From sequence record NC_024146.1: DNA of 56,702 nt, one strand, 5' to 3'. Origin of the DNA: Enterobacteria phage 9g. Under the pieces are notes generated by a model. That model was not told the DNA's origin and ran no database searches. It worked only from the letters and a program-made list of their open reading frames with translations. The translations under genes and the position numbers were made by a program. This document shows, piece after piece, positions 1 to 56,702 of the stretch (positions within the stretch are counted from its first letter, which is position 1; every line of letters starts with the position of its first letter).

Positions 1-1
1 T

Positions 2-36
2 GTGGGCCAGTACAAATGTATTGGCCCACTTTTTAT
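2..36 (+). terminator. Rho-independent terminator-like hairpin at the window start
   Basis: gtgggcca(2-9) / tggcccac(22-29), 8-bp stem, 12-nt loop, then TTTTTATT. Would close the plus-strand late operon if the window ends are joined; abuts the polymerase stop codon at 36. Confidence 0.45.
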
Positions 37-2009
37 TAAGCGGCGTATGCGAGTTTTTCCAGCAATTTTTCCGCTTTAGCTATGTACACTTCGTGGTTAA
101 GATCTGGCGGTAACTGATCAGTCAGTTCCATCATTGGTTTACCCCCTGCTGTCTTACCAACACGCCCACCACTCTTAACTATCAGTATTTCAGGTACTTC
201 TTCTTTTGTATAGTACCAGCGAACAACCTTACCTAACGGCTCACTATTCCACGCAGCTCCACCGTTAGCTGTCTTGATACAAACAAACTTACGAATATCC
301 TGACACTCTGTGATAGTTTTAGCAATTGGTGTACCGTCACGGAGAAGATTAACCACAGCATCCATAATGATTTCACCTTCTGCGTTTTTAGCAAGGCCTG
401 TCTCAGCGAACCAACCTTTACGCTTGGCTTTACCATCTGCCTTGATTGCGACGTAGTTGTTAACGTTTGCGGAGTTAAGGCGCAGGTACTGGTTCAACTC
501 CATTTCAAAGCCAGTTGTTTCTTCCCACCACTTAATGATATCTGTCATTAATTGCTTCTTAGCTTTGCAAGGCTTAATAACAATACCGTCCGTGTTAGCA
601 CTGACAACCTGAATACCGTTAAGCTCTAGTGTTTCAATAAGCATGAGCAGAGCTAACTGACCTGTGAGCGTAGTCTGAATAATAAGGTGCGGTGCATACA
701 GAATAGAGAACGGTGAACCGAACTTACCATAAGAACCGTTAATAACGATCTTAAGAGTTTGTGCGGTCTTATCGTCATGAGCCATCTTAGCTGCAATACG
801 TCGTTCTACGATCTTAACGAAGATATCTATAAAGCGCGGGCCCAGGTGCTCAGGATACAGTTGCTGGTTAATGATACAGATCGGGTAGTATGACGTTACG
901 TCAGCGTCCCACATCTCTTCATCTTCAGACGGTACAATCTCCATTAACTCTTCGCACGAGTGCAGACCACCGATACCCATGTTGTAAGTTGTCTGATTGA
1001 TTGTAAACTTCAAAGAGTTCATGGTTGATGGTTGCTTAATTTTACCGTCTTCTGCAACTCGGAAGTAACTATCAAGCACAACCTGAAATACGGACTTCAT
1101 TAGTGGCGTTTGGAAACCTAACCACACTGGAGGATTGTACTTAAAGGTTCTGCCAACTTCCACCATACCCTTCTGTGGTACGAAGCCCAGCATTTCCTTC
1201 ATTTCATGGCGGATTACAGCTTCTGCGATCTGTGCATCGGATTTAGAGCGAAGGTCTACTTTGTACTCCTCACTCATAATCTCACGTAGATGGATCTGCT
1301 CTTCCAGTGAGTTAAACAGAGCCATTGTTGTATCAAGGTCGTTAATGCAGTAGAAGCGCACAATAGCAATTTGTTCTACGGATAACGCCCAATGTGGTGG
1401 GAATGGTAAGTCCTGGAGCTTCTGCATGTGCATACGGCCGCCATACAACTTCAACGAACCGAAGCCAGGAGCCACCTCTTGAACGTCAATGTGGTCAATC
1501 CAAAACTGTTTTACACCAAAGCTGTTAAGAATGTCCCACGGAGCCCACTCTTCCTGGATCATCCTGTCACTTGCTTCTTTTAGCTTGTCAACAGTCAAAC
1601 CAGCAATGGCAAGGAATGTCATCGTATTATCGTAGTTTCTTGAGTTGAAACCAACGGTACGAAAGTTCTTCATTATCCATTCATATTTTTCCGTGTCAAG
1701 TGTCTGACCGGCAGTCATTTCTAGATAATAAACCTTGCCAAACTTAACCCCTTTAAACGCCACAAGAAAATAGTTCTTATAGCATTCTATATCGTATACG
1801 AACGTTTCTTGTGCAAAATACATTTCCACTAATTCACCGTCTGTCATACGCGGATCGTTAGCTGCAAAACGCATTGCTACATCAAGACCTGGAAGGTAGT
1901 CCGGACGCTCCCATACCCTTTCAACTGGTTGACGTTTTACTTTCTGTTTCTTTTCTTTCTTAGTGGGAGGTAAATCCTCCCAAAAGAAACCAATAGCATC
2001 TTTTCTCAT
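36..2009 (-). CDS. DNA polymerase, family B-like, with 3'-5' exonuclease motifs
   Basis: 657 aa. Exo I-like YDIECY; PolB motif A DVTSYYPICII (DxxSLYPS type); motif B KIVINGSYGKFG (KxxxNSxYG type); motif C-like SANTDG. ATG at 2009 overlaps the stop of the upstream gene (ATGA). Confidence 0.85.
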   Translation of the reverse strand: MRKDAIGFFWEDLPPTKKEKKQKVKRQPVERVWERPDYLPGLDVAMRFAANDPRMTDGELVEMYFAQETFVYDIECYKNYFLVAFKGVKFGKVYYLEMTAGQTLDTEKYEWIMKNFRTVGFNSRNYDNTMTFLAIAGLTVDKLKEASDRMIQEEWAPWDILNSFGVKQFWIDHIDVQEVAPGFGSLKLYGGRMHMQKLQDLPFPPHWALSVEQIAIVRFYCINDLDTTMALFNSLEEQIHLREIMSEEYKVDLRSKSDAQIAEAVIRHEMKEMLGFVPQKGMVEVGRTFKYNPPVWLGFQTPLMKSVFQVVLDSYFRVAEDGKIKQPSTMNSLKFTINQTTYNMGIGGLHSCEELMEIVPSEDEEMWDADVTSYYPICIINQQLYPEHLGPRFIDIFVKIVERRIAAKMAHDDKTAQTLKIVINGSYGKFGSPFSILYAPHLIIQTTLTGQLALLMLIETLELNGIQVVSANTDGIVIKPCKAKKQLMTDIIKWWEETTGFEMELNQYLRLNSANVNNYVAIKADGKAKRKGWFAETGLAKNAEGEIIMDAVVNLLRDGTPIAKTITECQDIRKFVCIKTANGGAAWNSEPLGKVVRWYYTKEEVPEILIVKSGGRVGKTAGGKPMMELTDQLPPDLNHEVYIAKAEKLLEKLAYAA

Positions 2010-2998
2010 AGACGAAATCCTACAATTACCCCACGTAGATTTTCACCATAAAAAATAATAGGAGTTGAAAGACCCCTTTCGTCCTTTTCATTGAAACGCG
2101 AAGCATCCCAATCTGTCGCAAGTCCTTTCAACTGCATAATGAGATCTATATTATACACGCCAATTGACTTAGATTCACGGAACATTGCACTAGCACCATC
2201 CAGCTCGTTGTAATGTGTGCGTACAACACCATTTTCCATGTAAATACGCCCATCCCGCTCACAGAACGGTTTTATCTTTTCTAAGCAATTAAAAAGCTCA
2301 GTATCAAGCGTATAGACGTTGGCCCCATTTTCTGTACGCTCAATTATCTTATCAATGTTAGGCCACTTTAATTCCAGCAATTGTGTACGCAACCAGCAAC
2401 CGTCTTCGTAGTGAAATGTCATACTGGTATCTGTACATTGAATTCTTACTGGTGGCTTTTTAATACGCAATAATTCTTTGATGGCCATACGTGGCACAAC
2501 ACAATCTACAGGGAATACAGCACCGAACCAATACTGTATAATACTAGCGTTGTTGGTCGCGTACATGCTGCCCTGTTTTACCAGCACGCCGCAAGACCAC
2601 GGGCGGGAAGCATCGTCGCTTATAAACGGCGTTACACGGCTTAAACCGTTGAGAAAAAGCTGACCGTCTATTTCGTGAATTGTTCCTTCTGGCTCTACGT
2701 GTGCAGTTGGTTTCTGAAGAGTATCCACACTGACCTTAAAGCCACCAGACTTAATGCTCAACTTACCATTCGCTAACATTGTCATCTGTACAGCTTCGTC
2801 ACATGCTGCAATAGCCTTGAGCATTGGTTCAGCTTTAGGAGTACAGTCAATATTTAGTGGTACTGGACTACATAATGAAATAGTTCCGTTAAACCCGCGC
2901 ACAGTACCATCAACAATACGGAAGTGAGTTAAACCTTCCTGAAGTTCTTTCTTAGCTACAGAACCCTGAACAAACTTTAAAGCATCAAGTAAATCCAT
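2006..2998 (-). CDS. Putative beta-sliding-clamp-like processivity factor
   Basis: 330 aa. Motif layout resembles DnaN: N-terminal L..ALKFVQGSV, then GKLSIKSGGFKVSVDTL (cf. DnaN ...RSGRSRFSLSTL) and ATNNASII (cf. ATDGHRLA). Translationally coupled to the polymerase. Call is from remembered motif pattern, not a search. Confidence 0.45.
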   Translation of the reverse strand: MDLLDALKFVQGSVAKKELQEGLTHFRIVDGTVRGFNGTISLCSPVPLNIDCTPKAEPMLKAIAACDEAVQMTMLANGKLSIKSGGFKVSVDTLQKPTAHVEPEGTIHEIDGQLFLNGLSRVTPFISDDASRPWSCGVLVKQGSMYATNNASIIQYWFGAVFPVDCVVPRMAIKELLRIKKPPVRIQCTDTSMTFHYEDGCWLRTQLLELKWPNIDKIIERTENGANVYTLDTELFNCLEKIKPFCERDGRIYMENGVVRTHYNELDGASAMFRESKSIGVYNIDLIMQLKGLATDWDASRFNEKDERGLSTPIIFYGENLRGVIVGFRL

Positions 2999-3006
2999 AA
3001 GTAACC

Positions 3007-3960
3007 TTATTCGTCAAATAAATCCTGGAGACGTTCGTTGAACTTCCCATTGTGGTTAGCAAGAATCATAGCGTTGACCACACCATACGCCCATAAATTG
3101 TATGCAGCGCGTGATTCGTATATGGTTGAAAGTCGTTCGTATGTGAAACCTGACTCCTCTAAGTAGCGCAGAACATTATTCTGTTCTATTTCTGAAAGAT
3201 TACAGATGTGCTGCCCTTGATAGTGGCGTGACGGTGACTTTTCAGATACCTGCATTGGGCCCCACTTAGGAGTTTCAATAGCACCAAACGCCGCAGATTG
3301 AATCCAGGAGGATGAGTCACAGGAGTACCACGGGTAACGCTCCATAAGCGGGCGGGACGTAATACCAAAACCATGAACTTTAATCTTAGCGCGTCCACTA
3401 CCGTCCACAAGGTGCTTATCCCATACCCTGTCCAACCATACCTGAAGTTGTTGTGTACTCGCTCCAACAAGACCACCGAGCGTGATATACTCATAGTTTC
3501 GCACATAATGGTCCAGGTATTCAAAAGGTTCACCGGCGTGGAAGCATGGTAAAGGTCTTACACCTCTGGCTTCCATCTCTTCCTGGTTGCGCCACGTTTG
3601 AAGTGGATCACCAATACCATCGAGTACAGAAGCCATAAGCGAACCATCTTCCACACGGATGATATCTATGTTTCGTTGGATGTAATCACAGTATTCTTTA
3701 ACCGATAACGTAACTCCCAAAGTGTAAGCTGAGAACGCTCCGGAGTCGAGGAATATCTTGGCCCCATCGGCACGCATGGCATCAACATAGGATTGCTTTC
3801 CAACGTAGTGCCAGGATTCGAGAATGTTTGGAATATTTTCGACAACACGTTTTTCTTGTTCGTTGAGTTTGACATAGCGGTTCATTCCTGGTTTATAGCT
3901 GTTCGTATATACGGCAGCCATATAAATCTGAAAGGTATAGTTGATATCTTGTCTGTGCAT
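3007..3960 (-). CDS. dpdA: DpdA-like DNA-guanine transglycosylase (TGT superfamily) for 7-deazaguanine insertion into DNA
   Basis: 317 aa. TGT-like IFLDSGAFSAY (cf. TDSGGFQ) and overall TGT-like length; sits at the 3' end of the folE-queD-queC-queE operon. ATG at 3960 preceded by GGTGA. Confidence 0.75.
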   Translation of the reverse strand: MHRQDINYTFQIYMAAVYTNSYKPGMNRYVKLNEQEKRVVENIPNILESWHYVGKQSYVDAMRADGAKIFLDSGAFSAYTLGVTLSVKEYCDYIQRNIDIIRVEDGSLMASVLDGIGDPLQTWRNQEEMEARGVRPLPCFHAGEPFEYLDHYVRNYEYITLGGLVGASTQQLQVWLDRVWDKHLVDGSGRAKIKVHGFGITSRPLMERYPWYSCDSSSWIQSAAFGAIETPKWGPMQVSEKSPSRHYQGQHICNLSEIEQNNVLRYLEESGFTYERLSTIYESRAAYNLWAYGVVNAMILANHNGKFNERLQDLFDE

Positions 3961-4029
3961 TGTTCACCTAACAAATAAGCGCCCGTAGGCGCTTATTATA
4001 TTAAAGATAATGTATGATTCGCAAATCAG

Positions 4030-4644
4030 TTACTTTTTACACGCTTCAAGAAATTCCCGACGCCATGTGTCACCAGTCACGTCCGGTAATACACCATCAC
4101 CCAATGCAGTACGTCCGCGGAATGCTTTAGTGATGGTTGAGCTTCCGCATACCTGTTTAACACCGCGCGACTCCATGCACATATGTTTTGCATCGATGTA
4201 GACACACACAGCTTTCGGGTCTAAGTGTTCCACGATAGCATCCGCAATCTGATTAGTCAGACGTTCTTGGACTTGCAAACGTCGAGCGAAAGCATCAACT
4301 ACCCGAGATAACTTGCTGAGACCGACGATTTTTCCATTTGGGACATACCCAACCACTGCATGACCAATAATAGGAGCCATGTGATGCTCACAATGACTAT
4401 ATACAGGGATATCACGGACGATGACCATTTCATCACAGTTTTCCCCACCATCTTCAAATGTCTTGAACAGGGATGCGATATCAACAGAATAACCCCCGAA
4501 CCATGTAGCATAAGCCTTAGCTACACGATCTGGAGTTTCTACTAGACCTTCACGCAAGTCATCGCCACCTTCAATCAACTTTAAAATCTTTTCAATACTG
4601 TGCGAAATTTCTGCTCTGTTTGTCATCTTTGTAAATTCATTCAT
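4030..4644 (-). CDS. folE: GTP cyclohydrolase I (FolE)
   Basis: Clear FolE core: ETPDRVAKAY, VIVRDIPVYSHCEHHMAPI, GLSKLSRVVDAFARRLQVQERLT. The longest ORF begins with TTG at 4680 and overlaps queD; the ATG at 4644 with an upstream AAGGA is preferred (4626 is an alternative). Confidence 0.88.
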   Translation of the reverse strand: MNEFTKMTNRAEISHSIEKILKLIEGGDDLREGLVETPDRVAKAYATWFGGYSVDIASLFKTFEDGGENCDEMVIVRDIPVYSHCEHHMAPIIGHAVVGYVPNGKIVGLSKLSRVVDAFARRLQVQERLTNQIADAIVEHLDPKAVCVYIDAKHMCMESRGVKQVCGSSTITKAFRGRTALGDGVLPDVTGDTWRREFLEACKK

Positions 4645-4670
4645 GGTTTGCAGTTTCCTTGTGTGGTCAA

Positions 4671-5204
4671 TTATTTGCAATAGTTAACATGGCATTTGGA
4701 CGTTTCTTCAATGGTGCATTCTACCAATTCAACACCATATTGGTCAAGTAGTTGAGGACCAATTACGTCAACCATATATGCAGCTAAGTTTTCCGCAGTT
4801 GGGTTGAATGGTAAAGCTACCAAAGAATTAAAGAAAGGATCGTAATCTTCATCCGTCACTAAATTGTTCTCACGTGCAAACTTAGTTGATGCAACAACAA
4901 TGAGCGAATTAATCATGCTGTCTTGTTCCCAATGCAGGAACTTATGATCCCAATTATCTTCCAACCACTGGCAGAGCGTAGTTTTAACCACACTAAAGTC
5001 GATAACCCGACCTACGTCGTCCAGCGAACCTTCTAGAGCAAATCCACTTACAGACTTAACGTAACCTTCCGACAATGTTTTCTTTGGTGCAACTTTAAAA
5101 TGGAACTTATAGTTGTGACCATGAAGATGACGACATTTGCTTTCATGCCCTACAACACGATGCCCAGCGCAAATCTCATGTGAACGAATAACAGTGTAAC
5201 CCAT
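4671..5204 (-). CDS. queD: 6-carboxy-5,6,7,8-tetrahydropterin synthase (QueD / PTPS family)
   Basis: 177 aa. N-terminal CAGHRVVGHESKCRHLHGHNYKF (Cx..HGH zinc/catalytic motif of QueD/PTPS). Confidence 0.85.
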   Translation of the reverse strand: MGYTVIRSHEICAGHRVVGHESKCRHLHGHNYKFHFKVAPKKTLSEGYVKSVSGFALEGSLDDVGRVIDFSVVKTTLCQWLEDNWDHKFLHWEQDSMINSLIVVASTKFARENNLVTDEDYDPFFNSLVALPFNPTAENLAAYMVDVIGPQLLDQYGVELVECTIEETSKCHVNYCK

Positions 5205-5206
5205 TT

Positions 5207-6622
5207 TTATTCCTCGTTTTCGTATTTAATAACTTCTTGTGCGTTATTAATATTAAACGCAGTCCGGCGCATCATGCAAGGGCCGCAAGTACCGCAATGC
5301 AAATTCCCGTTACGGTAACAACTCCAGGTGTGCTCCAACGGGGCCCCTAAACGCAGACCTGTAGCGACAATTTCGTGCTTCATTAAGTTACCTACAGGCA
5401 TGAGCACTTCAACGCGCTTACCATCCCCTACAGCGAACGGTAACACCTGATTAAAGCGATTAATAAACTCAGGTTCGTTGTCCGGATAGGCTCCAGCTTC
5501 TTCTAGGTTGTTACCAAGAACAATATAGTCGAAACCGTTAGCTTCTGCGTATGCAGTAGCAACAGAAAGCATCACAAGGTTACGAGCTGGAACCCATTCA
5601 TGCGCAAACTCAGCGCCTTCTTCACCGCCAGCGATTGCAGCATCTTGATCAAATAATGGGCTATCCTTCTTATCATAAATTGGGATTGGAAATTCAATTA
5701 ATGGAACCCCCATCACTTCCGCAATCTTACGAATAGCATACAGCTCATTAGTTTCTGCACGACAACCATATTGGAAGTTAATCAGAGTAACATCTAAACC
5801 ATTGGACTTACACATTTGAGCTGCTACTGTGCTGTCCATACCACCACTGGCGACAACTAACGCGCGTTGAGTCTGCTTATTTGGAATAAGATCAACTTCA
5901 TTGCATACATCAGTTGATGTAACCACATTACATGAATAAGGCTTCAGCATCTGCTTAATAGCGCGGTTGGGTAGCATGTCTTCCTGGCTGGCGAAATACA
6001 TACCAGTATCAGTCTTACCAATCCAGATTGGACGATAATTACATGCTGTAAACACGCATCCCGGAAAGGAATCATGTGTTGCAAGGATTGCGAAGCTACC
6101 TTTCAATTTGCGAACAACTTCATGAAACACACTGTACAGGTAATTAAAGTCAGACAAACACATTTCATCTGCTGAAAGTGTACATTCTGCTAACTGTTCG
6201 ACAATCGCAGCACTATCAATCTTAGTCTGCAGGGCATAGGTACGAATGTCTTTATCGTTCGCAATAGTACCGTTATGAACAATAGTCCAATCATCCATGT
6301 GATACGGTTGCTGGTCCCACTCATTCTTGTCAACAATCCACTCTGTAGTCGGTTCAGCGCGAGCGTTACCAATCATTGTGAAGCTACCAATAGCTCCAGC
6401 ATGAGATGCAATGCGCCCAACTTTAACAAGACGTTCCAGTGACGTTTCCTTACCGACACTAACGATACGTTGCGGGTGCATACTGTGGTCACCATGCGTA
6501 AAGCGTACACCAAGACCATCACGACCACGCTTGATACTGGCTTTAATAAGATCCTCAATGTCGTTACGGATAATAAGACTTTCAGGTTGACCGTTAGTAA
6601 TAACACCAAAGATAGAGCACAT
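5207..6622 (-). CDS. queC: Gat-QueC fusion: class II (Ntn) glutamine amidotransferase domain fused to a QueC-like 7-cyano-7-deazaguanine synthase domain
   Basis: N-terminus after the start Met is CSIFGV (Cys2 nucleophile, as in AsnB/GlmS-type GATases). C-terminal half has the PP-loop SGGMDS, VPARN, and the zinc motif CGTCGPC of QueC. Start set to the internal ATG at 6620-6622 so that Cys is residue 2; it lies 1 nt after the upstream gene's stop. Confidence 0.85.
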   Translation of the reverse strand: MCSIFGVITNGQPESLIIRNDIEDLIKASIKRGRDGLGVRFTHGDHSMHPQRIVSVGKETSLERLVKVGRIASHAGAIGSFTMIGNARAEPTTEWIVDKNEWDQQPYHMDDWTIVHNGTIANDKDIRTYALQTKIDSAAIVEQLAECTLSADEMCLSDFNYLYSVFHEVVRKLKGSFAILATHDSFPGCVFTACNYRPIWIGKTDTGMYFASQEDMLPNRAIKQMLKPYSCNVVTSTDVCNEVDLIPNKQTQRALVVASGGMDSTVAAQMCKSNGLDVTLINFQYGCRAETNELYAIRKIAEVMGVPLIEFPIPIYDKKDSPLFDQDAAIAGGEEGAEFAHEWVPARNLVMLSVATAYAEANGFDYIVLGNNLEEAGAYPDNEPEFINRFNQVLPFAVGDGKRVEVLMPVGNLMKHEIVATGLRLGAPLEHTWSCYRNGNLHCGTCGPCMMRRTAFNINNAQEVIKYENEE

Positions 6623-6623
6623 A

Positions 6624-7385
6624 TTATTTACCTTCCTTAACCATTTCAATTTCACGCTCAACGGATGCAATAATATCGTTGAGGTCTTCCAGTACGTCTT
6701 TATGACCGCGCTCACCCGCACACAGCACCTTCTTCAGTGCATGTTGCATGGGCCCACTGGTTACATTGAATGCTTTAATTACGTCGTACACGTCAACCCA
6801 TACATCAATTTCGATTGGGCTACCGTTAATGTCATGGGATTCAAAAGTTTTAATTTTGCGCATATATTTATTTGGACGTGGAGCTTTAATCTCCTGGATA
6901 CAACCATTGTCGATAAACGTTTCTTTAATGAATACTTCAGGATTGCCTTCTTTGTCATGATCAACGTTAAAGACATTCGTAAGTAGATCGTCCATGATAC
7001 TTGTTAATTTATGAGTAGACGTTGTGTACTTCATGGTATTCGCTTCCGCTTCCTCTGCTGCTTTCTGACTTCTTCTGGCAGAAGTATTGATACGCCATTT
7101 GTAGAGTGCATTACGTGGAGGTGTTACATGCGTGTTGTAGACCGTCTTTAAGTTCATAAGATCGTGTCCATCCATACCTTCAACAAAGACAGTGAGTGCA
7201 GGACAACTATCGTTCAGAACATCCACCAAATATCCTTCCCGAATTACAGATGCAAGAGCTGCATGTGACGCAGCTTGAGAAACTGTGGTTACATAATGTT
7301 TCACAAATCCGTCTTCATCAAACAGACACTGGTTCAACACATTTTCTGGAACAATTTCACCGAGTAATTGAACGTACTTATTCAT
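6624..7385 (-). CDS. Hypothetical protein embedded in the 7-deazaguanine operon
   Basis: 253 aa, ATG at 7385 with AAGGT upstream; tightly packed between queE and gat-queC. No motif recognised by eye. Confidence 0.6.
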   Translation of the reverse strand: MNKYVQLLGEIVPENVLNQCLFDEDGFVKHYVTTVSQAASHAALASVIREGYLVDVLNDSCPALTVFVEGMDGHDLMNLKTVYNTHVTPPRNALYKWRINTSARRSQKAAEEAEANTMKYTTSTHKLTSIMDDLLTNVFNVDHDKEGNPEVFIKETFIDNGCIQEIKAPRPNKYMRKIKTFESHDINGSPIEIDVWVDVYDVIKAFNVTSGPMQHALKKVLCAGERGHKDVLEDLNDIIASVEREIEMVKEGK

Positions 7386-7447
7386 AATGATTTACCTTAT
7401 CAGTTGAACATACCATGTCTTCCAGCGTGTTTTGAATATGTATAACT

Positions 7448-8212
7448 TCACTCTACGCCTAAATATTTATGAATCTGCAATTGCACGATGTAATTGTGCT
7501 TCATTGCATATTTAACGACAGCTTGAGCGTTTGCTTTATTAGCATCGTCGTCCTGTTCATCCATAGGTTGAAGATAAATTTTACCTTTAAAGTGTACAGG
7601 TGGACGTGCGATAAATGGTGTCGCACGGTGATCCAGTGCCTGCAACGGTAATCCATCTTCCTCGTTGACGTTTCCGCTTTTCATTACATATTTGAAAGCA
7701 TCCGCTCGAGCGGAAACGCTAGGGTGGACCTTTGCTGCCTTAGGACTACATACTACCACACAGTTATAGTTGAGTTCACGCGGGATAGGCATAGTTCCGT
7801 TAGTTTCAACCTGTACACGATAACCTTTCATATCAATGAGGTAATTGATAAAATTAGCAACTTCAGGTTGACGGAAAGGTTCGCCGCCCGTAATGACAAC
7901 TAAGTCAGTCTTGGCTTCACCAGTGACACGGACAATCTCTTGCCAAATGTCACCGTGATTCATCTTCTTACGATTGGACGTATAGTTTGTATCACATCCT
8001 GGGCATTGCAAATTACAACCAGCTAATCGAACAAACACGGCAGGTTGACCACAAAATGGGCCTTCGCCTTGAATGGTATGAAAAATGGAATGCACGTCAA
8101 GAATACCACGTTCACGAACTAACTTCTCAGGTTCCTGAGTATTAATAATTTTCATATGATTTCCAAATTTGGCTTGAGCCCAGTGGTGGGCGATAATGGC
8201 TTGTGCAAACAT
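7448..8212 (-). CDS. queE: 7-carboxy-7-deazaguanine synthase (QueE), radical SAM
   Basis: IFHTIQGEGPFCGQPAVFVRLAGCNLQCPGCDT carries the QueE N-terminal signature and the CxxxCxxC radical-SAM cluster. The longest ORF starts with TTG at 8236; the ATG at 8212 preceded by GAGGT is preferred (8155 is an alternative). Confidence 0.85.
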   Translation of the reverse strand: MFAQAIIAHHWAQAKFGNHMKIINTQEPEKLVRERGILDVHSIFHTIQGEGPFCGQPAVFVRLAGCNLQCPGCDTNYTSNRKKMNHGDIWQEIVRVTGEAKTDLVVITGGEPFRQPEVANFINYLIDMKGYRVQVETNGTMPIPRELNYNCVVVCSPKAAKVHPSVSARADAFKYVMKSGNVNEEDGLPLQALDHRATPFIARPPVHFKGKIYLQPMDEQDDDANKANAQAVVKYAMKHNYIVQLQIHKYLGVE

Positions 8213-8280
8213 TTGAACCTCGGGGTAAGATAACAAAGGGGCAGTAAATGCCCCTTCTGAGTTTCCGAAGTATCTACAGA

Positions 8281-9105
8281 TTACTCTGCAGTTTTCTGAG
8301 ACGGAATTTCTACGTTAGCGGCCGCTTGTGCAATATTAGCAGGTACTGGAACGGATACGCGACCAGTAATGCCCATGTATTTCTTCCAGCGAGCGTATTC
8401 CGCTTTGACGTTCGCTTCGTTCAGGCCTTTGTCCAGTGCAACAGGCAGAACGTAGCTGATCGGCGCAGTCTGACCGAGCTCCAGGGTCACAGCGTCAAAG
8501 ATATCCCATGCAGCACGGCACAGAGTACCGACACCTGGCTTGCGAATACCGTTCTGTTCAGGCTCTTTCTTAGCTTCGCGTTCTGCTGCTTTACGAGCAC
8601 GCTCTTCGTCCTGCAGACGTTTCTTCTCAGCGCGTTGTGCGTCACGTTGCGCTTTTTCAGCGGCCTTAGTGGCTTCGCGGGCAGCGGATACACGACCTTT
8701 AACATCTTTCAGAGTGGATTCAATGGAGGAAACCAGATCTTCAGATGCTGCAACGGCAGTTTTCAGCTGATCGTTGTCTTTAACTTTACGTGCTGCCGCT
8801 TTAACAGCTTTCAGACCTTCTTTAGCGGTCTTCAGTTGAGCGGTAACTACGCCTTCAACTGCTTTAACTTCGTCCAGCAATGAACCTTCGTTCAGGGTCG
8901 CGAACTGTTCTTTAACAGCGGACACAGCACCTTCGATCACATTGTAACCGGCAGTGGCTTCGTTCAATGCGGCGTCAACTTTAGCCTGCAATTCACGTGC
9001 TGCTTTTTCTTCAGCTTCACGTTTTTTCTTTGCTTCAGCTTCTTTTGCTGCTTTCTTTGCTGCTTCTTCTGCTTCCAGTTGTTCTGGAGTTTTCTCTTTA
9101 GCCAT
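8281..9105 (-). CDS. Hypothetical coiled-coil protein (Ala/Glu/Lys-rich)
   Basis: 274 aa, ATG at 9105 with GAGGAT upstream; N-terminal ~190 aa are a low-complexity helical A/E/K repeat. Confidence 0.6.
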   Translation of the reverse strand: MAKEKTPEQLEAEEAAKKAAKEAEAKKKREAEEKAARELQAKVDAALNEATAGYNVIEGAVSAVKEQFATLNEGSLLDEVKAVEGVVTAQLKTAKEGLKAVKAAARKVKDNDQLKTAVAASEDLVSSIESTLKDVKGRVSAAREATKAAEKAQRDAQRAEKKRLQDEERARKAAEREAKKEPEQNGIRKPGVGTLCRAAWDIFDAVTLELGQTAPISYVLPVALDKGLNEANVKAEYARWKKYMGITGRVSVPVPANIAQAAANVEIPSQKTAE

Positions 9106-9160
9106 GATTTAAATCCTCACAGTGTGGTTATTGGTTGTGAACTACGTTCTAAGTGGTTGC

Positions 9161-9189
9161 ACTATAACCCCTCTAAAAGAACTATGCAA
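9161..9189 (-). promoter_or_regulatory. Candidate sigma70-type promoter (-35 TTGCAT, 17-bp spacer, -10 TATAGT) for gene 8281..9105
   Basis: On the minus strand: TTGCAT (9189-9184), 17 nt, TATAGT (9166-9161), ~55 nt upstream of the ATG. Confidence 0.35.
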
Positions 9190-9201
9190 TAATTTAGTTA
9201 A

Positions 9202-9924
9202 TTAATTTAAGCCACGTTCTTTTACCCAGACCCCTAATGTATTACTTGATGTATTACGCTTCACACCTTGTGCCTCTAAACGATCCATCATTTGTTTTCT
9301 AAGCTGTAGGATTTCCTTCTTGTCACGAGGTTCACCAGCTTCTTTCCACATTTCGTCAGCAATAACGAAAATAATATCGCGAGTGCCGGCTGTACGCAAC
9401 GTTGCGGCACGTTTTTCGTTTGTCGGTGTGCTAGTACCTTGCCGCTCCCTTGTCGGTGTCCATGCCCCTTGTATGCCCATATTTGTTTGTACGGTTGGGC
9501 CGTCAATGATGGTGGATTCCAATGAACTATCATTCCGTACTTGAATATTAGGCTCCTCCCCCAAATCTGGAACAGAGCTGCCTTCGCGGTACATGCACTC
9601 ACCCTCTTTATTACTAGCAATTGCCCAGTCCGCTTGTTCAGCCACATCCGCATCTATCACTGTCTCCGGTATTTCATTTAAAAAGTAATGGATGATCTTA
9701 CTGATCATTTTCTTTGGATATAAAGCACCTTGCTTATTACCCGTTAAGTTGATATACAAAAGTTGCATTTGCACATCATCAAACTCTTTATACAGTTCTT
9801 CAACTTCTAACGGAAGAACTACAGAACTTTCGCTACAGCATAGAATTCCATACTCATGAAGACGTTGGAAGTTTGGATGCTTGGCTAATACCTGCATCCG
9901 ATCATAATCAATTAAGACGTACAT
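9202..9924 (-). CDS. Hypothetical protein
   Basis: 240 aa, ATG at 9924 with GGAAGGA upstream. Confidence 0.6.
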   Translation of the reverse strand: MYVLIDYDRMQVLAKHPNFQRLHEYGILCCSESSVVLPLEVEELYKEFDDVQMQLLYINLTGNKQGALYPKKMISKIIHYFLNEIPETVIDADVAEQADWAIASNKEGECMYREGSSVPDLGEEPNIQVRNDSSLESTIIDGPTVQTNMGIQGAWTPTRERQGTSTPTNEKRAATLRTAGTRDIIFVIADEMWKEAGEPRDKKEILQLRKQMMDRLEAQGVKRNTSSNTLGVWVKERGLN

Positions 9925-9944
9925 GTTAATCCTTCCAATTAAAA

Positions 9945-11948
9945 TTAAAACGGAATGTCGTCATCAAAATCTGGTGGTAGTTCTTTACCGTTACCAGTAA
10001 GAATAGGTTGATTAGACGTAGAATGCAATACCGTCGTACGGGAATCAGTCTGCTCATCTTCATCAAACTTATTCGTATAACTGCTACCAAACTGGGACAG
10101 ACCATTCATTGCTGCAATTTGTACAACCGGACGTTCGTTTGTTGCTTCTTTCTTACCGAATTCACTACCATCATAACAACTATTCAACACTTCAGGGAAC
10201 TTACCCTTCAAGTTGACATAAATGTGCGTCGGTACACGAAGCTGGCTGACCACATTGAGGGCTTCATCAATGTTAGCTGGGATTGCCAGGCTACAATGCT
10301 CACGCCACCAGTTACGCGCTTTCTTGCCCGCAAAGCCAGTATGGAACAAGCAGATGTATTGTTGGATAGTTTGTGAGCCACAAAGATAGTCGACACGAAG
10401 TGTTGGTGGTTTAGAACGGTCACCCCTGTTCTCGTGGCGGTAGTAACTCACCATATCAACTTTCAACACTTCAGTAACTGGTAAATCATTCTTGATAATA
10501 GCTTTCGTACTAGCACTCGCCATTAGTTTCTTCTCAAAAGTAAACTCATGACCGCAATAACCAGCACGGCACGCTTTATTATTTGTAATGGTATAACCTG
10601 ATCCTTGCAGATAGAGTATTTCTTCATGCGACATACTGCTTGTGTCGAATGGTTTTAACCCACCACAGAAGCGAACTGACGCATGGTTCCATGTTTTACA
10701 TATTGGGCATTCCTTAACAGGTGCAGCGGATTTTCCTTTCTGCCCTGGGCGCTTAGGAATAACAGGGTCATTAATAGGCCCAAGGCGTCTTGTGTTACCT
10801 GCATAATCCAATACAAGACAGTTCTGTTTATGCGAAGCGGAGATAGCTTGCAAACGACCCTCCGTTGTGGTCAAATCAAAACCATCTGCATAATCAGGTC
10901 GTGTACCACGTCCAAGCATCTGAACCCACAAACGGGAAGATTGAGATGGTCGCATACCAATTATCAAATCAAGTCCCGGATGGTCAAAGCCTGTCGTTAA
11001 TACGTTGTTGTTTGCTATTGCCTGTAAACGACCAGCTTTAAAATCAATAAGATACTGGTCACGCAAGGCTTTAGGTGTGTCACCAGTTACAACTTCACAA
11101 CTAATACCGCGCTCGTTGAGGTAGTCTTTAACATCTTTTGCATGGTCTACACCAGCACAAAAGACAAGCCAACTCATTCTATTCTCTTCTTCCGCAATAC
11201 TAATTGCATCATCTAATAAATGGCGAGTTACATCAGGATCGTTTACAACCTTTTGAAGCTCACTTTCAATGAACTCACCGCCTCGAGTATGAACACCACT
11301 TACATCATACTCTTTCTTTGTTTTACGTGGTACTAACGGAACAAGATAACCTTCATCAATGAACCAGTTGAAGCACTCTACGGTACACGCGTTAAATACG
11401 ATTTCATCAAATAGAGCGTTAGGCGCATAATCATCTTTGATAATAGAACCAAAACCAAGACGCCAACTCGTAGCAGTAAGACCGATGATCTTTAGATATG
11501 GATTCTTTTCGCGAATGTGCGCAAAGAACTTCTGATAACTTGTTTGCTGATTTGGACTAATAAGGTCACATTCGTCAACTATAATAATATCAACGTCCTC
11601 AAAGTATTTAGCTTGTTTTGCAACAGACTGAATACCCGCGAACGTTATCATTGCATTCTTATCTTTGCGACCCATACCAGCACTGTAAATACCAGTCGGT
11701 GCTTCAGGCCACAACTTCTTAAATTTATCGTGGTTCTGGTCTATCAATTCTTTTACGTGAGTAATTACCATCATGCGGGTACTACCCCAATTATCGTGAA
11801 TTGTCTTTAATAGACCAGCAATTACAAGGGACTTACCAGTCCCTGTAGGCAACAAGATAACAGGATTTCCTGACTTTTCACCATGCTTGATGAAATAGCG
11901 CAATGTACTGTTTACAGCTTCTTGCTGATAATCACGTAGTTTGAACAT
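9945..11948 (-). CDS. Superfamily-2 DNA helicase (DEAD/DEAH-like) with C-terminal zinc-ribbon-like region
   Basis: 667 aa. DYQQEAV (Q motif), Walker A LLPTGTGKS, DExD-like IIVDECD, LTATSWR (motif III-like); CPICK...C near the C-terminus. Confidence 0.8.
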   Translation of the reverse strand: MFKLRDYQQEAVNSTLRYFIKHGEKSGNPVILLPTGTGKSLVIAGLLKTIHDNWGSTRMMVITHVKELIDQNHDKFKKLWPEAPTGIYSAGMGRKDKNAMITFAGIQSVAKQAKYFEDVDIIIVDECDLISPNQQTSYQKFFAHIREKNPYLKIIGLTATSWRLGFGSIIKDDYAPNALFDEIVFNACTVECFNWFIDEGYLVPLVPRKTKKEYDVSGVHTRGGEFIESELQKVVNDPDVTRHLLDDAISIAEEENRMSWLVFCAGVDHAKDVKDYLNERGISCEVVTGDTPKALRDQYLIDFKAGRLQAIANNNVLTTGFDHPGLDLIIGMRPSQSSRLWVQMLGRGTRPDYADGFDLTTTEGRLQAISASHKQNCLVLDYAGNTRRLGPINDPVIPKRPGQKGKSAAPVKECPICKTWNHASVRFCGGLKPFDTSSMSHEEILYLQGSGYTITNNKACRAGYCGHEFTFEKKLMASASTKAIIKNDLPVTEVLKVDMVSYYRHENRGDRSKPPTLRVDYLCGSQTIQQYICLFHTGFAGKKARNWWREHCSLAIPANIDEALNVVSQLRVPTHIYVNLKGKFPEVLNSCYDGSEFGKKEATNERPVVQIAAMNGLSQFGSSYTNKFDEDEQTDSRTTVLHSTSNQPILTGNGKELPPDFDDDIPF

Positions 11949-12899
11949 TTACTCACCGTAATAATCTGCTGCTTCGTATTGACCACATGCAGCCATCTGA
12001 TCTTCCTTCGTTAATACACCTTCGGTTCCATCTGTGATGTATGCAGTGGCAGAAGCTACTTTGATTGCACATCTCCAGGTTCCATCTTCAAGCGGATAAG
12101 AGTGCTTACAGGTGCGGCAGTTAACTTCAGGCATCTTATTGTTATGACATACCGCTTTGTGGTCACACCATTTGCATTTATAGTAAGACTTACTTTCATT
12201 GATCTTAGGTGGTGGGCATTCTGCCAGTGCAATTACAAATCCACGGTCTTTGTAGCGTTCTGCGGTTTCTTTATCAAACGGTACAAGCTCTGCCCAAATC
12301 TCGTCCGTGTTCTTATTAACTGCAATATAAAGAGCGGCTGGGAGTCCATAGTACAACATGTATTCCTGCATCTGAACATAGTGCTCCCATTTGGATTCCA
12401 TTACACCATTAACGACAAGTTTCTTGAACGAATCATTATTGTGCGTTTTCATCTCCGTTAAGATTGGTGTAGAAGGTTGTGGCATGTCAGGACAACCAAT
12501 GACAATACCATCTATCGCGGAGCCAAAGTGTCCGTTGAGATAGCTGACTCGGTACTGGCTACCATTTTCGTCTTGTTGGATGACTTGCATACCGGCGGTA
12601 AGTAATAAGGCCACGAAGCGACCTTCTTCAAGATGTCCGCGATTGAATAGACGTAAGGTTTTACCGTTAAAGTGTGGTTTTGTTGCCCATCTCCATCCGT
12701 AGAAGATTGCTCTGCTACACTCTTGCCCGATAAGACTAATCCCAAGATGCGAACGGAATCCGCCATCCCCCTCTCTATATGCGTCTTCAATATGCGGTAA
12801 TACTTTTCCGAGCCATACTCTGTAAGCGGATCCTTGATCTCGTTCAATACAGTCATTGAATAACTCCATTGTCTTAGTAGCAGGATAAAAATGTGGCAT
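11949..12899 (-). CDS. Putative PD-(D/E)xK-type nuclease with C-terminal Cys cluster (Cas4/RecB-like exonuclease)
   Basis: 316 aa. C-terminal CKWCDHKAVC ... CRTCKHS ... C (Fe-S/Zn-like cluster); sits between the helicase and the recombinase genes. Confidence 0.45.
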   Translation of the reverse strand: MPHFYPATKTMELFNDCIERDQGSAYRVWLGKVLPHIEDAYREGDGGFRSHLGISLIGQECSRAIFYGWRWATKPHFNGKTLRLFNRGHLEEGRFVALLLTAGMQVIQQDENGSQYRVSYLNGHFGSAIDGIVIGCPDMPQPSTPILTEMKTHNNDSFKKLVVNGVMESKWEHYVQMQEYMLYYGLPAALYIAVNKNTDEIWAELVPFDKETAERYKDRGFVIALAECPPPKINESKSYYKCKWCDHKAVCHNNKMPEVNCRTCKHSYPLEDGTWRCAIKVASATAYITDGTEGVLTKEDQMAACGQYEAADYYGE

Positions 12900-12961
12900 A
12901 TCATAATCCTATATAGAAAAATAAAGCTCCCGGAGGAGCTTTATTATAACATGATTTTTAA

Positions 12962-13888
12962 TTACTGTGCAGCGTCATCACCTTCAGTGGAACGTTTCCA
13001 CGGTGGAGTCTTGGTCTGAGCTGCTTTAGCGATATCGTCCTGGACTTCCGGTTCTGCATGGTTAGCAGTACCAGTGTTCTGAGCTTGAGTTTGCGGTTGC
13101 TCTGCTCCAGGCTGTACCTGCTGAGTTGCCCAGTTAGGCTGCTGTGTGGTTTGTTGCTGCTGCGGCTGCTGCGCACCAGTAGCCCACGGTTGAGATTGTG
13201 CCGCGCTGTTAAAATCAACTGTTCCAGACTGCTGCTGTTGCTGTACCGGCTGCTGCGGCTGTTGTTGCTGCTGCGGTTGCTGGAACCCCTGAGCCTGAGG
13301 TTGTTGCTGCTGTTGCTGCGGCTGCTGCCCAAATGCGCCCGGGAAACCCTGCTGCTGCGGTTGCTGCTGTTGTTGCTGAGCACCACCGAACGCACCACCA
13401 CCAAATGCTGGAGATTGTGCTGCCGCTGCCGGAGTTGATTTAGGCAGGTTAGCCATATCCGCCTTAGTTGCGTATACAACACCTTCCATATTATCAATTG
13501 CTTGATAAATCTGAGGTTCGTTGTTTGGCTCATAGCCAGGTTGCTGACGAACTTTCACTTTCAGGTTAAACGGAATACCGTGCAGTTGTTCCGTATCGTT
13601 CCAGACTGGAACTTTAACAGCACGAGACAGCTCTGCCAGTTCTTCCATTGCAATCTGTACAGCGACAGGGTTCGCGTTCTTGACGTTGTAACCGCCAAAC
13701 ATCACACGACCAGCAAAATCACCCTGCATGATCTTAAACTGAAGATTCAGACGCGCACCGCCTGGAGTTTTAGTCGGTTTGATTTCAGAGTTTACAATCT
13801 GAACAACATACCAACCAGCGGGCATCAAGCTGTTGTGTTGACGCTCTGCGTGTTGTCCAGCGTTAAATTGCATTCCTAAACCGGCCAT
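12962..13888 (-). CDS. Putative ssDNA-binding/annealing protein (DUF669-like) with long Gln/Pro-rich linker
   Basis: 308 aa, ATG at 13888 with AAGGGG upstream. Globular N-terminal domain followed by a ~110-aa Q/P/G-rich low-complexity segment; adjacent to a Sak4-like ATPase gene, as is typical for DUF669 proteins. Confidence 0.5.
   Translation of the reverse strand: MAGLGMQFNAGQHAERQHNSLMPAGWYVVQIVNSEIKPTKTPGGARLNLQFKIMQGDFAGRVMFGGYNVKNANPVAVQIAMEELAELSRAVKVPVWNDTEQLHGIPFNLKVKVRQQPGYEPNNEPQIYQAIDNMEGVVYATKADMANLPKSTPAAAAQSPAFGGGAFGGAQQQQQQPQQQGFPGAFGQQPQQQQQQPQAQGFQQPQQQQQPQQPVQQQQQSGTVDFNSAAQSQPWATGAQQPQQQQTTQQPNWATQQVQPGAEQPQTQAQNTGTANHAEPEVQDDIAKAAQTKTPPWKRSTEGDDAAQ
13093..13435. repeat. 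CAG/CTG-rich low-complexity DNA encoding the poly-Gln/Pro linker
   Basis: Runs of ctgctg/ttgctg on the plus strand (e.g. 13200-13400) correspond to QQQQQQPQQQ... in the minus-strand protein. Confidence 0.7.
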
Positions 13889-14633
13889 TATTGTACCCCT
13901 TTGATTTTGTTAATGATTGCACCGAGATGTGGATATTCCATCTGTCTAACGAACCAGAACGATCTTTACATACATTTGACAGATCTGGTCTTGTCAGCAG
14001 ATAACGAAAATCTGCTTGAGTATTTTGGTCTTTACCAACACTAATCTTGAACACTTCGTCAAAAAAGTATGGTAATTCTGGACCTAATTTTGCACCAGGC
14101 ATAGAAGGACCATAAGACGTAATACCTGTTAACTCGTCCTTATTACGGGACATTTTAGCTGCCATGTATACGTTAAGTCCAGGGATATCTCGAAAAGCAC
14201 GAACCAACGTTTGCATCTTCTCAATGAGATCCCCATAAGCCTGACGCGGATCCTTTACAGTACGCTTCGCATTGTTAAGGCACTTTTCAGCAATCTCAGT
14301 AAGTGAATCCAGCGCAAGAGACTGAAAGCGCGGTAAACCATCTTCACCTACAGGATTGTTTGCAGGATTAGTTGCCCAAACGTAAGCCTGCTCCACATCC
14401 TGGATATTTTCAACCGTGATGGTTGGAATATCGTAACAGATATCTGGTCTGTTTTCACCAAACACACGAGCAATGTTATTCGGTGTTAAAGACAGAAGCC
14501 CAGACTCTGCAGAAATCAGCAACGGTCTTGGAAGAGTTGCTGTAAGCATGGTCTTACCCATACCGGATTCACCATACACAAGCATCTTGACACCAGTGTC
14601 CAAAACTGCCTGCGCGGTAGTTGTAAATTGCAT
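13863..14633 (-). CDS. Sak4-like RecA-fold ATPase (phage recombination protein)
   Basis: 256 aa. Walker A GESGMGKT near the N-terminus; ATG at 14633 with AAGGAA upstream. Confidence 0.6.
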   Translation of the reverse strand: MQFTTTAQAVLDTGVKMLVYGESGMGKTMLTATLPRPLLISAESGLLSLTPNNIARVFGENRPDICYDIPTITVENIQDVEQAYVWATNPANNPVGEDGLPRFQSLALDSLTEIAEKCLNNAKRTVKDPRQAYGDLIEKMQTLVRAFRDIPGLNVYMAAKMSRNKDELTGITSYGPSMPGAKLGPELPYFFDEVFKISVGKDQNTQADFRYLLTRPDLSNVCKDRSGSLDRWNIHISVQSLTKSKGYNNGRFRNAI

Positions 14634-14697
14634 AAGTTGTTCCTTGTGTGGTTACGGTTGCAATACTAGGACCTAATTAACCTGAATGCAAACGTGA

Positions 14698-15642
14698 TTA
14701 TTCACTAATATCTGTTGGATCACGGAAACTTTGATGCGTAGGAATACGCAATTTGTCTTTCATACCGTGAGCAAAGAATTTCCATTTAGAAATCTTCCCA
14801 ATGAATTCATCAGGATGCTCAAAATAATATTTACGTTCTTCGTGCGTAAGACGACCAGCACCTACACGCATCTCTTGCCCGACTTCAATAAGATCTTCAA
14901 GGCCTTCTGGTACTGTAAGCACACGTACATCAAATGAGCCAACCATACCATTTGGAACCATATTAGCTTGATGACTTGAACGATAAGTCTGCCCTAACTC
15001 ATTAATCTGGGCTTCATTCTCATTGGTGCAACCTTCGATGATACGAATGATCTCACCTTCACCATCAGTAAAACGTTTGATGCGGAGATAACCGCCTTCA
15101 CGCTGCGTACTACGGCCCCATTTATATTTCGCTTCAAGGTCACGAATAATAACACCTTCGTACCCCATATCGAGCCAAATATTTTCCCACTCCAGGAGTT
15201 CTTGTTCGTTGTTGACCACATACAGTGGTACAAGTTTCACGTCCATCAACTCACCGTTAGCGTGGCATTCGTCCACGTACTTCTTGAGCATATCATAACG
15301 CTCTTTGTACGGTAGATGTGCAACGTTCGGTTCGCACAAATCGAATACATGCCACGTCCAAACGTATTCACCTTCAATTTTAGATGTTGCACTACTTGTT
15401 TTGCGACATAAGTCAAAGTCCGTTTCGTCCCCAACGGCAAGCTCACCGTCCATACCATCATAAATGGGAGATCCAAACACCTTTGCGACCTGCTTATTTG
15501 CAAAAGATTTAAGACTTCGTCCAACAAGTTCCCCAAACGGCTTCATTCCACGAACGCCGTCAATTTTAGGCATAATACCTACAGGATATTTCTGTTTAGC
15601 TGAATCCCAATCTGTTGCTAGATAAGGTTTAAATCGAGCCAT
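14698..15642 (-). CDS. ATP-dependent DNA ligase
   Basis: 314 aa. Adenylation motif I KIDGVRG (KxDG); ligase-like length and context. Confidence 0.8.
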   Translation of the reverse strand: MARFKPYLATDWDSAKQKYPVGIMPKIDGVRGMKPFGELVGRSLKSFANKQVAKVFGSPIYDGMDGELAVGDETDFDLCRKTSSATSKIEGEYVWTWHVFDLCEPNVAHLPYKERYDMLKKYVDECHANGELMDVKLVPLYVVNNEQELLEWENIWLDMGYEGVIIRDLEAKYKWGRSTQREGGYLRIKRFTDGEGEIIRIIEGCTNENEAQINELGQTYRSSHQANMVPNGMVGSFDVRVLTVPEGLEDLIEVGQEMRVGAGRLTHEERKYYFEHPDEFIGKISKWKFFAHGMKDKLRIPTHQSFRDPTDISE

Positions 15643-16219
15643 TGAAATTTACCTTTGTGTGTTCTCGAACAAGAAGTTTTAACTTCCTAACCCAAGATTG
15701 CTGTTTCTCAATGTTAACTTTTTTCGGTTTAGGAATAACGGATTTTGCTGTATCTACTTTTAATTTATCGTAGTCCATGCGTCGTCTACCTGTTCGCATG
15801 TGCATACCCGCAATTTCATCGCACTTGTCTTGTGCAAGGCTACGGGAATCCATCCTACCTGAATGACCTTTAACATGACGGAATTGGAAACTAAGCCTGT
15901 TCTCGACAATAGTATCCATGAACCATTTATATACTTGCTGCTCTTCTCCTCTCGGTGGACGCTTACCTTCGAACATATGGATAGCTGCTTTGCAATCCGT
16001 CTGGAACAATATAACGTCGCTTGTGTAGATAAGTCCAGCCTCTATACCATGATATAAACCGTTAGCTACTGCAATACATTCAACTACGGTATTATCTGTG
16101 TGACCATGCGCAGGGCCACCGAAAGCCTTCTTACCTCGTTTGGAGGCTACCCAAATTCCATAGCCTCCACATCTAGTACGGTGACAAAACGACGCATCCG
16201 ATATTATCGTGATGAGCAT
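15629..16219 (-). CDS. RNase H-like ribonuclease
   Basis: 196 aa. N-terminal ISDASF...GYGIWV and HVKGHSG (cf. RNase HI ...VKGHAG); acidic residues spaced as in the RNase H fold. Confidence 0.55.
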   Translation of the reverse strand: MLITIISDASFCHRTRCGGYGIWVASKRGKKAFGGPAHGHTDNTVVECIAVANGLYHGIEAGLIYTSDVILFQTDCKAAIHMFEGKRPPRGEEQQVYKWFMDTIVENRLSFQFRHVKGHSGRMDSRSLAQDKCDEIAGMHMRTGRRRMDYDKLKVDTAKSVIPKPKKVNIEKQQSWVRKLKLLVREHTKVNFNGSI

Positions 16220-16645
16220 TTAACCCTTCTTAACAGCGATCTTAACCTGTGGAGAACCTAGAGTTGTGGTCACACATTCGTCAAAGATTGCCAACTGTTC
16301 AGCTGTGAGCTTACGATATGCAGCCACACGGAGTTCTACTTTAGTTTCAGTAACTTCGTTAACATCCACACCAGCTTTAATAAGGTCTGGTAGGATCTGA
16401 CTAAAGATCGCCTTATCAACTTTACGCGTATAAGGTTGAGTAACAACAAGATCATCACCTGTATCAAGTTTAATCTTGTTGGTATTTTCGTTAAGGCCAT
16501 CCGGGAAGAAGACGCTAACCACACTTTGACGCAGTGCGCGTTCTTGCGCTTGCACTCTGGCTAATTCTTCTTTCTTAGAATACCACTTGTAAAGGAGTTC
16601 GTACTTCTGCTCTTCAGTTAAGTTCATTTCTGGTAACTGGACCAT
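16220..16645 (-). CDS. Hypothetical protein
   Basis: 141 aa, ATG at 16645, packed immediately upstream of the RNase H gene. Confidence 0.55.
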   Translation of the reverse strand: MVQLPEMNLTEEQKYELLYKWYSKKEELARVQAQERALRQSVVSVFFPDGLNENTNKIKLDTGDDLVVTQPYTRKVDKAIFSQILPDLIKAGVDVNEVTETKVELRVAAYRKLTAEQLAIFDECVTTTLGSPQVKIAVKKG

Positions 16646-16720
16646 GTTATCGCCCTCGTTGTTTGCTAGTAGGGGTATAATACTTAGAATTAAATTCCTT
16701 GTAAATACCCCTAAATATGA

Positions 16721-17230
16721 TTACAACTTACCAGTAGAACCAAAACCCCCGCGGCCCGTTTCTTCTACAATACCAGAAACAATGCGCGTACGAACCAACT
16801 CCACAAGACGCGCCTGTGCAATACGTTCGCCAACCTGGACTGTATAAGGTTCACAAGAGTCGTTATGTAGACGTATCTTCAACTCATCCCGGTAATCATG
16901 ATCAATGATACCAATACAGTTACCTAAACGAATGCCGTGTTTAAACCCGTGACCGCTACGTGAATAAACTTCCAGGCCGTAACCATGAGGGATCTGTAGC
17001 TTAATACCCGTGTTGAACGTATACGCACGACCACCATAGATAGTTACGGGCTCTGGTTCATCCGCATAGATATCAAAGCACATAGAACCTGGAGTGGCAA
17101 ATCGCGGCATCTGAGCAGTGTCCGTAAGGAGTTCCACAAGTAGCTGTTGCACAGCGCCATCTTGAACCGCAATAGTACCTTTGACAGTCACATCTTTGAT
17201 AATATCAGACATAGCGTCTTTGTTAGTCAT
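16721..17230 (-). CDS. dut: dUTP diphosphatase (dUTPase)
   Basis: dUTPase motifs RSGHGFKHG, GNCIGIIDHDYRDE, and C-terminal GRGGFGSTG (motif V). The longest ORF starts with GTG at 17239; the ATG at 17230 is preferred. Confidence 0.85.
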   Translation of the reverse strand: MTNKDAMSDIIKDVTVKGTIAVQDGAVQQLLVELLTDTAQMPRFATPGSMCFDIYADEPEPVTIYGGRAYTFNTGIKLQIPHGYGLEVYSRSGHGFKHGIRLGNCIGIIDHDYRDELKIRLHNDSCEPYTVQVGERIAQARLVELVRTRIVSGIVEETGRGGFGSTGKL

Positions 17231-17366
17231 GTTTTTCACTCTCTTTATTAAACAGACGTTGTTCCCATTGTTGCTTTAACTGATAATAACGATAAGCGTC
17301 CTCACCAGTTTCAGCTTCCCGTTGCATACGTTCACACCATTGAACAGGACTTTCCTCACAACTCAC
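17223..17366 (-). CDS. Small ORF (47 aa from GTG, or 34 aa from the ATG at 17326), acidic
   Basis: Not in the ORF track (<60 aa). AGGAGG immediately after the upstream stop, GTG 8 nt later; the stop overlaps dUTPase codons 2-3. Peptide: MSCEESPVQWCERMQREAETGEDAYRYYQLKQQWEQRLFNKESEKHD. Confidence 0.3.
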   Translation of the reverse strand: MSCEESPVQWCERMQREAETGEDAYRYYQLKQQWEQRLFNKESEKHD

Positions 17367-17378
17367 TTATTACACCTC

Positions 17379-17840
17379 CTAAGCGTGGCCGTTTCTCTTA
17401 ATGTATTCGTAAGCGTGTGATTTAAAGATTATCCGAAAATCTTCCAGGGATATTTCACATCTTGGAGGATCTTCTTTGTGATGTTTCGCTTCATCAGCGA
17501 AGAGCATGATAGGGTTCATATACAGGACTACGCGCCAGGACTTTTTATTTTGACGGTACATAAGAACTGGAAACTTGTCTGCTTCCAATGCACTCTTAAC
17601 ACACTGCGCCCACCATGTGTTAATTGATAGCTGCTCCTGTCGTTTAACTTCTACCGCATAGAAACAGGTATTTGTGATATCACAACCACCTACAGCACTC
17701 TGATTCTGATTACGTTGTGCTATGGGCTTTTCTGGATAAGTCATTCCAAGAGCGGCGTAAACTTCTTCGTAGATATCATTAAAGAATTTACAAATTTCAC
17801 GCTCACCTGTCTGACCTTTAGTACGAGGATTAGCTCCCAT
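17379..17840 (-). CDS. Putative PD-(D/E)xK nuclease (Holliday-junction-resolvase-like)
   Basis: Start moved to the ATG at 17840 (GGAGA 8 nt upstream); the longer ORF to 17897 would run through a terminator hairpin. Motif ...CFYAVEVKRQEQ (E-x-K) is compatible with a PD-(D/E)xK fold. Function is inferred. Confidence 0.4.
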   Translation of the reverse strand: MGANPRTKGQTGEREICKFFNDIYEEVYAALGMTYPEKPIAQRNQNQSAVGGCDITNTCFYAVEVKRQEQLSINTWWAQCVKSALEADKFPVLMYRQNKKSWRVVLYMNPIMLFADEAKHHKEDPPRCEISLEDFRIIFKSHAYEYIKRNGHA

Positions 17841-17857
17841 GTTATAAATCTCCATCC

Positions 17858-17884
17858 AAAAATAGGGGGTACACAAGTACCCCC
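17858..17884 (-). terminator. Intrinsic terminator-like hairpin (minus strand)
   Basis: gggggtac(17865-17872) / gtaccccc(17877-17884), 8-bp GC-rich stem, 4-nt loop; minus-strand RNA then reads UAUUUUU. Confidence 0.4.
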
Positions 17885-18025
17885 GAAAGCGAAGCATATA
17901 ATAGATAATAACATGTCAGCGAGAGGCAGCCTTCGAAAAGGGGTAATCTACCAACCACTCTCGCAAATAATGTTAACCTGTTTACGTGTTTGATTGCAAT
18001 ACACGAATTCATCAGAATTCACAGG

Positions 18026-18301
18026 TCATACCATACATTTTTGCCAATGGCCCATAGAAAATGACAGCGAAGTGCAGACAACTTCCAACCCGTTATCATC
18101 ACGTACCACGGGCAAAGCTAGGCCGCTGCGGGCGTTATGTACAGTGCGGTGTACTCTATACACAGAGTTATGCGTAAAGCGCCGCGTGTTCACGTTTGTG
18201 CAGCGTAATAACGCTCCGATATGCACAAGTGGAGCGGGCATAGTAAAGCCAATCATTAAATCCTTCTCTTTCTTATTGGGCTGGCGTACAGTTACATTCA
18301 T
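18026..18301 (-). CDS. Hypothetical protein
   Basis: 91 aa. Its ATG overlaps the stop of the upstream HTH ORF (ATGA), suggesting translational coupling; no recognised motif. Confidence 0.35.
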   Translation of the reverse strand: MNVTVRQPNKKEKDLMIGFTMPAPLVHIGALLRCTNVNTRRFTHNSVYRVHRTVHNARSGLALPVVRDDNGLEVVCTSLSFSMGHWQKCMV

Positions 18302-18477
18302 TGTGTCGTCCCCTCATTTAAAGATTCCAGGCGCTCACCTAACAAAATGAGCGATTTGATTTGATGCGGTTTCTTACCAAGATGTTCAGCAATGTGGTTA
18401 TAAGTAAAACCATTCTCCCGCATACGATAAGCAGTAATAGCGGCATTGCGATTGCGGATATCGGTTTTCTTACTCAT
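18298..18477 (-). CDS. Small helix-turn-helix protein
   Basis: 59 aa, not in the ORF track: MSKKTDIRNRNAAITAYRMRENGFTYNHIAEHLGKKPHQIKSLILLGERLESLNEGTTQ. The segment GFTYNHIAEHLG is HTH-like. Confidence 0.45.
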   Translation of the reverse strand: MSKKTDIRNRNAAITAYRMRENGFTYNHIAEHLGKKPHQIKSLILLGERLESLNEGTTQ

Positions 18478-18794
18478 GGTAAACTAATTCTCCTTAATTT
18501 AGCTTCAATACGATTAATTAGCATCGATATACTACGATCTGCAACCATATGACGCGGTTCGTAGTAACCATATGCCCAATAGTTTACCTCTTGCCCACAA
18601 TGATTACAATTAATCTTTGACTCGCACACAGGCGAATAGTAGCCATCAATGTGATCTACAACAGTCTCTGTAAACTCAGTGTGACCACACTTTGCGCATC
18701 GTGTACACTTCATTTCCTTGTCGTAGTTTGAGCGAAAAGTATAAGGCTTCCATCCTAACACCTTGTATATTTTGCTAGGCATTAATTTACCCAT
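18474..18794 (-). CDS. Zinc-ribbon protein
   Basis: Start moved to the ATG at 18794 (AAGGAG 7 nt upstream). CTRCAKCGH ... CESKINCNHCGQ gives two CxxC pairs. Confidence 0.55.
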   Translation of the reverse strand: MGKLMPSKIYKVLGWKPYTFRSNYDKEMKCTRCAKCGHTEFTETVVDHIDGYYSPVCESKINCNHCGQEVNYWAYGYYEPRHMVADRSISMLINRIEAKLRRISLP

Positions 18795-18829
18795 CGCCCA
18801 CTCCTTAAATCTTAATGGTAAACTGGAAG

Positions 18830-19027
18830 TTAAAAGAACGTACCAGTAAGCACATACAGCACAGCGTCGCGCAGTGTTGGCAACAAAGGCGAACATTTAG
18901 GAACGCTGTAGAATTTACGTGATCCCACTTTAACACTCACTATTGTAATAGAACGTTTATTGCGCTCTACTGCGTGGAGACCACCACCGAGACGACGAAC
19001 TTTATATAGAGGTTGATGCTTTTGCAT
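18830..19027 (-). CDS. Small basic hypothetical protein
   Basis: 65 aa, ATG at 19027 with AAGGAG 8 nt upstream. Confidence 0.5.
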   Translation of the reverse strand: MQKHQPLYKVRRLGGGLHAVERNKRSITIVSVKVGSRKFYSVPKCSPLLPTLRDAVLYVLTGTFF

Positions 19028-19044
19028 GTTTTAACTCCTTTCAT

Positions 19045-19323
19045 TTATTTACTGACACGTATAGCTTTACCTGTTAAGAAGGTGTACCCACAGTGCCGCA
19101 TTAAGTCACGTTCTTCTATTACACTTCGTAACTGGCGTGACAGCGTTTCATAGTAAGGACGGACCTCGTTCCTACTAATAGCTAAAGCATAGGCGAACAG
19201 TTGTTCCGAGTCAATACGATTAGACTTGATTCTTTGGATTGCCTGCTCAATTCCTGGGAACTCCTCATCCTGGTACAGAGCACCGTACACAATTTTAATA
19301 GCTGCTAGATTGTAACTGGACAT
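19045..19323 (-). CDS. Hypothetical protein
   Basis: 92 aa, ATG at 19323 with GAGGG upstream. Confidence 0.55.
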   Translation of the reverse strand: MSSYNLAAIKIVYGALYQDEEFPGIEQAIQRIKSNRIDSEQLFAYALAISRNEVRPYYETLSRQLRSVIEERDLMRHCGYTFLTGKAIRVSK

Positions 19324-19358
19324 TTAACCCTCGGACGTAAAATAATTCGTGATACCTA

Positions 19359-19386
19359 TTGCATTCCTAAGGAAATGCTCTATAGT
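19359..19386 (+). promoter_or_regulatory. Candidate sigma70-type promoter (-35 TTGCAT, 16-bp spacer, -10 TATAGT)
   Basis: TTGCAT 19359-19364, TATAGT 19381-19386, followed by GGAGGA and the ATG at 19422. Confidence 0.4.
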
Positions 19387-19421
19387 ATGTATTATACAGT
19401 TTGTAAGCGGAGGAACACAAA

Positions 19422-19652
19422 ATGACTCACCAAGATCTTATAAAAAGAAACATCAGAACTGCAATGAACAAATCAGAGGAATTTTCACACAACTGTACTG
19501 ATGGTACTCATAAAATTAGATACGAATATATGGGATCCTCAACTGTGGTTACATTTGAGAAAGATGAGTATCACGTTGGAGATTTTTCAACACCAGATTA
19601 TGACGAGATGTTTGAATACGTTGTATGTGGGTTCTTAGAGTTGCACGAATAA
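19422..19652 (+). CDS. Hypothetical protein (lone plus-strand gene within the minus-strand block)
   Basis: 76 aa. Own promoter-like element, strong SD (GGAGGA), and a terminator directly downstream. Confidence 0.6.
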   Translation: MTHQDLIKRNIRTAMNKSEEFSHNCTDGTHKIRYEYMGSSTVVTFEKDEYHVGDFSTPDYDEMFEYVVCGFLELHE

Positions 19653-19656
19653 TATA

Positions 19657-19686
19657 ATGGGCGCATATAGCGCCCATTTTTTTTAT
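19657..19686. terminator. Bidirectional Rho-independent terminator
   Basis: atgggcgc(19657-19664) / gcgcccat(19670-19677), 8-bp stem, 5-nt loop, then T9 on the plus strand; A/T-rich flank on the other side. Lies between convergent genes 19422..19652 (+) and 19683..22058 (-). Confidence 0.6.
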
Positions 19687-22058
19687 AGCTTAATAATCTT
19701 CTCCATGCGTTCGATATCCACTAAATAACACTTCATCCTCGGTGGTACAAAATCAGGACCGAATAAACTTGAGAAGTCCATAGGCCTCATTTCAGCAAGA
19801 ACTTCCATAGACATCAGACCATAAATTGTATTGTCTATGACCTGCAATATGTTGTCGTTTCTTGTCTGCTTGAACGCTTTAAATTGCCTACAATAAGTAC
19901 ATAAATCACTCCGTGTAACTATAAACGAGTCCTTAAACATTGGGAATTTATCATACACATAAGCCTTCACTTCTCCGTCCAAGAATCTTTTTATAGTCGC
20001 GAGCATTATCTTCTCACGGCTTGTACTATCTGTAGACCCAATTTGCCCACTGTTACGCTTCTCTAAGAAACGCTCGTTACCCTGATCGATAAATGACTCA
20101 GCCCAACGATAATGTTCCATAGTAACAACGGGTCGTTCACTGTTATCCGCAACAGCAAGAAGAGAAGCTATACGCAATACCTTCAACGCCTTCCTTGTGT
20201 ACATCTGACGAATTACTTCGTCTTGCACCTGCTCACCATCGTTGCCGCTGTTCAGGAACTTCGCAACAACATTATCAAGATTATCAAACGCTTCGTGTAC
20301 CTCTGCTTCCATTTCAACATAACACGGAGCAGTCCCTGACATAATACGCACAGCTTGTTTATAGATAGCTCCAATAGTGCGCAGAATTGCTTCTGGATAT
20401 TCCAGGAGCATACTCTTATTCATCAACGGGCGGTTAGCTGTACATTCCCATGCGATAATACGGGACATGAAGCCACTAGACATCATACGGTCATCCACGT
20501 TCCCGTAAAATTCATCTGGTGTTGTTTCACCTGCAAAACTATACGCCTTAACCTTACCACCAGCAGTCGTATTATCTTTACTAGAGTGCTTTGAACCACC
20601 AGAGAAAGCATAGAAATGCCCCTTGTCATAAAGGGAAAGCATTTCATCCATAATGTCTTTAGCTTTACCAACTTCCATCTTACCGTTACGGAAAAACGCA
20701 CCGACTTCAGTCTTATAGTTGATGGATGAGCCACAAGACATAACGGACGTATCCATTATGACGTCCTTGCGCAATGCAGCATCAGACGCATAGGTACTTG
20801 TATCTAGGACACGTTCAATACCAAATATCTGCTGACCGTCTTGACCGCCATAATTGGATACTTGAGAAAGAATAGTTTCAATGTTAGAGCGAAACGCTTC
20901 TTTACCAATACCAGAACGTGCAATTAATACAAAGTAGTTATTCAAACCACTTCGTGTGACTGTGTTCCACGCCTTACCGCACATACCACTAAATAAAGCA
21001 AGAGCAGACAGAATACTAATGTCTTTAATAGGCAACAAGCTCGCTTTATACATATTACGCGCAACCTCGCCCATAAAGCCCGGAGGCCAAGCCAAACCGT
21101 CTGCCTGCTCTTCAGTGTAATTACCATCTGTGGTCAACACTTCTTCAGGTGGGCGTTCTGGTGTAGTTGCTTGACGTAGTTTTTCCGTGCGCTCTATAGC
21201 TGCATTAACGTTATTCTGAACTATCTGCATAAGTCCCATAGATTTAACATGGGCATCATAACGATAGTTGCGAATCATTCTATCCAGGTGATACGGACGT
21301 TTAATTTTTTCACCAGGCATACGACGGGAATCATCATAACGACTACTCATTGGTGAATACATGAATAGACGTCTTACCTGGAAATTGTACTTACTCTTAA
21401 AGCAAAGAAAGTCAATTAATGCAAATTCTGCTTCAGACTGAGAAGGGAAACAACGTTCGCCGATAGAAGTATCAACTTCTTCAGCTCTCCAACGACCTTC
21501 CCATAGCTGCTTAAACAATGTTCCGTTTTCTTGTTCGCACAGCTGGATATAGACATCCTGGTCTTCCATTGCATATGGGTCGTTACTAAAATCTTCTTCA
21601 GTAAGTTCCAGCATTTGGAAGCCATCAGACTCATTAATCTCACTCATCTCAGACATAAGTTGATGAATGAGATTAGCGATATACCCTTCGCTTTCACTGC
21701 CTGGAGCACCAGACACAATACGCGGAGTAATATCCCAGTGATCGCCTGTACAGATAATAAAACGATACTGCGAATACACTTCCACACCATCACGGCGCTT
21801 ACCAGCCTGAGGGATGGAATAAATCCATGTATGCAACCCATCACCACTTCTGGAAATTTCCGTATAGCTATGGAACGATTCAACAATCTTCTTATATCGC
21901 TCACCAGCAACTTTCTTTTCCATTTCAGACATGGTATCTTTAATGTCCATGTCTATACAACAGAACGGGTCACTTGGAAGTAGATAGAAACCTAAACGCA
22001 AGTTATGGCCAATCTCGTTATAATAACGAACGCAGCGTTCAGCATCTTCAAAAGACAT
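19683..22058 (-). CDS. Putative DNA primase (PrimPol/AEP-type N-terminal domain) with C-terminal NTPase-like region
   Basis: 791 aa. AEP motifs CIDMDIKD (DxD) and SRSGDGLHTWIY (sGxGxH); later LIARSGIGKE (P-loop-like). Confidence 0.6.
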   Translation of the reverse strand: MSFEDAERCVRYYNEIGHNLRLGFYLLPSDPFCCIDMDIKDTMSEMEKKVAGERYKKIVESFHSYTEISRSGDGLHTWIYSIPQAGKRRDGVEVYSQYRFIICTGDHWDITPRIVSGAPGSESEGYIANLIHQLMSEMSEINESDGFQMLELTEEDFSNDPYAMEDQDVYIQLCEQENGTLFKQLWEGRWRAEEVDTSIGERCFPSQSEAEFALIDFLCFKSKYNFQVRRLFMYSPMSSRYDDSRRMPGEKIKRPYHLDRMIRNYRYDAHVKSMGLMQIVQNNVNAAIERTEKLRQATTPERPPEEVLTTDGNYTEEQADGLAWPPGFMGEVARNMYKASLLPIKDISILSALALFSGMCGKAWNTVTRSGLNNYFVLIARSGIGKEAFRSNIETILSQVSNYGGQDGQQIFGIERVLDTSTYASDAALRKDVIMDTSVMSCGSSINYKTEVGAFFRNGKMEVGKAKDIMDEMLSLYDKGHFYAFSGGSKHSSKDNTTAGGKVKAYSFAGETTPDEFYGNVDDRMMSSGFMSRIIAWECTANRPLMNKSMLLEYPEAILRTIGAIYKQAVRIMSGTAPCYVEMEAEVHEAFDNLDNVVAKFLNSGNDGEQVQDEVIRQMYTRKALKVLRIASLLAVADNSERPVVTMEHYRWAESFIDQGNERFLEKRNSGQIGSTDSTSREKIMLATIKRFLDGEVKAYVYDKFPMFKDSFIVTRSDLCTYCRQFKAFKQTRNDNILQVIDNTIYGLMSMEVLAEMRPMDFSSLFGPDFVPPRMKCYLVDIERMEKIIKL

Positions 22059-22240
22059 AAGTAAATGCAGGTTAGACGGTTTCTTATCATTGCCGTCTTT
22101 ACGAAGTGGGACATATCCCCTAAATCATCGTCCCACACATAAGGTTGTTTTTCTGATGATGTACCTGGATGAAAACCGCAGACAGCCCACTGTTCGTATT
22201 GTTTAATTTCTTGAGGAAAAAGTTCCAGCATGTTATTACC

Positions 22241-22477
22241 TTAAAACGTAGCGGGATTAATTTCAAATAACGAACGTGATGGTACAACATCAAAGTTGAC
22301 ATCTACCAGCTTAAAAGAATTCGTGTAAACACACCATGTACCGACTTTTTCATTAAAGACGGGCTTGTCATTATTAAATGCGTACACGCAACCATCAGAA
22401 TCTGTTGCAATATATCTTGTGTCTTTTGGTACTTCTACATCTGAACCATAATAGTGAATGGTAATTAAATCTGACAT
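22241..22477 (-). CDS. Hypothetical protein
   Basis: 78 aa, ATG at 22477 with AGGAGA upstream. Confidence 0.55.
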   Translation of the reverse strand: MSDLITIHYYGSDVEVPKDTRYIATDSDGCVYAFNNDKPVFNEKVGTWCVYTNSFKLVDVNFDVVPSRSLFEINPATF

Positions 22478-22549
22478 GATATTCTCCTACGATCCATTAG
22501 GACACACCTAGTATATACTGATGGATCGCAGGGGGTTAACCCCTGCAAA

Positions 22550-22948
22550 TTATGGTACTAAGACCCAACGACAGGTGATGGGTTTACATGTTATCTGTTC
22601 TTTAGAGATAGTAATTCTGTCCCTGAACATTATTCTCGGATAAAAATATTGCATGTAATTATCCGAATCCGTTTTACATTGTGCATTCAATATGCGGGAG
22701 CTGACAATAAACTTCAGATCCGCCCAATCCTCCATAGAATCAGAAAAAGATAAGATACGCCCATTTCCACGGACTTTAGCTGTTGACTCAGCTGGTAGTC
22801 TATGGTTAATATCACACGGTAAGTCTAAAGCAGGTAGCTTCCCTTTGATTAATTTATCGGTATTAAAAGAACCAATTTCTAAAGTATGGATATTTTGACC
22901 TTTAATTGGTTCTTCAAACTTAACATCAACAACAAGTTTGACTAGCAT
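22550..22948 (-). CDS. Hypothetical protein
   Basis: 132 aa, ATG at 22948 with GAAGGT upstream. Confidence 0.55.
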   Translation of the reverse strand: MLVKLVVDVKFEEPIKGQNIHTLEIGSFNTDKLIKGKLPALDLPCDINHRLPAESTAKVRGNGRILSFSDSMEDWADLKFIVSSRILNAQCKTDSDNYMQYFYPRIMFRDRITISKEQITCKPITCRWVLVP

Positions 22949-23040
22949 ATATTACCTTCACAGTTACCATAAAATTTCTGCACTTTCAGTGATATCCAGA
23001 GTTTCACTGTTTGTGCGGGCTTCTTGCGCTGTAATCATGA

Positions 23041-23256
23041 TTATTGCTCCATAGCTTGTTTCATCAATGCGTCATAGATACGTTTCGCACTAGACGCGTC
23101 CCACAGTTGTTCGTCTGTCTGAACTTCCTGGTTCCATTGCTTGTCAAATAAACCTTCTTCATACGCATCTTTAATACGCTTGCACAAAGTAAGGATGTCG
23201 GTCTGAAGAATATCAATTTCTTCTTGAGTTAACGCAGTTTGGAGTTCTTTACTCAT
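23041..23256 (-). CDS. Hypothetical protein
   Basis: ATG at 23256 (GAAGGTGG upstream) preferred over the GTG at 23265. Confidence 0.5.
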   Translation of the reverse strand: MSKELQTALTQEEIDILQTDILTLCKRIKDAYEEGLFDKQWNQEVQTDEQLWDASSAKRIYDALMKQAMEQ

Positions 23257-23635
23257 CTTTGCCACCTTCTTTATTCAGTTGACCACATACTGGAGTCCAT
23301 TGTCCGTTCGATGTGCGCTTATAATCATCTTTGCGCATACGTTCGAACCATTCAGTGTGGTCACGTGGATTGTCGCTTACTTTATAATCAATATTAACAC
23401 ACGTTTCTTTGAAATCCATACCTTCCAGGTCCACGTTATAACAGATATCGATTTCAATACCTGGCTCAGTTAATACCCAAAAACCATCGCCATCAATACA
23501 TTCACACCACTGAGGCTCATTCTCAAACGCAGTTAAAGTACCGTCCTCGTCGACCGCAAGGTATTTCGCCCACACTGGAACAAACAACACTTCACCGAAG
23601 TATCGCACAGCCTTCTGAGTAAGATTAATTTGCAT
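23249..23635 (-). CDS. Hypothetical protein
   Basis: ATG at 23635 (GGGAGGTGA upstream) preferred over the GTG at 23641. Confidence 0.5.
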   Translation of the reverse strand: MQINLTQKAVRYFGEVLFVPVWAKYLAVDEDGTLTAFENEPQWCECIDGDGFWVLTEPGIEIDICYNVDLEGMDFKETCVNIDYKVSDNPRDHTEWFERMRKDDYKRTSNGQWTPVCGQLNKEGGKDE

Positions 23636-23975
23636 GTTCACCTCCCGATACTATTTCTAAAGTCTGACGAAGCAGACGCTCGAGCTTCGATTTATTTTTG
23701 ATAAGCTGATATTGCCGATCTACCACAAGCGCCTTCTCACGGTTACGCATAAGGTATTCGAATGCACCTTGAAAATCTTCGACTTCACCTTCATAACCTA
23801 AAGCCTTGGCGACGTGCGATATACGATGAAACAGAAAGTCCGCCGAATCCATAACTTCCATCGCATTAACAATAACGTCAATTAAATCCGAATTTGTAAT
23901 CGGGTCTAGCTGTTTAGCTTGTTCAAGAAGCCTCACCTTTGCTTTATATAAAGGTGAATTGCTTACTGTTTGCAT
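23625..23975 (-). CDS. Hypothetical protein
   Basis: ATG at 23975 (GGAGGA upstream) preferred over the GTG at 23978. Confidence 0.5.
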   Translation of the reverse strand: MQTVSNSPLYKAKVRLLEQAKQLDPITNSDLIDVIVNAMEVMDSADFLFHRISHVAKALGYEGEVEDFQGAFEYLMRNREKALVVDRQYQLIKNKSKLERLLRQTLEIVSGGEHAN

Positions 23976-24244
23976 CACTTCCTCCAGATATCACGCGATT
24001 CTTTAATACGGATGTTGTACCGTATAAGTTGCCGCATAACTTTATGCAGGTCATTAAGATGCTCCCTTAAACGAAGACGTTTCTTGATAGCCCACAGGTT
24101 CTTCATATCCGTTCGTTGAAGATCTTCCCTTAAATGCAATGAAAAGTCAGTCTGCCGGTCTAAGATAAATTGGATACGCATTAAAGTATCCGACTTACGA
24201 TAATCAGGATACCACTTAGGAAGAAGATCTTGTTCGCCAATCAT
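23975..24244 (-). CDS. Hypothetical protein
   Basis: Start moved to the internal ATG at 24244 (GGAGCG upstream); the longer ORF would overlap the upstream gene by 112 nt. Confidence 0.45.
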   Translation of the reverse strand: MIGEQDLLPKWYPDYRKSDTLMRIQFILDRQTDFSLHLREDLQRTDMKNLWAIKKRLRLREHLNDLHKVMRQLIRYNIRIKESRDIWRK

Positions 24245-24245
24245 C

Positions 24246-24866
24246 TTACGCTCCAAACTGATCAATATATTCAATGAGCTCTTGCAATTCTTGCTGTAAC
24301 TGCACATTACCACTATTATTCGTCTGAAGTCTAACGAGGCGTTCCTTGATATGCCCAATGTGGTTAGTGCTCACCCGACGCTTCTGTACATCACACCAGT
24401 GAACAACACCATCTTTAATATATGCACGACGTGCTTTACCACGCGGGTATCGCATCGGCCGAATTTCACACTTATCGCCCTCCCACTTAAAGCCCAGGAT
24501 CATAACAGCGTTACCTTCCGTATCAGGACACACGTCAAAGCAACTGGTGAACCCTTTACTGTACATATACTTGTTGAGCGGAATCACACAATCCACATCT
24601 AACAACCAGTACCCGAAGTAAATGTCAACAGTGAACATCATACCCGACACCGGAGCCGACCAGCACATATACATCCGCCCGTCATCCAACTTCTTGACCG
24701 CATTCGGCCGCAACACGAGGCCAGCCTCCTTCCACGCTTTGACCACATTACTTAGGCTGTCATTATGCTGCTCTAATATGGCTACCGCTTTGGCGTACAT
24801 ACCTTCGTCATAACCGAACATTTCTTGTACGTGTGCGTGTGTTATTTCAATTTTACGATTCCGCAT
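24246..24866 (-). CDS. Hypothetical protein
   Basis: 206 aa, ATG at 24866 with AAGGTGAGG upstream; first gene of the long minus-strand block. Confidence 0.55.
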   Translation of the reverse strand: MRNRKIEITHAHVQEMFGYDEGMYAKAVAILEQHNDSLSNVVKAWKEAGLVLRPNAVKKLDDGRMYMCWSAPVSGMMFTVDIYFGYWLLDVDCVIPLNKYMYSKGFTSCFDVCPDTEGNAVMILGFKWEGDKCEIRPMRYPRGKARRAYIKDGVVHWCDVQKRRVSTNHIGHIKERLVRLQTNNSGNVQLQQELQELIEYIDQFGA

Positions 24867-25903
24867 AACCTCACCTTGATGATAATAAATCTGCTAATTT
24901 TGAAATTCAGTTGCCAAGTTTTAATTTATGCAAAGTTTTTGCTATTTGCAACTGTGATATTTTGCGGTGTTTGTATGTGCAATGTTTTTGCTTTTGCAAA
25001 AATTACAGCAGTCTGAAGGTGAGAAATTGCAAATTTATAAAGATCGGTGAAAAAATGCACAATTTATAAAGATCCCGTAATACATAAAACGGCGAAGCGA
25101 AGTGTATGAAAAATAAGGGAAAATTTCGAGGATTGGGAGGTTTGTATGAATTTATATTATTTATAAAGGGGTCCCGTAGGGGTCGTCAGTAGACAACTCA
25201 AAAATAAAAAATCTTTATAAAATTTATATAAATACACACATACACACATTTTTACCTTACTTTTCAAGCACTTACCTCCTTTCATTTTGTATATTAAGCG
25301 ACTATATATGAACAATATGACATATATTTGTTGCGCAACACCTGTGCGTTTTTTAACCAATCGAAAGATTGCTTTATATACGTCCGCGCGTCTAACACAA
25401 AAGAAAAGTGGATTGCAAGCGATTTTTGCTGAGGTAACTCTCGAAGTGAAAGCGATTTGCGAGTTTGAAATTTTGTAGCCCGAAAACGATTCTATTTTAT
25501 GGTATAAATGCCGGATTTTTCGGTGAAAGCCGGCTTTTCGGCGAGGTGGGGTGGCCGAGATCGGGGTGGCGAGTCGCCCATAAGGCGAAAATAGCCGCGA
25601 AAACGGGGCACACAGCGCGATTAAATGGTTGGATCAGTGTAAGGGTGGCGGTGAGGGGTGAAAATGCCCTAAAAACGCGTACAGGGAAGCAGGGAGCGGA
25701 TCGCTGTAAGGGCGTATAAAGCGAGCAAATTGGAGTCTATGGTAATGTACGGAAGAGGGATTCAGGTTCTTAGAGCGCGAATGGTGGTGCTATGGGTGAG
25801 GAATATGTGGTCAGCGGGGTAGCGCGGGAGGTTATGCAGGTACAAAGACGAAAACGCCCCGTTGGACTTCAACAGGGCGCGGATTGTATAATGCAGTTAG
25901 AAG
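24867..25903. promoter_or_regulatory. ~1-kb non-coding region: AT-rich motif-dense half (24867-25460) plus purine-skewed G-rich half (25460-25900)
   Basis: No ORF with a plausible start/SD. Repeated TTTGC(A/G)A motifs; direct repeat AATTTATAAAGATC at ~25027 and ~25059; many G-tracts on the plus strand. Role unknown. Confidence 0.4.
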
Positions 25904-26149
25904 TTATTTATTATCTAATAATACCGCCCAGGTATTATCTGGAAGCGTACCAATTCCGAGAATGCGAACCTTCCACTGAGCGCGAGAGTTGTACCTGTCC
26001 ACAAGTTCTTGCGCTGCATAAGCTGCATTCGCTTCGCTGCTGAGGCGGTAGTCAATGGGGGTAACAACGCACATGTCAAGGCCGACAGCTTTATAGCGCC
26101 GACATTTCGTTTCGGTAGCGGACAGGGTTTTTACATGGATAGCTTGCAT
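25904..26149 (-). CDS. Hypothetical small protein (paralogue of 26393..26638)
   Basis: 81 aa, ATG at 26149 with AGAGGA upstream. Shares MxQAI..K.L.A.T ... A..A..EL ... G.LPD with the neighbouring 81-aa ORF. Confidence 0.5.
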   Translation of the reverse strand: MQAIHVKTLSATETKCRRYKAVGLDMCVVTPIDYRLSSEANAAYAAQELVDRYNSRAQWKVRILGIGTLPDNTWAVLLDNK

Positions 26150-26217
26150 AATAGTTTCCTCTGTTAACTATGCGAAGTGCATATTATTGCCCACTGTTAC
26201 TATGGGCAATGTATATG

Positions 26218-26382
26218 TCACTCAGCGGACACGTATTCTAACGCTTCTGATAGTGTAGCGAAGTGACCATCACTTACCAGATTAATAGCGTACTCAAGTT
26301 TATCTCGGGTCAGGTTGCGAAACTTGTTACGGATGTGATAGCAACGACCGTGATAAATAACCTGGAAATAGTTGCGTTCCAT
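26218..26382 (-). CDS. Hypothetical small protein
   Basis: Start moved to the internal ATG at 26382 (AAGGGGA upstream); the longer ORF overlaps the upstream gene. Confidence 0.4.
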   Translation of the reverse strand: MERNYFQVIYHGRCYHIRNKFRNLTRDKLEYAINLVSDGHFATLSEALEYVSAE

Positions 26383-26392
26383 AATTATCCCC

Positions 26393-26638
26393 TTAAGCAA
26401 CGATGAACGCGTAACCGCTTTGATCCGGGAGCTCACCACCAGCAACAATCTCAAATTCAACACCAGCCTTATTGTTGAAGTTCTTGATAAGCTCCTCCGC
26501 CGCGGCGCGGTGGTTTCCGTAAGCACTCAAATCGTAACGCCACGTGATAGTCAAGGAGCCGTTCCAACCCGTTGCTTTTACGCGATCGCCACGGGACATA
26601 GTTGGAGCGAGGAATTTAGTGATAATAGCTTGAGCCAT
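26393..26638 (-). CDS. Hypothetical small protein (paralogue of 25904..26149)
   Basis: 81 aa, ATG at 26638 with GGAGT upstream. Confidence 0.5.
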   Translation of the reverse strand: MAQAIITKFLAPTMSRGDRVKATGWNGSLTITWRYDLSAYGNHRAAAEELIKNFNNKAGVEFEIVAGGELPDQSGYAFIVA

Positions 26639-26643
26639 GATAA

Positions 26644-26829
26644 TTACTCCGGTAATATTACAGTCACGTTAATATTTGCAATGCGAGCGCACTCGCGGAA
26701 ACCTGTTACATAAGCATCCATTTCGTCATAGGATGCGAAAGTCACGTCCGGGACTGGTCCGTTGTTAATATTCACGCAATATTCGTGTTCGTCCAGGTCA
26801 ACCCAACAATATAGAACGATAGTTTCCAT
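26644..26829 (-). CDS. Hypothetical small protein
   Basis: Start moved to the ATG at 26829 (GGAGGG 8 nt upstream); 61 aa. Confidence 0.45.
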   Translation of the reverse strand: METIVLYCWVDLDEHEYCVNINNGPVPDVTFASYDEMDAYVTGFRECARIANINVTVILPE

Positions 26830-26830
26830 A

Positions 26831-26905
26831 TTATTTGCCCTCCGTATAATACAGACCCGCAACTATTGGAGCTCCAAACACCAAGAAAGCTAATAAGTAG
26901 AACAT
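26831..26905 (-). CDS. Candidate 24-aa hydrophobic peptide
   Basis: Not in the ORF track. MFYLLAFLVFGAPIVAGLYYTEGK; AAGGGGG upstream; its stop sits 1 nt before the next ATG. Confidence 0.25.
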   Translation of the reverse strand: MFYLLAFLVFGAPIVAGLYYTEGK

Positions 26906-26907
26906 AA

Positions 26908-27387
26908 TTAATTGCCCCCTTTATTATTGAGCCCGTTGAATTTACGCCATGCGTAGAATTCAATCGTTGCATTATTAATATTCCAACCATTAACTTTCGC
27001 AAGGTCACGGACGTTACCAATAGTTGGCACATTATTAGGTAACATATTATCCAGGGCATTCCAAACGTCTGCGCATTTACCCTTAACTGGGCGGCGGACC
27101 CCGTTGCGCGTTTCGCTGCGCGTTTTACTTTTAACGGGAGCGACAGGAGCTTGCTGTGTGGTCACTTCCACGACAATTGCTTTATCAGCTTCCACCAGAT
27201 CGTTAGCTGCCTTATTAACTGCGCTTTCGCTGAACCAGTAGCGGCCACCATTTTCCATGGGTTCCTGGTGGATAAAACTATTTGCTGTCGCTGTGTCTAC
27301 GTCCAGAAACTTTTTCAAGGCACGGCGAGCGTTAGACATATTGGTGAAAAAGCGAGCATCTTTTGCTACGCGAGTGATAGTAACCAT
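26908..27387 (-). CDS. Hypothetical protein
   Basis: Start moved to the ATG at 27387 (GGAGA 8 nt upstream); 159 aa. Confidence 0.5.
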   Translation of the reverse strand: MVTITRVAKDARFFTNMSNARRALKKFLDVDTATANSFIHQEPMENGGRYWFSESAVNKAANDLVEADKAIVVEVTTQQAPVAPVKSKTRSETRNGVRRPVKGKCADVWNALDNMLPNNVPTIGNVRDLAKVNGWNINNATIEFYAWRKFNGLNNKGGN

Positions 27388-27463
27388 TGTGATTATCTCC
27401 ATGCTGTTCTAGCGGATTGCTAGTGGGAGCCCACTGTTACAATGGGCAACCATTAGCACGCTA

Positions 27464-27769
27464 TCATTGTTGAATAGCTTTCGCTATCATTGTAATAAAG
27501 CAGAACACAGACCACAGACTATTCGCTTGGCATACTGCGCGACCATACATTACGCTATGAGAGCTGACAGTGCCGTCCTCGTTAATGCGAATATACAACG
27601 CGGTGCTGGAATATTTTTCGTTTCCCGGGAGCATTACTAAATACTCGTCAAAATCCCAGTCCCCGGCAACTTTTTCCGCTGTAAGGCCCAACTGGTGCAG
27701 GCGCTTGCCAATAATACGTTTGGTGATCATGGACTGGGACATGGGACGCGGTAAGTAAATACTGGACAT
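27464..27769 (-). CDS. Hypothetical protein (first gene of the minus-strand early cluster)
   Basis: Start moved to the internal ATG at 27769 (AAGGGAGA 8 nt upstream); the ATG at 27886 has no SD. Confidence 0.5.
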   Translation of the reverse strand: MSSIYLPRPMSQSMITKRIIGKRLHQLGLTAEKVAGDWDFDEYLVMLPGNEKYSSTALYIRINEDGTVSSHSVMYGRAVCQANSLWSVFCFITMIAKAIQQ

Positions 27770-27954
27770 AATGCAATCTCCCTTCGGGTGAAGCGGGCGC
27801 GGAACCCGTGTCCCGCTTAAAAACCCCCTTAACCCCACGCAGTTATAGTAGGACAACGGGGTATTAGATGCAACTATTATCTGCATTATTTTAGAACTTT
27901 TTTAGTTGTGTTTCATAATAATAACATCCGGGACTATGCGGTAGATGGTGTGCC

Positions 27955-28033
27955 GGAAATACCAGGTAACGCGAGCGTGTCGAAAATACCAGGTAACAGC
28001 ATATGCCGAACATACCAGGTAGCACATACATAG
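27955..28033. repeat. Three tandem direct repeats (period 26-27 bp) with core GAAAATACCAGGTAAC
   Basis: ggaaATACCAGGTAac (27955-), gaaaATACCAGGTAac (27982-), gaacATACCAGGTAgc (28008-); cores at 27959-27968, 27986-27995, 28012-28021. Confidence 0.7.
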
Positions 28034-28070
28034 ACAGCACATAGTGGGCAGGTGGATAGTAACAGATGTA

Positions 28071-28088
28071 ACTATACTGGACAGTATA
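28071..28088. promoter_or_regulatory. Perfect palindrome CTATACTG-GA-CAGTATAG (operator-like) in the divergent control region
   Basis: 8-bp inverted arms with a 2-bp spacer, between the minus-strand and plus-strand early gene clusters. Direct repeats ACGTTATAGTA occur nearby at ~28154 and ~28216. Confidence 0.4.
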
Positions 28089-28374
28089 GTATAGTCATGT
28101 AATAGATAGCACACTAATCAAATAAAAAATAGTAACGCGTGTAATAATAAACAACGTTATAGTAGAGCGCATGACAGTCACATGACGTAACAATCACCTC
28201 ACCGACGATCACGGGACGTTATAGTAACGCCGCGGGGCGGCTCTTAGATCTCTGCCAAGGATTCATCGTTTGTAGATTATCTCGTCACTAGACACTTTAT
28301 ATCCTCACCTCACCTGCCCTATATTGTTCGTATAAAGTTAATTCCGTATATAAATACTCGAGAGGAGATCTATT

Positions 28375-28662
28375 ATGTTCGTTCTGGCTTTCAGTAGTGC
28401 AATATGGCTAGGTATCAACTGGATCCTTGCAATTATATTAGGTCTTGTGATTTGGTATGTGCCGTTTATGCGTTACGCTGTTATTATTTCGCTTGCATAT
28501 TTAGTTGTTAAACATTTCCTCGTATGGTGTGTATGTAACCCACAAGCTGCAGACATCAAACGTAACAAAGCGAACTTCTTTAGTGTGCTTATTTTAGGTT
28601 CACTGATTGTGTACGCATGGTTGCTCGGTGTGCGGAACTTAGGTTGGTTCACCTTGCCTTAA
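28375..28662 (+). CDS. Small membrane protein (2-3 predicted TM helices)
   Basis: 95 aa, very hydrophobic; ATG at 28375 with GAGGAG upstream; first gene of the plus-strand cluster. Confidence 0.6.
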   Translation: MFVLAFSSAIWLGINWILAIILGLVIWYVPFMRYAVIISLAYLVVKHFLVWCVCNPQAADIKRNKANFFSVLILGSLIVYAWLLGVRNLGWFTLP

Positions 28663-28751
28663 TGTGGTCACTAATTGTTGCGGCCGGCTATGTTAATCAG
28701 CTTGCGTATCCTGTTATAGTTATTCCGTTAACGTTAAAGGGGTTTATATGA
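28662..28751 (+). CDS. Candidate 29-aa hydrophobic peptide
   Basis: Not in the ORF track. MWSLIVAAGYVNQLAYPVIVIPLTLKGFI; its ATG overlaps the upstream stop (TAATG) and its stop overlaps the next ATG. Speculative. Confidence 0.2.
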   Translation: MWSLIVAAGYVNQLAYPVIVIPLTLKGFI

Positions 28752-29113
28752 ACGAGAATATAGTTAAAGCCTGGTCTATCTTACGACCACAGCTGAAAGA
28801 CGATCGCGTCGCTTTTGTTTTATGTCCTGCTAACGAATATCGCCGGAAGCTCGAAGAAGTGTTGCGCGAAGATCCTGAGTTCGTTCGCTGTGTGCAACTG
28901 TCGCGCGAGTCATCTGTGGTACAGTTTGATCGTTTCCACCTTCGTTTGGTTTCTCACCACAGAGCTTCGTATGAAGACACTGTTACTCGTACGAGTGGCT
29001 TCCATTGTGATATTGCAATTCTTGACTGCAAACTGGAAATTGGGCAGAAACAAGAGTTATATAATCTCGCTCGTGAACGTCATGGTGAATTATTAATTGT
29101 GGAAGTGCAATAA
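28748..29113 (+). CDS. Hypothetical protein
   Basis: 121 aa, ATG at 28748 with AAGGGG upstream. Confidence 0.55.
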   Translation: MNENIVKAWSILRPQLKDDRVAFVLCPANEYRRKLEEVLREDPEFVRCVQLSRESSVVQFDRFHLRLVSHHRASYEDTVTRTSGFHCDIAILDCKLEIGQKQELYNLARERHGELLIVEVQ

Positions 29114-29451
29114 TGGCCAAAGATATCGTTATTCCGAAAATGTATTGCCAGCTTCGTGATACTTTATTACAAAGCGGTTGGATTATTAGTCACACCGATG
29201 TAAATGACACTTATATTGTTCTTATACCACCTGACGGAACAATATCCTGCATTTTGCACTACATGCCCGAAGCAAAGACGGTTTATCCGAACGGGTCGTT
29301 CCTGCTTCGTCTGCGCTCCGATACATGGAAGATCCAGACAGATACCTGTGCAATTGACGAGAATACCAGTAAAGAATTTATTCGCAAGCTAACTCAGCTG
29401 AATAAAATCTACCAGCATGTTAAATTTGATTTGTTTAAGGAAGTGTTCTAA
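29113..29451 (+). CDS. Hypothetical protein
   Basis: 112 aa, start overlaps the upstream stop (TAATG). Confidence 0.55.
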   Translation: MAKDIVIPKMYCQLRDTLLQSGWIISHTDVNDTYIVLIPPDGTISCILHYMPEAKTVYPNGSFLLRLRSDTWKIQTDTCAIDENTSKEFIRKLTQLNKIYQHVKFDLFKEVF

Positions 29452-29891
29452 TGATTACTATCAACGATCCAATCAAGCATAAAACTCAGCAAAGTATAAT
29501 GGCTTGCATTCCCACCTGCCTTGCCATGCTTCTTGACAAAGACCCTAAGCAGGTATATGACGAGTTCACGAAGGATTATATTCGTGGTTTTACTGACGTG
29601 TCGAACTATCTGTATAAGCACGGTGTCTTTGCGCAGCCGCATATCACTGCCGGTATGCACCAGATCCGACCTGGGCGCTTGTATCTTGCGACTGTACCCT
29701 CTTTGCAGTTACCTGGACTTTTCCATCAGATCATTATTGACGCTCGCTTCGGTGATGTTAAGGTATACGACCCATGTAAAGGTCTGCAAGGGAAACAATA
29801 CTATTCCTATGACCACGTTGCAGAGGGTAATGATCTGGCGTATCCTCTGCGGTCTTTCCTGATTGATTACGAAATTATATTACCGGAGTGA
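29451..29891 (+). CDS. Putative papain-like cysteine peptidase (C39-like)
   Basis: 146 aa. N-terminal QQSIMACIPTCLAMLL resembles the C39 Gln/Cys motif (Q...C..CLAM); downstream YDHVAEGND could supply the His/Asp. Call is from motif pattern only. Confidence 0.4.
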   Translation: MITINDPIKHKTQQSIMACIPTCLAMLLDKDPKQVYDEFTKDYIRGFTDVSNYLYKHGVFAQPHITAGMHQIRPGRLYLATVPSLQLPGLFHQIIIDARFGDVKVYDPCKGLQGKQYYSYDHVAEGNDLAYPLRSFLIDYEIILPE

Positions 29892-29894
29892 TTC

Positions 29895-30248
29895 ATGAGC
29901 TTGCAACGTTTTGACAATGCAGAACTCGCGTGTGAATTTGCAAAGCGCAAGTTCGCAAAAACAGGTACGCCGCGATGCGTACACGCGGCTATTGGGCAAA
30001 ATGGGGCAAAGTATTGGTACGTCGGTACAGTAGCTCAGATCAAGCGAAGATTCGCGACTACGCCCGAAATGCGCCGGCTTGGGTCCCCTACACTTATGCG
30101 AAACAGGCAGTTGGATAAAGAGGAAATTTATCAATTTCTTAGGAATTACACTGGTAAGGAGAATAGATTTCAGGTTGCAGCGAAAGAGTTTAATATCGGT
30201 CTTTCCACTGCTTATAAAATTTATCACATGTATGGGCGTTTAATATGA
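29895..30248 (+). CDS. Putative DNA-binding protein (C-terminal HTH-like)
   Basis: 117 aa, GGAG upstream; C-terminal FQVAAKEFNIGLSTAYKIY is HTH-like. Confidence 0.5.
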   Translation: MSLQRFDNAELACEFAKRKFAKTGTPRCVHAAIGQNGAKYWYVGTVAQIKRRFATTPEMRRLGSPTLMRNRQLDKEEIYQFLRNYTGKENRFQVAAKEFNIGLSTAYKIYHMYGRLI

Positions 30249-30460
30249 CTGCAATTGCTTATCGTAATGGTATACTGGCTGTAGATCGTCAGGTTACATG
30301 GGGTAATATTGCAACAACTACAGATAAAGTTCATACTGTCAATATTCCAGGAATTGGGCTTTGTCTTGTCGCAATGTCTGGTAAACTACGTCCTGTAACT
30401 GATATTGTGGATCATCTAAAACTACGGTTCATGGACGTAAAGAACCTTTCTCGGACTTAA
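30245..30460 (+). CDS. Hypothetical protein
   Basis: 71 aa, ATG overlaps the upstream stop (ATGA). Confidence 0.45.
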   Translation: MTAIAYRNGILAVDRQVTWGNIATTTDKVHTVNIPGIGLCLVAMSGKLRPVTDIVDHLKLRFMDVKNLSRT

Positions 30461-30486
30461 ATCCGGATTCCCGTTATGGTATTGCA

Positions 30487-30738
30487 GTGACGCAGGATCT
30501 TGTCGTATATCCTATCTACGGGGATGGTAAATTAGGTCTACCGGACACTAACGAATTTATTGCGGAAGGTAGCGCGTTTGAGTTCTTGATGGGTGCAATG
30601 GCTGGAGGTTGCACCGCCGAAGAGGCTGTACGACTGGCGTGCGTATATTGCGACAGTTGTGGTCAAGGGGTTAAATTCTATGACGTAGCCTACACTCTTA
30701 AAGTGGCGCAGTGTAAAATCGAGGAGAAACCATTTTGA
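30487..30738 (+). CDS. Hypothetical Cys-rich protein
   Basis: 83 aa from a GTG start with no clear SD; contains CVYCDSCGQ. Confidence 0.35.
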   Translation: MTQDLVVYPIYGDGKLGLPDTNEFIAEGSAFEFLMGAMAGGCTAEEAVRLACVYCDSCGQGVKFYDVAYTLKVAQCKIEEKPF

Positions 30739-30926
30739 AGAAACCTAAGACTGGTCTGTTCCTTTGTGTTGGTGGACCTTTTGACGGTAAGCGTATACGC
30801 TTAACAACATCAGATTTGTATCCAAGTTCTTCCGTTTTCTCTGTTGCATCCTATAAAAACGGTGAGAAGGGGAAATATATCTTCAATGATCAAATTCGAA
30901 ACAGTGTAATCTGGAGAACATCGTGA
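30735..30926 (+). CDS. Hypothetical protein
   Basis: 63 aa from a TTG start 8 nt after GAGGAG; overlaps the upstream stop. Confidence 0.35.
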   Translation: MKKPKTGLFLCVGGPFDGKRIRLTTSDLYPSSSVFSVASYKNGEKGKYIFNDQIRNSVIWRTS

Positions 30927-31150
30927 GCGATCCTACAAATACACAATTAGCCGCTGCAAGAGTGTATATGCGCGGAGCTGCCGCTGAGATTGATGCTTTG
31001 CCACAATTTGAAAAGCATGTACAGCAACTTGAACATAAATTTAAGGCTCTTAAAGATCTAGGGGATACGAAAGGTGCTATAGCCTTTCTTCTTGCTATCC
31101 AATACTTGTCTATGGAGGTTGGTGACAAAGTATGTTCCTTAGAAGAATAA
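30923..31150 (+). CDS. Hypothetical protein
   Basis: 75 aa from a GTG start with GGAGA upstream. Confidence 0.4.
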   Translation: MSDPTNTQLAAARVYMRGAAAEIDALPQFEKHVQQLEHKFKALKDLGDTKGAIAFLLAIQYLSMEVGDKVCSLEE

Positions 31151-31632
31151 TTGGTATTATTGCACCTTGGATACTACTTGTCATAATTGTTATTCTAGCC
31201 TACTGGGCTTATGACAATGCCATACAATCAGCTAGAAAGGAGGGTTTCGATGCCGGTGTGTCGTACCAAAAAGAAACTCAGAAAGCGGTTGATTTCGAGG
31301 AGGAGAAACGAAGAGCACATGAGAAAGACACTATCGAACGTCAGTACAGATCTCGTATTGAATCTTTGCTTGCCGATCTTAATAATTATCGCGCTACTAA
31401 TGACAGGTTGCACAACGAAATCGCAACCGTCCGTAAGTACCTCGGTGACGCTACCGGCCCTCAGCCCGACAGCAAGACAACCGCCCAGATCGCCCGTGTG
31501 CTCACCGAACTGTATTCAGAAAGCGTCACAGAATACGGACAAGTGGCAGAAGAGGCTGAAAAGTATCGTCTTGCCGGCGAGCAGTGCGAACTACAGTACG
31601 ATGCAATGCGAAATCCGCATAAAGAACGATGA
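31132..31632 (+). CDS. i-spanin (Rz-like)
   Basis: 166 aa. N-terminal TM helix IIGIIAPWILLVIIVILAYWAY followed by a charged coiled-coil periplasmic domain; lies upstream of endolysin and holin candidates. Confidence 0.65.
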   Translation: MFLRRIIGIIAPWILLVIIVILAYWAYDNAIQSARKEGFDAGVSYQKETQKAVDFEEEKRRAHEKDTIERQYRSRIESLLADLNNYRATNDRLHNEIATVRKYLGDATGPQPDSKTTAQIARVLTELYSESVTEYGQVAEEAEKYRLAGEQCELQYDAMRNPHKER

Positions 31633-31663
31633 TAAACTGCAAAGTCCTTGCCGGATTGCGTAA
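31319..31663 (+). CDS. o-spanin (Rz1-like lipoprotein), overlapping the i-spanin in the +1 frame
   Basis: Internal ATG at 31319 gives MRKTLSNVSTDLVLNLCLPILIIIALLMTGC... with a signal peptide, lipobox-like LMTGC, and a Pro-rich mature region with Cys; extends 31 nt past the i-spanin stop. Confidence 0.55.
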   Translation: MRKTLSNVSTDLVLNLCLPILIIIALLMTGCTTKSQPSVSTSVTLPALSPTARQPPRSPVCSPNCIQKASQNTDKWQKRLKSIVLPASSANYSTMQCEIRIKNDDKLQSPCRIA

Positions 31664-31754
31664 CTAAACGTTCAATCTTAATCGCACATAATTGATTGTG
31701 TGAGTGTGATAATTCCACTATGCTCTATTCGGTTTAACTGAATGGAGCTTTTTT

Positions 31755-32189
31755 ATGACTGTGCAACCACGAGGCATCCGGAATAATAATCCTGGAAATA
31801 TTCGTTGGGGTGATAACTGGAAAGGTCTTGTTCCAGAAGACAAACGAACTGACCGTTCTTTCTGTCAATTTATCGATGTAAAATACGGCATACGCGCGAT
31901 CGCGCGTATTCTACTAAACTACCGGAACCGCGAAGGGATGAAGCGCGTCGGAAATAAAGGGATTGACACTGTACGGGAGATTATTTCGCGCTGGGCTCCA
32001 CCGATTGAAAATAACACTGAAGCCTATATTCAATCCGTGTCTAAGGCTTGTGGTGTTGGTGCAGAACAGCCGATTTCAGTCACCGATGATAAAATCATGC
32101 TTGCGATCGTGAAAGCGATCATTAAACATGAGAACGGTGTGCAACCTTATTCTGATGAAGTTTTGCTCGCGGGTATCCATATGGCATAG
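31755..32189 (+). CDS. Putative endolysin (assigned by position in the lysis cassette)
   Basis: 144 aa, ATG at 31755 with GGAG upstream; lies between the spanins and the holin. Catalytic family not recognised by eye (contains GIRNNNPGNIR). Confidence 0.4.
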   Translation: MTVQPRGIRNNNPGNIRWGDNWKGLVPEDKRTDRSFCQFIDVKYGIRAIARILLNYRNREGMKRVGNKGIDTVREIISRWAPPIENNTEAYIQSVSKACGVGAEQPISVTDDKIMLAIVKAIIKHENGVQPYSDEVLLAGIHMA

Positions 32190-32202
32190 TAAGAGGTTAT
32201 AA

Positions 32203-32511
32203 GTGTCGCCGAATTGGGATTGGAATATAGTTTTTATTCTCACTGCCATTGCGATGGTAGGGGGTTCCCTTGGCTACGCTGCAAGAACCCATGATGCTAA
32301 AGAAAGGTTCAGACTTAGTGTCTTCATTCAAGAGGGTACTTTTTCTGCATTCTTTGGTTTCTTGATAGGTGTAATTAACGTGGAACATGGGGTCCCACTG
32401 GGGCTCAGTGGGGCGTTCATAGGTGTGTTATCTTGGTCAGGTTCAAGAACCATGCTGAAGTTTCTACGGAAAAAGACGGAAGTATGTGACCGAGAAAAGG
32501 AAAGAGGTTGA
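32203..32511 (+). CDS. Holin-like membrane protein
   Basis: 102 aa from GTG after AAGAGG. Three hydrophobic segments (IVFILTAIAMVGGSLGYAA; FSAFFGFLIGVI; LGLSGAFIGVLSW) and a charged C-terminal tail. Confidence 0.55.
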   Translation: MSPNWDWNIVFILTAIAMVGGSLGYAARTHDAKERFRLSVFIQEGTFSAFFGFLIGVINVEHGVPLGLSGAFIGVLSWSGSRTMLKFLRKKTEVCDREKERG

Positions 32512-32513
32512 TT

Positions 32514-32750
32514 ATGCGTCACTTTATCAACGATCTTCTTATATTGTGTAAGAAACCGCGATTGCTTTTCATCTATACGATGATTGGACTTGCACAAATT
32601 GGAGTCAGTGCTATCGCCATTGATCAGATGCACAAGAAACACAGGGCAAACCTGCGACCTTCAAAACCACCTGCTTATGTGGTCAACAAGGTTGAACAAA
32701 TCAAACAAGATATCCGGGAGATAACGTACATTCCTAAAGTTGAAATGTAG
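32514..32750 (+). CDS. Small membrane protein (possible holin partner/antiholin)
   Basis: ATG at 32514 (AAAGAGG upstream); one TM segment FIYTMIGLAQIGVSAIAI. Confidence 0.4.
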   Translation: MRHFINDLLILCKKPRLLFIYTMIGLAQIGVSAIAIDQMHKKHRANLRPSKPPAYVVNKVEQIKQDIREITYIPKVEM

Positions 32751-32765
32751 ATTGCTTTATAAGTA

Positions 32766-32804
32766 AAGCCCGCTCCTTGAATTTATATCGAGCGGGCTTT
32801 TTAT
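32766..32804 (+). terminator. Rho-independent terminator after the lysis cassette
   Basis: aagcccgctc(32766-32775) / gagcgggctt(32790-32799), then TTTTT. Confidence 0.6.
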
Positions 32805-32833
32805 TGACATTTGCTATAACCCTTGCAATTAAT
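32804..32833 (+). promoter_or_regulatory. Candidate sigma70 promoter for the packaging/late operon
   Basis: TTGACA 32804-32809, 18-bp spacer, ATTAAT 32828-32833. Weak -10; speculative. Confidence 0.25.
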
Positions 32834-32879
32834 TAGTCCACCGCTTATATTCGTGTCAAGAATCGACAGGAGTAACGTT

Positions 32880-33431
32880 ATGGTAAAGCCTATTCTACCT
32901 TGGACACGTAGCATTGAATACGAAGCCGATCTCACTGAAGAAGAGATGGCTATACGTGACTCTGTCGTTGAAGAATATCTGTTCGATTATGATTGGGTTA
33001 ATGCGTGTAAACGTGTAGGCATGAGCTCCGCAATGGCGTTTGATTATGCTAAACGTTTTCAGGATGATAGCTATTGCCAAAGACGAATTAAAGAACTTCA
33101 ACAGCAGAAAGCAAGAAGTGCTGAACGTGACCGCAAATATGAAATAGAACAAGAGCGCCAGCGCATCATTGAAGGTCTTAGATTTGAATCCACTTATCGT
33201 GGTCCTGGATCTTCTCAAGCTGCTCGTGTTGCTGCATATAAACAATTATGTAGCATCTTTGGATTTGAAGCTCCTAAGCAACAGAAGATGGATGTTGGCG
33301 TATCTACTGGTGTTATGCTGGTTCCTATGGTTGGTTCTATGGCTGATTGGGAAAGAGTTGCTGGGGAGTCTCAGACTAAGCTGCAAGAGGATACTTTAAA
33401 TGGACTCAATGATTCAGACACCGTCCACTAA
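32880..33431 (+). CDS. Terminase small subunit
   Basis: ATG at 32880 (GGAG 7 nt upstream) preferred over the TTG at 32823; 183 aa, charged and helical; immediately upstream of and overlapping TerL. Confidence 0.6.
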   Translation: MVKPILPWTRSIEYEADLTEEEMAIRDSVVEEYLFDYDWVNACKRVGMSSAMAFDYAKRFQDDSYCQRRIKELQQQKARSAERDRKYEIEQERQRIIEGLRFESTYRGPGSSQAARVAAYKQLCSIFGFEAPKQQKMDVGVSTGVMLVPMVGSMADWERVAGESQTKLQEDTLNGLNDSDTVH

Positions 33432-34998
33432 GGTAGTATGGAAACCACATCCAGGATCTCAGGTACTGGCACTAAGTTGTCCAGCAGATGAGATTTTATA
33501 TCATGGTACTCGTGGCCCTGGAAAGACCGATGCTCAGTTGATGCGTTTTCGTCGTTATGTTGGCATGGGGTATGGTAAACACTGGCGCGGTATCATTTTT
33601 GACCGAGAATACAAAAACTTAGATGACTTAGTTGCAAAGTCACAGCGTTGGTTTCCTGAATTTAATGATGGTTGTAAATTCTTATCTTCCAAGTCAGATT
33701 ATAAATGGGTATGGCCTAGCGGCGAAGAACTAATGTTCCGTGTTGCTAAAAAACCTAAGGATTACTGGCTGTACCACGGTCAGGAATTTCCATTTATTGG
33801 ATGGAACGAATTAACTAAATATCCTGATAGTGGGCTTTATGAAGCAATGAAGTCCTGTAACCGTACATCCTTTGTTGCAGAAGAAAACCCAATAATTATT
33901 GACGGTGATGTGTATCAGAGAACTGGGCGTCTTGTGCTTGTTCAACCGGACCATGAATACGCAATGCAGTTCATACTACCACCTTTGCCGTTGCAGATCT
34001 TTTCTACGACTAACCCATTTGGGGTTGGACATAACTGGGTCAAGAAATATTTTATTAACTCTTGCCCTCTTGGGTCCATGAAGAAGGAAGTAACAAACGT
34101 CTTCAACCCTCGTACACAGAAACGGGAAGACGTAGTTCGAACTCGCTGCCATATATTTGGTTCGTATCGAGAGAACCGCAACTTGACACCTGAGTATGTT
34201 GCGCAGCTTGTAAACATTGACGATCCTAACCTCCGTATGGCATGGCTCGGTGGTAGCTGGGATATTACGTCAGGCGGAATGTTCGACGACCTGTGGCGTC
34301 AGAATATACATGTGGTCAAGCCATTCCCAATACCTCACTCCTGGAGAATTGATAGATCATTTGACTGGGGCTCAAGTAAACCGTTTTCTGTTGGTTGGTG
34401 GGCAAGAAGTGATGGTAGTGATATCGTGTATCCAAATGGGCGTCGTGTACGAACAGTACGAGGTGACTTATTTAGGATCATGGAGTGGTATGGTACTAAC
34501 GGGAAACCGAACGAAGGTTTAAGATTATTGGATTCTGAAATTGCTCGTGGTATCATCGTCAGGGAAATTGAAGCTGGTTTATACGGTCGCGTAGTTCCAG
34601 GCCCTGCTGATAACAGCATTTGGGACGTTAAGGACGGTAACAGTACCGCAGCAACAATGTCTAAACCAATAACTATCAATGGTCGGTCTTATCCTGGTGT
34701 ACAGTGGATTCGAAGTGATAAATCCCCTGGATCTCGTAAAGCAGGTTGGAAACGAATGCGGGAATATTTAGCTGCTTCAATTCCGGATCCTAAGGTTGCC
34801 GCTTTACGTGAAAGACCTTCTATGTTTATTTTTGATAACTGTCATCACTTTATAGATCTTGTTCCAACTCTTGCTAGAGACGAAGATGATCTTGATGATG
34901 TCGATACTGATTCTGAAGACCACATTGCTGACGAAGCTCGTTATCGCGTAGCTAACGAAGCACGTGGTGGTAGTATCGGTAAGACTGTTGGGACATAA
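33400..34998 (+). CDS. Terminase large subunit
   Basis: 532 aa. Walker A GTRGPGKT near the N-terminus; C-terminal nuclease-like acidic residues; AAGAGG upstream. Confidence 0.9.
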   Translation: MDSMIQTPSTKVVWKPHPGSQVLALSCPADEILYHGTRGPGKTDAQLMRFRRYVGMGYGKHWRGIIFDREYKNLDDLVAKSQRWFPEFNDGCKFLSSKSDYKWVWPSGEELMFRVAKKPKDYWLYHGQEFPFIGWNELTKYPDSGLYEAMKSCNRTSFVAEENPIIIDGDVYQRTGRLVLVQPDHEYAMQFILPPLPLQIFSTTNPFGVGHNWVKKYFINSCPLGSMKKEVTNVFNPRTQKREDVVRTRCHIFGSYRENRNLTPEYVAQLVNIDDPNLRMAWLGGSWDITSGGMFDDLWRQNIHVVKPFPIPHSWRIDRSFDWGSSKPFSVGWWARSDGSDIVYPNGRRVRTVRGDLFRIMEWYGTNGKPNEGLRLLDSEIARGIIVREIEAGLYGRVVPGPADNSIWDVKDGNSTAATMSKPITINGRSYPGVQWIRSDKSPGSRKAGWKRMREYLAASIPDPKVAALRERPSMFIFDNCHHFIDLVPTLARDEDDLDDVDTDSEDHIADEARYRVANEARGGSIGKTVGT

Positions 34999-35010
34999 GG
35001 AGTTTAACAG

Positions 35011-36537
35011 ATGGCCATTTCTTCGGTTCATCCTAAATATTTACAGTTTAGTGCATTATGGTTGAAGATGCGGGACTGTTTCCTTGGGGCTGACCACGTT
35101 AAGGCTCAAGGTACTTTGTATCTTCCACCGACACCTGCTATGCGTTATGACGGTATGAAACCAGGCGAAGATGGCTATCTCCGTTACAGCGATTATAAAG
35201 AACGTGCGGTGTTCCCGGAGTATGTCGCTGATGCGGTAGTTAATCACAGTGGTATGCTTCATAGCAAGTCAGCTATTATTCAGTTACCTGCTGCAATGGA
35301 ACCACTTCGTCAATCTGCTACCAGCAAGCGCGAAGGTTTAGATCAGCTACTACGCCGCATAAACGAGCTACAGCTACGCGATGGTCGTCTTGGCCTTCTG
35401 TTGGAGCTGCCAGCGGGAAGTACCCGTGACACGCTGCCGTACATCGCAGTATACGAGGCGTTAAGTATACGAAACTGGGACGATGGTGAAGATGATCTTG
35501 GTTCACTTAACCTTAACCTAGTTGTTCTGGATGAGTCCAAAGAAGTAATGGACAAGACTTCATTTGATTGGACTTATAAAGTTCAATATCGAGTTCTTGT
35601 TCTTGGAAGCGCCAACGTAAATGAACCATCAGATAGCGGTTACGTGTATGGGCAGTATATGACAGAACTGCTTCCTGGCGAAGATGACGAACCAGAAGAG
35701 GTGAGCTCTGACGTTGTAGTCCCTCAATATAAAGGTACTCCTCTTGAGCAGATACCTTTCGTATTTTGTAACGCCATGGACTTAGTCCCAGAACCTGATA
35801 AACCACCGCTACTTGCATTAGCAAACAGATGTATTTCCATTTATCAGGGTGAAGCTGATTATCGACAGGCTTTGTTTATGCAGAGCCAGGATACGCTGGT
35901 TGTTCGCGGTGGTATTACGAACAGTGACGCAATTGATGATAAAGCTCCTGTTCGTGTTGGTGCTGGTGCTCGTATTGATGTATCTCCGGACGGTGATGCC
36001 AAATACATTGGTACTAATTCACAAGGTTTACCGGAGCAACGTAAGGCACTTGAAGCTGACCATAAAGACGCTCAGACCCGTTCCGGGCATTTAACCAGTG
36101 CAGAAAATGCTTCTCAAGAATCTGGTGACGCACTGGAAACACGTCTTATCACCAAGACTGCTTCATTAGTTGGTATTGCTAAGACTGGTGCTGCTGCGTT
36201 AGAAAAAATCCTTCGTATTTGTGCTATATGGATGGGATTAAATCCAGATGAAGTTAGAGTTACACCTAACCTTGACTTCAGCAAAGCTAATATTGAAGGC
36301 CAGGAATTGGTGCAGGTGCAGACTGCCAAGAATCTTGGTGCTCCGTTATGTGCTGAGTCTATGCACAACTGGTTGCAGGATAAGGGAATGACCTCTTTGA
36401 CGTTTGAAGAGGAGATGAAACGACTTGAGGAGGAGCGCAAAGAATACCCGTTCCTTTTACCTCAAGTTAAAAACGATCAGAACCAAATCCAGCAAATAAC
36501 TGGAGAACAAACGGGGAATGAAAATGCCGCTAAGTAA
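35011..36537 (+). CDS. Portal protein
   Basis: 508 aa directly after TerL; AAGGAG 8 nt upstream; portal-like size and position. Confidence 0.8.
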   Translation: MAISSVHPKYLQFSALWLKMRDCFLGADHVKAQGTLYLPPTPAMRYDGMKPGEDGYLRYSDYKERAVFPEYVADAVVNHSGMLHSKSAIIQLPAAMEPLRQSATSKREGLDQLLRRINELQLRDGRLGLLLELPAGSTRDTLPYIAVYEALSIRNWDDGEDDLGSLNLNLVVLDESKEVMDKTSFDWTYKVQYRVLVLGSANVNEPSDSGYVYGQYMTELLPGEDDEPEEVSSDVVVPQYKGTPLEQIPFVFCNAMDLVPEPDKPPLLALANRCISIYQGEADYRQALFMQSQDTLVVRGGITNSDAIDDKAPVRVGAGARIDVSPDGDAKYIGTNSQGLPEQRKALEADHKDAQTRSGHLTSAENASQESGDALETRLITKTASLVGIAKTGAAALEKILRICAIWMGLNPDEVRVTPNLDFSKANIEGQELVQVQTAKNLGAPLCAESMHNWLQDKGMTSLTFEEEMKRLEEERKEYPFLLPQVKNDQNQIQQITGEQTGNENAAK

Positions 36538-36610
36538 AGGCGTGCAACGTAAAGCAAAAGTCAAGAGTAAAAAATAGTTGCTTCATTCTTAATGATGTAT
36601 TAGTCTTTAT

Positions 36611-36641
36611 AGCGCGGTAGAACGGTCTATCGCGCTTTTTA
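36611..36641 (+). terminator. Terminator-like hairpin after the portal gene
   Basis: agcgcg(36611-36616) / cgcgct(36631-36636), then TTTTT. Confidence 0.35.
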
Positions 36642-36668
36642 GTGGAACGGTCCACAATGGAGAATTTT

Positions 36669-37547
36669 ATGAACAACTATCACATTCATCTAGCGGTAGC
36701 TTATTCCACTGGCTTCTTCCAGTCCATGCCTCGTTTTGGTGCATTGGAACTTGAATATACTTCTGAAGATGAGATCCCGGAAAATGCGCGTGAGTATTAT
36801 TCCCAAGAAGGCGATAAGTGGATCCTCACTGGTGTAAAGGGTGGTGGCAAACAGAATATTGACAGGTTGCAATCCGCACTTGAAAAAGAACGCAACGATC
36901 ATAAAGCGGTCAAGAGTAAGCTAAGTAAGCTGAACGGACGTGATATTGACGAACTCTTGCAGCGCGACGCTGAATATGAAGAGCTTAAACTGCGTGCGGA
37001 TAAAGTTGATGATGAAAAGTTGGAGCAGATCATTAACGTACGAATCCGTAACAAGTTAACTCCGCTTGAGCGTGAACGTGACGAGCTGAAAAACAAACTT
37101 TCTACCTATGAGAAGCAAGTAGAAGAGTTGACCACAAAAGAGAAGAACCGCATCGTTAAAACCGCTCTGAGCAAGGCTGCAATGTCTGCTAAAGTGATCA
37201 CGGAAGCTATTGACGACGTGGAACTGATTGGTTCTCGTTTATTTGAGCTCACCGAAGACGGTCAGGTTGTAACACGCGACGGTGTGGGTGTAACTCCTGG
37301 AATCACTCCAGAAATGTGGTTACAGGATATTCAGGATAAGAAACCTCACTGGTTCCCTGGAAACGTTGGCGGTGGTGCTGGTGGCTCACGTACTCCTGGC
37401 GCTGCTGGTAAGAACCCGTGGAGTGCCGACGGTTGGAACCTTACTGAGCAGGGTAAAATTCTTCGTGAAAATCCTGAAAAAGCAGGCCGTCTGGCAGCCA
37501 TGGTAGGCGTGGACTTGAAGCGTCCAGTACGTCCAGTTAAAAAATAA
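36669..37547 (+). CDS. Putative head scaffolding protein
   Basis: Coiled-coil-rich (ERNDHKAVKSKLSKL...ELKLRADK...); lies between portal and capsid genes. Start could be 36657 or 36669 (GGAG 7 nt upstream); the GTG at 36642 is unlikely. Confidence 0.55.
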   Translation: MNNYHIHLAVAYSTGFFQSMPRFGALELEYTSEDEIPENAREYYSQEGDKWILTGVKGGGKQNIDRLQSALEKERNDHKAVKSKLSKLNGRDIDELLQRDAEYEELKLRADKVDDEKLEQIINVRIRNKLTPLERERDELKNKLSTYEKQVEELTTKEKNRIVKTALSKAAMSAKVITEAIDDVELIGSRLFELTEDGQVVTRDGVGVTPGITPEMWLQDIQDKKPHWFPGNVGGGAGGSRTPGAAGKNPWSADGWNLTEQGKILRENPEKAGRLAAMVGVDLKRPVRPVKK

Positions 37548-37685
37548 TAAAATTTGTTGACACTCCCTCCGGTTGGTGTTAGTTTTACATCAACCGGAGC
37601 ACGGGCTCCGATCAATCAAGGATTATTGGAGCCTCCCACGGCGGTAGAGTTCCAAAGTAAATCGATTAACTTTGCGGAGACTACC

Positions 37686-38789
37686 ATGTCTAAAATTCTG
37701 TCAGCTCCGATGCTTAATTTGCGAGCTACTAATTCAATTCTTCTGTCTGCTGTTCGTCGTGGTGCAATCACTGAACTTGCAGATGTTATCGTTCCAGAAA
37801 TCTTCGTACCGTATGTGCAGAACCGCACGACTGAGAAGTCTCGACTGATTCAGTCTGGTGCTATTGAGATTTCTGAGCGTCTTAACGCCGCATTGATGGG
37901 TGAAGGTACTACCTTTAACCAGCGTTTCTTCAAAGACCTGGATCGTGACGAAGAAAACGTTTCAAGCGCAAGCGATTCAACCGATTCTACTCCTGGTGGT
38001 ATCAAATCTGGGCGTGAAATTCAGATCCGTCTGTCCCGTAACCATTCATGGGGTTCCGCGGACCTGCTGGACAGCTTGATCTCCCCTGATCCGCTGGATG
38101 CTATCATTAATTTAGTGGCAAGCTACCGTCAGAGCCGTCTGCAACGTGCATTCGTTGCAACTGTAGGTGGTGTGTTTGCTATGAACGCCGCTGCTCCGGC
38201 TGGTTCCGGTGATAAGAAGTCTACTCACGTTCAGAACGATATGACCCATGATATCTCTGGTTCATCCTTCACCGATGGTGTGACTAACTTCAACCCGGCT
38301 GGTGTTATCCTGGCTGCTGGTACTATGGGTGACTCCCTGAACGACCTGTCTATGATGATGGTTCACAGTGTGGTCTACCAGCGTATGCAGCTGATGAACC
38401 TGATCGACTTCATCCCGGATGCTCGTGCTGAAGTAATGATCCCAACCTACATGGGCCGTGAAGTTATCGTTGATGATATGATGCCTCACGACGGCGGTAA
38501 GTACGAAACCTGGCTGGTCGGCCGTGGCGCATTCCAGTTAGGTGTTGGTTCACCGAAAGTTCCTGTTGAAACTGAACGTAAACCTGCATCCTACAAAGGT
38601 GGCGGTTCTGAAATCCTGTTCCACCGCTGGGAAAACATCATTCACCCTGTCGGTCACGCATGGGTTGGTACTGCTGCTGAAGGTGGTCCGGATAACGCCG
38701 CTCTGAAGACTGCTACCAACTGGGCTCGTGTATTCCCTGAGCGTAAACAGATTAAGATTGCTCGCCTGATCACTCGCGAACACGCTTAA
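37686..38789 (+). CDS. Major capsid protein (lambda gpE-like)
   Basis: Start moved to the ATG at 37686 (GGAG upstream). Segments KPASYKGGGSEILFH and PDNAALKTATNWARVF resemble lambda gpE as remembered; followed by a strong terminator. Confidence 0.75.
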   Translation: MSKILSAPMLNLRATNSILLSAVRRGAITELADVIVPEIFVPYVQNRTTEKSRLIQSGAIEISERLNAALMGEGTTFNQRFFKDLDRDEENVSSASDSTDSTPGGIKSGREIQIRLSRNHSWGSADLLDSLISPDPLDAIINLVASYRQSRLQRAFVATVGGVFAMNAAAPAGSGDKKSTHVQNDMTHDISGSSFTDGVTNFNPAGVILAAGTMGDSLNDLSMMMVHSVVYQRMQLMNLIDFIPDARAEVMIPTYMGREVIVDDMMPHDGGKYETWLVGRGAFQLGVGSPKVPVETERKPASYKGGGSEILFHRWENIIHPVGHAWVGTAAEGGPDNAALKTATNWARVFPERKQIKIARLITREHA

Positions 38790-38808
38790 TGCTTTAGCCA
38801 TGTAATTA

Positions 38809-38834
38809 AAGGGGCCTATATGGTCCCTTTTTTG
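38809..38834 (+). terminator. Rho-independent terminator after the capsid gene
   Basis: aaggggcc(38809-38816) / ggtccctt(38822-38829) with one G-U pair, loop TATA, then TTTTTTG. Confidence 0.6.
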
Positions 38835-38846
38835 TTAGGAGGAAAC

Positions 38847-39290
38847 ATGCGTTATCAACGTTATCAACGTCATTCAAGACATCGTCGTTATGTACGTCAT
38901 GAACGTCACGGTTCAGATGCAACACCTAAAGCAAAGATTAAGACTGTAGGTAAAGTTCAGTATTCAGCTGATGGTGAAAGTGGTTGGCAGGATACAATCC
39001 CTGAAGGTCTTATGAAAGTAAGCACACCACTGACTTTCTACATTCGTGCTAAAGAAGTAGATCCAGAGGATGATGGTTCTTATATCTACAAGTTTGAAAT
39101 TGCTACTGGAACTGGTGATGCGTTGTCTCTTCAAAATACGGACGTCAACAAAGCAAAAATCTCTGGTACGGCTCCAGAAGGTATGCTGAGTAAAACGTTC
39201 AGTGTGAACTGTACTGTTGAAGACAGTTATGGGACAGAAGTTACGGGAACTGCATTAACACAAGCCTGGTCTGCAGCTTCTGAAGCATAA
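38847..39290 (+). CDS. Hypothetical virion protein with Arg/His-rich N-terminus (possible head decoration protein)
   Basis: AGGAGG then ATG at 38847; N-terminal MRYQRYQRHSRHRRYVRHERH, then a beta-rich (Ig-like?) domain; flanked by terminators on both sides. Confidence 0.55.
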   Translation: MRYQRYQRHSRHRRYVRHERHGSDATPKAKIKTVGKVQYSADGESGWQDTIPEGLMKVSTPLTFYIRAKEVDPEDDGSYIYKFEIATGTGDALSLQNTDVNKAKISGTAPEGMLSKTFSVNCTVEDSYGTEVTGTALTQAWSAASEA

Positions 39291-39316
39291 ACGTTAAATT
39301 GCTAGATGTTTTAAAG

Positions 39317-39350
39317 GGTGTTACACTTCGCTTGTAACACCTTTTATTTT
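39317..39350 (+). terminator. Rho-independent terminator
   Basis: ggtgttaca(39317-39325) / tgtaacacc(39333-39341), then TTTTATTTT. Confidence 0.6.
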
Positions 39351-39359
39351 GAGGAATGA

Positions 39360-40031
39360 ATGATGAAAGACAAGATCATTGAAGGGCTTCGTAAACTCAA
39401 CGTTGAGAATGACAATCATTGGACTGCCGATGGCCTGCCTAAAATTGAAGCATTGAAGTTTACAGTTGGCCCGTCCGTCACGCGAGAAGATGTCAATTCT
39501 GTTGCGCCTGGGTTCACTCGTTCAAATCCTGTAATTGAGGACGTCGAACATGAAGAAAAGCATGACACTTCCTCATTGCAGGAAACCGAACAGACGGAAG
39601 TTGTTGCAGATACCGACAATGCACAATATGAGTCCTTATCTAAGGCTGAAGCAGATAAGGAAACTGTTAACGGTAAATCGATTGTCACTACGCGAGTAGC
39701 TTTAGAAGTCAACGTGAGCGATGCAGTTAAAGCAATGCTCAAAGGTATTCCAGATATTGACTTTGACACTGTTTCTGTGGAAGAGCTTAAAGAATATGAA
39801 AAAGTTCTTTCAGAACAAGTCAACGCAGACAACCAGATGTTATCTGCAATGAACGAACTTGTTGAATCTCGTGCTAAACTGTACGCAAAAGTCAACACTG
39901 AGATTGAACGTCGTAAGCCTAAGACCGAACTGGCTCACACGTTAGCATCTTTCCGCGATCAGATGGCACAAATCCCGCATGTGGTCAATCAGCCTCGTAT
40001 GGTTGTTCGTAACGGTATTCGCACTCGTTAA
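39360..40031 (+). CDS. Hypothetical acidic structural-region protein
   Basis: 223 aa, GAGGA upstream. Confidence 0.55.
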   Translation: MMKDKIIEGLRKLNVENDNHWTADGLPKIEALKFTVGPSVTREDVNSVAPGFTRSNPVIEDVEHEEKHDTSSLQETEQTEVVADTDNAQYESLSKAEADKETVNGKSIVTTRVALEVNVSDAVKAMLKGIPDIDFDTVSVEELKEYEKVLSEQVNADNQMLSAMNELVESRAKLYAKVNTEIERRKPKTELAHTLASFRDQMAQIPHVVNQPRMVVRNGIRTR

Positions 40032-40039
40032 GGTGACAT

Positions 40040-40369
40040 ATGGCATTTCGAACAGACAAAAAGTTCTTGTTTCATATGATGCAACGTAACAGACGTCGTC
40101 GAGATGCCACGTTGAACCCTGTAAGCGGTGTCCTGGGGTGGGTAACGCCGCCCCCGTCGACAGGTGTGGTAGATACCGATTACGTTACAACGTGGCAGAA
40201 TGGACAAACACCTTACGTTGTACAGGTCTTTAAAGATAAAGAATTGGTCTCACAGAATCAGTCTGATTTGCAGACCTTCACAATTAACGAATCGTCTGCT
40301 GCAAGGCATGACATTAAAATTATAAGTGCAGACGGTCAGATTCTTAATGGTACAATAGATATCGCCTGA
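40040..40369 (+). CDS. Hypothetical protein
   Basis: 109 aa, AAGGTGA upstream. Confidence 0.5.
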   Translation: MAFRTDKKFLFHMMQRNRRRRDATLNPVSGVLGWVTPPPSTGVVDTDYVTTWQNGQTPYVVQVFKDKELVSQNQSDLQTFTINESSAARHDIKIISADGQILNGTIDIA

Positions 40370-40376
40370 GGTGCAT

Positions 40377-40880
40377 ATGACTGTAACTATCATTGTTGAA
40401 GATGGGTCTTGTGTACCTAACGCAAATAGCTATATTGATGTCGAATATGCTACGCAGTATTTAGAAGACCGTGGATTTACTGTTCCGGCGGAAGATAAGT
40501 TAAAACCTATGCTTATCAACGCAATGGATTTTATGGAAAGTCTTAATCGCTATAAGGGTAAGCGCACCAACCAGGATCAGGAACTACAGTTCCCGCGCAG
40601 CGGCTTATACAGCGACGGTGTAGAGATTCCAGGTAATACCATACCTGTAGCAATTAAGCGAGCACAGGCCCAACTGGTCGCGGATACGGTGCAGAGCGGT
40701 AAGCCATTATTAAGTAACAGTACCAATTATGCACTGAAAAAGCGTGTTCTTGGACCTCTGACGCTTGAATATGCAGTTGGTCAGAGTGCTGTATTAGAAA
40801 GTGCAACACCACATCCGCGTTTCTGGGCTTTGATTAATGACTACCTGCGAAGCTCTAGCTCACAAGGAGTAATGCGATGA
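40377..40880 (+). CDS. Putative head-tail connector/adaptor protein (by position)
   Basis: ATG at 40377 (GAGGTG upstream) preferred over the GTG at 40371; 167 aa. Confidence 0.5.
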   Translation: MTVTIIVEDGSCVPNANSYIDVEYATQYLEDRGFTVPAEDKLKPMLINAMDFMESLNRYKGKRTNQDQELQFPRSGLYSDGVEIPGNTIPVAIKRAQAQLVADTVQSGKPLLSNSTNYALKKRVLGPLTLEYAVGQSAVLESATPHPRFWALINDYLRSSSSQGVMR

Positions 40881-41251
40881 CAATTGCTTCAGAATTTATT
40901 GCAATGGCACATGAGATGCTGAACGACCAAGAAATTGGTTTTGATGGAACACTCATTGTTAAAGTAAAAGAAGATGGAAGTGAATCAAAGCCTTGGGCTC
41001 CGACTTTTAAAGAGCAAGAAATACCACTGCGTTTGTTCTATGACGAGCAGTCAAAGACTAACGTAAACGGTAGTATACTTCTTAAAGGTGAGAAGGTCTT
41101 TATCGCTTACGAACCGGACGGTATTAGTCTGGAAGATTGCATAGGTTTTAAATTTATTGACCACAAAGGGCGCTCGTTCGTTGTTAATGCAGTTGAGCCT
41201 ATCGGTGCGGGTGGAACTACAATTATTAGTTACGTTAAAGTTGGTTCCTAA
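40877..41251 (+). CDS. Putative head-tail joining protein (by position)
   Basis: 124 aa, AAGGAG upstream, overlaps the upstream stop (ATGA). Confidence 0.5.
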   Translation: MTIASEFIAMAHEMLNDQEIGFDGTLIVKVKEDGSESKPWAPTFKEQEIPLRLFYDEQSKTNVNGSILLKGEKVFIAYEPDGISLEDCIGFKFIDHKGRSFVVNAVEPIGAGGTTIISYVKVGS

Positions 41252-41670
41252 TGGCTAAGAAGAGCTTCCGTGATCAGTTTACCAGTGCTCAATTAAGAGC
41301 CATGCAAAAAGCCGCAGGTGAGGTAAAACAAAGACTTTATGGCTTCGTTAGTGCTGTTGTTGATGACACTCCTGTTAAGGACGGTGGATTACGCGGAAGT
41401 TGGCAGATACAAAAATCACCCGACCTTATTGAGGACAATCTACCGGAAGACCCGTCCGGAGCTGCTACGAAACAAAGATTGTTTACTAAAATAAGGTATC
41501 TCCCAATCCATCAAGATTGGGATATTTATTTTGGTAACGGTAAGCCTTATGCTCAGAAGATTGAATATGAAGGTTACAGTAAGCAGGCGCCTAACGGGAT
41601 GCTGCGTAAGAACATCGCAAGAGGTGGACAAGCATTCAGTGGATTTAAACTTGGGAGCTTTGATAAATGA
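41251..41670 (+). CDS. Putative head-tail joining/tail completion protein (by position)
   Basis: 139 aa, start overlaps the upstream stop (TAATG). Confidence 0.5.
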   Translation: MAKKSFRDQFTSAQLRAMQKAAGEVKQRLYGFVSAVVDDTPVKDGGLRGSWQIQKSPDLIEDNLPEDPSGAATKQRLFTKIRYLPIHQDWDIYFGNGKPYAQKIEYEGYSKQAPNGMLRKNIARGGQAFSGFKLGSFDK

Positions 41671-42134
41671 TCCCGTATCCGTTTCATTGGGTAGAAGATA
41701 CCCTGAAATCACACTTAGTGAATAACTATGCTGAAATGTCACACGCTATGGCGTGGAAGAACTTGACATTTGATGCCAGCGGCTTTAAAGTGTGGTTAAA
41801 GATTATCAATACCCCATCCAGCGAAGACCCTGTAACGTTAGGCCCTTATGGCGATAATGAAATGCGTGGGTTTTTACAGATTGGTATATATTCACAGTTG
41901 AATATCGGTATTGAAGAATCTAACGCTGTTCTTGGGCATGTGAGTAAAATCTTTAGTGTACCAAGACAGCTCCAGGCACCGGACGGCTGCATGTTAAGAC
42001 TGACAAGAAAGACGTTTTCTCAAGGTGGGCAGACGTCAATTGCAGACTTCACTCGCGGTGGTGTTGAAGGTGTTTGGGATGCTCAATATGTAACAATCTA
42101 CTGGCTCGCACGTGAGCCTAAACAGAGGATATAA
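41667..42134 (+). CDS. Putative tail terminator/completion protein (by position)
   Basis: 155 aa, start overlaps the upstream stop (ATGA). Confidence 0.5.
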   Translation: MIPYPFHWVEDTLKSHLVNNYAEMSHAMAWKNLTFDASGFKVWLKIINTPSSEDPVTLGPYGDNEMRGFLQIGIYSQLNIGIEESNAVLGHVSKIFSVPRQLQAPDGCMLRLTRKTFSQGGQTSIADFTRGGVEGVWDAQYVTIYWLAREPKQRI

Positions 42135-42136
42135 CG

Positions 42137-43318
42137 ATGGCTGAAGGTTCACGTTATAGTAGCTATTACATCAAAGAACAGACCTCCGGTGTCACTCCGT
42201 CTAGCGGAACTCTGAAGGTCTTTCGTGCTACTAAATCGGGTCTTGATATTAAAGTCGCTACTCTGCAATCTGAAGAAATTCGAGATGACGCGGAAGTGGC
42301 GGATTTCCGTCTTGGTGCTCGACACGTAGAAGGTACAGCAACGGGTGAACTGTCTTATGAGACATTTGATGACCTGTTGGGTGGTGCGTTACGTGGTACG
42401 TTTGCGGACGAAGTGTTAACCGCAGGCATCGAGCGCCAATCCTTTACTTTTATCGACTATAACGCAGATATTGCGGACTTCCCGTATACCATCTATCGCG
42501 GTTGTGAAGTTAACAGTCTTGCAATTACTGTAAGTGCTGAAGCTATCACCGGCGTGGAATTCGGTATTGTTGGTCGTACAATGGAACAAGCTGCTGCCCT
42601 GCCGTCTGGTCTAAGTAAAGGTACTCGTACGACTACATCACCTATGGACGGCTTCTCTGGTAAGCTGGCTATGGGCGATGTGTCCGTTGATGTTATTACT
42701 GAGATGGCTATTAACCTTGAGAACGGCATCGAGCCTCGCTTCGTTGTTGGTTCCAAGTTCTCTATCAAGCCAAGTTCTAAACGTCGTCAGATTAGTGGTA
42801 CACTAACCGCCTACTACGAAGATAATAAACTGCGTAGTAAATTCCTGAACGAACAGGAAAGTGACCTGACTATCGACATCCTGGACGGAACTACTGGTGC
42901 CGGTTATCGCTTCAGTATGCCTCGTATCAAGATTACGGAAGCTCCGCGTCCGATCGATGGTGAAGGCGATATCATGCTGAACATGAGTTATACTGGTCTG
43001 CTGGATCAGGGAGAAGGTTACAGCATTCGTATTACCAAACTTCCTCCGATGTCTTTCACGACCGATCTTACCGCAGACAAGACTATCACTAAAGGACAAA
43101 CCTTAACCCTTTCAGTTGTGGTCAAAGGCGGTGAAGAACCTTATACCTATGTGTGGAAGAAAGGTGGTGTTGTTATTCCGGAAGCTAAACAAGCGACATA
43201 CACTAAATCTAACGCACAAGAAGCGGATGCCGGTCAGTATGTATGTGAAGTAACAGATTCACATGGTCGTACTATACCGAGCACATCTTGCCTTGTTGCT
43301 GTTAATCCTGGTGAGTAA
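42137..43318 (+). CDS. Major tail protein with C-terminal Ig-like domain
   Basis: 393 aa, AGAGGA upstream. C-terminal ~90 aa (TKGQTLTLSVVVKGGEEPYTYVWKKGGVVI...AGQYVCEVTDSHG) look like a Big_2/Ig-like fold; followed by a terminator. Confidence 0.7.
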   Translation: MAEGSRYSSYYIKEQTSGVTPSSGTLKVFRATKSGLDIKVATLQSEEIRDDAEVADFRLGARHVEGTATGELSYETFDDLLGGALRGTFADEVLTAGIERQSFTFIDYNADIADFPYTIYRGCEVNSLAITVSAEAITGVEFGIVGRTMEQAAALPSGLSKGTRTTTSPMDGFSGKLAMGDVSVDVITEMAINLENGIEPRFVVGSKFSIKPSSKRRQISGTLTAYYEDNKLRSKFLNEQESDLTIDILDGTTGAGYRFSMPRIKITEAPRPIDGEGDIMLNMSYTGLLDQGEGYSIRITKLPPMSFTTDLTADKTITKGQTLTLSVVVKGGEEPYTYVWKKGGVVIPEAKQATYTKSNAQEADAGQYVCEVTDSHGRTIPSTSCLVAVNPGE

Positions 43319-43322
43319 TTGG

Positions 43323-43346
43323 AACGGGGTGTAAACCCCGTTTTAT
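43323..43346 (+). terminator. Rho-independent terminator after the major tail gene
   Basis: aacgggg(43323-43329) / ccccgtt(43336-43342), then TTTATT. Confidence 0.55.
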
Positions 43347-43358
43347 TAAGGAACGATT

Positions 43359-43787
43359 ATGTCTTCAGAAAACAAACAAGTATCTACTGAAGTTGCAAAG
43401 AAAGCTGTTGGTACATCTTTCCGTGACTTTAACTTGAAAAAGAAATTAGAGAACGCTCCGCTGCTGCATTACCCGCTTGTTTTTCCAGGGCAGGGCGATA
43501 CAGGTCACTGGCTGAAGATTCGCAACCGCCACAGCGAAGAATTTCGTCAAGCGGATTTAAAAGCACAACGTCAGATCAGTGCGCTTGTCGTTGCCAACGG
43601 ATCTTTTGAAAACATTGATAAGGACATGCTCGACGATATCAATATGCGAGCGTTCTGTAAGTTGGTTGCTTCGTGGAGCTTCGAAGAAGAATGCAACGAA
43701 GACAATCTTCTTGAATTCTTTGATAATAACCCGTTTGCGTATGACGACATCAATCGTCTGGCAGCGCAAGATTCCCTTTTTTTCTAA
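43359..43787 (+). CDS. Tail assembly chaperone (gpG-like)
   Basis: 142 aa, immediately upstream of the tape-measure gene; ends ...QDSLFF* at a T_TTT_TTC slippery heptamer. Confidence 0.65.
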   Translation: MSSENKQVSTEVAKKAVGTSFRDFNLKKKLENAPLLHYPLVFPGQGDTGHWLKIRNRHSEEFRQADLKAQRQISALVVANGSFENIDKDMLDDINMRAFCKLVASWSFEEECNEDNLLEFFDNNPFAYDDINRLAAQDSLFF

Positions 43788-44170
43788 GATCCCGCGAAAA
43801 GCTAATTGATCACTTACTGCTCGAATGGCAATTGCACAGTTGCCCGCCGGGCAGTAAGACTCCAACAATTAAACATCTCCAGCACGTTAAAAAAGTCACT
43901 GGTAAGACTCCCTCCTTACTAGCAAAGTACGAATCCAGCTCCGTACCGCACGAACTCAGATACATTTACAAGTTATTTCTTGACTTTTATAATGGTGATA
44001 AATTCAGTTACAGCGAATTTAATGCCTGGCAAGATTATATAGATGTAGAACTTGATTTTAGAGAGCGTGAACTAATTCGGCAGATTTGTCTTGAACGGCA
44101 AGCATTTGATATTAGGCGTCAACAAGAACTTATGCAACACGCTCAAACCAATAATAAAGGAGGTAAATAA
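43359..44170 (+). CDS. Predicted gpGT-like frameshift fusion product (-1 shift at 43778-43784)
   Basis: The -1 frame continues ...FLRSREKLIDHLLLEWQLHSCPPGSKTP... through ORF 43832..44170 without a stop; matches the conserved G/GT arrangement upstream of tape-measure genes. Confidence 0.5.
43778..43784 (+). other. Candidate -1 programmed ribosomal frameshift site (T_TTT_TTC)
   Basis: Canonical X_XXY_YYZ heptamer one codon before the gpG-like stop. The -1 frame is open from here to 44170, ending at the tape-measure start (TAATG). Confidence 0.55.
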
Positions 44171-47100
44171 TGGCTGATGCAGCTGACATCGTCATTAGAG
44201 TCCGTGCTGAAGGTATTCAGAATGCTGAAACAGCACTGCGACGCTTGCAAGCGGCAGGTGTAAGAGTTGAGACTGTCAGCTCGCGTATGGAGAATGGTTT
44301 TCACCGTGCGGCTACAAGTGCTGACGCATTCCATCACGCCATTAGTGCAATCTATACGGTAATGACTGTAACCACACTGACATCTTACGTCGGTGGGCTT
44401 GCTAAGTTATCGGATGCGTGGCTGGACGTTACTAACAAACTGGCTAACGCCAACTCTGCAAACGAGCAGATGGTTGATATTCAAGAGCGAGTGTTTGGTA
44501 TTGCTCAAAGAACTCGTACGAGCCTGGAAGCTACGTCAACTCTTTATGCTCGTATGGAACGTTCACTGAACCAGTACGGTGTGACTGGTAGACAGGTTGC
44601 TCAGATCACTGAAACAATTAACAAGGCAATGATTGTTTCTGGTGCAACCACTGCGGAATCTACTGCTGCTATTATCCAGTTCTCACAGGGTCTGCAATCT
44701 GGTGTGTTACGTGGGGATGAATTCCGTTCTGTAATGGAACAAGCTCCTCGTCTTGGTAAGATGATTGCAGATGGTCTTGGTGTTGGTACTGCTGGTCTAC
44801 GTCAGATGGCTAACACTGGACAATTAACCGCTGATGTTGTTATTAACTCCATTTCTAAAGCTGCATCAACTATTGACGATGAGTTTAATCGTACAATACC
44901 AACGTTCTCTCAGCGAATGGAGATTGCGAATAACAACTTAATTAAATTCGCGGGAACGTCAACCTCGGTACAAACTGTGGTCAATTCAATGGGTGCTGTC
45001 ATTGAAACTGCTACAGACCACCTCACCTTGCTGTCTAATACCGCAATCGGTGTTGCTGCTATTGTTGGCGGTCGAATGATTACCGCCCTGGCCGCACAAA
45101 TTGCAGCATTCATAAAGCTCAACGCGATACAAGCAAGTAGCTCGGCCATAAATATCAAGACCATTGATGGTATCACAAGATCCGCAGTAGCTCGATATAA
45201 TGAAGCACAAGCAACGTTAGCACAGGTTGCAGCCGAGCGCACCAAGATTCAGGCGGCATTGCAAGCCGATCAAACGTATTATAAAGGTATAGCGACACTC
45301 AACGCATACATGCAGAATACGCGGCAGGTACGCGAAGCTACGGAAGCGGTTGCTATTGCCCAGACTACCATGCAGGCACGTATGGCTGCCGCAACTGTAG
45401 CGTCCCGTGTGCTTACTGTCACCATGACAGGCCTGCGGACGGTAATGGGCTTGATGGGTGGACCTGTAGGTGTGGTCACATTGGCTGCTGCCGCATGGTT
45501 CATGTGGAGTCAAAACAGTAAACAAGCTGTCCAGGATGCACAGAACCTTGCTTCCTCTCAAGAAGATTTAAAGAACAAGTTAAAAGAAACAACTCTTGAA
45601 CAACAACGAGCTCTTAGTGTTCAGTTGCAACGTGCCGCTATTACGTTGGACGAACAGATTGCCTCTGAAAACAAGGAGTTGGCTGAATTAAAGAACCGTC
45701 TCAGCACAGTAACGCGCTATCAAGCTGAAGCAACTGAAGGAACAAGCGAGTATAACCGACTCACTAAAGACCGTAAGGAATTAGAAGGTGATGTTGCTAT
45801 CAAAATTGGTGAAATATCCACTCTTGAGCAAAAAGCACAACAGATTAAATCTAACTTAACGACTGTACTGAACAATTTAACTGCTGCTGTAATGGGTCAT
45901 ACTGATGCACTCAAAGCAGAAAACGAGCAGTTATCTATTAATATCAGTTCTGCTGCCGGTCGTTCGCAGGAGCTAGTTAGTGCAATCCAAGCTCAGAATA
46001 ATGAGTTAGATGTTGCTCAATTGAAGATGTCTGGTCATGCACGACAAGCGAACATCTTAAGAGATGCTCAGACAGCTCTTGGTAAGAAGTATAAAGAAAA
46101 CGAATCATTCATCAAGAGCTATATTAGCGGTCATGCTGACGCAACTGCTGTATTAACGGATGAGCAACGAGGACTGGTTGAATTTATCAACTTGTCTGGA
46201 AAGAACTATGACGCTCAGAAGAAGATCCATGAACAGCAAGAAAAACAACGTCAGAGTAAGAAAGACAATAAAGCTGCCATACGCTATGCTGAACAATGGG
46301 ATAAAGCATATGAACGCGTAGAAGCGCGTGGTGCTACTGGTTTACAGCGTCTTAACTTACAGCAAGAAGCTGAAGTTCGTGCCATTCGTAATAAAGCTGA
46401 ACGAGCTAAAGCATCTGAAGAAGAATTACAGAACGCGTTACTGGCTATCCAACGTAAGTATGATCTGAAACGTGCAGAACTGGCAGAGCAGTACAAGCCA
46501 GGCGTTGCAATGGTGCGTGCGTACAAAGAAGCCCAACAAGAAATAAATCAGTTGCTTGAAGCTGGTTTATTGACAGAGCAACAGGCATATACTGCTAGAT
46601 TGAATTTGCAGGCGGATTATTATACAAAACGTGCGCAGATGCAATCTGAATTGAACCCTGCTGGACAAGCTGCTGATCAAGAAGCTGCTGAACTTGCAAC
46701 ACTTAAATCCCAGTATGAAACAGCGATTGAATTAGCTGCTGGCAAAGAAGAGCAACTAACCGCTATCAAAGAGAACTATGAGCGCATACGACACGACATT
46801 CAGTTGAAGTACGCTCAGAAGCAGATGCTCGCACAGAACCAGACGGCAATGGCTTACATTGAAAGTCTGAGCTCTATGGCTGGGTCAATGACCACAATTA
46901 TGGCGGCTGCTGGTGATGACGCTAGTGGTGCTTACAGGGTTATGTTCGCACTGTCTAAATCGTTCAGTATTGCTCAGTCGATGTTAAGTATTACCACCGC
47001 ACTATCGCAGGTGTTAGCAGATCCGACAGCATTGACACCGATGCAAAAGATGGCCAACTATGCAACTATTGCGGCCGCTGGTGCTAACATTATTTCGACA

Positions 47101-47430
47101 TTATCCAGTGTTGCTCTTACTGGTATGGCTCACGATGGTATAGCCAACGTTCCAGAAGAGGGTACGTGGCTTCTCAATAAAGGTGAACGAGTTCTTAGTC
47201 CCCAACAGAACGCGGACTTTACTAACTTTATGAAGGGTCAATCAAATACTGGCAATAATTCGGGTGGGGGTGTTATCATTAACCAGAACTTTAACATCCA
47301 GGGTAATGGTGATGCAGCTTTGAAAAGCGCAGTTCAACAAGCTGCGAGAGATGGCGCCCAGCAAGGTTATAACATGGTACTCCAAGACTTTGCTAACCGT
47401 GGATCAATTAGAAAATTAGCGTTGGGGTAA
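44170..47430 (+). CDS. Tail tape measure protein
   Basis: 1086 aa, largely alpha-helical and repetitive, AAGGAGG upstream, located between the G/GT chaperone and the distal tail genes. Confidence 0.9.
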   Translation: MADAADIVIRVRAEGIQNAETALRRLQAAGVRVETVSSRMENGFHRAATSADAFHHAISAIYTVMTVTTLTSYVGGLAKLSDAWLDVTNKLANANSANEQMVDIQERVFGIAQRTRTSLEATSTLYARMERSLNQYGVTGRQVAQITETINKAMIVSGATTAESTAAIIQFSQGLQSGVLRGDEFRSVMEQAPRLGKMIADGLGVGTAGLRQMANTGQLTADVVINSISKAASTIDDEFNRTIPTFSQRMEIANNNLIKFAGTSTSVQTVVNSMGAVIETATDHLTLLSNTAIGVAAIVGGRMITALAAQIAAFIKLNAIQASSSAINIKTIDGITRSAVARYNEAQATLAQVAAERTKIQAALQADQTYYKGIATLNAYMQNTRQVREATEAVAIAQTTMQARMAAATVASRVLTVTMTGLRTVMGLMGGPVGVVTLAAAAWFMWSQNSKQAVQDAQNLASSQEDLKNKLKETTLEQQRALSVQLQRAAITLDEQIASENKELAELKNRLSTVTRYQAEATEGTSEYNRLTKDRKELEGDVAIKIGEISTLEQKAQQIKSNLTTVLNNLTAAVMGHTDALKAENEQLSINISSAAGRSQELVSAIQAQNNELDVAQLKMSGHARQANILRDAQTALGKKYKENESFIKSYISGHADATAVLTDEQRGLVEFINLSGKNYDAQKKIHEQQEKQRQSKKDNKAAIRYAEQWDKAYERVEARGATGLQRLNLQQEAEVRAIRNKAERAKASEEELQNALLAIQRKYDLKRAELAEQYKPGVAMVRAYKEAQQEINQLLEAGLLTEQQAYTARLNLQADYYTKRAQMQSELNPAGQAADQEAAELATLKSQYETAIELAAGKEEQLTAIKENYERIRHDIQLKYAQKQMLAQNQTAMAYIESLSSMAGSMTTIMAAAGDDASGAYRVMFALSKSFSIAQSMLSITTALSQVLADPTALTPMQKMANYATIAAAGANIISTLSSVALTGMAHDGIANVPEEGTWLLNKGERVLSPQQNADFTNFMKGQSNTGNNSGGGVIINQNFNIQGNGDAALKSAVQQAARDGAQQGYNMVLQDFANRGSIRKLALG

Positions 47431-47432
47431 AG

Positions 47433-48023
47433 ATGGCGATATTAACCTGGCCTGAAGCCTTAAGACCTTCTACGATGGACTGGGATCTCGTATCTAACTC
47501 TGTAAAATTTACAAGTCCCTTCAACGGGGCTTCACAGGTTGTAGGATATCCAGGATCACGTTGGAAGGCGAGTCTTAAATTTAATAACTTGGACGATTGG
47601 GAATCCCGAAAGTTGGAAGTCCTTATCGCTAAGTTGGACGGCATGGTTGGCATGATAAAGTTGCACGACTTCGGTAGATGGGGACGTCCACCAGTTGGGA
47701 CACCTGTGGTCAAAGGAGCAAATAATACCGGGACACAGATACAGTCAAGCGGTTGGCTCGCTAAACGCCTTGTTCTACAAGAAGGTGATTACATTACTGT
47801 CAATAACGAACTTAAACTTGTTACAGAAGATGTATGGAGCGACGCCAGTGGTCTTGCTACGGTGTACTTTGCACCTATGTTAAGAAATGTTCCACCTGAC
47901 GGAGCTAAGATAGAGACTGAAAACCCGTTTGGATTGTTTCGTTTATCTGATAACACAAATGGTGTGTCCCGTCAACCTGCATTCAATAACTCGTTCACGT
48001 TAGAGTTTGAGGAGACTTTTTAA
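47433..48023 (+). CDS. Minor tail protein (gpM-like position)
   Basis: 196 aa directly after the tape measure. Confidence 0.6.
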   Translation: MAILTWPEALRPSTMDWDLVSNSVKFTSPFNGASQVVGYPGSRWKASLKFNNLDDWESRKLEVLIAKLDGMVGMIKLHDFGRWGRPPVGTPVVKGANNTGTQIQSSGWLAKRLVLQEGDYITVNNELKLVTEDVWSDASGLATVYFAPMLRNVPPDGAKIETENPFGLFRLSDNTNGVSRQPAFNNSFTLEFEETF

Positions 48024-48608
48024 ATGATATTTAGTCCGTTCAGTGACTCTTTATTGGACTCTATGGAACAACCTAGCGTCACGATGATAATTGCAGTTGC
48101 AATTTATTTTGATTCAGGAACAACAAGAGTCCACTCTGGTACTGGCGTATTATCTATTGATGGTCAGACATTCGTTGGTGTCGGTAATCTTGGTGATGTA
48201 GGTGGTGTCACGGAAGAGAATACTACCAGTGCAAGTACGATGTCTCTTACATTAAGTGGACTTGATATGACACTTGTTGGGCAGACACTCAATGAAAACT
48301 GCGTAGGGCGCGATGTGAAATGTTATATCGCTACTATGGATGAAAGAGGGCAGGTGACTAACGCCAACGTCCTCTTTGAAGGTTTTATTAGTGATACTGC
48401 AATGCAAGCGGGCACAACAAACGCTATCACATATACGGTGTCAAATATATTTGAAAAGTGGTCTTCCGGTATACCGGATCGTTATACGGATGAAAGCCAA
48501 CAACGATTACATCCAGGAGATCGTTTCTTTAGATATGTTGCACAAATGGCAGAGCGTTCAATCTATTGGGGAAGTAAAAAAGATGCACCAGGATTCAGTT
48601 ACCAGTAA
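48024..48608 (+). CDS. Minor tail protein (gpL-like position)
   Basis: 194 aa, GAGGAG upstream. Confidence 0.6.
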   Translation: MIFSPFSDSLLDSMEQPSVTMIIAVAIYFDSGTTRVHSGTGVLSIDGQTFVGVGNLGDVGGVTEENTTSASTMSLTLSGLDMTLVGQTLNENCVGRDVKCYIATMDERGQVTNANVLFEGFISDTAMQAGTTNAITYTVSNIFEKWSSGIPDRYTDESQQRLHPGDRFFRYVAQMAERSIYWGSKKDAPGFSYQ

Positions 48609-49017
48609 GACTCCAGGTTGGCAGATGCGCTTGCTAACCACAGTTAACTCGCTCAAAGAAGTACCTTTTCAATGGGGCCAAAACGATTGCTGCATCTTTG
48701 CCGCTAAGTGTATTGATGCTCAATATGGTACAAAGATTGCGGATGAAGTTGTCGGTCAGTATGACTCAGAGATTAGCTGTAAACGCTTTATGCTAAAACG
48801 AGTCAAAGACACATCCCTAGCAATGGTTCTGGATTCATTCCTACCAGTTCGTGTAGACAGAAAGTTTGCTCAACGCGGTGACGTAGTGACATTTAACGGG
48901 GATCTTGGCTTAACTGCCGGGGTACTGTGGACAGGTTGCATCTGGGCGATGGGTCCGAATGGTGTTGTTACCTTTAAACTGGCGGACGTCGAAATCACAG
49001 ACGCGTGGAGGGTGTAA
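48583..49017 (+). CDS. Tail assembly protein with NlpC/P60-like motif (gpK-like)
   Basis: Start moved to the internal ATG at 48583. Contains QNDCCIFAAKCI (cf. NlpC/P60 DCSG Cys) and RGDVVTFNGDLG. Confidence 0.55.
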   Translation: MHQDSVTSKTPGWQMRLLTTVNSLKEVPFQWGQNDCCIFAAKCIDAQYGTKIADEVVGQYDSEISCKRFMLKRVKDTSLAMVLDSFLPVRVDRKFAQRGDVVTFNGDLGLTAGVLWTGCIWAMGPNGVVTFKLADVEITDAWRV

Positions 49018-52000
49018 ATGCCACCAGCAATAATTGGAGCTGTAGTTGCTATCGGTGCAGCGGCTGGGGCAGCGGCAGGTATTCTCCCAGCCACTGCCGC
49101 GCTTGTGATTGGTATTGCTGCCAGTGCCGCTGGAGCTCTACTTACAAAAACTCAGAGCTTTAACTTTGACTCCTATACAGCTCAGAGTGAGCGTAAACAG
49201 GTTATTCGTGCTGCTGCTGCATCCCGGACAGTGATTTATGGGACGACTGTATCTAGTGGTGTACTTGTATTTGCAGAAGAAGAACCGGGAGAACAGGATA
49301 CCAATAAACATGGTGAGAACCATGAAAAGCTGACGTTGGTTCTTGCATTGGCAGGCCATCCGCTGACAGGCGTAGGACAAGTGTGGTTAGGTGATGACGC
49401 TATCGAGACTTTTGGTGATAAAGCGAAGTGTATAATACATAATAATCCTACTACCGTTAGTCAGGATATGTTGAATCGTTGCCCATCGTGGAAAAGGGAC
49501 ATGATTGGTAAAGGTATTTGCTGGATGCAATTAAACCTTGTGTTCGATTCTGAAAAATTCCCGTCTGGTCTACCTAACGTTAAATGCCTTAAGAAAGGTC
49601 GTAAGGTATTAGATCCTAGAACTGGTAATATGGTATTTAGCAATAACGCAGCTTTAGTCATTCTGGATTACTTACGAGTGTACTTAAAACGCTCTGATGA
49701 CGCAATTCTTTGGGACCAGTTCAAAGAAGCTGCTAATATCTGTGATGAAAGTGTAAAGAACGCGGACAACACATACGAACCTCGTTACACCATAAATGGT
49801 GAGTTTGATATTGATGAAGCTCCCTCTAAGATTTTGGAGGATATGCTTGACGCTTGTGGTGGCGAGTTAACTTACATTGGCGGTAAACATGGTATTCTTG
49901 TTGGTGCATATTATGGTCCACCTGAATTAACACTGGATACAAGTTGTATTGCTGGTGACATTAAAATCACACCTGAAACAGCTTTCAAAGAACGCACAAA
50001 TACAATCACTGGTACTTATATAGATCCTCTGCAAAATTATCAGGAAGCTGACTTCCCTCCTGTAAGTGTCGCAGAATGGATACAACAAGACGGCCAAGAG
50101 ATCACACAGGACGTAGACTATCGTTTTGTAACAAGCCCATACCAGGCACAACGTCTGTCTAACTTAACATTGAAACGCAAACGTATTGGCCGTTCCATAG
50201 AGATACCATGTAACATGCGTGGGTATCGTTTCCGTCCAGGTATGTACGTTTACGTTGACATTCCTAACATTGGAATGAACAAAGTAGAGATGCGTGTTAT
50301 TAAGTGGCAGTTTGATCCGAAAGGTGGTGTTACTGTAACTGTACGCCAAGACTTCCCGGCCTTATGGGACGATGCAATTGGCAAACCTGTAGAGCGTCCA
50401 GATTTAGTGGATTTGCCTACTGGTGGCGCTATGCAACCTCAGAATTTGCAGTATGAAGTCTTGCAGATCAGCGACGTTGTACAAGGTGTGCTGTCGTGGC
50501 AAAATATAATGGCTGTAGCCTACAACAACGTAGTAATTAAGAAAGATGGTACTACCGTATTGACGGTGCAAGTACCGGGCCAGAGCACGCGGATTACAGG
50601 GCTTATTCGCGGCGCTTATACAGCACATGTGAAAGCTGTAGCGTATACCGGCGCAACAAGTCCAGAAGCGTATCTTGAATTCAATATTCAAGCACCTTCC
50701 GCTCCTACGTCTGTTGAAGTAACGCAAGGCTACTTCGCAGTGACATTGAAACCAAAATCTGCGGATCTAGCGAACGTTAGTACACAATATGATTTCTGGA
50801 CGTCCGGTGAAACAAGATTACCATCCACTGCTGTAGACGTGGTAGAGAGACAAGCCACTCGTGCTGGTATGGGTACAACGTGGACTTCAGAAGGGTTGCT
50901 CAATGACCACACTTATTACTGGTATGTGCGGGCAATTAATGCTTTTGGTTCTTCTGCATTTGTAGAGGTGGCTGCAAGATGCTTCACAGATGCTGCTGGC
51001 CTTATTCCGCAGATTGACACAGAGTTCAAAGGTACTAACACCTATAAAGAACTTATGGCTGAGATTGGAAGCGTCAGCGATGGTGTCAAGAGTTATGTGG
51101 ACGACCAAATTGAAACCTCTGAAGGGCGCTTAACTCAAACAATAGATACAGTGCAACAATCTGTAGTTCTTGTTGACGGTAAAGTGCAGCAACAAGGCGT
51201 CACAATCAATGAACAGGGGCAGTTAATAGATGCTCAGGGTAAGTTGATTCAAACAAACGGCCAACAGATTAATGTGGTCAAAGCTACCGTACAGGAAGTC
51301 AGTAAGTCCGTTGTAGATCTTGAAGGTAACGTTAACGCTCAGTGGGGCGCCAAGATCCAGGTGGATAATAAAGGCCAAAAATACGTTGCCGGTATTCAGT
51401 TAGGTATGGAAGGTTCCGGTGGAGCTATCCAATCTTACTTTATGGTCAACGCCAACAACTTTGCTATCTATAACCCAACTGACAGTACAGCGGATTTAGC
51501 ATTTGCAGTTAAGAACGGTCAAGTGTTCATGAAGGCAACGTTCATTGAGAACGGGTCTATTGATAACGCTAAGATTGGTAACTATATTCAATCTAACAAC
51601 TATGTAGCTGGTTCCGCAGGTTGGAAGTTGAATAAAGCTGGTGACGCTGAATTCAATAACGTAACTGTCAGAGGTGTGGTATATGCTAGTGGCGGTAGAT
51701 TTACTGGTGAGATACAAGCAACAAGCGGTAAGTTCAAAGGAACTGTAGAAGCGCAAAGTTTTATCGGGGACATTGCAAATATGCACACAGGGACGAATGT
51801 GAGTCGGACTAATGATGGATCTTTAGAAAAGGTAATGACTTATACGGATTCATCCAGTTCTGGGCACGCAAGACACGTCTGTGTTATAGCAAACGTTAAA
51901 GGTAATGGTGCGGGAATAATCAATATCAACGGTAGTGAGAGTGGTTCATCCGTGCAAGACACAGAGAGACTTATCATGCATTCTGCGGTTGTGACAGGAC

Positions 52001-52107
52001 CAAACGTGACAGTTCGTATTAAAGTGTCCGCTCAAAATGGCAGGGGTGCGTCCATTTCTTCTCCTACTATCATAGTATCACACGGATCTGGATCATTCAC
52101 AGGTTAA
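49018..52107 (+). CDS. Tail tip/host specificity protein (lambda gpJ-like) with N-terminal gpI-like hydrophobic Gly/Ala-rich segment
   Basis: 1029 aa. YYWYVRAINAFGSSAFVEV and KYVAGIQLGMEGSGG...NNFAIYNP resemble lambda J (YYFYIRSVNTVGKSAFVEA; HYVAGIGLSMED...NRIAFIDP) as remembered. N-terminus begins MPPAIIGAVVAIGAAAGAAAGIL. Confidence 0.85.
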   Translation: MPPAIIGAVVAIGAAAGAAAGILPATAALVIGIAASAAGALLTKTQSFNFDSYTAQSERKQVIRAAAASRTVIYGTTVSSGVLVFAEEEPGEQDTNKHGENHEKLTLVLALAGHPLTGVGQVWLGDDAIETFGDKAKCIIHNNPTTVSQDMLNRCPSWKRDMIGKGICWMQLNLVFDSEKFPSGLPNVKCLKKGRKVLDPRTGNMVFSNNAALVILDYLRVYLKRSDDAILWDQFKEAANICDESVKNADNTYEPRYTINGEFDIDEAPSKILEDMLDACGGELTYIGGKHGILVGAYYGPPELTLDTSCIAGDIKITPETAFKERTNTITGTYIDPLQNYQEADFPPVSVAEWIQQDGQEITQDVDYRFVTSPYQAQRLSNLTLKRKRIGRSIEIPCNMRGYRFRPGMYVYVDIPNIGMNKVEMRVIKWQFDPKGGVTVTVRQDFPALWDDAIGKPVERPDLVDLPTGGAMQPQNLQYEVLQISDVVQGVLSWQNIMAVAYNNVVIKKDGTTVLTVQVPGQSTRITGLIRGAYTAHVKAVAYTGATSPEAYLEFNIQAPSAPTSVEVTQGYFAVTLKPKSADLANVSTQYDFWTSGETRLPSTAVDVVERQATRAGMGTTWTSEGLLNDHTYYWYVRAINAFGSSAFVEVAARCFTDAAGLIPQIDTEFKGTNTYKELMAEIGSVSDGVKSYVDDQIETSEGRLTQTIDTVQQSVVLVDGKVQQQGVTINEQGQLIDAQGKLIQTNGQQINVVKATVQEVSKSVVDLEGNVNAQWGAKIQVDNKGQKYVAGIQLGMEGSGGAIQSYFMVNANNFAIYNPTDSTADLAFAVKNGQVFMKATFIENGSIDNAKIGNYIQSNNYVAGSAGWKLNKAGDAEFNNVTVRGVVYASGGRFTGEIQATSGKFKGTVEAQSFIGDIANMHTGTNVSRTNDGSLEKVMTYTDSSSSGHARHVCVIANVKGNGAGIININGSESGSSVQDTERLIMHSAVVTGPNVTVRIKVSAQNGRGASISSPTIIVSHGSGSFTG

Positions 52108-52110
52108 ACT

Positions 52111-52134
52111 ATTAACCCCTCGAAAGAGGGGTTA
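52111..52134. terminator. Perfect 10-bp palindromic hairpin between convergent genes
   Basis: ttaacccctc GAAA gaggggttaa; sits between the J-like gene stop (52107) and the minus-strand lipoprotein stop (52139). Confidence 0.5.
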
Positions 52135-52138
52135 ATGT

Positions 52139-52372
52139 TTAGTAGTCTATAACACAGTTTGAAGGGCTCCCAATTCTTCGGTATTCGTGAGCAATCTCCT
52201 GGCACCATTGCCCCGTCATTGGGAGCTTTTCGGTATCGTAAATTAAAGAACCGTTATCGTCCCGATCCAATGGTTTTGGGATAACGCCGGAATTCGGTTT
52301 ACCGGTATCTAAGCCATTACCACATGCGGTGAGGGATAAACAAAATGTGAGCATAATCAGAGCGCGTTTCAT
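52139..52372 (-). CDS. Small lipoprotein, candidate Llp/Cor-like superinfection-exclusion factor
   Basis: 77 aa. Signal peptide and lipobox [17 protein letters not shown]; AAGGAG 6 nt upstream; the only minus-strand gene in the structural block, between tip and fibre genes. Confidence 0.65.
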
Positions 52373-52453
52373 TGGGACTCCTTTGTGTTGTTGACAGGGT
52401 TGAATTTCAATATACTTGTTGTGTTGAGTAAGCTAAATAAAGCGAGAAACATT

Positions 52454-55400
52454 ATGGCAATTCGTTTACATGGTATTCTAGTTGATGGATTGAATAAACC
52501 AATCGTCAATGCAAACGTCTTCTTACTTGCACGAAGCAATACTATTGTAGTTCTAGGTGGAAGTAAAGCGGTATTTAAGACTGATTCGCAAGGTGCTTAC
52601 GACGTCACAGTCAACGCCGGGCATTATGTGGTTATCATTGGACCGGAAGGTAAGGAACCGTATAAAGCGGGTGACATTGTAATCTATGCAGATAGCCAGA
52701 ACGGTTCACTTAACGCATATCTTACTAAATGGGCTCCAGAAGAAACTACACCTGAAATACTTCATGAGATAAAGCAACTGGTGGCTAATTCTGAGCAATT
52801 CGCATTGCAGGCGTCTGAATCCGCTGCTAATGCTAAGAAGAGTGAGCTTAACGCGGAGACAAGTAAAAACTCTGCTGCAACGGATGCAGCGTCAGCTCTG
52901 CTATCAAAACAGGAATCTGCCGCTAGTGCGTCTTCCGCATTGCAATCCAAGAACGCTGCGGCTGGTTCTGCTACATCAGCTCAACAATCTCTTACTGCTG
53001 TGCAAGGACTCAAAGTTGAAGTCCAACAATTAAAAACCGACACGCAGCATATTAAAGAAGAGGGCGTCGCTGAAGTAACAGCTCTCAAAAATGCTGCAAC
53101 TACAGCGGCTAACAATGCTAAAGCATCAGAAACTGCATCTGCTAATAATGCGACTTTGGCTGATACTAAAGCAAAGGAAGCGTCTGTAAGTGCAACCACT
53201 GCTGATCAAGCGAAAGTGGCTGCTGAGGCAGCAAAGGACGCATCCGAAGCAAGTGCGGTTGAATCTGCTACTTCTGCTGGTGAATCGCAGACCTCAGCTA
53301 ATGCAGCTAAGGCAAGCGAAACGGTTGCAACACAGAAGGCAGCTTCGGCCTCTACGTCTGAAACTAATGCGGCAGCTTCCGCTCAGACTGCGACTAACAA
53401 AGCTGGTGAGTCTGCCGCTAGTGCTACCGCAGCTAAGGCAAGCGAAACTAATGCTAAGACGTCAGAAACTAATGCTGGTACATCAGCTGGAAGATCTGAG
53501 TCCGCTGCTTTGCGCTCAGAAGCTGCTGCTGAACGTGCGGAAGAGATTGCTGGTGCAATTGGTCTTGAAGATGCGACTTTGACTGTTAAAGGTATCGTTC
53601 GTCTTAGCAATGATACTGACAGCACTGCTGAAGACCTGGCGGCTACACCAAAGGCTGTTAAAACAGTCATGGACGTTGCTAATACTAAAGCTCCGTCAAA
53701 TAGTCCTGTTCTAACTGGTGTACCAACGGCACCAACTCCAGCACCTGAAGTTAATAACAATCAGATTGCTACAACTCAGTTTGTACACCAAATTATAAGC
53801 GCACTTATTGGTGATGCACCAGACGCGTTAAACACTCTGAAAGAGTTAGCTGACGCTCTTGGTGATGATCCGAACTTTGCTACAACGATGACCACACTTA
53901 TTAACAGTAAGTTGGCCAAAGATCAGAACGGTGCTGACATTCCTAATAAGCAACTGTTTATTGATAACGTTGGTTTACGTGAGACTGTTAACTTAGCTCT
54001 CGGTGCATTGCAGAAGAATCAGAACGGTGCGGATATACCGGATAAAGGCGTCTTCCTTAATAACATCAATGCTGCCAGCAAGACGGATATGGCCGCTAAA
54101 CGTGGAATGAAGTTTTCGCGTGTAGATGCACCAGCGGGAGTTGAAGCAGACAAGTTTTATCCTGTGGTCATTCGTCGTTGTTCTGGATTCAACAGTGAAT
54201 TAGCATCAAGGGTAACGATAAGTACAGATTCAAGAATGTCAAGCCATAGGATGAACAACTGTGATTTCAATGGTTTTGTGATGCCTGGTGGATGGACCGA
54301 CCGCGGACGATATGCTTATGGAATGTTCCACGCATATACTGCAAATGAGCGTGCTATTCATTCTATTATGATGGGTGACTCGGATGATGATCTGTGCTCT
54401 GTGTTCTATGTTGAAGGTGAAGCGTTCCCTATCTCTGTATATGTAGAAGAAGGCTTATTTGTTGTTGTACCGTCCGCCGACTATGTTGTCGGACAAACGA
54501 CTTACAAATGGGGTGCTACAGACCCTAGAACAGAATGTGTGGCCGCTAAAACTATACTTGATTTCTGCAATGGTAGAGGATTCTATAGTTCGCACGCACT
54601 CCTCACAAATGCAGATATTAGCGGTGCGAAAATCTACGCCAACGGTGAAATCGTAGCTCGCGGTGAGAATCAAGTTCGTATGATTGGTGGGGACTACGGT
54701 GCATTATGGCGCAATGACGGTGCCATGACCTATCTCTTATTTACCGCTAAAGGTGATCAATACGGTGGTTGGAACGATTTAAGACCATTTATGATTGATA
54801 ACGCTACTGGTGAGTTTACCATCGGCACTAAATTGAACGCCAATCAAGGTGTGAATGGTAATGCGTCAAGTGCTACGAAGTTACAAACAGCGCGTAAAAT
54901 TGGTGGCGCCTCATTCGATGGTACTGCTGACGTCAATCTTCCAGGTGTTAACATTCAGGGTAATCAGAACACAACTGGTAACGCGGCAACTGCCACCAAA
55001 CTACAGACAGCAATAAAAATATCTGGTGTTTCGTTTGATGGTTCTACTGATATCACTTTAACCGCCGGGCATGTAGATGCTTTTGCCAGAAGGGCAACGG
55101 GTACATATTCCGATGCGGATGGTGGCGTTCCCTGGAATTCCGAATCAGGCGCTTACAATGTCACCCGCTCTGCCGACAGCTATATATTGGTTAACTTCTA
55201 TATCGGAGTCGGAAGTTGCCGGACCCTGCAGATGAAGGCGCATCACAGAAATGGAGGTCTGTTCTACCGTTCCTCAAGAGATGGCTACGGTTTCGAAGAA
55301 GATTGGGACCAAATTTACACTAAAAAGAATCCACCTCCGGCTGGTGAAAGTTTACCTGTAGGTGTTCCATTACCGTGGCCTACGGATACACCTCCGTCCG

Positions 55401-56089
55401 GTTATATTGTAATGCAGGGTCAATCCTTCGATAAAGCTGCATACCCGAAACTGGCGGCTGCATACCCAACGGGCGTGCTTCCAGACATGCGTGGTCAAAC
55501 TATCAAAGGTAAACCAGCAAGCGGTCGCGACGTACTTTCTACGGAAGATGACGGTGTGAAGTCACATACTCACACTGCGTCTACTGCATCTGTCGATCTT
55601 GGAAGCAAGACAACTTCCAGCTTTGACTATGGTACTAAGACAAGTTCGAGTTTTGACTATGGCACCAAATCTGCTGCTTCAGCTGGTGCGCATACGCATA
55701 GTCTGAGCGGTTCAACAGGCTCAGCTGGTGCTCATGCCCACACAGGTGGTTTAAGGATGAACAGTGGTGGTTGGGACCAATACGGATCAATAACCGTTCC
55801 GGCAAGTGTATCCACGGTTAAAGGAACCAACCAGCAGGGAGCTGGTTATTGTGCGAAAACAGACAGTCAGGGCAACCACACTCACTCTTTATCTGGTACT
55901 GCTGCTTCGGCTGGAGCTCATACACATAACGTGGCCGTTGGTGCTCATACGCATACTGTAGGTATTGGTGCTCATACCCATACAGTCGCTTTAGGTTCAC
56001 ATAGCCACGGTGTTACAGTTAACGCAACTGGTAACACGGAGAACACCGTTAAGAACGTTGCATTCAACTATATTGTGAGGGCTGCTTAA
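52454..56089 (+). CDS. Side/long tail fibre protein with C-terminal His-rich HxH repeats
   Basis: First ATG at 52454 (GTG at 52385 possible). Ala/Ser-rich helical repeat region; C-terminal [53 protein letters not shown] repeats; a Tfa-like gene follows. Confidence 0.85.
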
Positions 56090-56667
56090 TGTCTTTTGAA
56101 ATGAGTAATGAAGACCAGACTGTAACCGTGTATGACTACTCCAGGGATACGGGCGAATATGTGGGAACCCGTGAGGCGTATGTGGTAGCCAACACAGGTC
56201 TTCCAGCATGTTGTACTGATATGGAGCCTCCAGTGGCTCCAGAAAATCATGTGGCAATTTTTAAAATAGACAGCCAAGTATGGATTTTACGTGAGGACCA
56301 TCGAGGGAAAGTTGTATACGATAAAAATACAGGACTTCCTTTAGTGATAACCACTATTGGATCTCTCCCGGATAATGTGACCTTTATCGCTCCCAACGGC
56401 GAGTATATGAAGTGGAACGGTAATATGTGGGTGAACGATCCGGATGCACAACGTGCTAAGTCGGTTGCGGATGCAACACAACACAAAACAGATCTTCTTA
56501 ATTTAGCAGATTATAAAATCAGTATTCTACAAGATGCTGTGACTTATAATCTAGCTACTGACGAAGAAAGTTCGATGCTGGAATCGTGGAGAAAGTTTCG
56601 TGTACTTGTGAACCGCGTAAACGAAAACGATCCACAGAATATTATCTGGCCTGAGACTCCAGAATAA
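56089..56667 (+). CDS. Tail fibre assembly protein (Tfa-like chaperone)
   Basis: 192 aa immediately after the tail fibre gene, start overlapping its stop (TAATG); typical Tfa size and position. Confidence 0.65.
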   Translation: MSFEMSNEDQTVTVYDYSRDTGEYVGTREAYVVANTGLPACCTDMEPPVAPENHVAIFKIDSQVWILREDHRGKVVYDKNTGLPLVITTIGSLPDNVTFIAPNGEYMKWNGNMWVNDPDAQRAKSVADATQHKTDLLNLADYKISILQDAVTYNLATDEESSMLESWRKFRVLVNRVNENDPQNIIWPETPE

Positions 56668-56702
56668 GCAGAGGCAACGTACGGCATTTTGGGGCATTTT
56701 AT

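What the first reader, a model, noticed from the sequence alone, without database searches (positions are those of the whole stretch)
6624..7385. Uncharacterised 253-aa gene inside the deazaguanine operon
This ORF sits between queE and gat-queC, starts with a good SD, and its stop lies 1 nt from the gat-queC ATG. I could not assign it to any known Que/Dpd family from motifs. Its position suggests an unrecognised accessory function in the pathway, for example substrate channelling, a nucleotide-level step, or targeting of DpdA. It is the best candidate here for a genuinely undescribed component.
Basis: inference. Interest (0 to 1): 0.7.

Follow-up and report, generated by a model that had tools for sequence, protein, structure and literature searches.

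The report
Orphan two-domain gene in deazaguanine operon
The ORF is a real, conserved phage gene inside the DNA-modification operon, but it looks like a lineage-restricted accessory protein built on a very common, unannotated phage module, not a missing step of the deazaguanine pathway.

Summary
A 253-aa ORF lies on the minus strand (6624..7385) between queE and gat-queC, with its own SD, its stop 1 nt from the gat-queC ATG, and purifying selection (dN/dS 0.12-0.23). The window is a 9g-like Nonagvirus and the ORF corresponds to 9g gene 32, which has never been discussed. The protein has three parts: an orphan N-domain (1-100), a nearly neutral linker (101-170), and a tightly conserved C-terminal module (171-253; AF2 pLDDT 91.5; beta-hairpin plus three helices). 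The module defines a huge unannotated phage family (at least 3,993 clusters; 754 GenBank phage records), and most carriers lack DpdA. Its helical core superposes on DUF3310/SaV/T7 gp1.7-type models, but sequence-profile tests of that link failed. The pathway-component idea is weakened on three counts. Published work shows 9g dpdA plus gat-queC alone make dG+ in E. coli. Only 12 of 80 syntenic DpdA clusters carry a module gene. None of 80 generic module loci has que/dpdA genes nearby. In its favour, the gene is always inside the que cluster when present, and the N-domain was found only there. Most likely it is a non-essential accessory, possibly nucleotide-handling like gp1.7. Interest is moderate to low.

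The parts
6624..7385 (-). ORF253 coding sequence (253 aa plus TAA stop); corresponds to phage 9g gene 32
   Evidence: orthologues; dN/dS 0.12-0.23; 9g gene numbering inferred from PMC4276943
7086..7385 (-). N-terminal orphan domain (residues 1-100). Invariant H30, S40, Y83, N84, W97 across divergent variants
   Evidence: alignments A1 and A7. No relatives outside its own cluster among 1.84 billion representatives. No PDB or Pfam hit. dN/dS 0.02-0.15. The HMM hits only cluster-embedded genes.
6876..7085 (-). Variable, indel-rich linker (residues 101-170)
   Evidence: A1 shows indels; AF2 pLDDT below 50; dN/dS 0.28-0.90; at most 10% identity to L001/L002 homologues
6627..6875 (-). C-terminal conserved module (residues 171-253): beta-hairpin 175-198, then helices 199-205, 211-221 and about 231-251. 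Motif NKYxRxI...VDVYDVIxAF...QHAxKKxLxAGxRGHKD...DLxDII
   Evidence: AF2 pLDDT 91.5; family of at least 3,993 clusters; phrog_2452/23361/13223/35158/17613; dN/dS 0.02-0.06
6696..6716 (-). Invariant Gly-rich basic loop G224-E-R226-G227-H228-K229-D230 between helices 2 and 3. Candidate ligand- or phosphate-binding site (inference)
   Evidence: invariant columns in A1, A2, A3 and A5; position from the model's secondary structure
7394..7399 (-). SD-like TAAGGT, 8 nt upstream of the ORF253 ATG
   Evidence: sequence
6631..6638 (-). SD (AAGGAAGG) for gat-queC, embedded in the last codons of ORF253. Stop and start are separated by 1 nt, so translational coupling is plausible.
   Evidence: sequence
8235..8257 (-). 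Terminator-like hairpin upstream of queE. No comparable site lies between here and dpdA, so queE-ORF253-gatQueC-queD-folE-dpdA is probably one transcription unit.
   Evidence: consensus scan only
3007..8236 (-). Deazaguanine (dG+) cluster context: queE 7448-8236 (mechanical ORF), ORF253, gat-queC 5207-6622, queD 4671-5204, folE 4030-4680, dpdA 3007-3960

Best explanation
SHOWN: ORF253 (9g gene 32) is a genuine gene under purifying selection, probably co-transcribed with the dG+ operon. It encodes an acidic (pI 5.4) protein with two domains. An orphan N-terminal domain is tethered by a nearly neutral linker to an 80-aa C-terminal module (beta-hairpin plus three helices). In my sampling the N-domain was seen only inside the deazaguanine clusters of this phage group (window, Nonagvirus and Nonagvirus-like contigs, and two distant contigs of unknown host). 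The module belongs to a very large, unannotated family of mostly stand-alone 67-143-aa phage proteins encoded in early or DNA-metabolism regions. ORF253 is not a core step of dG+ synthesis. INFERRED (most likely mechanism): the module is a structural relative of DUF3310, the C-terminal domain of the T7 gp1.7 dGMP/dTMP kinase. Its invariant Y...DVY...H..KK...G.RGHKD residues would form a nucleotide- or phosphate-binding site. ORF253 would then be a non-essential nucleotide-handling accessory. It could boost or buffer the guanine-nucleotide supply, for example GMP/dGMP to GDP/dGDP phosphotransfer that recycles the guanine released by DpdA back to GTP for FolE and to dGTP for replication. The fast-diverging N-domain would supply specificity or tethering. 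Confidence is about 0.85 for the anatomy and the 'accessory, not core' verdict, and about 0.3 for the nucleotide-handling mechanism. The figure given is for the whole statement.
For: Real gene with domain-wise constraint. Not required for the chemistry: Hutinet 2019. Lineage-restricted: module gene in 12 of 80 syntenic DpdA clusters, with relaxed thresholds adding none. Module family size and independence from DpdA. Confident fold. Fold similarity: after direct family members, every hit in the remote tier that carries a functional or family name (12 hits) is DUF3310, SaV-like or 'nucleotide/thymidylate kinase'; these superpose at 1.1-2.1 A over 51-57 columns for the nine with short core alignments, probability 0.99-1.00, E 0.02-0.14. 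T7 gp1.7 carries DUF3310 at its C-terminus behind a variable N-terminal region, the same layout. PHROG bridges: phrog_25460 is hit by both gp1.7 (1e-3) and the ORF253 module (1e-2) in the same profile region, and phrog_23238 shares its N-terminus with a module-bearing Acinetobacter protein (2e-9) and its C-terminus with gp1.7 DUF3310 (1.6e-6). gp1.7 is a dGMP/dTMP kinase (PMC12846349, PMC11897194, PMC10700055). Neighbours of stand-alone module genes are DNA- and nucleotide-metabolism genes, including methylases, helicases, RusA, ThyX, dUTPase and SSB. Acidic to neutral charge argues against a plain DNA binder. When present, the gene is always inside the que cluster (12 of 12 loci, two different slots).
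Against: No sequence-level support for the DUF3310 link. Pfam PF11753 is not hit by ORF253 or by any of 108 family members, even at E<=10. hhalign against gp1.7 profiles gives E 0.3, and the score (9.5) equals a column-shuffled null (mean 9.85; 157 of 300 shuffles reach it). The Foldseek E-values to DUF3310 are marginal, and a 55-residue three-helix core is a common shape. No solved structure matches. It is not established that DUF3310 itself is the catalytic part of gp1.7. Most family members are about 70 aa, which is small for a kinase. Other DUF3310 proteins (SaV) are toxic host-takeover factors, not kinases. E. coli already has Gmk, and reconstitution works without ORF253. The N-domain diverges far faster (24-30% identity) than the flanking enzymes (55-92%), a pattern more typical of partner-specific or arms-race proteins than of metabolic enzymes.
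Confidence: 0.35

Rival explanations
1. Host-takeover or defence-interacting early protein (SaV-like). The conserved module binds a conserved host hub protein or acts as an oligomerisation or effector unit. The fast-evolving N-domain tracks a variable host or defence partner. Its place in the que operon only reflects co-expression with early/middle genes or a permissive insertion site.
For: DUF3310 proteins include SaV (early, toxic, triggers AbiV; PMC8306868), cytotoxic mycobacteriophage proteins (PMC10700055) and gp1.7 as an Avs5 activator (PMC11897194). The N-domain and linker diverge far faster than neighbouring enzymes. N-domains are swapped between lineages, with Seuratvirus carrying a different one. 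Stand-alone members sit among small early genes (Rtp, Acinetobacter phage). The cluster tolerates other insertions.
Against: Within Nonagvirus the N-domain is under purifying selection, not diversifying (dN/dS 0.02-0.15). The module is nearly invariant across phages of very different hosts (Salmonella, Acinetobacter, Vibrio, Pseudomonas, Halomonas), which fits a universal small ligand at least as well as a host protein. Twelve of 12 occurrences lie inside the que cluster, which is unexpected for a random moron. There is no PADLOC hit, and no anti-defence library was available.
Confidence: 0.25
2. One reading: a pathway-specific accessory of deazaguanine modification. It might tether or channel between QueE and Gat-QueC, raise or target DpdA activity, or protect preQ0 or G+ from host enzymes. 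The N-domain would recognise a pathway protein or a 7-deazaguanine ligand.
For: The gene is always inside the cluster when present, in two different slots and with both Gat-QueC (dG+) and plain QueC (dPreQ0) clusters. The N-domain HMM hits only cluster-embedded genes. The stop/start junction with gat-queC suggests stoichiometric co-expression. Six of twelve CAjan cluster genes remain unknown and untested (PMC7544227). It is still unknown whether Gat-QueC acts before or after insertion (PMC6884629).
Against: It is dispensable for dG+ formation at 9-18% of Gs in E. coli. It is absent from 68 of 80 otherwise syntenic clusters. The conserved half is a generic phage module unrelated to DpdA distribution. 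Seuratvirus uses a different N-domain on the same module, which is hard to reconcile with a specific pathway contact made by the N-domain. The restriction of the N-domain to clusters may simply reflect vertical inheritance within one phage lineage.
Confidence: 0.15
3. Small nucleic-acid-binding or regulatory protein. The three-helix module would act like an HTH and regulate the operon or bind phage DNA.
For: The core is a three-helix bundle with conserved K/R/H residues. A few family members give weak HTH-type Pfam hits (HTH_PafC in 6 members, best E 0.025). The best Foldseek PDB hit is a 'putative nucleic acid binding protein', 2od5 (E 0.21).
Against: All these hits are non-significant. ORF253 is acidic in every region (net charge about -10) and the module family has a median pI of 6.9. 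The invariant residues cluster in a Gly-rich loop, not in a recognition helix.
Confidence: 0.08

Closest known systems
T7 gp1.7 nucleotide (dGMP/dTMP) kinase; Pfam DUF3310 (PF11753)
   Same: Phage-only protein. A conserved module of about 60 aa sits at the C-terminus behind a variable N-terminal region and linker. The three-helix core superposes on DUF3310 models at 1.1-2.1 A. Motifs line up by eye: HY/KY, IEAIEVI/VDVYDVI, K..L.AG.(K/R), DL. Both are encoded among DNA-metabolism genes. Weak shared PHROG hits exist.
   Different: There is no significant Pfam, HMMER or hhalign match. ORF253's module has an extra N-terminal beta-hairpin and its own invariant signature (DVYDV, QH..KK, G.RGHKD). 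gp1.7's Cys-rich N-terminal region is absent. Kinase activity is untested.
SaV (lactococcal phage early protein, AbiV sensitivity; DUF3310 / 'SaV-like')
   Same: Small early phage protein family of the same putative fold. Function is unknown or host-directed.
   Different: There is no sequence similarity. ORF253 is larger, has two domains, and is embedded in a metabolic operon. Toxicity and defence triggering are untested.
Stand-alone module proteins: Rtp gp5 (86 aa), Jerseyvirus Ent1 gp21 (76 aa), phiEB49 gp69; phrog_2452 and relatives
   Same: Clear homologues of ORF253 residues about 170-253 (E 1e-12 to 1e-38; 41-62% identity). All are annotated hypothetical.
   Different: They lack the N-domain and linker. 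They are encoded in phages without deazaguanine genes.
Seuratvirus cluster gene (SeppeHuegi bas24_0042, 196 aa; one of the six 'unknown' CAjan cluster genes)
   Same: Same C-terminal module (44-48% identity), also inside the deazaguanine cluster. Never deleted or characterised.
   Different: It has a different N-terminal domain (WHQHDGKGMP... type), a different slot (yhhQ/queC -> X -> queD), and belongs to a dPreQ0 rather than a dG+ cluster.

Membership tests
Pfam DUF3310 (PF11753) / gp1.7-type nucleotide kinase | Significant match to the PF11753 profile | tested here: not met
   There is no hit for ORF253, for its C-terminal fragment (E<=10), or for any of 108 family members. T7 gp1.7 as positive control hits at 4.5e-23.
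Pfam DUF3310 (PF11753) / gp1.7-type nucleotide kinase | Profile-profile similarity to gp1.7 DUF3310 | tested here: not met
   hhalign gives E 0.055-0.3 and probability at most 1%. The score of 9.5 compares with a column-shuffle null of 9.85 +/- 2.1, and 157 of 300 shuffles reach it. Both profiles are shallow (Neff about 2.4), so this is a weak test.
Pfam DUF3310 (PF11753) / gp1.7-type nucleotide kinase | Shared fold of the helical core | tested here: met
   Foldseek against BFVD: DUF3310, SaV-like and 'nucleotide kinase' proteins score probability 0.99-1.00, E 0.02-0.14, with 1.1-2.1 A over 51-57 columns for the core alignments. No other named family appears in that tier. The E-values are marginal.
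Pfam DUF3310 (PF11753) / gp1.7-type nucleotide kinase | Transitive sequence links through intermediate families | tested here: inconclusive
   phrog_25460 is hit by gp1.7 (1e-3) and by the module (1e-2). phrog_23238 links a module-bearing protein's N-terminus with a DUF3310 C-terminus.
Pfam DUF3310 (PF11753) / gp1.7-type nucleotide kinase | dGMP/dTMP kinase activity | not testable with these tools
   Requires a biochemical assay.
Unannotated phage module family (phrog_18443/2452/23361/13223/35158/17613) | Significant full-length match of residues about 170-253 with the invariant Y, DVY, H, KK, L, G, RG and D columns | tested here: met
   phrog_18443 1.5e-176 and phrog_2452 7.8e-28. A profile search finds 3,993 clusters. 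Invariant columns are listed.
Known Que/Dpd pathway proteins (FolE, QueD, QueE, QueC/Gat-QueC, QueF, ArcS, YhhQ, DpdA, and others) | Sequence similarity to any of them | tested here: not met
   There are no Pfam or NCBIfam hits, while all neighbours hit their families. No PDB hit.
Core component of phage deazaguanine DNA modification | Required for the modification | tested here: not met
   Literature: 9g dpdA plus gat-queC suffice in E. coli, giving 9-18% of Gs as dG+ (PMC6884629). No phage knockout of this gene exists.
Core component of phage deazaguanine DNA modification | Conserved co-occurrence with dpdA/que genes | tested here: not met
   A module gene is present in 12 of 80 syntenic DpdA clusters. 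The module is in 754 phage records against 231 with DpdA, with different host distributions. None of 80 generic module loci has que/dpdA genes. The N-domain, however, was found only in clusters.
Anti-phage defence proteins (PADLOC) | Match to any defence-system model | tested here: not met
   0 families at E<=1.

The most novel reading that the evidence does not exclude
The ORF253 family is a dedicated adaptor of phage deazaguanine metabolism. Its cluster-restricted N-domain would recognise a 7-deazaguanine or guanine ligand, or a pathway enzyme, and bring in a DUF3310-like nucleotide- or phosphate-handling module. That could close a salvage loop (guanine released by DpdA -> GTP -> preQ0) or set the fraction of Gs modified. 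Such a role would explain why the gene sits inside que clusters in three lineages and two slots.
Probability: 0.12. Interest if true: 0.65.

Novelty: new variant of a known kind. Interest (0 to 1): 0.33.

Why it matters
For the deazaguanine field the main value is negative. This conspicuous unknown gene in the 9g operon is unlikely to be a missing enzymatic step, so searches for what sets the ~25% modification level, or the order of Gat-QueC and DpdA action, should not assume it is. The positive value is broader. Its C-terminal 80 aa define one of the larger unannotated phage protein families: at least 3,993 clusters at 90% identity and 754 of about 50,700 GenBank phage records, with no Pfam model and occasional mislabels such as 'terminase' or 'ATPase'. 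The family now has a confident predicted fold and a tentative structural link to DUF3310, the domain of the T7 gp1.7 kinase and of the AbiV and Avs5 triggers. A single biochemical study of the module (nucleotide binding or kinase activity, toxicity, defence triggering) would annotate thousands of phage genes.

Tried and rejected
- Direct annotation: Pfam, NCBIfam, PDB sequence and PADLOC searches gave nothing for the full protein or for either half.
- Exhaustive phmmer of the N-terminal 165 aa against 1.84 billion representatives found only its own cluster plus one marginal hit, P0064 (E 1.4e-4, a 1165-aa protein, 61-residue stretch), judged spurious.
- The full-length AF2 model was too poor (pLDDT 58.8) for fold search, so the N-domain fold stays unknown.
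- The afdb50 library was unavailable.
- The DUF3310 homology recalled from memory was tested by hhalign against gp1.7 alone, by hhalign against a 72-sequence gp1.7 profile, by a column-shuffle null, and by a Pfam scan of all 108 members. All were negative. Only fold similarity and weak PHROG bridges remain.
- Primary gp1.7 papers (PMC3436134, PMC2453740, PMC4135679) are not held.
- A conserved genomic partner for stand-alone module genes was sought with a Pfam census of 95 neighbours. None emerged.
- A second module copy, or a gp1.7-type DUF3310, elsewhere in the window was sought and not found.
- A role tied to the Gat domain was rejected because the same two-domain family occurs with plain QueC (L167/L168).
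- Antisense ORFs inside the gene (6702-6986, 6748-6960, 7196-7387 on the + strand) were judged spurious given frame-specific purifying selection on the minus strand.

Full report
OBSERVATION. The ORF exists as described, on the minus strand: 6624..7385, ATG start, 253 aa. Reading the sequence gives the following layout. The queE stop is TGA at 7450-7448, followed by a 62-nt spacer. An SD-like TAAGGT at 7399-7394 lies 8 nt before the ATG at 7385-7383. The stop TAA is at 6626-6624, then one base, then the gat-queC ATG at 6622-6620. The gat-queC SD (AAGGAAGG, 6638-6631) lies inside the last codons of ORF253. Pfam and PHROG confirm the neighbours as QueE, Gat-QueC, QueD, FolE and DpdA. A terminator-like hairpin lies just upstream of queE (8257-8235), and none lies between queE and dpdA (consensus scan only). 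That is consistent with a single transcription unit.

SOURCE. The region is 90-96% identical to Nonagvirus phages such as JenK1, HdK1, JenP1/2 and SE1. The window length (56,702) matches the published 9g genome (56,703 bp). The 9g paper lists 'genes 31-35' with only four named functions, plus gene 36 as the transglycosylase, so ORF253 is 9g gene 32 and was never discussed. This identification is an inference.

IT IS A REAL GENE. Full-length orthologues occur in 16 GenBank phages and in about 45 metagenomic clusters at 78-92% identity. A second tier at 34-39% identity also exists. Against five Nonagvirus orthologues, dN/dS is 0.12-0.23 overall. By region it is 0.02-0.15 for residues 1-100, 0.28-0.90 for residues 101-170, and 0.02-0.06 for residues 171-253. 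QueE gives 0.01-0.07 and DpdA 0-0.11 in the same comparison. So two constrained domains are joined by a nearly neutral linker.

ANATOMY. ORF253 has no hit in Pfam, NCBIfam, PDB sequences or PADLOC. PHROGs place it full-length in phrog_18443 (unknown function). Its last 60-90 residues also match five other PHROGs.

The N-terminal domain (1-100) is an orphan. phmmer against 1.84 billion representatives finds only its own cluster. A profile of eleven divergent variants hits nothing significant in the PDB or Pfam. Invariant residues are H30, S40, Y83, N84 and W97.

The C-terminal module is different. A profile of 14 seed sequences retrieves 3,993 clusters at 90% identity. The 120 best hits listed are stand-alone proteins of 67-143 aa, none has a Pfam annotation, and every source name given is 'hypothetical'. 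tblastn finds the module in 754 GenBank phage records. With a 108-sequence alignment, AlphaFold2 gives a confident model (pLDDT 91.5): a beta-hairpin followed by three helices. The invariant residues include Y(KY), DVY, H, KK, L, G, RG and D, and a nearly invariant Gly-rich basic loop G-x-R-G-H-K-D sits between helices 2 and 3. The full-length model was poor (pLDDT 58.8).

IS IT A PATHWAY COMPONENT? Four lines of evidence say no, or not a core one.

1. Hutinet et al. 2019 reconstituted dG+ in E. coli plasmids at 9-18% of Gs with only 9g dpdA and gat-queC.
2. I fetched 80 IMG/VR loci encoding DpdA relatives (57-100% identity) and scanned all ORFs. The block helicase...QueE-QueC-QueD-FolE-DpdA-clamp-polymerase is conserved throughout. 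A module-bearing gene lies within 10 kb in only 12 loci. Relaxed thresholds add none.
3. The module's distribution is unrelated to DpdA's. Module records are dominated by Salmonella (367), Escherichia (192) and Acinetobacter (46). DpdA records number 231, dominated by Mycobacterium (56), Escherichia (41) and Pseudomonas (32), with only 3 from Salmonella.
4. Of 80 diverse loci carrying generic module genes, none has a DpdA, QueC, QueD, QueE or FolE homologue within 4 kb. A Pfam census of 95 dereplicated neighbours shows no conserved partner, only generic DNA-metabolism genes: DNA methylases (5), helicases (3), RusA (2), and single hits to ThyX, dUTPase, SSB, an exonuclease and HNH. Some packaging, structural and lysis genes also appear.

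WHAT STILL LINKS IT TO THE CLUSTER. When present in this phage clade, the gene is always between queE and dpdA (12 of 12 loci), but in two different slots. Nonagvirus and the divergent L001/L002 contigs have queE->X->gat-queC. Seuratvirus and two distant contigs (L167/L168, DpdA 57% identical, plain QueC) have queC->X->queD. L167/L168 carry the same N-domain as ORF253, whereas Seuratvirus carries a different N-domain on the same module. An N-domain HMM hits only these cluster-embedded genes and nothing in the 80 generic module loci. This may reflect function, or simply vertical inheritance and local rearrangement within one phage lineage. The sampling cannot separate these.

Between the window and L001/L002, the N-domain is 24-30% identical and the linker at most 10%. 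The C-module is 66-73% identical, the Que enzymes 55-72%, and DpdA, clamp and polymerase 73-92%. So the N-domain exists as deeply diverged alleles. Kot et al. 2020 state that six of the twelve CAjan cluster genes have unknown function, and they deleted only folE, queC, dpdA and yhhQ. The gene is therefore acknowledged as unknown and has not been tested.

CLOSEST KNOWN FAMILY. I recalled from memory a resemblance to DUF3310 and tested it.

Structure supports the link. In a Foldseek search of BFVD, direct family members come first. Beyond them, every hit that carries a functional or family name is 'DUF3310 domain-containing', 'SaV-like', or 'nucleotide/thymidylate kinase'. The core alignments superpose at 1.1-2.1 A over 51-57 columns, with probability 0.99-1.00 but E-values of only 0.02-0.14. 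T7 gp1.7 carries Pfam DUF3310 at residues 122-184 of 196 (E 4.5e-23). That is the same layout of variable N-terminus plus C-terminal module. Two PHROG bridges exist. phrog_25460 is hit in the same profile region by gp1.7 (1e-3) and by the ORF253 module (1e-2). phrog_23238 combines the N-terminus of a module-bearing Acinetobacter protein (2e-9) with a DUF3310 C-terminus (1.6e-6).

I therefore describe the module as DUF3310-like in fold and do not file it as a member of PF11753.

WHAT DUF3310 PROTEINS DO (from papers).
- gp1.7 phosphorylates dGMP and dTMP (PMC12846349, PMC11897194, PMC10700055).
- SaV is an early, toxic lactococcal phage protein that triggers AbiV (PMC8306868).
- gp1.7 activates the Avs5 defence protein.
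- DUF3310 proteins are cytotoxic in mycobacteria.

Whether DUF3310 is itself the catalytic unit of gp1.7 is not established in the sources I could read. The primary gp1.7 papers were not held.

MECHANISM. Shown: a two-domain, acidic protein (pI 5.4, net charge about -10) that is non-essential for the chemistry, lineage-restricted, and built on a generic phage module.

Inferred, with about 0.3 confidence: the module's invariant Tyr, His, Lys and Arg residues and its Gly-rich loop bind a nucleotide or phosphate, as proposed for gp1.7. ORF253 would support guanine-nucleotide supply for a pathway that consumes GTP (FolE) and releases guanine (DpdA). The N-domain would provide specificity.

Rivals:
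- A SaV-like host-takeover or defence-interacting protein (0.25). It is favoured by the fast-diverging, swappable N-domain.
It is favoured by the strict in-cluster location and the cluster-restricted N-domain.
- A nucleic-acid-binding regulator (0.08). It is disfavoured by the charge.

VERDICT. The gene is best called a new variant of a known kind: a divergent DUF3310-like module fused to an orphan domain. It is not a newly recognised step of deazaguanine DNA modification. Interest is moderate to low for the pathway. It is somewhat higher for the unannotated module family, which is very large and experimentally tractable.

Noticed in passing
window 1-56702: The window length (56,702) matches the published genome of phage 9g (56,703 bp). 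However, 9g itself is not among the matches in the phage collection. The best hits are JenK1 and HdK1 at about 96%.
   Followed up: partly
window 8235-8257 (-) and queE ORF 7448-8236: The mechanical queE ORF starts at a TTG inside a terminator-like hairpin, and the PHROG QueE match begins only at residue 40. The true queE start is probably a downstream ATG (around 8152, 'MKIINTQ...').
   Followed up: no
window 3007-8236 vs L001, L002: The cluster is mosaic. The Que enzymes (55-72% identity) are more diverged between the window and L001/L002 than the flanking DpdA, clamp and polymerase (73-92%). This suggests recombination or replacement within the operon.
   Followed up: partly
L001:3769-4647; L002:10094-10522; BASEL Nonagvirus records: The deazaguanine cluster tolerates insertions. 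L001 has three small ORFs between gat-queC and queD, and L002 has a DUF7448 gene. ChristophMerian and FritzHoffmann have 7-8 hypothetical genes in the same region.
   Followed up: no
GenBank hits H39, H54, H55; phrog_17613; BFVD A0A5Q2F242: Small module-bearing proteins are labelled 'terminase ATPase subunit', 'terminase large subunit' or 'ATPase' in some records and in one PHROG. These are probably propagated mis-annotations.
   Followed up: no
BFVD A0A5J6T4Q0 (Aeromonas phage vB_AhyS-A18P4, 'DNA ligase', 468 aa); A0A6M3YTD0 (Alteromonas phage R7M, 'Phosphodiesterase', 204 aa): The module appears inside larger proteins annotated as DNA ligase and phosphodiesterase. R7M is itself a DpdA-encoding phage, yet no module was found within 10 kb of its dpdA (L148). 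These may be informative fusions.
   Followed up: no
L169-L248 (neighbours of stand-alone module genes): DNA methyltransferases (N6_N4_Mtase x4, MT-A70 x1) are the most frequent Pfam family next to stand-alone module genes (5 of 95 neighbours). This is a weak hint of an association with DNA-modification modules in general.
   Followed up: partly
L003:5722-6312 (Seuratvirus SeppeHuegi bas24_0042); L099-L101: Seuratvirus carries the same C-terminal module on a different N-terminal domain ('IWHQHDGKGMPIFLRN...W.W...DIIAWRY'), between yhhQ/queC and queD. This is one of the six unknown CAjan cluster genes and has never been deleted.
   Followed up: partly
window 8281-9105 (-) and 12962-13888 (-): Two neighbouring genes lack a Pfam match or look compositionally unusual. 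One is a 274-aa protein with a highly charged Lys/Glu/Ala-rich N-terminal half. The other is a 308-aa protein with long Gln-rich tracts, whose positional counterpart in L002 carries DUF669.
   Followed up: no

Follow-up and report, generated by a model that had tools for sequence, protein, structure and literature searches.

Two elements of the form TTGCAT-N16/17-TATAGT in the genome of coliphage 9g (Nonagvirus) are very likely, judging from their sequence and setting, ordinary sigma-70 promoters for the host RNA polymerase, each of which would drive one small stand-alone phage gene. The window that was analysed comprises 56,702 nt and is essentially the whole genome. Site 1 lies on the minus strand, with its -35 hexamer TTGCAT at 9184..9189 and its -10 hexamer TATAGT at 9161..9166, separated by a 17-nt spacer (9167-9183). 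Site 2 lies on the plus strand, with TTGCAT at 19359..19364, TATAGT at 19381..19386 and a 16-nt spacer. The sequence TAGTAT (19383-19388) overlaps the latter -10 hexamer and gives an alternative spacer of 18 nt. The original prediction had described this pair of hexamers at 9189-9161 (minus) and 19359-19386 (plus), upstream of gene 8281..9105 and of the gene starting at 19422, and both elements were found there, intergenic and facing those genes. The genome-wide motif scan that it had proposed was carried out with the pattern TTGCAT-N15-19-TATAGT and returned 2 exact matches in the window, sites 1 and 2, and no others.

Site 1 is contained wholly within the intergenic gap 9106-9201 and is oriented towards a gene encoding a 274-aa protein (8281..9105, minus strand). 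Its -10 hexamer is 55 nt from the ATG at 9105, and a GAGGA Shine-Dalgarno sequence is found ahead of the start codon. Site 2 is likewise contained wholly within the gap 19324-19421 and oriented towards a gene encoding a 76-aa protein (19422..19652, plus strand), with 35 nt between its -10 hexamer and the ATG at 19422 and a GGAGGA Shine-Dalgarno sequence ahead of the start codon. Upstream of the site 1 -35 hexamer there is an A/T-rich tract resembling an UP element (9190..9214, minus strand; 84% A+T in 9g). In 8 of 8 lineages compared, this tract has an A+T content of 68-84% despite its diverged sequence, and from its composition it may be contacted by the alpha subunit of the polymerase. Neither site has an extended -10 motif (TGn).

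The genes that these elements face are each followed by an intrinsic terminator. The 274-aa gene belongs to phrog_11298 and adjoins QueE. It is followed by a terminator at 8235..8257 (minus strand) with a hairpin of -15.4 kcal/mol (z = -3.8), and a terminator is annotated at the matching place after this gene in phages HdK1 and SP8. The AlphaFold model of the 274-aa protein (pLDDT 91.6) consists of a long three-helix coiled coil and a conserved C-terminal helical domain, for which a Foldseek search of the PDB gave generic coiled-coil or weak matches and nothing informative. The 76-aa gene (phrog_17131) is the sole plus-strand gene of the minus-strand early region, and its product is modelled as a helix, three strands and a helix (AlphaFold, pLDDT 80); the model contains no helix-turn-helix, and Foldseek found no known DNA-binding fold or informative PDB match for it. 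The gene is followed by a bidirectional intrinsic terminator at 19656..19678, with hairpins of -16.6 and -16.8 kcal/mol. Its U-run is strong in the direction of the plus-strand gene, and the tail that serves the minus-strand primase operon is weaker. The annotation of SP8 has a terminator at this location on each strand, and that of HdK1 also has one here. Pfam, NCBIfam and PDB sequence searches with the two proteins were empty, and their PHROGs matches were solely to families of unknown function. Some homologues of the driven genes carry the label 'transcriptional activator FtrA', which found no support in this analysis.

The promoter assignment is also supported by the pattern of conservation. 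Site 1 was compared across 8 diverged lineages with a protein identity of 38-73%. Mean pairwise identity was 0.80 in the -35 hexamer and 0.66 in the -10 hexamer, compared with 0.38 in the spacer and 0.37-0.38 in the flanks. The invariant or near-invariant columns are exactly T-T-G-C of the -35 together with T-A and the final T of the -10, and the spacing is 17 bp in 8 of 8 lineages. The orthologous -35 boxes include TTGCGT, TTGCGC, TTGCAC and TTGCAG, and the orthologous -10 boxes TATGCT, TATATT, TACATT, TAACTT and TAAAGT. Similarly, TTGCAT and TA...T of site 2 are kept in three lineages despite unrelated spacers. The orthologue at locus L021 has the -10 box TATACT (N16), or an overlapping TACTAT at N18, and the one at locus L022 has TAATAT (N17), so that a 16-bp spacer in 9g corresponds to 16-17 bp in the orthologues. 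Across 10 Nonagvirus genomes, the hexamers and spacers of both sites are unchanged; these close relatives are ~99% identical across both gaps and add little weight alone. On the basis of this footprint, both sites look like functional sigma-70-type promoters.

Each site thus has a -35 and a -10 element, a spacer of 17 ± 1 bp, a gene-facing position in non-coding DNA and selective conservation. The description of the pair as promoter-like is therefore borne out by position, orientation, the terminators downstream and a footprint confined to the positions critical for sigma-70. Compared with the E. coli consensus TTGACA-N17-TATAAT, the 9g sites have the two hexamers at 16-17 bp spacing and keep the most informative bases. 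They also resemble E. coli sigma-70 promoters in their A/T-rich upstream DNA, in the placement of the elements 35-55 nt before the start codon and in the restriction of conservation to key bases. They differ from the consensus in a -35 that ends in CAT instead of ACA, in the G at position 5 of the -10 and in the missing TGn.

From these features, host polymerase would be expected to bind both sites in the usual manner. Sigma region 4 would read TTGCAT, which matches TTGACA at 4 of 6 positions and retains the critical TTG, and sigma region 2 would read TATAGT, a 5/6 match to TATAAT that retains T, A and the final T. The A/T-rich upstream DNA may supply extra contacts for the alpha subunit. Transcription is predicted to start ~7 nt past the -10, near 9154 (minus strand) and near 19393 (plus strand), and each promoter would give a short, essentially monocistronic mRNA ended by the intrinsic terminator. 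What is shown here is the sequence, the position and the conservation pattern; polymerase binding, start sites, strength, timing and competition between promoters are inferences. Site 1 would act as an internal booster promoter in the same direction as the early operon, and site 2 would drive the lone opposite-strand gene of the early region. Literature searches turned up neither mapped start sites nor transcriptomes for Nonagvirus or Queuovirinae. Kulikov et al. (2014; PMC4276943) predicted two promoters in 9g, Pl and Pr, both in the large intergenic region. Neither that paper nor the relatives' annotation of these stretches mentions a promoter at position 9189 or 19359. Pl and Pr have in common with sites 1 and 2 the genome and the presumed host polymerase; in their region (window 28115-28374) the best sigma-70-like matches score 7-8 bits, weaker than the ~10 bits of sites 1 and 2.

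The -35 sequence of the two sites was also considered in relation to other promoter candidates. Among 13 sense-oriented intergenic TTGN candidates in 9g, 10 are TTGC, 3 are TTGT and none is TTGA. In support of the promoter assignment, intergenic DNA makes up 5.9% of the genome and holds 11 of 42 TTGC-type two-block matches compared with 1 of 30 TTGA-type matches (Fisher p = 0.011). TTGC-type -35 boxes are commonly used by lytic coliphages with the host polymerase, as in early promoters of coliphage T5 such as PN25 (TTGCTT). One explanation for the composition of the 9g set, which we regard as unlikely, is that TTGC was chosen over TTGA because DpdA replaces the G of GA with a 7-deazaguanine (dG+ in 9g) and would thereby hit the G that sigma-70 reads. 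Sigma region 4.2 approaches this -35 G from the major groove, the side on which the 7-substituent lies. As TTGC and TTGT leave the G unmodified, TTGCAT would be a 'modification-proof' -35 under this explanation. The comparison covered three annotated genomes (9g, CAjan and T1) and two metagenomic relatives, with predicted candidates throughout. TTGA accounts for 0 of 13 candidates in 9g but 6 of 12 in the unmodified phage T1 (Fisher p = 0.014), and for 1 of 5 and 1 of 6 in the two further lineages. The single TTGA candidate of the former is probably spurious, as only 4 nt separate it from a start codon.

The composition of the genome is also consistent with such an effect. In the window, 26.3% of G occurs in GA, and dG+ has been reported at 25-27% of G in 9g with the motif stated as unknown (PMC10484667). 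Because these values agree, GA may be the target motif of the 9g DpdA, which is a side prediction of the modification hypothesis. In CAjan (PMC7544227) and in phage iggy, modification occurs in the GA context. However, CAjan is the only relative with a proven GA motif and still has TTGA-type boxes in 5 of 20 candidates, including the syntenic Sak4 promoter TTGAGG-N18-TACAAT, and its share of TTGA is not significantly different from that of T1 (p = 0.25). T1 itself has TTGC in 5 of 12 sense-oriented intergenic candidates, which shows that TTGC is common in coliphages anyway. Furthermore, orthologous promoters are non-independent observations, the candidate lists are predicted, and the GA motif of 9g is itself deduced. 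The census is therefore suggestive for 9g and not for CAjan, and the link to modification is weak; that 9g and its relatives avoid TTGA -35 boxes, and that hypermodification shaped their promoter sequence, seems rather improbable. Literature searches on deazaguanine and RNA polymerase gave nothing relevant.

The original prediction went further and proposed that the shared hexamers may define one temporal class of phage promoters. It is quite unlikely that the exact TTGCAT/TATAGT pair marks a distinct co-regulated class that is read or tuned differently from other phage promoters. With the composition of the phage's own promoters, complete identity of the 12 hexamer bases between any two of 14 promoters has a probability of ~0.02-0.035. 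This identity is mildly unexpected, and some shared tuning of sites 1 and 2 is accordingly conceivable. Both sites also have TA directly before the -35, giving TATTGCAT, and each would drive one gene, small or uncharacterised, that is enclosed by terminators. Beyond the hexamers the sites otherwise have nothing in common, and their roles differ too. Their spacers are unequal in length and share no sequence, and the spacer of site 2 contains a palindrome that is unique in the genome and missing from relatives. Site 1 is co-directional within the early operon, whereas site 2 faces against it. Moreover, the class has no further members. With up to 2 mismatches, the scan gave 21 sites compared with ~22 expected; none had exactly 1 mismatch and the extra sites were all intragenic. 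A wider TTGCAT/TATAGT family is thereby ruled out, and the element is recurrent in the sense of exactly two copies.

Further evidence against a separate class came from the two relatives in which both orthologues were seen, since the promoters at the two loci are not identical to each other there. The relative with loci L019/L021 has TTGCGC/TATATT at site 1 compared with TTGCAT/TATACT at site 2, and the relative with loci L020/L022 has TTGCAT/TATGCT compared with TTGCAT/TAATAT. Only the near-identical Nonagvirus genomes retain the signature at site 1 and site 2 alike; in these two more distant lineages the orthologous promoters differ both from each other and from those of 9g. In addition, 9g has a third TTGCAT promoter candidate, TTGCAT-N17-TAGTAT (14663..14691, minus strand), ahead of the gene 13863-14633 for a Sak4-like ATPase. 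Within Nonagvirus the substitutions at this candidate are located in the spacer and 5'UTR. Its -35 counterpart reads TTTACA in relatives and TTGAGG in CAjan. As shown above, TTGC/TTGT is the general -35 pattern among the sense-oriented intergenic candidates of 9g. The 9g literature consulted describes two putative regulators only and no sigma factor (PMC4276943). The identical hexamers are thus most likely a lineage-specific coincidence in a phage that uses TTGC/TTGT boxes, with no separate class. Of the interpretation first offered, the promoter reading is supported; a non-canonical TTGCAT as the marker of one temporal class is not, since TTGC/TTGT is general and the orthologues vary.

A further possibility is that the two elements resemble promoters only by chance, in intergenic DNA rich in A/T, and go unused, with the genes expressed by read-through or from elsewhere. 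With a generic sigma-70 matrix, sites 1 and 2 are mid-range and many matches within genes are equal or better, which indicates that the hexamers alone are not diagnostic. A consensus promoter scan of positions 1-20000 gave 34 promoter-like sites compared with 41.7 expected from shuffles, hence no excess. Conversely, the exact pattern is found twice where dinucleotide-preserving shuffles gave a mean of 0.03 matches (at least two in 0 of 100 shuffles). The conserved bases are confined to those critical for sigma-70, with the spacing fixed and the spacers randomised between lineages. Moreover, read-through from the minus-strand operon cannot express the plus-strand 76-aa gene, for which the only room for a promoter is the 98-bp gap. 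Chance resemblance is therefore very unlikely, and host sigma-70 promoters remain the preferred assignment.

Site 2 does not stand by itself in its gap. A partner promoter candidate, TTGTGT-N18-TATAAT (19391..19420, minus strand), faces the gene 19045-19323, and its -10 is 4 bp from that of site 2 on the opposite strand. Orthologues of the partner were found as TTGCGT-N18-TACACT at L021 and TTGTGT-N18-TATACT at L022, with the two -10 boxes 3-4 bp apart, and 8 of 10 close relatives have it with 100% identity. Since the core of site 2 overlaps this conserved minus-strand promoter, polymerase could probably occupy only one of them at a time. Divergent promoter pairs with overlapping cores are known from the E. 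coli bioA/bioB control region and from symmetric bidirectional promoters. Site 2 and its partner resemble such pairs in being placed back to back, in a geometry conserved in three lineages. Because their -10 boxes lie on opposite strands and are separated by 4 bp, either box would cover the predicted start of the other promoter. They differ in that no shared operator was found, in that the predicted starts are ~9 bp apart and in that the -10 boxes do not overlap.

This interlocked arrangement is typical of regulated switches, which raises the question of whether TTGCAT is, or overlaps, a binding site for a phage or host regulator, such that its recurrence reflects an operator. In support of this, a perfect palindrome of 11 bp, TTCCTAAGGAA, with GCAT/ATGC on its two sides, is present in the -35 and spacer of site 2. 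However, a genome scan for TTCCTAAGGAA with up to 2 mismatches gave 18 matches compared with 14.8 expected, the palindrome is absent from L021 and L022, and comparable symmetry is lacking at site 1. The conserved columns fit a sigma-70 promoter and not a dyad, and the model of the 76-aa product, as described above, offers no DNA-binding fold. With copies of the palindrome at chance level and no conservation of it, an operator within the spacer of site 2 was rejected, and the operator explanation as a whole is highly improbable.

Other candidates were also dismissed: a sigma-54 promoter with TTGCA as the -12 box, on inspection, has no GG element at the required upstream distance. A PreQ1-I riboswitch (RF00522) was considered because preQ0/queuosine genes adjoin site 1. 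The match at 9147-9191 (plus strand) reached 14.9 bits compared with a gathering score of 39, is antisense to all local genes and was rejected; the sequence of this weak match is that of the promoter spacer and is not conserved in relatives. An Rfam search of the whole window had no hit that reached gathering score, and the predicted fold of the 5'UTR ahead of the 274-aa gene is no more stable than that of shuffled sequences (z = +0.95).

The main value of these elements lies in annotation: as host sigma-70 promoters, they would add two, and probably with others three or more, internal host-type promoters to the two predicted in the large non-coding region. They also define two compact promoter-gene-terminator units. 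In the unit of site 1 the gene is widely conserved and lies next to the cluster for deazaguanine modification of DNA; in that of site 2 the gene is small, is encoded on the opposite strand and is interlocked with a second promoter. A 2017 restriction study proposed gene insertion under a phage early promoter (PMC5567051), and sites 1 and 2 are possible handles for engineering 9g-like phages. Finally, if it is true that the lack of TTGA-type -35 boxes is tied to GA-directed modification of G, it would be a new case of hypermodification constraining regulatory sequence.

The hexamer pair TTGCAT/TATAGT occurs where the original prediction placed it in phage 9g (NC_024146.1), with the claimed coordinates and strands: TTGCAT-N17-TATAGT at 9189-9161 (minus; site 1) and TTGCAT-N16-TATAGT at 19359-19386 (plus; site 2). 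The genome-wide motif scan proposed at that stage was run as TTGCAT-N15-19-TATAGT and returned only these two matches, while shuffled sequence gave a mean of 0.03 and never reached two. Both elements are entirely intergenic and oriented toward the next gene. Site 1 lies in the gap 9106-9201, upstream of a gene encoding a 274-aa protein (8281-9105, minus), and site 2 in the 98-bp gap 19324-19421, upstream of a 76-aa gene (19422-19652, plus). Good ribosome-binding sites are found between promoter and start codon in both units. The 274-aa gene ends at a stable hairpin terminator (8257-8235, minus) and a stable bidirectional one is located 3′ of the 76-aa gene (19656-19678); annotation of relatives independently has terminators at both places. 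Each element thus stands at the head of a compact promoter-gene-terminator unit. The minus strand carries early, replication and deazaguanine genes from 28114 down to 36, and the plus strand from 28375 to the window end carries genes including structural ones. The roles of the sites are unlike: site 1 is co-directional within the early operon and site 2 is directed against it.

With a generic sigma-70 matrix, sites 1 and 2 scored near 10 bits each and many equal matches were found within genes. Hexamers by themselves are not decisive for promoter status, and it is conservation that settles the question. Sixteen Nonagvirus genomes (JenK1, JenP1/2, HdK1, SE1 and others) match 8000-20000 at 94-97% identity by megablast, and the HdK1 annotation names the two genes at the sites '9g_00009' and '9g_00024'. 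Both elements are identical in ten Nonagvirus genomes, but their surroundings are nearly all identical too, and more distant relatives were therefore compared. Homologues of the 274-aa protein are found throughout deazaguanine-modifying siphoviruses, always with the same gene order beside QueE. Across eight lineages (38-73% protein identity), every gap preceding this gene contained TTGC[A/G]N, exactly 17 bp, and TA...T: TTGCAT/TATAGT in 9g, TTGCGT/TATGCT in Kpn2-P2 and the orthologous locus L018, TTGCGC/TATATT and TTGCAT/TATGCT in the orthologous loci L019 and L020, TTGCGT/TACATT in CAjan, TTGCAC/TAACTT in Vid5, and TTGCAG/TAAAGT in yong3. Mean pairwise identity in this set was 0.80 for the -35, 0.66 for the -10, 0.38 for the spacer and 0.37-0.38 for the flanks, the near-invariant columns being T-T-G-C, T-A and the last T. 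The 25 bp 5′ of the element are 68-84% A+T across lineages, the sequence itself not being kept.

The 76-aa gene has a narrower distribution than the 274-aa gene. Two metagenomic relatives encode diverged homologues (28-31% identity) in the same position beside the primase gene, preceded by TTGCAT-N16-TATACT and TTGCAT-N17-TAATAT with unrelated spacers. Such a conservation pattern is what promoters recognized by sigma-70 holoenzyme should show. Position, orientation, terminators and cross-lineage conservation thus support the promoter-like reading; both sites are quite likely functional, and ordinary sigma-70 promoters are the best explanation for them. Predicted start sites lie close to 9154 on the minus strand and 19393 on the plus strand; like these, polymerase binding and promoter strength are inferred.

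The 5′UTR after the site 1 -10 (9103-9160, minus) contains a GCAACCAC start region and a GTAGTTCACAAC-like block, both kept in the nearer lineages (L018, L020, Kpn2-P2), and no stable fold was predicted in it (z = +0.95). GCAACC also directly follows the -10 of the Sak4 promoter (14661-14656). A weak PreQ1-I riboswitch match (RF00522) at 9147-9191 (plus), which lies antisense to the promoter of site 1 and next to preQ0 pathway genes, scored 14.9 bits against a gathering threshold of 39; with the wrong strand and no conservation in relatives, it was judged a chance match.

Pfam, NCBIfam and PDB sequence searches with both proteins were empty, and PHROGs matches were to function-unknown families only. 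The 274-aa protein (model pLDDT 91.6) is predicted to form a long three-helix coiled coil with a small C-terminal helical domain, which carries the invariant motif P-E-Q-N-G-x-R-x-P ... C-x-x-A-W; Foldseek returned generic coiled coils only. The label 'transcriptional activator FtrA' on some homologue records found no support here. Genes of this family are invariably found beside those for deazaguanine synthesis, each with a promoter of its own. The 76-aa product was modeled as a helix, three strands and a helix, and did not match known DNA-binding folds.

The elements, then, were correctly described and read as promoters, but the further proposal that a TTGCAT -35 may define one temporal class is not supported: the pair has no more members, its orthologues diverge, and TTGC/TTGT is general. 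There were no copies with one mismatch in the window, and those with two occurred at chance frequency, all within genes. Sites 1 and 2 share only a TA preceding the -35 beyond the hexamers. In a census of TTGN-N16-18-TA...T, 11/42 TTGC-type matches were in non-coding DNA (5.9% of the genome) vs 1/30 of the TTGA type (Fisher p = 0.011). Sense-oriented intergenic candidates comprised 10 TTGC, 3 TTGT, 0 TTGG and 0 TTGA; therefore -35 boxes of 9g have C or T at position 4 as a rule, and this does not mark out two promoters. A third TTGCAT promoter candidate (14691-14663, minus) lies upstream of the Sak4-like ATPase gene; three relatives have TTTACA as its -35 counterpart, and CAjan has TTGAGG. The class idea does gain from the low chance, given the phage's own promoter composition, that any two of 14 promoters match at all 12 hexamer positions (0.02-0.035), a post hoc observation. 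However, this identity is lost in relatives, site 1 and site 2 orthologues being unlike each other in both distant lineages that have the two, and it is therefore attributed to coincidence or similar strength tuning.

The large divergent gap 28115-28374 contains the 9g pac site, published at nt 28243-28244 (PMC5567051), and the main divergent promoters were placed in this region (PMC4276943). TATAGT recurs there within two copies of ACGTTATAGTA (about 28150-28230, plus), where no -35-like partner was found; the best sigma-70-like matches in the region are weak (7-8 bits).

Deoxyarchaeosine (dG+) replaces 25-27% of 9g G, and the paper reporting this (PMC10484667) describes the motif as unknown. 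Related enzymes modify GA and GGC in CAjan (PMC7544227) and GA only in Pseudomonas phage iggy. GA accounts for 26.3% of all G in the window, and GA plus GGC for 30.2%; the former fits the reported range and is consistent with a GA-only target for 9g DpdA, as in iggy. The single G of the consensus promoter, in TTGACA, is in a GA context, and sigma-70 contacts it in the major groove, the side to which a 7-substituent would project. That TTGA boxes are absent since TTGC/TTGT would escape modification is speculative and improbable. In favor of the idea, TTGA-type boxes among candidates number 0/13 in 9g vs 6/12 in unmodified coliphage T1 (p = 0.014), and 1/5 and 1/6 in two further lineages (L019-L022), but all these lists are predictions and orthologous promoters are non-independent. 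The single TTGA in the 1/5 lineage, 4 nt ahead of a start codon, is probably spurious. Against the idea, CAjan, the only phage with a proven GA motif, has 5/20, including the syntenic Sak4 promoter, a share no different from that of T1 (p = 0.25), and T1 has five TTGC promoters too.

Other elements were seen in the early region. A 21-bp element, TTGCCCAT(A/T)GTAACAGTGGGC, occurs in two gaps (26189-26209 and 27429-27449, minus; 0 expected) and carries the inverted repeat GCCCA...TGGGC; its first copy provides the -35 and spacer of a promoter-like TTGCCC-N17-TAATAT. The element is a possible operator for one of the putative regulators of the phage. The 543 nt at 25361-25903 lack a convincing ORF on the minus (early) strand, are rich in the short repeated words TTTTCGC, CACCCC and TTTCACC, and could be a replication origin or other structured non-coding region. 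Perfect TATAAT -10 boxes directly adjoin or overlap the left arm of terminator hairpins in two gaps: TTGCGA-N18-TATAAT at 3995-4024 (minus; hairpin about 3968-3992) and TGCACA-N17-TATAAT at 12943-12971 (minus; hairpin 12920-12945). RNA initiated at either position would not include the complete stem. The arrangement may represent terminator-then-restart modules; alternatively, the -10 may be no more than the A-tract of the terminator.

Sites 1 and 2 are not mentioned for 9g in the literature examined and belong to a very well known promoter kind. The gap of site 2 must also accommodate a promoter serving the gene at 19045-19323 on the minus strand, unless this gene is reached by read-through of the terminator's weaker direction. 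The best candidate is TTGTGT-N18-TATAAT (19420-19391, minus), whose -10 lies 4 bp from that of site 2 on the opposite strand, so that the predicted start of either promoter (about 19393 plus, 19384 minus) falls within the -10 of its partner. Partners were also found in the metagenomic loci L021 (TTGCGT-N18-TACACT, about 3198-3227, 3 bp between boxes) and L022 (TTGTGT-N18-TATACT, about 6921-6950, 4 bp), making this a back-to-back pair with overlapping cores conserved in three diverged lineages. The positional analogue of the 76-aa gene in CAjan is gp62, a plus-strand gene adjacent to that for primase; at 8% identity, the sequences are not detectably similar. Its 241-bp gap (L015, 46074-46314) has TTGCAT-N16-TATACT on the main strand, opposite to gp62, and TTTACC-N17-TACTAT directed at gp62, two promoters that, unlike the 9g pair, do not overlap. 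No conserved operator was found around site 2. It is a reasonable inference that polymerase binding at the paired candidates would be mutually exclusive, and the pair may work as a switch by competition, favoring either the 76-aa gene or the early genes downstream.

Follow-up and report, generated by a model that had tools for sequence, protein, structure and literature searches.

The DUF669-like protein of phage HK620 (HkaK/'Abc1') is a bona fide tetrameric SSB whose last six residues, NDYPPF, are required to load Sak4 (PMC5928155). DUF669 itself has been linked to the SSB of phage N4 (gp45) by HHsearch, its members being predicted as diverged SSBs with an OB fold that are related to N4 SSB, and phages carrying DUF669 are without other SSBs (Kazlauskas et al. 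2016, PMC4889955). The linker of E. coli SSB, 56 aa with 17 G, 11 Q, 16% P, W136 and F148, is implicated in cooperativity and condensation, and changes of its aromatic or basic residues alter condensation (PMC12143593). PrgE of plasmid pCF10 has a role in conjugation and a C-terminal tail of only ~14 residues; atypically, it binds dsDNA as well as it binds ssDNA (Breidenstein et al. 2024, PMC11137577).

The window analysed here, the whole 56,702-nucleotide stretch of Enterobacteria phage 9g (NC_024146.1), comes from a Nonagvirus (9g-like) phage and encodes a DUF669-type SSB-like protein of 308 aa plus stop codon at 12962..13888 on the minus strand. The 308-aa ORF matched Pfam DUF669 (PF05037) over residues 14-116 (E=1.5e-8, 35.3 bits, cut-off 21) and phrog_6015 'single strand DNA binding protein' (E=3.7e-100). 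DUF669 was its sole Pfam family, with no match to Pfam SSB (PF00436), and BLASTP of E. coli SSB against the 308-aa protein gave an E value of at least 1. The annotations of 12 Nonagvirus genomes place a DUF669 orthologue in the corresponding position, and RefSeq copies of the gene in related phages already carry the 'SSB' label. Homologues were collected by exhaustive HMMER search, in which phmmer returned 5438 DUF669 family representatives at E<=1e-3; a word-indexed search with the N-terminal domain gave 7 proteins only. The 149 representatives nearest to the window DUF669 protein were used for the family-wide counts below, and related IMG/VR loci were retrieved with a 12-sequence alignment of the N-terminal domain.

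As PDB searches with the single sequence and with a profile gave no match for the DUF669 protein, a fold search was required. AlphaFold2 predicted an OB fold for the N-terminal globular domain (residues 1-150, 13439..13888, minus strand), a five-stranded barrel of topology b1-b2-b3-helix-b4-b5 with block-mean pLDDT of 81-98 and at least 93 over most of residues 21-130, in agreement with the published prediction for DUF669 (PMC4889955). Residues 151-308 had pLDDT of ~50 and no secondary structure, in line with the disordered linker expected from the initial annotation. The BFVD structural neighbours of the model were phage DUF669/'SSB' proteins, and the nearest solved fold was PrgE (PDB 8S4S, 12% identity). 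Since PrgE also binds dsDNA, an OB fold by itself is no proof of SSB function. The DUF669 protein might instead be an OB-like module other than an SSB, for example a dsDNA-binding protein or adaptor, whose tail would be a hub for proteins of the module; the equal ssDNA and dsDNA binding of its nearest solved fold and the lack of significant homology to validated SSBs speak for this. We regard it as very improbable, because a tblastn search of the rest of the window with E. coli SSB as query brought up no canonical E. coli-type SSB, leaving no other SSB candidate there, because DUF669 phages have no known SSBs (PMC4889955), and because the gene keeps a conserved position beside a Sak4 annealase gene, as does the HK620 SSB gene. 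Binding of ssDNA is predicted for the DUF669 OB-fold domain. According to the model, the protein divides into three parts, the OB domain (residues 1-150), a disordered tail of ~130 residues (151 to ~278) and a tip region (residues 279-308).

The initial annotation had described a linker of about 110 residues dominated by Q, P and G at 13093-13435. This segment (minus strand) corresponds to residues 152-266 of the 308-aa ORF, and it is real: its 115 residues comprise 49 Q, 15 A, 14 P, 12 G, 6 F and 2 W, with only 2 charged residues. The enrichment in Q has a binomial P of 5e-35 against an assumed background of 4.5% Q. The peak of 22 Q per 30 aa compares with 9 in the runner-up ORF, and no comparable Q-rich ORF was found elsewhere in the window. 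The complete tail (158 aa) contains 54 Q, 6 F and 3 W, and its four K/R residues all lie within the last 25 residues. Residues 171-250 contain 44 Q+N in 80, above the Michelitsch-Weissman threshold for Q/N-rich (prion-like) domains of at least 30 Q+N per 80-residue window; the 9 Pro in the same region and a longest pure Q run of 6 residues argue against amyloid-type behaviour.

At the DNA level, the linker has 60% G+C (44% for the window), and its repeat is imperfect, with CAG, CAA and CCG intermixed; the whole 308-aa protein uses 42 CAG and 24 CAA codons for Q. The repeat DNA is less slippage-prone than had been implied, because the codons are mixed, and all Tandem Repeats Finder arrays in the linker scored 32-44, under the default threshold of 50. 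Two overlapping ORFs, a Leu/Arg-rich one on the plus strand (13058..13438) and a Ser/Arg/Asn-rich one in another frame of the minus strand (12958..13533), were discounted as products of the CAG/CTG-rich composition of the DNA. In all relatives, the DUF669 frame alone stays open through the in-frame indels.

The expected variation of linker length between isolates was observed. Among ~20 relatives with near-identical N-terminal domains, protein length ranged from 292 to 315 aa; all indels were in frame (multiples of 3 nt) and confined to Q tracts. Gapped alignment columns numbered 30/100 in the linker vs 0/225 elsewhere (Fisher P=1.4e-17), and nucleotide variability in the Q/P tracts was 2-4 times that of the domain. 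In the 292-aa variant L029, the gap runs from the first Q/P tract to the next ...PQ(A/T)QGF, and with that stretch L029 has lost its only GFPGAFG motif. Trinucleotide slippage alone does not account for the variation: the codons are mixed CAG/CAA/CCG, and several variants correspond to units of 9-48 nt that are duplicated or deleted, or to replaced motifs (GFPGAFG, JenP2; the L029 deletion). Comparison of the isolates shows the spacers evolving through in-frame indels between imperfect CAG/CAA/CCG repeats. The Q/P tracts could be a purely neutral spacer that serves only to connect domain and tip and is shaped by replication slippage and drift, a side effect of repeat dynamics, as would fit the length range among phages with near-identical N-terminal domains, the elevated nucleotide variability of the tracts, and family tails that range from 0 to ~200 aa in length and from 0 to 50% in Q content. 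We consider this unlikely, as most relatives keep long tails, none of the ~20 isolates showed a frameshift or stop, the uncharged A/P/Q composition persists over phage loci of 37% to 63% G+C, and the tail has conserved motifs embedded in fixed order.

These motifs divide the Q/P-rich segment, which is not uniform and holds two non-repetitive islands. Linker part A (residues 151-219; 13232..13438, minus strand) is the main indel hot-spot; it starts with an A/G/F-rich portion (AFGGGAFGG, GFPGAFG, QGF) followed by Q/P tracts, and 21/86 columns of its alignment were gapped and 18/86 had amino-acid changes. It is followed by conserved island 1 (residues 220-236, QSGTVDFNSAAQSQPWA; 13181..13231, minus strand), which contains W235 and was invariant at the protein level across 13 GenBank isolates; its AAQ(S/T)QPW recurs in homologues with N-terminal domain identities of 80% and 61%. 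Linker part B (residues 237-248, TGAQQPQQQQTT; 13145..13180, minus strand) is the second indel hot-spot, with 9/14 alignment columns gapped. Conserved island 2 (residues 249-265, QQPNWATQQVQPGAEQP; 13094..13144, minus strand) contains W253 and reads QQPxWAxQxVQPG in eight homologues whose N-terminal domains are about 40-80% identical, the W being invariant. The C-terminal tip region (residues 279-308, EPEVQDDIAKAAQTKTPPWKRSTEGDDAAQ; 12965..13054, minus strand) carries a PPW core (residues 295-297; 12998..13006, minus strand), in which W297 was at least 90% conserved in a 141-sequence alignment; in the alignment of homologues around it, AQxxxPPW, the A, Q, P and W were invariant. The aromatic motifs thus run in the order F/G motifs near the domain, QSQPW(235), QQPNW(253)ATQQVQPG and AAQTKTPPW(297), and the tail consists of variable Q/P spacers with conserved short aromatic motifs between them.

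An acidic, SSB-like C-terminal tail had also been proposed. This proposal held only in part: the last 30 aa are mildly acidic (7 D/E vs 4 K/R), the tail as a whole is almost uncharged, and the protein ends in ...TPPWKRSTEGDDAAQ, without an SSB-type acidic tip and with the PPW motif 11 residues short of the C-terminus. DUF669 tails have been described as acidic (PMC4889955), whereas only 23/149 representatives here were net acidic (at least 3) over their last 15 residues, and 139/149 had P.?W inside their last 25 aa, as did 53/55 IMG/VR homologues. An SSB-Ct-like acidic ending in PF was found in 2/149 representatives and 0/55 related viral DUF669 proteins. The conserved elements of the tail are the three Trp motifs (W235, W253 and PPW) rather than an acidic tip. 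Long tails across the family are 22% A, 20.5% P, 20% Q and 6.6% charged residues, with a median of 3 Trp that occur in the motif [PQ]-P-W-[AQ]-Q. Arrays of Trp motifs in uncharged Q/P/A tails are therefore put forward as a testable family-wide trait of this DUF669 branch.

The organization of the protein resembles that of E. coli SSB, which is likewise tripartite and has a Q/P/G/A linker with sparse W/F and species-variable length and composition; it differs in that sequence homology is absent, the tail is ~3 times longer and Q-dominated, and E. coli SSB ends in DFDDDIPF whereas the window DUF669 protein has a sub-terminal PPW. Disordered, compositionally biased and length-variable linkers are standard in SSBs. 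The Q/P-rich linker is, in this respect, an ordinary disordered SSB linker of modest interest, and the finding as originally posed is ordinary. The parallel in composition to the E. coli linker (PMC12143593) raises the possibility that the tail is a condensate or cooperativity scaffold, in which W/F residues would act as stickers and uncharged Q/P/A/G stretches as spacers whose length tunes behaviour; like the E. coli linker, it could drive cooperative contacts between SSBs or form liquid-like replication/recombination foci. W makes up 2.5% of the long tails, and 88/101 of them carry one or more internal W motifs in addition to the terminal one. Homologue P0008 has GWGQPQQ twice, and the E. 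coli SSB linker contains GGWGQPQQ. We nonetheless think a scaffold role improbable, as the four K/R residues near the C-terminus leave no Arg/Lys for cation-pi contacts in the remainder of the tail, and the conservation of the residues flanking the W motifs points to specific binding sites and not generic stickers.

The DUF669 gene belongs to a conserved module encoding a Sak4-like ATPase, the DUF669 protein, a Cas4-like exonuclease and a RadD-like helicase. The upstream partner gene (13863..14633, minus strand) encodes a Sak4-like AAA_24 ATPase (PF13479, E=7.5e-23; phrog_124 'Sak4-like ssDNA annealing protein', E=5.4e-51), whose C-terminus is frameshifted in the window sequence, near position 13945, whereas the JenK1 copy of Sak4 is intact. 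Sak4 lies immediately upstream of DUF669, in the same orientation, in 12/12 Nonagvirus loci and 41/50 IMG/VR loci, and directly upstream in 7/8 distant GenBank phages, the exception being UPF_BP2, in which a small ATPase ORF is located in between. A Cas4-domain (PD-(D/E)XK) exonuclease is encoded at 11949..12899 (minus strand; phrog_1990, E=7.9e-115). The gene for the RadD-like SF2 helicase (9945..11948, minus strand) is two genes downstream of the DUF669 gene; its product matched RadD 6jde_B by phmmer (E=9.7e-65) and the NCBIfam RadD model at E=2.7e-87, under the equivalog cut-off.

In HK620, too, a Sak4-like AAA_24 gene immediately precedes the SSB gene, and the HK620 SSB likewise has a proline-aromatic C-terminal tip (NDYPPF, vs TPPW here). 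The HK620 SSB differs in being 195 aa long with the tip at its extreme C-terminus, and its family consensus has a short C-terminal region with neither a Q/P-rich tract nor an internal Trp motif. It is DUF669-like according to its authors (PMC5928155) and NCBI names, but no Pfam DUF669 match and no significant NCBIfam result was found for HkaK, which belongs to PHROG 743 (6015 for the window protein). BLASTP gave no match between HkaK and the window protein, and hhalign gave 1.4% probability in sequence and profile modes (E=0.037), with a plausible alignment for the b1-b3 motif only. As significant homology to HkaK is lacking, only a functional analogy is claimed, and not membership in the HK620 SSB family.

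We favour, with a probability of roughly 0.6, the interpretation that the Q/P segment is the disordered tail of the phage's own ssDNA-binding protein, whose OB domain coats ssDNA and whose PPW motif docks Sak4. The OB domain would coat the ssDNA that the Cas4-like exonuclease and the RadD-like helicase encoded next to it produce, and the flexible tail would hold the PPW tip out from the nucleoprotein filament, where it could dock the neighbouring Sak4-like ATPase/annealase on SSB-covered ssDNA in the manner of HK620. The Q/P spacers, which tolerate changes in length, would mainly set reach and flexibility. As the NDYPPF tip of the HK620 SSB loads Sak4, PPW is likely a partner-docking tip by analogy, with AAQTKTPPWKRSTEGDDAAQ as the candidate peptide. 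When Sak4, the tail and the helicase tail were joined by GS linkers into one chain (Sak4 + GS + tail + GS + helicase tail), AlphaFold2 folded Sak4 confidently, and in this control-free run on a shallow paired alignment, read by pLDDT only, TPPWKR had pLDDT of 50-70 with flanks <50. In the same fusion, equally control-free and on a shallow alignment, the helicase tail had pLDDT <50 except for one residue at 50, and neither peptide was docked with confidence. SSB-Ct-type tips use their terminal carboxylate, and the position of PPW 11 residues from the C-terminus therefore argues against the docking model, as does the frameshifted C-terminus of Sak4 in the window.

The expected acidic partner-recruiting tip was not borne out for the DUF669 protein, and a true SSB-Ct was found on the helicase instead: the last 8 residues of the helicase, DFDDDIPF (9948..9971, minus strand), are identical to the C-terminal tip of E. 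coli SSB. This tail is kept in 11/12 relatives, and an acidic xPF ending is present on the helicase in 25/39 related loci. In a limited literature search, no account of an SSB-Ct tip on a phage helicase was found. A phage SSB and helicase that each have a C-terminal docking tail have a precedent in phage T7, where the acidic tails of the SSB (gp2.5) and the helicase (gp4) both end in Phe; gp2.5 differs in belonging to another fold family and lacking a long Q-rich linker, and the two tails encoded in the window are chemically different from each other (PPW on the SSB vs DFDDDIPF on the helicase). We tentatively entertain, at well below even odds, that this widespread module splits the functions of the bacterial SSB tail, with the Trp-motif tail on the SSB and DFDDDIPF on the RadD-like helicase. 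The [PQ]-P-W-[AQ]-Q arrays might then offer multivalent docking or sticker sites that serve Sak4, SSB-SSB cooperativity or condensates. SSB-Ct switches on the ATPase of E. coli RadD, and the DFDDDIPF of the helicase could activate its own SSB-Ct pocket in cis; alternatively, it could join the host SSB-interactome. If such a split is real, linker-length polymorphism would tune the replication/recombination compartment of the phage.

The value of the finding is mostly in annotation, as the domain boundary is defined and the constrained parts of the tail are identified. The expectation of an acidic tip is corrected to PPW as the constrained element, which supplies a defined peptide for tests with Sak4. 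The presence of an SSB-Ct peptide on the RadD-like helicase in most related loci is of wider interest, and if the Trp arrays and the helicase SSB-Ct hold, they would bear on the organization of phage recombination and on the interface with host SSB partners. The BASEL Nonagviruses ChristophMerian and FritzHoffmann would offer tractable systems.

N4 SSB uses its C-terminal region to activate E. coli RNA polymerase at late promoters. The tail of the window protein could similarly contact a host factor, be it RNA polymerase or another one, besides or instead of Sak4, with late-transcription activation as an example of its function. Such a dual role would be consistent with the HHsearch link between DUF669 and N4 SSB (PMC4889955) and with the three distinct conserved motifs, which could serve several partners, but we see only a slim chance of it, as the gene lies beside Sak4 in a recombination/replication module and has a terminator after it. 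The latter is an intrinsic-terminator-like hairpin (12920..12945, minus strand) directly after the stop codon, with a stem of 11 bp and a T tract behind it; its RNA fold had a free energy of -16.4 kcal/mol (z=-3.4), and the annotations of SP8 and HdSG1 include it as a terminator.

The gene under study is a 308-aa ORF on the minus strand (12962..13888), named 9g_00013 of phage 9g in the notes of two related records and showing 93-98% DNA identity to Nonagvirus phages (e.g. JenK1, JenP1/2, SE1, ChristophMerian, FritzHoffmann, and BRET). Residues 14-116 of the product matched Pfam DUF669 above the cut-off (E = 1.5e-8), and the protein matched PHROG 6015, 'single strand DNA binding protein' (E = 3.7e-100). 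RefSeq labels in relatives place the same term beside 'Sak4-like ssDNA annealing protein'. The neighbours, all on the minus strand, encode an ATP-dependent ligase (14698..15642), a Sak4-like AAA_24 ATPase (13863..14633), a Cas4-domain exonuclease (11949..12899), and an SF2 helicase homologous to RadD (9945..11948). The order Sak4 to DUF669, with the Cas4-like exonuclease and helicase usually next, was found in eight distant GenBank phages of E. coli, Providencia, Stenotrophomonas, Vibrio, Pseudomonas, Moraxella, and Salmonella; among 61 distinct related IMG/VR loci, Sak4 lay directly upstream of DUF669 in 41 of the 50 where Sak4 was found.

An exhaustive HMMER search recovered 5438 representatives homologous to the N-terminal domain (residues 1-150) at E ≤ 1e-3. 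The AlphaFold2 model, built from a 141-sequence alignment, gave this domain block-mean pLDDT values of 81-98 (at least 93 across most of the barrel) and the order strand 25-38, strand 45-53, strand 62-70, helix 74-91, strand 107-114, and strand 122-129, a predicted topology of the OB fold. Foldseek comparison with predicted viral structures returned phage DUF669/'SSB' proteins as neighbours, while sequence searches of the PDB gave no match. Kazlauskas et al. tied DUF669 by HHsearch to the experimentally characterised SSB of phage N4, predicted that its OB fold is diverged, and pointed out that phages with DUF669 lack other SSBs (PMC4889955). No canonical SSB was found in the window by tblastn with an E. 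coli SSB query. The 'SSB-like' label of the initial annotation agrees with the Pfam and PHROG assignments and the predicted OB fold. The tail (residues 151-308) was modelled without secondary structure at a pLDDT of ~50 and is taken as predicted disorder, in keeping with the flexible linker that had been proposed.

The Q/P-rich segment at 13093-13435 corresponds to residues 152-266 and is real, far beyond chance: its 115 residues comprise 49 Q, 15 A, 14 P, 12 G, 6 F, and 2 W, with only two charged residues (binomial P = 5e-35 for Q against an assumed background of 4.5%). The protein peaks at 22 Q per 30 residues, versus 9 for the next-richest ORF of the window, and the encoding DNA is 60% G+C against 44% for the window. 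This DNA is an imperfect repeat, as the Q codons of the protein are mixed (42 CAG and 24 CAA), the longest pure Q run is six residues, and Tandem Repeats Finder reported only weak arrays (periods 3, 9, 12, and 15; scores 32-44). Two ORFs span the repeat, a Leu/Arg-rich one of 126 aa on the opposite strand (13058..13438, plus) and a Ser/Arg/Asn-rich one of 191 aa in another frame (12958..13533, minus); they resemble by-products of CAG/CTG-rich DNA and were rejected as genes.

The segment had been predicted to be slippage-prone and variable in length, and polymorphism was confirmed by in-frame indels confined to the Q tracts. Protein length ranged from 301 to 315 aa among 13 GenBank isolates and was 292 aa in a metagenomic variant (L029), whose deletion removes its only GFPGAFG motif. 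The N-terminal domain and last 59 residues were near-invariant among the 13 isolates. In the codon alignment, gaps fell in 30 of the 100 columns that cover the Q tracts (residues 151-219 and 237-248) versus 0 of 225 elsewhere (Fisher P = 1.4e-17), and variable nucleotide sites per site were 0.23 and 0.36 in the tracts versus 0.08-0.11 elsewhere. Every linker indel was a multiple of three in length; the types included single-codon changes and 9-15 nt duplications (HdSG1 and BRET), and in JenP2 the linker showed a motif replacement, GFPGAFG. These changes look to have arisen through mispairing of imperfect repeats, not through slippage of trinucleotides alone.

A uniform linker with an acidic tip does not describe the tail. 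C-terminal extensions ranged from 0 to about 200 aa among the 149 representatives nearest to the protein, a sample biased to its own branch. Tails of 60 aa or more (n = 101) were composed of 22% A, 20.5% P, 20% Q, and 6.7% G, with just 6.6% charged residues; Trp made up 2.5%, with a median of three per tail in [PQ]-P-W-[AQ]-Q, and 88 of the 101 carried at least one internal Trp motif besides the terminal one. Such A/P/Q/G-rich tails with repeated QPW or GW occurred throughout phage loci of 37-63% G+C. The pattern P.?W was present inside the last 25 residues of 139 of the 149 representatives (exactly PPW in 95), whereas the last 15 residues were net acidic (net at least 3) in only 23 and an acidic-xPF tip occurred in only two. 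Acidity is therefore not the conserved property. The initial annotation is partly supported: the SSB-like, disordered, and length-variable features were upheld, but the acidic recruiting tail was not, and even 'acidic' is only weakly true of the protein's own tail (7 acidic versus 4 basic in the last 30 residues). The protein carries three Trp motifs, QSQPW235, QQPNW253ATQQVQPG, and AAQTKTPPW297. W297 was at least 90% conserved in the 141-sequence alignment, the Trp of the W253 and W297 motifs was invariant across eight homologues whose N-terminal domains are just ~40-80% identical, and AAQ(S/T)QPW, the W235 motif, recurred in closer homologues. The linker of one homologue (P0008; N-terminal domain 80% identical) contains GWGQPQQ twice, a heptapeptide also present in the linker of E. 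coli SSB (GGWGQPQQ); this may reflect convergence or mimicry in low-complexity sequence.

We propose that the OB-fold SSB would use its disordered tail on ssDNA to contact the Sak4-like ATPase of the adjacent gene, through the PPW tip and possibly also through the internal Trp motifs, with the Q/P tracts serving as length-tolerant flexible spacers. In phage HK620, the protein adjoining Sak4 is a bona fide SSB, equated with DUF669 by Hutinet et al., and Sak4 binding to ssDNA coated by it depends on its last six residues, NDYPPF, as does the stimulation of annealing and recombineering (PMC5928155). However, HK620 HkaK and our protein belong to different PHROGs, BLASTP between them gave no match, hhalign gave 1.4% probability, and HkaK had no Pfam DUF669 match; the HK620 system is thus a functional analogy only. 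A single-chain AlphaFold2 fusion of Sak4 with tail peptides, judged by pLDDT only and with no control run, gave no confident docking, so docking of the PPW tip on Sak4 is a step that we infer by analogy. A role of the tail in cooperativity or condensation is a live alternative, since its closest compositional analogue is the linker of E. coli SSB (56 aa, 16% P, including 17 G, 11 Q, W136, and F148), in which aromatic and basic residues tune condensation (PMC12143593).

The Trp-motif array and an SSB-Ct borne by the helicase are more interesting leads than the linker, itself of modest interest. The helicase is homologous to RadD (E = 9.7e-65 to PDB 6jde_B; NCBIfam RadD model matched below the equivalog cut-off) and ends in DFDDDIPF (9948..9971, minus strand), which matches the C-terminal tip of E. 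coli SSB (SSB-Ct) exactly. Among 39 related IMG/VR loci with a complete C-terminus, the downstream helicase had an acidic [IVLM]PF ending in 25, and none of the 55 DUF669 proteins of related IMG/VR loci had one; helicases of related loci L015, L019, and L020 also carry an SSB-Ct-like tail. E. coli RadD has a defined pocket for SSB-Ct, which stimulates its ATPase (PMC10238739). In the phage helicase the hydrophobic residues of this pocket align (T15, L16, and F19, along with three aliphatic ones); of the three pocket Arg residues, only R145, replaced by K, is directly kept basic, the other changes being R21 to I with an adjacent K and R49 to S. Possible roles of this tail are activation, in cis, of the pocket of the helicase itself and hijacking of proteins that partner the host SSB. 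No description of a phage helicase with an SSB-Ct tip was found in the literature searched.

Most Nonagvirus relatives have a 79-aa ORF immediately downstream of the helicase (L007:237-476, minus) that is missing from the window (between 9924 and 9945) and from JenK1. It gave a borderline match to Pfam ArdC-N, an anti-restriction, ssDNA-binding domain (E = 1.4e-4; 22.5 bits versus a cut-off of 22.6). HNH/homing-endonuclease genes are inserted between the ligase and RNase H genes of the module in some relatives (JenK1 and FritzHoffmann; L001 6179-6709 and L006 6346-6690) and are absent from others. The Sak4-like gene has a one-nucleotide deletion relative to JenK1 at ~13945/13946 (plus strand TGTCTA versus TGTTCTA), which puts the last ~20 codons out of frame, with loss of the conserved C-terminal ...PHLGAIINKIKG helix; the resulting ORF shares 26 nt with the start of the SSB gene. 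The deletion is a genuine lesion or else an error of sequencing. HdK1 Sak4 also has a C-terminal frameshift, but a different one. Directly 3′ of the SSB stop codon, between the Sak4-SSB and exonuclease-helicase genes, stands a strong intrinsic-terminator-like hairpin (12920..12945, minus strand; 11-bp stem and T tract; z = -3.4), overlapped by a sigma-70-like promoter match (10/12) at 12971..12943.

Follow-up and report, generated by a model that had tools for sequence, protein, structure and literature searches.

A small DUF8272 gene, predicted to encode a helical hairpin, lies between the nuclease and dUTPase genes of coliphage 9g

We analyzed a small open frame in the genome of Enterobacteria phage 9g (NC_024146.1). 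The window, meaning the whole stretch of DNA analyzed, is 56,702 nucleotides long. The frame lies between a nuclease gene and a dUTPase gene, and the features of the locus, in the direction of transcription, are as follows.

17855..17884, minus strand: terminator-like GC hairpin with a T run, from a consensus scan, just upstream of the nuclease start.
17379..17840, minus strand: upstream gene, PD-(D/E)XK endonuclease, 9g_00020, 153 aa (Pfam PDDEXK_15, E = 1.6e-13).
17380..17373, minus strand: Shine-Dalgarno sequence AGGAGGTG, read from the sequence, overlapping the nuclease TAG (17381..17379).
17223..17366, minus strand: small gene (9g gene 19; DUF8272 / phrog_1312), 47 codons plus TAA.
17235..17348, minus strand: predicted helical hairpin (AlphaFold2, 55-sequence alignment).
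17327..17325, minus strand: internal ATG (codon M14), the start in the 9g GenBank annotation, giving the 34-aa 9g_00019.
17223..17230, minus strand: 8-nt stop/start overlap ATGACTAA, formed by the small-gene TAA and the dUTPase ATG.
16721..17230, minus strand: downstream gene, trimeric-type dUTPase, 169 aa (Pfam dUTPase, E = 1.9e-17).

The small gene opens with a GTG (17366..17364), closes with a TAA (17225..17223) and encodes the 47 residues MSCEESPVQWCERMQREAETGEDAYRYYQLKQQWEQRLFNKESEKHD. The initial annotation had described an unlisted acidic frame here, of 47 aa from the GTG or 34 aa from an ATG. Such an ORF is present at 17223..17366 and its product is indeed acidic, with a pI of 4.87 and a net charge of -4.4. 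The strand, which had been omitted, is the minus strand, and the internal ATG occupies 17327..17325 rather than starting at 17326. The frame is unlisted only with respect to the ORF track with a 60-aa cut-off used at that stage, since its exact 34-aa form is deposited as hypothetical protein 9g_00019 (AHN84535.1 / YP_009032342.1).

The upstream nuclease is an exact match to AHN84536.1 and matches phrog_244 with E = 7.8e-27. RefSeq and PHROGs label it a "RusA-like Holliday junction resolvase"; PDDEXK_15 denotes a putative phage endonuclease. The downstream dUTPase is 100% identical to the 9g dUTPase AHN84534.1, and its ATG (17230..17228) is preceded only by a weak GAGAG motif. The gene string that holds the small gene is opened by the GC hairpin at 17855..17884, and the records of HdSG1, HdK1 and SP8 have a terminator at the corresponding position. 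The hairpin and T run read GGGGGTACTTGTGTACCCCC TATTTTT and lie upstream of the real ATG of the nuclease (17840); the mechanically called 172-aa ORF (17379..17897) over-extends through the hairpin, the true nuclease being 153 aa. Within the small ORF itself, the consensus scan gave no promoter or terminator signal above chance. The region belongs to the early or early/middle replication module in the 9g paper (PMC4276943), which names just the dUTPase and the resolvase there (PMC4276943).

The small gene is tied to both of its neighbors. A strong Shine-Dalgarno sequence, as initially reported, precedes the GTG, although it overlaps the nuclease TAG instead of following immediately after it; this TAG lies inside the Shine-Dalgarno sequence, 12 nt ahead of the GTG. 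The spacing from AGGAGGTG to the GTG is 6 nt, or 8 nt if counted from GGAGG, and the motif is unchanged in all ten relatives that carry the gene and in the metagenomic locus (L025). At the other end, the stop had been claimed to run over the dUTPase start, and TAA and ATG do overlap by 8 nt (ATGACTAA); the same overlap is annotated in relatives. A stop that overlaps or abuts the next start is the structural arrangement for termination-reinitiation coupling, and such coupling is presumed from the sequence at ATGACTAA.

Is the small frame translated as a protein-coding gene? The region is 93–97% identical to Nonagvirus phages (JenP2, HdSG1, HdK1, ChristophMerian, JenK1, JenP1 and others). Measured against codon frequencies from the 21 long ORFs of the phage, the frame has a codon-usage log-likelihood of +17.6 bits, typical of the phage's own genes: the mean is 15.4 ± 7.7 bits for windows of 46 codons from real genes and -42 ± 21 bits for off-frame windows, none of which scores as high as the small ORF, and the remaining five frames of the ORF region range from -2 to -74 bits. 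Across 11 Nonagvirus copies the overall pN/pS is 0.16, a figure with few substitutions behind it, the relatives being 92–97% identical. Variable codons in the core (codons 2–37) of these copies comprise six synonymous, two missense (C3S and Q32K) and two nonsense changes, and the amino-acid changes fall mostly in the tail, residues 38–47. The metagenomic copy, which is 92% identical, keeps the frame, and its Q9E and R26H changes shift it towards the family consensus. We found no Rfam match in the 9g genome sequence, and the RNA fold z-score of the small-gene region is -0.34, leaving an RNA alternative unsupported.

Conservation of the frame in relatives had been proposed as a check on the gene, and its interruption as evidence against it. 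The frame is intact in eight of the ten GenBank relatives that carry it and in the metagenomic relative. It is interrupted in the other two: in SP8, Q29 is replaced by TAG and most of helix 2 would go, while in JenK1, Q36 is replaced by TAA and the whole conserved core remains. Together with the absence of the gene from two further relatives, described below, these premature stops indicate that the gene is dispensable, at least in the laboratory, and not that it is non-coding. For the same reasons, the selection that acts on it is weak or conditional.

Next to codon usage and the substitution pattern, protein conservation across phage families is the strongest of the three tests for a gene. 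The small protein matches phrog_1312 (E = 9.2e-13, 49.2 bits), with residues 1–41 aligned to positions 1–44 of the 46-position profile. Using tblastn, homologs with 35–62% identity were found in phages with unrelated DNA: Rtp-like Drexlerviridae (rtp12), the Salmonella phages Skate, Seszw and Vi II-E1, VP93-like Vibrio podophages, Aeromonas phages and phiEB49-like phages. A profile search that included the 9g protein returned 157 protein clusters, and a precomputed PF26839 assignment was present on all 120 among the matches listed. An exhaustive HMM search yielded 60 representatives after clustering at 50%, with lengths from 34 to 97 aa. The precomputed PF26839 (DUF8272) label is also carried by an 87% identical ortholog (P0001) and by the L025 gene at this locus. 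Scanning the protein and six homologs against a copy of Pfam-A that lacked the PF26839 model gave no matches at E ≤ 10.

The family motif is P-x-x-W-C-x-x-M-x-[DE]-x-A-x-[DT]-G-[DE]-x-A-[YM]-x-Y-[YFH]-[QE]-L-x-x-x-W-x-x-R. In the 55-sequence alignment, conservation of W10, C11, Y27 and W34 reaches 90% or more, as does that of G21 in a trimmed alignment of tandem copies (A3), and the 9g protein has all five of these core residues. It shares with the other PF26839/phrog_1312 members (Rtp12 of coliphage Rtp, Skate_020, VP93-like and Aeromonas ORFs) the motif, a length of about 35–50 aa, a predicted two-helix hairpin and an origin in phages of Gammaproteobacteria. The Nonagvirus members differ in their 10-residue variable acidic tail (residues 38–47) and in their location inside a DNA-metabolism gene string and not among clustered small early genes. 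The closest orthologs, JenP2 gp49 (YP_009216987.1), HdSG1_00069, bas19_0047 and SE1 gp65, are 47 aa long and 91–98% identical to the 9g protein, which has F39 where these relatives have S or T. They resemble the 9g gene in locus, GTG start, Shine-Dalgarno sequence and 8-nt dUTPase overlap. Their records differ from that of 9g, in which only residues 14–47 are annotated.

We considered other assignments for the protein. Its acidity prompted the idea of DNA mimicry, which we set aside because acidity is not conserved in the family, whose pI varies from 4.8 to 6.7 and net charge from -0.3 to -4.4. Some database records of family members are labeled DUF3012 (PF11216), a Pfam family without a function. 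The 9g protein has no DUF3012 match at E ≤ 10, and a Pfam-A scan of 55 family members gave only noise, including DUF3012 on two of them with a best E of 0.045; we therefore rejected this membership. The 9g protein has no match among PADLOC anti-phage defense models or NCBIfam named families, and the scattered single-member matches of the wider family (best E 9e-4 and 0.02, respectively) amount to noise. Longer family members contain no informative fused domain; their extensions resemble miscalled starts or unrelated short N-termini. A literature search on PF26839, DUF8272, phrog_1312 and Nonagvirus small proteins returned nothing on the small gene.

AlphaFold2 predicts a helical hairpin for the 47-residue protein, with a mean pLDDT of 84.8 and values of 90–95 in the blocks covering residues 11–40. 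Helix 1 is formed by residues 7–17 (17348..17316), the turn by E19-T20-G21 and helix 2 by residues 21–44 (17306..17235). W10, C11, M14, A18, Y27, Y28, L30 and W34 make up a conserved hydrophobic and aromatic face. The best fold matches in BFVD were uncharacterized family members only (SE1Kor, TM 0.94; Rtp Q333H2, TM 0.78–0.91; and members from a Vibrio phage and Vi II-E1). A profile search of PDB sequences gave no match at E ≤ 10. As a probe for a homodimer, a linked-tandem AlphaFold2 run gave a pTM of 0.48, with the pLDDT of the hairpin below that of the monomer.

Comparison of the locus between relatives indicates how the gene is distributed. From the nuclease stop to the small-gene stop, the 9g sequence measures 156 nt (52 codons), and exactly this segment is missing from PD328 and FritzHoffmann, in which the nuclease stop overlaps the ATG of the next gene. 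In PD328 this next gene is the dUTPase, and the direct overlap reads ATGCCTAA. In the outgroups Ec1-ASingh, Seurat (Seuratvirus) and Vid5, the gene immediately after the nuclease encodes a dUTPase or a nucleotide pyrophosphohydrolase. The parsimonious reading is that a 156-nt accessory cassette was inserted in frame in one Nonagvirus sub-lineage, probably acquired by horizontal transfer. The small gene would thus be a neat natural plug-in cassette of 156 nt that preserves the presumed translational coupling on both sides.

The surrounding stretch varies in other ways. In FritzHoffmann (L011, 1422..2027) and Ec1-ASingh (L034, 1662..2267), an unrelated gene with a product of about 201 aa takes the place of the trimeric dUTPase; this gene is annotated as a dUTPase in FritzHoffmann and occupies the same slot, its start still overlapping the nuclease stop. 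JenK1, ESCO3, BRET and SE1 (L013, L016, L017 and L018) have an extra 318-nt gene between the dUTPase gene and the DUF7173 gene, a junction at which 9g has only a 75-nt gap (16646..16720). In SP8, an HNH homing endonuclease is inserted upstream of the nuclease. The stretch around the dUTPase and nuclease genes is a hotspot for gain and loss of small cassettes.

A metagenomic relative on a 60-kb contig encodes a 212-aa protein (P0188) in which the small protein is fused in frame to the dUTPase (...KESENMTNKD...), which explains why clustering at 90% groups the 47-aa protein with dUTPases. The fusion is consistent with the loss of one A from the A5 run (9g 17231..17240, GAAAAAC before the dUTPase ATG) and may reflect either a sequencing error in the homopolymer or a genuine fused variant.

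Among 12 independent genomic contexts of DUF8272 genes, we found no conserved partner gene. In Drexlerviridae the gene sits amid small early genes; in Skate it is followed by a terminator, with no other gene between, and points towards the lysis cassette; and on two metagenomic contigs it adjoins peptidoglycan-hydrolase-like genes. In VP93 it is flanked by the genes for endonuclease VII and a dNMP-kinase-like protein, echoing the order in 9g. The VP93 homolog, MASGEKPSEWCARMSREAKDGDTAYHYWQMQRHWESKGQ (L006, 2501..2617), is unannotated in RefSeq and annotated in sister phages.

The small frame, gene 19 of coliphage 9g, is a genuine phage gene that codes for a protein. The gene is already known, being deposited in the records of 9g and its relatives, and its family is catalogued as PHROG 1312 and Pfam DUF8272; the sole new point is that the deposited 9g form looks 13 codons too short at its start. 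Frame conservation and the occurrence of the family across unrelated phages support the initial reading of a real small gene with a strong Shine-Dalgarno sequence and a link to the dUTPase. We consider it very probable, as a whole, that the locus holds a genuine DUF8272 gene with a GTG start, carried on an accessory cassette, presumably expressed in coupling with its neighbors and encoding a predicted hairpin that may act as a binding module. Translation from GTG 17366 would yield a 47-residue soluble protein, modeled as a two-helix hairpin. With its Shine-Dalgarno sequence over the nuclease stop and its own stop over the dUTPase start, expression of the gene would be chained to that of its neighbors, and given both overlaps, ribosomes would pass from the nuclease to the small gene and on to the dUTPase.

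We propose that the product may be a non-essential cytoplasmic binding module which, when Gammaproteobacteria are infected, modulates a protein of either the host or the phage. Our best guess, at the level of a functional class, is a small protein-binding effector that is neither an enzyme nor a part of the virion. This reading is suggested by the very small size, the conserved hydrophobic and aromatic face, the location in an early/middle region and the sporadic loss of the gene. No conserved neighbor, fused domain or structural analog was found that would point to a target. T7 gp5.9 and lambda Kil are small helical phage inhibitor proteins, cytoplasmic and non-essential, encoded among early or DNA-metabolism genes. 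The small protein would be comparable to these, by analogy only, in its size, helical character, cytoplasmic location and non-essentiality.

More tentatively, DUF8272 could be an effector that moves horizontally and acts on the host, a hairpin used for host takeover or anti-defense; we hold this to be possible, at well under even chances. If true, Enterobacteriaceae, Vibrio and Aeromonas would share a conserved target, and DUF8272 would have been acquired independently by virulent Queuovirinae, Drexlerviridae, Skate-like siphophages and Autographiviridae. In 9g, the effector would have been plugged into a DNA-metabolism operon and be co-made with the nuclease and dUTPase. In a narrower variant, DUF8272 could modulate junction-resolving nucleases, as suggested by its position after unrelated resolvases in Nonagvirus and VP93-like phages.

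The small protein might instead be a dedicated partner or regulator of the adjacent nuclease or dUTPase, made in fixed proportion to it by coupled translation. The stop/start arrangement fits this idea, and the order of a junction nuclease, DUF8272 and a nucleotide-metabolism enzyme is common to two unrelated lineages: PDDEXK_15 nuclease, small gene and dUTPase in Nonagvirus, and endonuclease VII, small gene and dNMP-kinase-like protein in Vibrio phage VP93. However, the folds of the two nucleases are unrelated, and most family members lie near small early or lysis genes with neither a nuclease nor a dUTPase beside them. In addition, PD328 lacks the small gene but retains both this nuclease and the trimeric dUTPase, and the small gene is also absent from the outgroups. 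We therefore regard a dedicated partnership as unlikely.

The choice between the two candidate starts bears on whether the product is the 47-residue hairpin or a 34-residue peptide beginning at ATG 17327, as in the 9g GenBank/RefSeq records. The deposited 9g_00019 is exactly the shorter sequence, and start codons are more often ATG than GTG. The 34-aa form is present in a collection of 15 billion proteins, in which the exact 47-aa sequence has no match. However, the ATG is without a good Shine-Dalgarno sequence, whereas AGGAGGTG stands 6 nt before the GTG, and the 47-aa GTG form is annotated, as a hypothetical protein, in eight relatives (JenP2, HdSG1, HdK1, ChristophMerian, JenP1, ESCO3, BRET and SE1); the small gene is unannotated in the records of JenK1 and SP8. 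The common P7 and the near-invariant W10 and C11 all lie upstream of the ATG, whose M14 is a conserved internal residue of the family, and a product begun there would lose these residues along with most of helix 1. In the homologs elsewhere in phages, every start precedes the W-C motif. The near-invariant W10 and C11, together with the Shine-Dalgarno sequence, thus favor the GTG of the two starts initially offered. We conclude that GTG 17366 is probably the right start and that the internal ATG is probably not the true one; the 34-residue product is improbable. A start at GTG 17366 means that the deposited 9g_00019 is short by 13 residues, and the 34-aa annotation of 9g should begin at this codon, which adds the conserved W-C half of helix 1.

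Even less probable is that the ORF is a mere translational bridge to the weakly equipped dUTPase start, with a functionless peptide. Such a bridge would account for the 8-nt stop/start overlap ahead of a dUTPase ATG that has only the weak GAGAG upstream. Yet the cassette-less relatives couple the dUTPase straight to the nuclease stop, so a bridge is unneeded, and the protein is conserved (35–60% identity) in phages with unrelated DNA that have no dUTPase downstream. Within Nonagvirus, moreover, the core is under purifying selection and the variable part is the tail, over the ribosome-binding region of the dUTPase. Judged by sequence comparison, cross-family protein conservation would effectively exclude a bridge whose peptide does not matter. 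An untranslated chance frame in an intergenic spacer, to which the short length, the in-frame stops in two relatives and the absence from two others could point, appears effectively excluded by the significant family matches across unrelated phages and sits poorly with the gene-like codon usage, so that we give it almost no weight.

The family of this DUF8272 gene is small, widespread in easily manipulated coliphages (9g, the BASEL phages and Rtp) and provided with natural knock-outs in SP8, PD328 and FritzHoffmann, so that functional screens of phage small proteins could include it at little cost.

The 9g record may hold further small genes that are under-called or mis-started, as its close relatives have 84–115 annotated features against the 70 ORFs to which the 9g paper is limited (PMC4276943). 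A 24-aa ORF with a GTG start at 17948..18022 on the minus strand is annotated as a CDS only in BASEL relatives (bas19_0049 and bas20_0050).

Follow-up and report, generated by a model that had tools for sequence, protein, structure and literature searches.

A probable Rho-independent terminator in the 5' leader of the PD-(D/E)XK nuclease gene of Enterobacteria phage 9g

Partial terminators and attenuators are found within operons, as exemplified by the T1 terminator of the E. coli rpsU-dnaG-rpoD operon and by the rplL-rpoB attenuator. A stem-loop in a 5' leader may also stabilize the mRNA, as in the ompA 5' UTR; stem-loops of this second type need no U-tract and must stand at the very 5' end of the transcript. 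In phages, ONT-cappable-seq of six Pseudomonas phage transcriptomes has mapped 42 termination sites within 5' UTRs, of which 81% have one of two outcomes, a short RNA or a transcript that reads through (PMC10914365). For the Nonagvirus member Enterobacteria phage 9g, the original genome paper treats the 28 kb of early genes as a single transcription region served by a distal promoter, each half of the genome being transcribed from distal divergent promoters, and makes no mention of terminators (PMC4276943). In the study of the related phages vB_EcoS_HdK1 and vB_EcoS_HdSG1 the intergenic regions were screened with ARNold (PMC6563267). The GenBank records of these two phages (MK373794, -13.2, and MK373795, -16.8 from ARNold) and of vB_EcoS_SP8 (MT682705) carry terminator features at the site orthologous to the one that we describe here.

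We analyzed a 56,702-nt stretch of 9g DNA (NC_024146.1), referred to below as the window, in which the early and DNA-metabolism genes lie on the minus strand (~36-28,100) and the late genes on the plus strand. An earlier note on this DNA had drawn attention to a GC-rich hairpin at 17865-17884, followed by a U-tract on the minus strand and located within the first 57 nt of the open reading frame 17379..17897. Sequence, folding and shuffling all bear out this description of the hairpin, and the reading frame coordinates place it in the stretch 17897-17841 of what is mechanically the longest ORF. Read along the minus strand from 17884 to 17865, the arms GGGGGTAC and GTACCCCC enclose the loop TTGT and form a perfect 8-bp stem with six G-C pairs and a 4-nt loop, giving GGGGGUAC-UUGU-GUACCCCC in the transcript. 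Directly 3' of the stem lies TATTTTTGG, which provides the adjoining U-tract UAUUUUU at 17864-17858. This T-rich tail is confined to the coding strand, the opposite side of the hairpin reading GAAAGCGAAG and having no T-tract. The hairpin begins 141 nt past the stop codon of the co-directional gene 18026-18301 and ends 24 nt from the ATG at 17840. We hold it to be quite probable that this element is a Rho-independent terminator in the 5' leader of a PD-(D/E)XK nuclease gene, the real start of which is ATG 17840.

The hairpin is unlikely to have arisen by chance. By itself it has a folding energy of -15.4 kcal/mol, and the 51-nt local fold around it has a z-score of -2.97, with 1 of 200 shuffled sequences equally stable. 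If a strict site is defined by a perfect 8-bp Watson-Crick stem with at least 6 G-C pairs, a loop of 3-8 nt and at least 5 T in 8 nt, then the 56.7-kb window contains three, namely the 17884-17865 site and both strands of 19657-19677, and 40 dinucleotide-preserving shuffles of the window contain none. The U-tract has five U residues and is short, with an A interrupting it at the second position, and the stem is not preceded by an A-tract; the efficiency of termination could consequently be low.

The 9g element resembles the canonical intrinsic terminators of E. coli and its phages, of the type recognized by ARNold and TransTermHP. It shares with them the 8-bp GC-rich stem, the tetraloop and the adjoining U-rich tract; it occupies a non-coding site behind a co-directional gene and is asymmetric between the strands, and across lineages its structure persists although its sequence drifts. 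It differs from them in its short and interrupted U-tract, and in abutting the next ribosome-binding site with no promoter in between, so that it cannot act as a complete stop. Taken together, these features suggest that it is probably an ordinary Rho-independent terminator of the leaky, intra-operon type. It is the same element as the annotated terminators of HdK1, HdSG1 and SP8 (97% sequence identity), which are placed as in 9g between a gp51-like gene and a 462-nt nuclease gene. The differences between them are minor: 9g has a T5 tract and the other three T6, and the stem closes with a G-U pair in HdK1 and has lost its outer pair in SP8.

Across 1.3 kb around the hairpin 9g is 94-97.5% identical to Nonagvirus phages such as JenP2, JenK1, HdK1, SE1 and BRET, and the stem is kept in all Nonagvirus genomes, with energies from -10.7 to -15.4 kcal/mol. 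The changes within it either convert a G-C to a G-U pair (found in HdK1, FritzHoffmann and, beyond Nonagvirus, Kpn2-P2) or affect only the outer pair. The T-tract varies in length, from T5 in 9g through T6 in most relatives to T7 in BRET. Klebsiella phages have GGGGCGC-UUCG-GUGCCC(C/U) followed by T7 at 20-21 nt from the ATG, with two pairs altered on both sides relative to 9g, and Vibrio phage 83AMN has an unrelated hairpin, ACCGCC-UAAG-GGCGGU, with T7 at 18 nt from the ATG. The terminator precedes the gene by 75-85 nt in yong3, Seurat, CAjan and SD04, and by ~180 nt in PSTCR4. The Nonagvirus sequences are too alike for true covariation statistics, and the comparison across genera amounts to three or four types of hairpin. 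When 80 viral-contig loci carrying homologs of the nuclease were sampled, a terminator was found at 13 of the 13 loci in the group whose protein identity is 57% or higher, the Vid5 locus being excepted, and was absent upstream of the ~65 more distant homologs. As judged from these loci, the terminator is part of the genome architecture of one phage group and does not belong to the nuclease family; that it might be a universal companion of the family can be rejected from its absence at the distant homologs.

The hairpin lies between two minus-strand genes. Upstream, the last gene of the co-directional unit (18026..18301, minus strand) encodes a 91-aa protein of unknown function; it matches phrog_20894 with E = 5e-64, is annotated in all relatives, and its variable sites number 9/5/29 at codon positions 1, 2 and 3. 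Downstream, the nuclease gene 9g_00020 (17379..17840, minus strand) encodes 153 aa and matches exactly the protein AHN84536.1 / YP_009032343.1, 'hypothetical protein 9g_00020'. Its product is a predicted PD-(D/E)XK nuclease, an assignment that draws on a match to PF24608 (PDDEXK_15) that scores 51.4 bits (cut-off 27; E = 1.6e-13), on phrog_244, on the aligned N-termini of homologs and on the invariance across eight lineages of D54, E64 and K66 of the D...E-x-K motif (153-aa numbering). Forty-eight of the 56 variable sites in the coding sequence are at codon position 3. A Pfam scan to E 0.1 gives PDDEXK_15 alone and no RusA profile, and a sequence search of the PDB found no relative. The RefSeq name of 9g_00020, 'RusA-like Holliday junction resolvase', derives from the phrog_244 label.

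Several independent lines of evidence support ATG 17840 as the real start of the nuclease gene, as the earlier note had proposed. The homologs begin M-A-(I/V)-N-x-R-x-K-G-Q, which aligns with M-G-A-N-P-R-T-K-G-Q of 9g at 17840; this alignment spans eight lineages (Klebsiella phages Kpn2-P2 and K9PH25C2, Vibrio phage 83AMN, Providencia phage PSTCR4, Pantoea phage Vid5, Hafnia phage yong3 and Escherichia phages Seurat and CAjan), and the 19 residues upstream of the 17840 methionine have no conserved counterpart in it. The profile matches begin only a few residues from this methionine, at position 2 for Pfam PDDEXK_15 and at position 4 for PHROG 244, and nucleotide homology with distant relatives ends at 17840-17843. 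The short start is used in 12 of 12 independent GenBank/RefSeq annotations of close relatives, which give a gene of 462 nt (465 nt in FritzHoffmann), and in the 9g record itself. The earlier observation that ATG 17840 has a proper Shine-Dalgarno sequence and the upstream ATGs do not is matched by the calculated pairing with the 16S 3' end, which is -6.4 kcal/mol for ATG 17840, -0.9 for ATG 17855 and +0.7 for ATG 17897. The Shine-Dalgarno sequence is the GGAG at 17850..17853 (minus strand), separated from the start codon by the 9-nt spacer ATTTATAAC (spacing 8-9 nt), and its position is common to Nonagvirus, the Klebsiella phages and Seuratvirus.

The remaining 57 nt of the longest ORF (17841..17897, minus strand) are best described as a non-coding 5' leader with frame-breaking indels, in-frame stops and two unused ATGs, 17897 and 17855, that lack a Shine-Dalgarno sequence. 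Because the T-tract is T5, T6 or T7 in different genomes, the reading frame through the hairpin shifts between them. An in-frame TAG or TGA just before the ATG at -15 is present in 5 of 12 relatives in one comparison and in 5 of 9 in another; the genomes concerned are BRET, JenP1, ChristophMerian, SE1 and PD328, together with five viral-contig loci, among them L024 and L026, which are apparently SE1 and JenP1. Among the genomes examined, 9g and HdK1 alone retain the extension unbroken together with its ATG. Neither of the longer forms of the 9g protein, with 172 aa from 17897 or 158 aa from 17855, is present in a collection of 15 billion proteins.

With the start at ATG 17840, the role of the hairpin can be considered. 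The earlier note had taken it to end the upstream transcription unit. This holds insofar as termination is indicated by the canonical anatomy of the element, its annotated orthologs and its conservation, but a full stop is impossible, there being no room for a promoter before the ATG. The U-tract and the Shine-Dalgarno sequence take up the 24 nt between stem and start codon and leave no space for a promoter, and a consensus scan of the minus strand from 18026 to 17840 finds no sigma-70-like promoter. With no promoter between the hairpin and 17840, the nuclease and the DNA-metabolism genes downstream must be transcribed through the hairpin, so that termination can be no more than partial, as in attenuation. 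Passage through internal terminators is likewise required if the 28-kb early region has a single distal promoter. The hairpin is probably, then, a partial, attenuating terminator. In Seurat, CAjan and yong3 a sigma-70-like promoter lies between the terminator and the gene (TTGCGA-17-TAAAAT in Seurat and TTGCAA-18-TATAAT in yong3). A search of the literature returned no experimental 3'- or 5'-end transcript data for Queuovirinae phages. What computation provides is the hairpin with its U-tract, their non-randomness, their conservation in position with changes that preserve pairing, the start codon, and the lack of a sigma-70 consensus promoter; it is from these that we infer termination at the 9g hairpin, its efficiency and read-through.

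On this basis the following sequence of events can be proposed. Host RNA polymerase would enter from the small early genes upstream (19323 to 18026, minus strand) and cross the 128-nt gap that follows them. As the GC-rich inverted repeat is transcribed, the 8-bp RNA hairpin would form in the exit channel, leaving the transcript held only by the weak rU:dA hybrid of UAUUUUU, and a fraction of the complexes would release their RNA at ~17858-17862. The RNAs ended at the hairpin would be those of the upstream unit, including gene 18026..18301, and would probably gain a protective 3' hairpin. The nuclease, and with it the co-directional dUTPase, RNase H, ligase and other genes, would be expressed from transcripts that read through, on which ribosomes would load at the GGAG (17853-17850) and initiate at 17840. 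The leaky hairpin would in this way set the ratio of upstream to downstream message. Such an element would be similar to the intra-operon partial terminators and to the 5' UTR sites of the Pseudomonas phages (PMC10914365) in lying inside a co-directional array that has no promoter downstream of the element, so that expression of the distal genes relies on read-through.

A different possibility is raised by the non-coding gap that separates the upstream gene from the longest ORF (17898..18025, minus strand; 128 nt), namely that a transcript begins inside it and that the upstream mRNA does not end at the hairpin. The hairpin would then be mainly a 5'-terminal stabilizing stem-loop, or the terminator of a leader or short RNA; put otherwise, either an mRNA would start with the hairpin or a leader or small RNA of ~100 nt would end there, with the nuclease made from the fraction that reads through. 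We consider this reading unlikely, although the gap is more conserved than the genes around it, with 3.9% variable columns as compared to 9-16% in the flanking genes, and is predicted to be structured (z = -3.55), all five of its variable sites being structure-neutral. The gap is either a leader or a 3' UTR belonging to the unit upstream of it. Weak promoter-like hexamers can be picked out by eye just 5' of the hairpin in 9g and in the Klebsiella and Vibrio phages, and in Seurat and yong3 a promoter-like site stands at the 5' edge of the gap. The candidates in 9g are CTGACA-15-TATGCT, which would start transcription at ~17886, and TTGCAA-18-TAACAT at 17999-17970, with a start at ~17963. They are weak, however, matching the consensus at 8-9 of 12 positions with spacers of 15 or 18 nt that depart from the optimum, and the absence of any hit in the consensus scan argues against them. 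In a MAFFT alignment the promoters of Seurat, yong3 and Vibrio fall opposite another 9g sequence that is no stronger. With the alignment ambiguous and the candidates weak, we rejected the idea that the upstream promoter of Seurat and yong3 has a conserved sigma-70 homolog within the gap of 9g. A 5' stabilizer would also have no need of the U-tract. The 9g hairpin is like the ompA-type stem-loops in being stable and close upstream of a ribosome-binding site, and unlike them in that no convincing promoter puts a transcript start at the hairpin. Lastly, the five other 9g junctions with the same layout, described below, follow stop codons directly and have no such gap.

Abundant short RNAs from phage 5' UTR terminators have been documented (PMC10914365), and the gap and hairpin of the 9g-like phages could conceivably make up a leader, or a small non-coding RNA, of their own. 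Its 5' UTR terminator would have short-RNA and read-through modes and would gate the block of nuclease, dUTPase, RNase H and ligase genes, a proposal that we rate as improbable. Seuratvirus could then have a larger version, consisting of a promoter, a structured, repeat-bearing RNA of ~330 nt, the terminator and a second promoter. Of the small ORFs in the gap, one of 56 aa at 17842-18012 can be discarded, since all relatives have ACG where 9g has its ATG and the T-tract indels shift its frame. A 24-aa ORF annotated in the gap in BASEL records has no Shine-Dalgarno sequence and shows two synonymous and two non-synonymous changes, and it is doubtful that it codes. A replication origin in the gap was also rejected, as GC skew merely tracks gene orientation and has its minimum at ~24-25 kb, with nothing at 18 kb.

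An alternative that leaves the hairpin as the upstream terminator is that the nuclease gene starts at ATG 17855, giving a protein of 158 aa with the N-terminus MEIYN-M. This ATG is in frame and invariant throughout the Nonagvirus genomes examined, and the protein cluster includes one JGI/IMG gene call of 158 aa. The invariance can be explained by its ATG-GAG overlapping the GGAG that serves 17840, and that same overlap, like the lack of a Shine-Dalgarno sequence of its own (-0.9 kcal/mol), counts against its use. In the Klebsiella phages TAA stands in frame at -15 and there is no upstream start. Since all homologs, both profiles and all curated records begin at the methionine equivalent to 17840 and not at 17855, we judge the longer form to be very unlikely.

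It is also highly improbable that the terminator serves as the output stage of an attenuator or riboswitch regulated by a protein, a ligand or the ribosome. The proposal would be that the motif UUACCCCUU at 17946-17938 acts as an antiterminator by pairing with the 5' arm of the hairpin. A 7-bp pairing of -11.7 kcal/mol is available, and the motif ACCCCUUUUC is common to 9g and the Klebsiella phages, where it spans the stop codons of upstream genes that are not homologous to each other. In Seurat, an upstream 8-mer copies the 3' arm of that phage's own terminator, and only 0.026 of shuffles pair equally well. The complementarity is nevertheless at the level of chance elsewhere, with 0.11 of shuffles doing equally well in 9g, 0.83 in Klebsiella, 0.64 in Vibrio and 0.50 in yong3, and a conserved upstream ACCCC motif as the antiterminator was rejected as no better than shuffles in four of five lineages. 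No Rfam family, preQ1 classes included, matches either the window, searched whole at the gathering threshold and over 17700-18400 with E allowed up to 10, or the gaps of the relatives; the only confident Rfam match overall is a tRNA-Ser of Vid5. The window contains no tRNA or tmRNA genes. As regards the comparison with intra-operon attenuators and phage 5' UTR terminators, the search found neither a regulatory partner nor an alternative structure for the 9g hairpin. The UUACCCCUU motif occurs once in the genome, and for this reason it was also rejected as a repeated phage promoter or operator; motifs resembling GTAAAC-N3-GTTAAC are not enriched.

The least credible alternative, a start at ATG 17897 with a 172-aa protein and the hairpin as an RNA structure within coding sequence, draws on the ORF being open from there in 9g and HdK1, and is almost certainly wrong and already effectively refuted by the comparative data: the T6 genomes read another frame through the hairpin, about half of the relatives have an in-frame stop right before the -15 ATG, ATG 17897 has no Shine-Dalgarno sequence, and the extension shows no homology anywhere that we searched. 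As a site for RNase III the 8-bp stem is too short, and this reading too was rejected.

We return to the favored interpretation of the hairpin as a leaky terminator, for which the rest of the genome provides a context. The layout of stop codon, hairpin, T-tract, Shine-Dalgarno sequence and ATG recurs at five more co-directional 9g junctions, with 6-32 nt between stem and start codon. Two are on the minus strand, with hairpins at 12945-12920 (start codon 12899, 20 nt from the stem) and 8257-8235 (start codon 8212, 22 nt). The other three are on the plus strand, at 31722-31748 (start codon 31755, 6 nt, the Shine-Dalgarno sequence lying inside the 3' arm), 36611-36636 (start codon 36669, 32 nt) and 38808-38830 (start codon 38847, 16 nt). 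Terminators pressed in this way against the next ribosome-binding site suggest that 9g-like phages tune long early and late gene arrays by leaky terminators and not by many internal promoters. Leaky terminators along gene arrays are a known strategy in other phages, and their presence here refines the single-promoter picture of the original 9g paper.

Neither the short start of the nuclease gene nor the terminator is new to public records. The refinements added here are that the hairpin must be read through and that its layout recurs as a design of the 9g genome. The locus also serves as a sanity check for annotation, since a gene call by longest ORF would give the 9g nuclease 19 residues that it does not have. 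This longest-ORF artifact is seen at the 9g junctions with ORF starts at 8236, 36642 and 38820, and it is carried by the public record of Aeromonas phage SD04.

The non-coding gap that separates the gp51-like gene from the terminator hairpin ahead of the nuclease gene (17898-18025, minus strand) is better conserved than the genes on either side of it. Across the 11 Nonagvirus genomes compared, 3.9% of the columns in this 128-nt segment are variable, as against 12.1% in the nuclease gene, 15.6% in the gp51-like gene and 9.4% in the gp52-like gene. Each of the five variable sites of the gap is either located in a loop or bulge of the predicted fold or is a change of G-C to G-U or of U-A to U-G, and the 221-nt region containing the gap has a folding z of -3.55. 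A search of the gap region against Rfam gave no match, and we found no convincing promoter within the gap itself. In phage SP8 the 5' edge of the gap carries an inserted HNH homing endonuclease gene (2319-2795 of the SP8 locus, L003), at the equivalent of window position ~18014, where it takes the place of the left half of a GAATTC-UGAU-GAATTC hairpin; the remainder of the gap and the terminator are undisturbed by this insertion.

The BASEL records for Bas19 and Bas20 annotate a 24-aa ORF within the gap, which in 9g extends on the minus strand from a GTG at 18022 to a TAG at 17948. This ORF is probably not a gene. It shares the frame of the gp51-like gene and lies directly past the TGA-C stop of that gene, it lacks a Shine-Dalgarno (SD) sequence, and its differences among relatives comprise two synonymous and two non-synonymous changes. 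Overlapping its end is a motif, GTAG(A/T)T(T/A)A-CCCCTTTTC (window 17935-17952), that is common to 9g and Klebsiella phages (~1455-1475 in the Klebsiella-phage locus L005). Since the motif spans the stop codons of upstream ORFs that are non-homologous (BLASTP E = 1.2), and is present as one copy in the 9g genome, it suggests a DNA or RNA element rather than coding conservation.

The corresponding Seuratvirus gaps were taken from Seurat (L012, 1144-1560), yong3 (L011, 1187-1553), SD04 (L008) and a further relative's locus, L013. Going towards the nuclease gene, they consist of a promoter (TTGCCA-17-TAAGAT), ~330 nt of non-coding sequence, the terminator and a second promoter. The ~330-nt part contains 8-9-nt repeats of the (G/T)TAAC type together with a ~60-nt element in which GACGG/CCGTC and CAGCC/GGCTG in Seurat are replaced by GAGGG/CCCTC and CAACC/GGTTG in yong3, so that two pairs are apparently compensatory between these phages. 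An Rfam search of the Seuratvirus gaps gave no match. The Seuratvirus gap may represent a gene for a non-coding RNA, or else a region resembling an origin; all that 9g retains is a short stretch related to it.

The earlier note warned that the mechanical longest ORF places the start of the nuclease gene too far upstream, and the same artefact is indeed present in a public record. In that of the Aeromonas phage SD04 (MH230177; L008, 717-1274) the homologous nuclease is annotated 30 residues too long, with a start codon that falls in the hairpin loop of the terminator upstream. The 9g protein (17379-17840) is called a 'RusA-like Holliday junction resolvase' by RefSeq and PHROG; its sole Pfam match is PF24608, of the PD-(D/E)XK family, and a D-x9-E-x-K motif is invariant. 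The 'RusA-like' name denotes a presumed function and not RusA homology.

The 9g genome contains five further strong terminator-like hairpins, two on the minus strand (8235-8257 and 12920-12945) and three on the plus strand (31722-31748, 36611-36636 and 38808-38830), each located 6-32 nt 5' of the next co-directional start codon, a space too short for a promoter. At three of the five junctions the mechanical longest ORF likewise has its start (8236, 36642 and 38820) within or at the hairpin or the T-tract, and the SD-backed starts are at 8212, 36669 and 38847.

The 91-aa ORF upstream of the gap (18026-18301, minus strand) looks like a real gene because it is annotated in all relatives and its variation is biased to codon position 3 (9/5/29 by position). 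It was apparently omitted from the original 9g annotation, since the accessions of 9g_00020 and 9g_00021 (window 18298-18477) are consecutive and the exact 91-aa sequence is absent from the protein collection searched. Its local GC content is 0.55, compared with ~0.43 for the genome.

The FritzHoffmann terminator (L020, ~735-760) has a run of 10 G in its 5' arm, as opposed to 5 G in other genomes, which reflects either genuine expansion of the homopolymer or an error of assembly; its stem includes two G-U pairs (-10.7 kcal/mol). The minus-strand early block of 9g encloses a single gene on the plus strand (19422-19652, 76 aa). After this gene comes a terminator-like hairpin that is bidirectional (19656-19678), and the primase/helicase-like gene (19683-22058) likewise has this hairpin 5 nt past its end.
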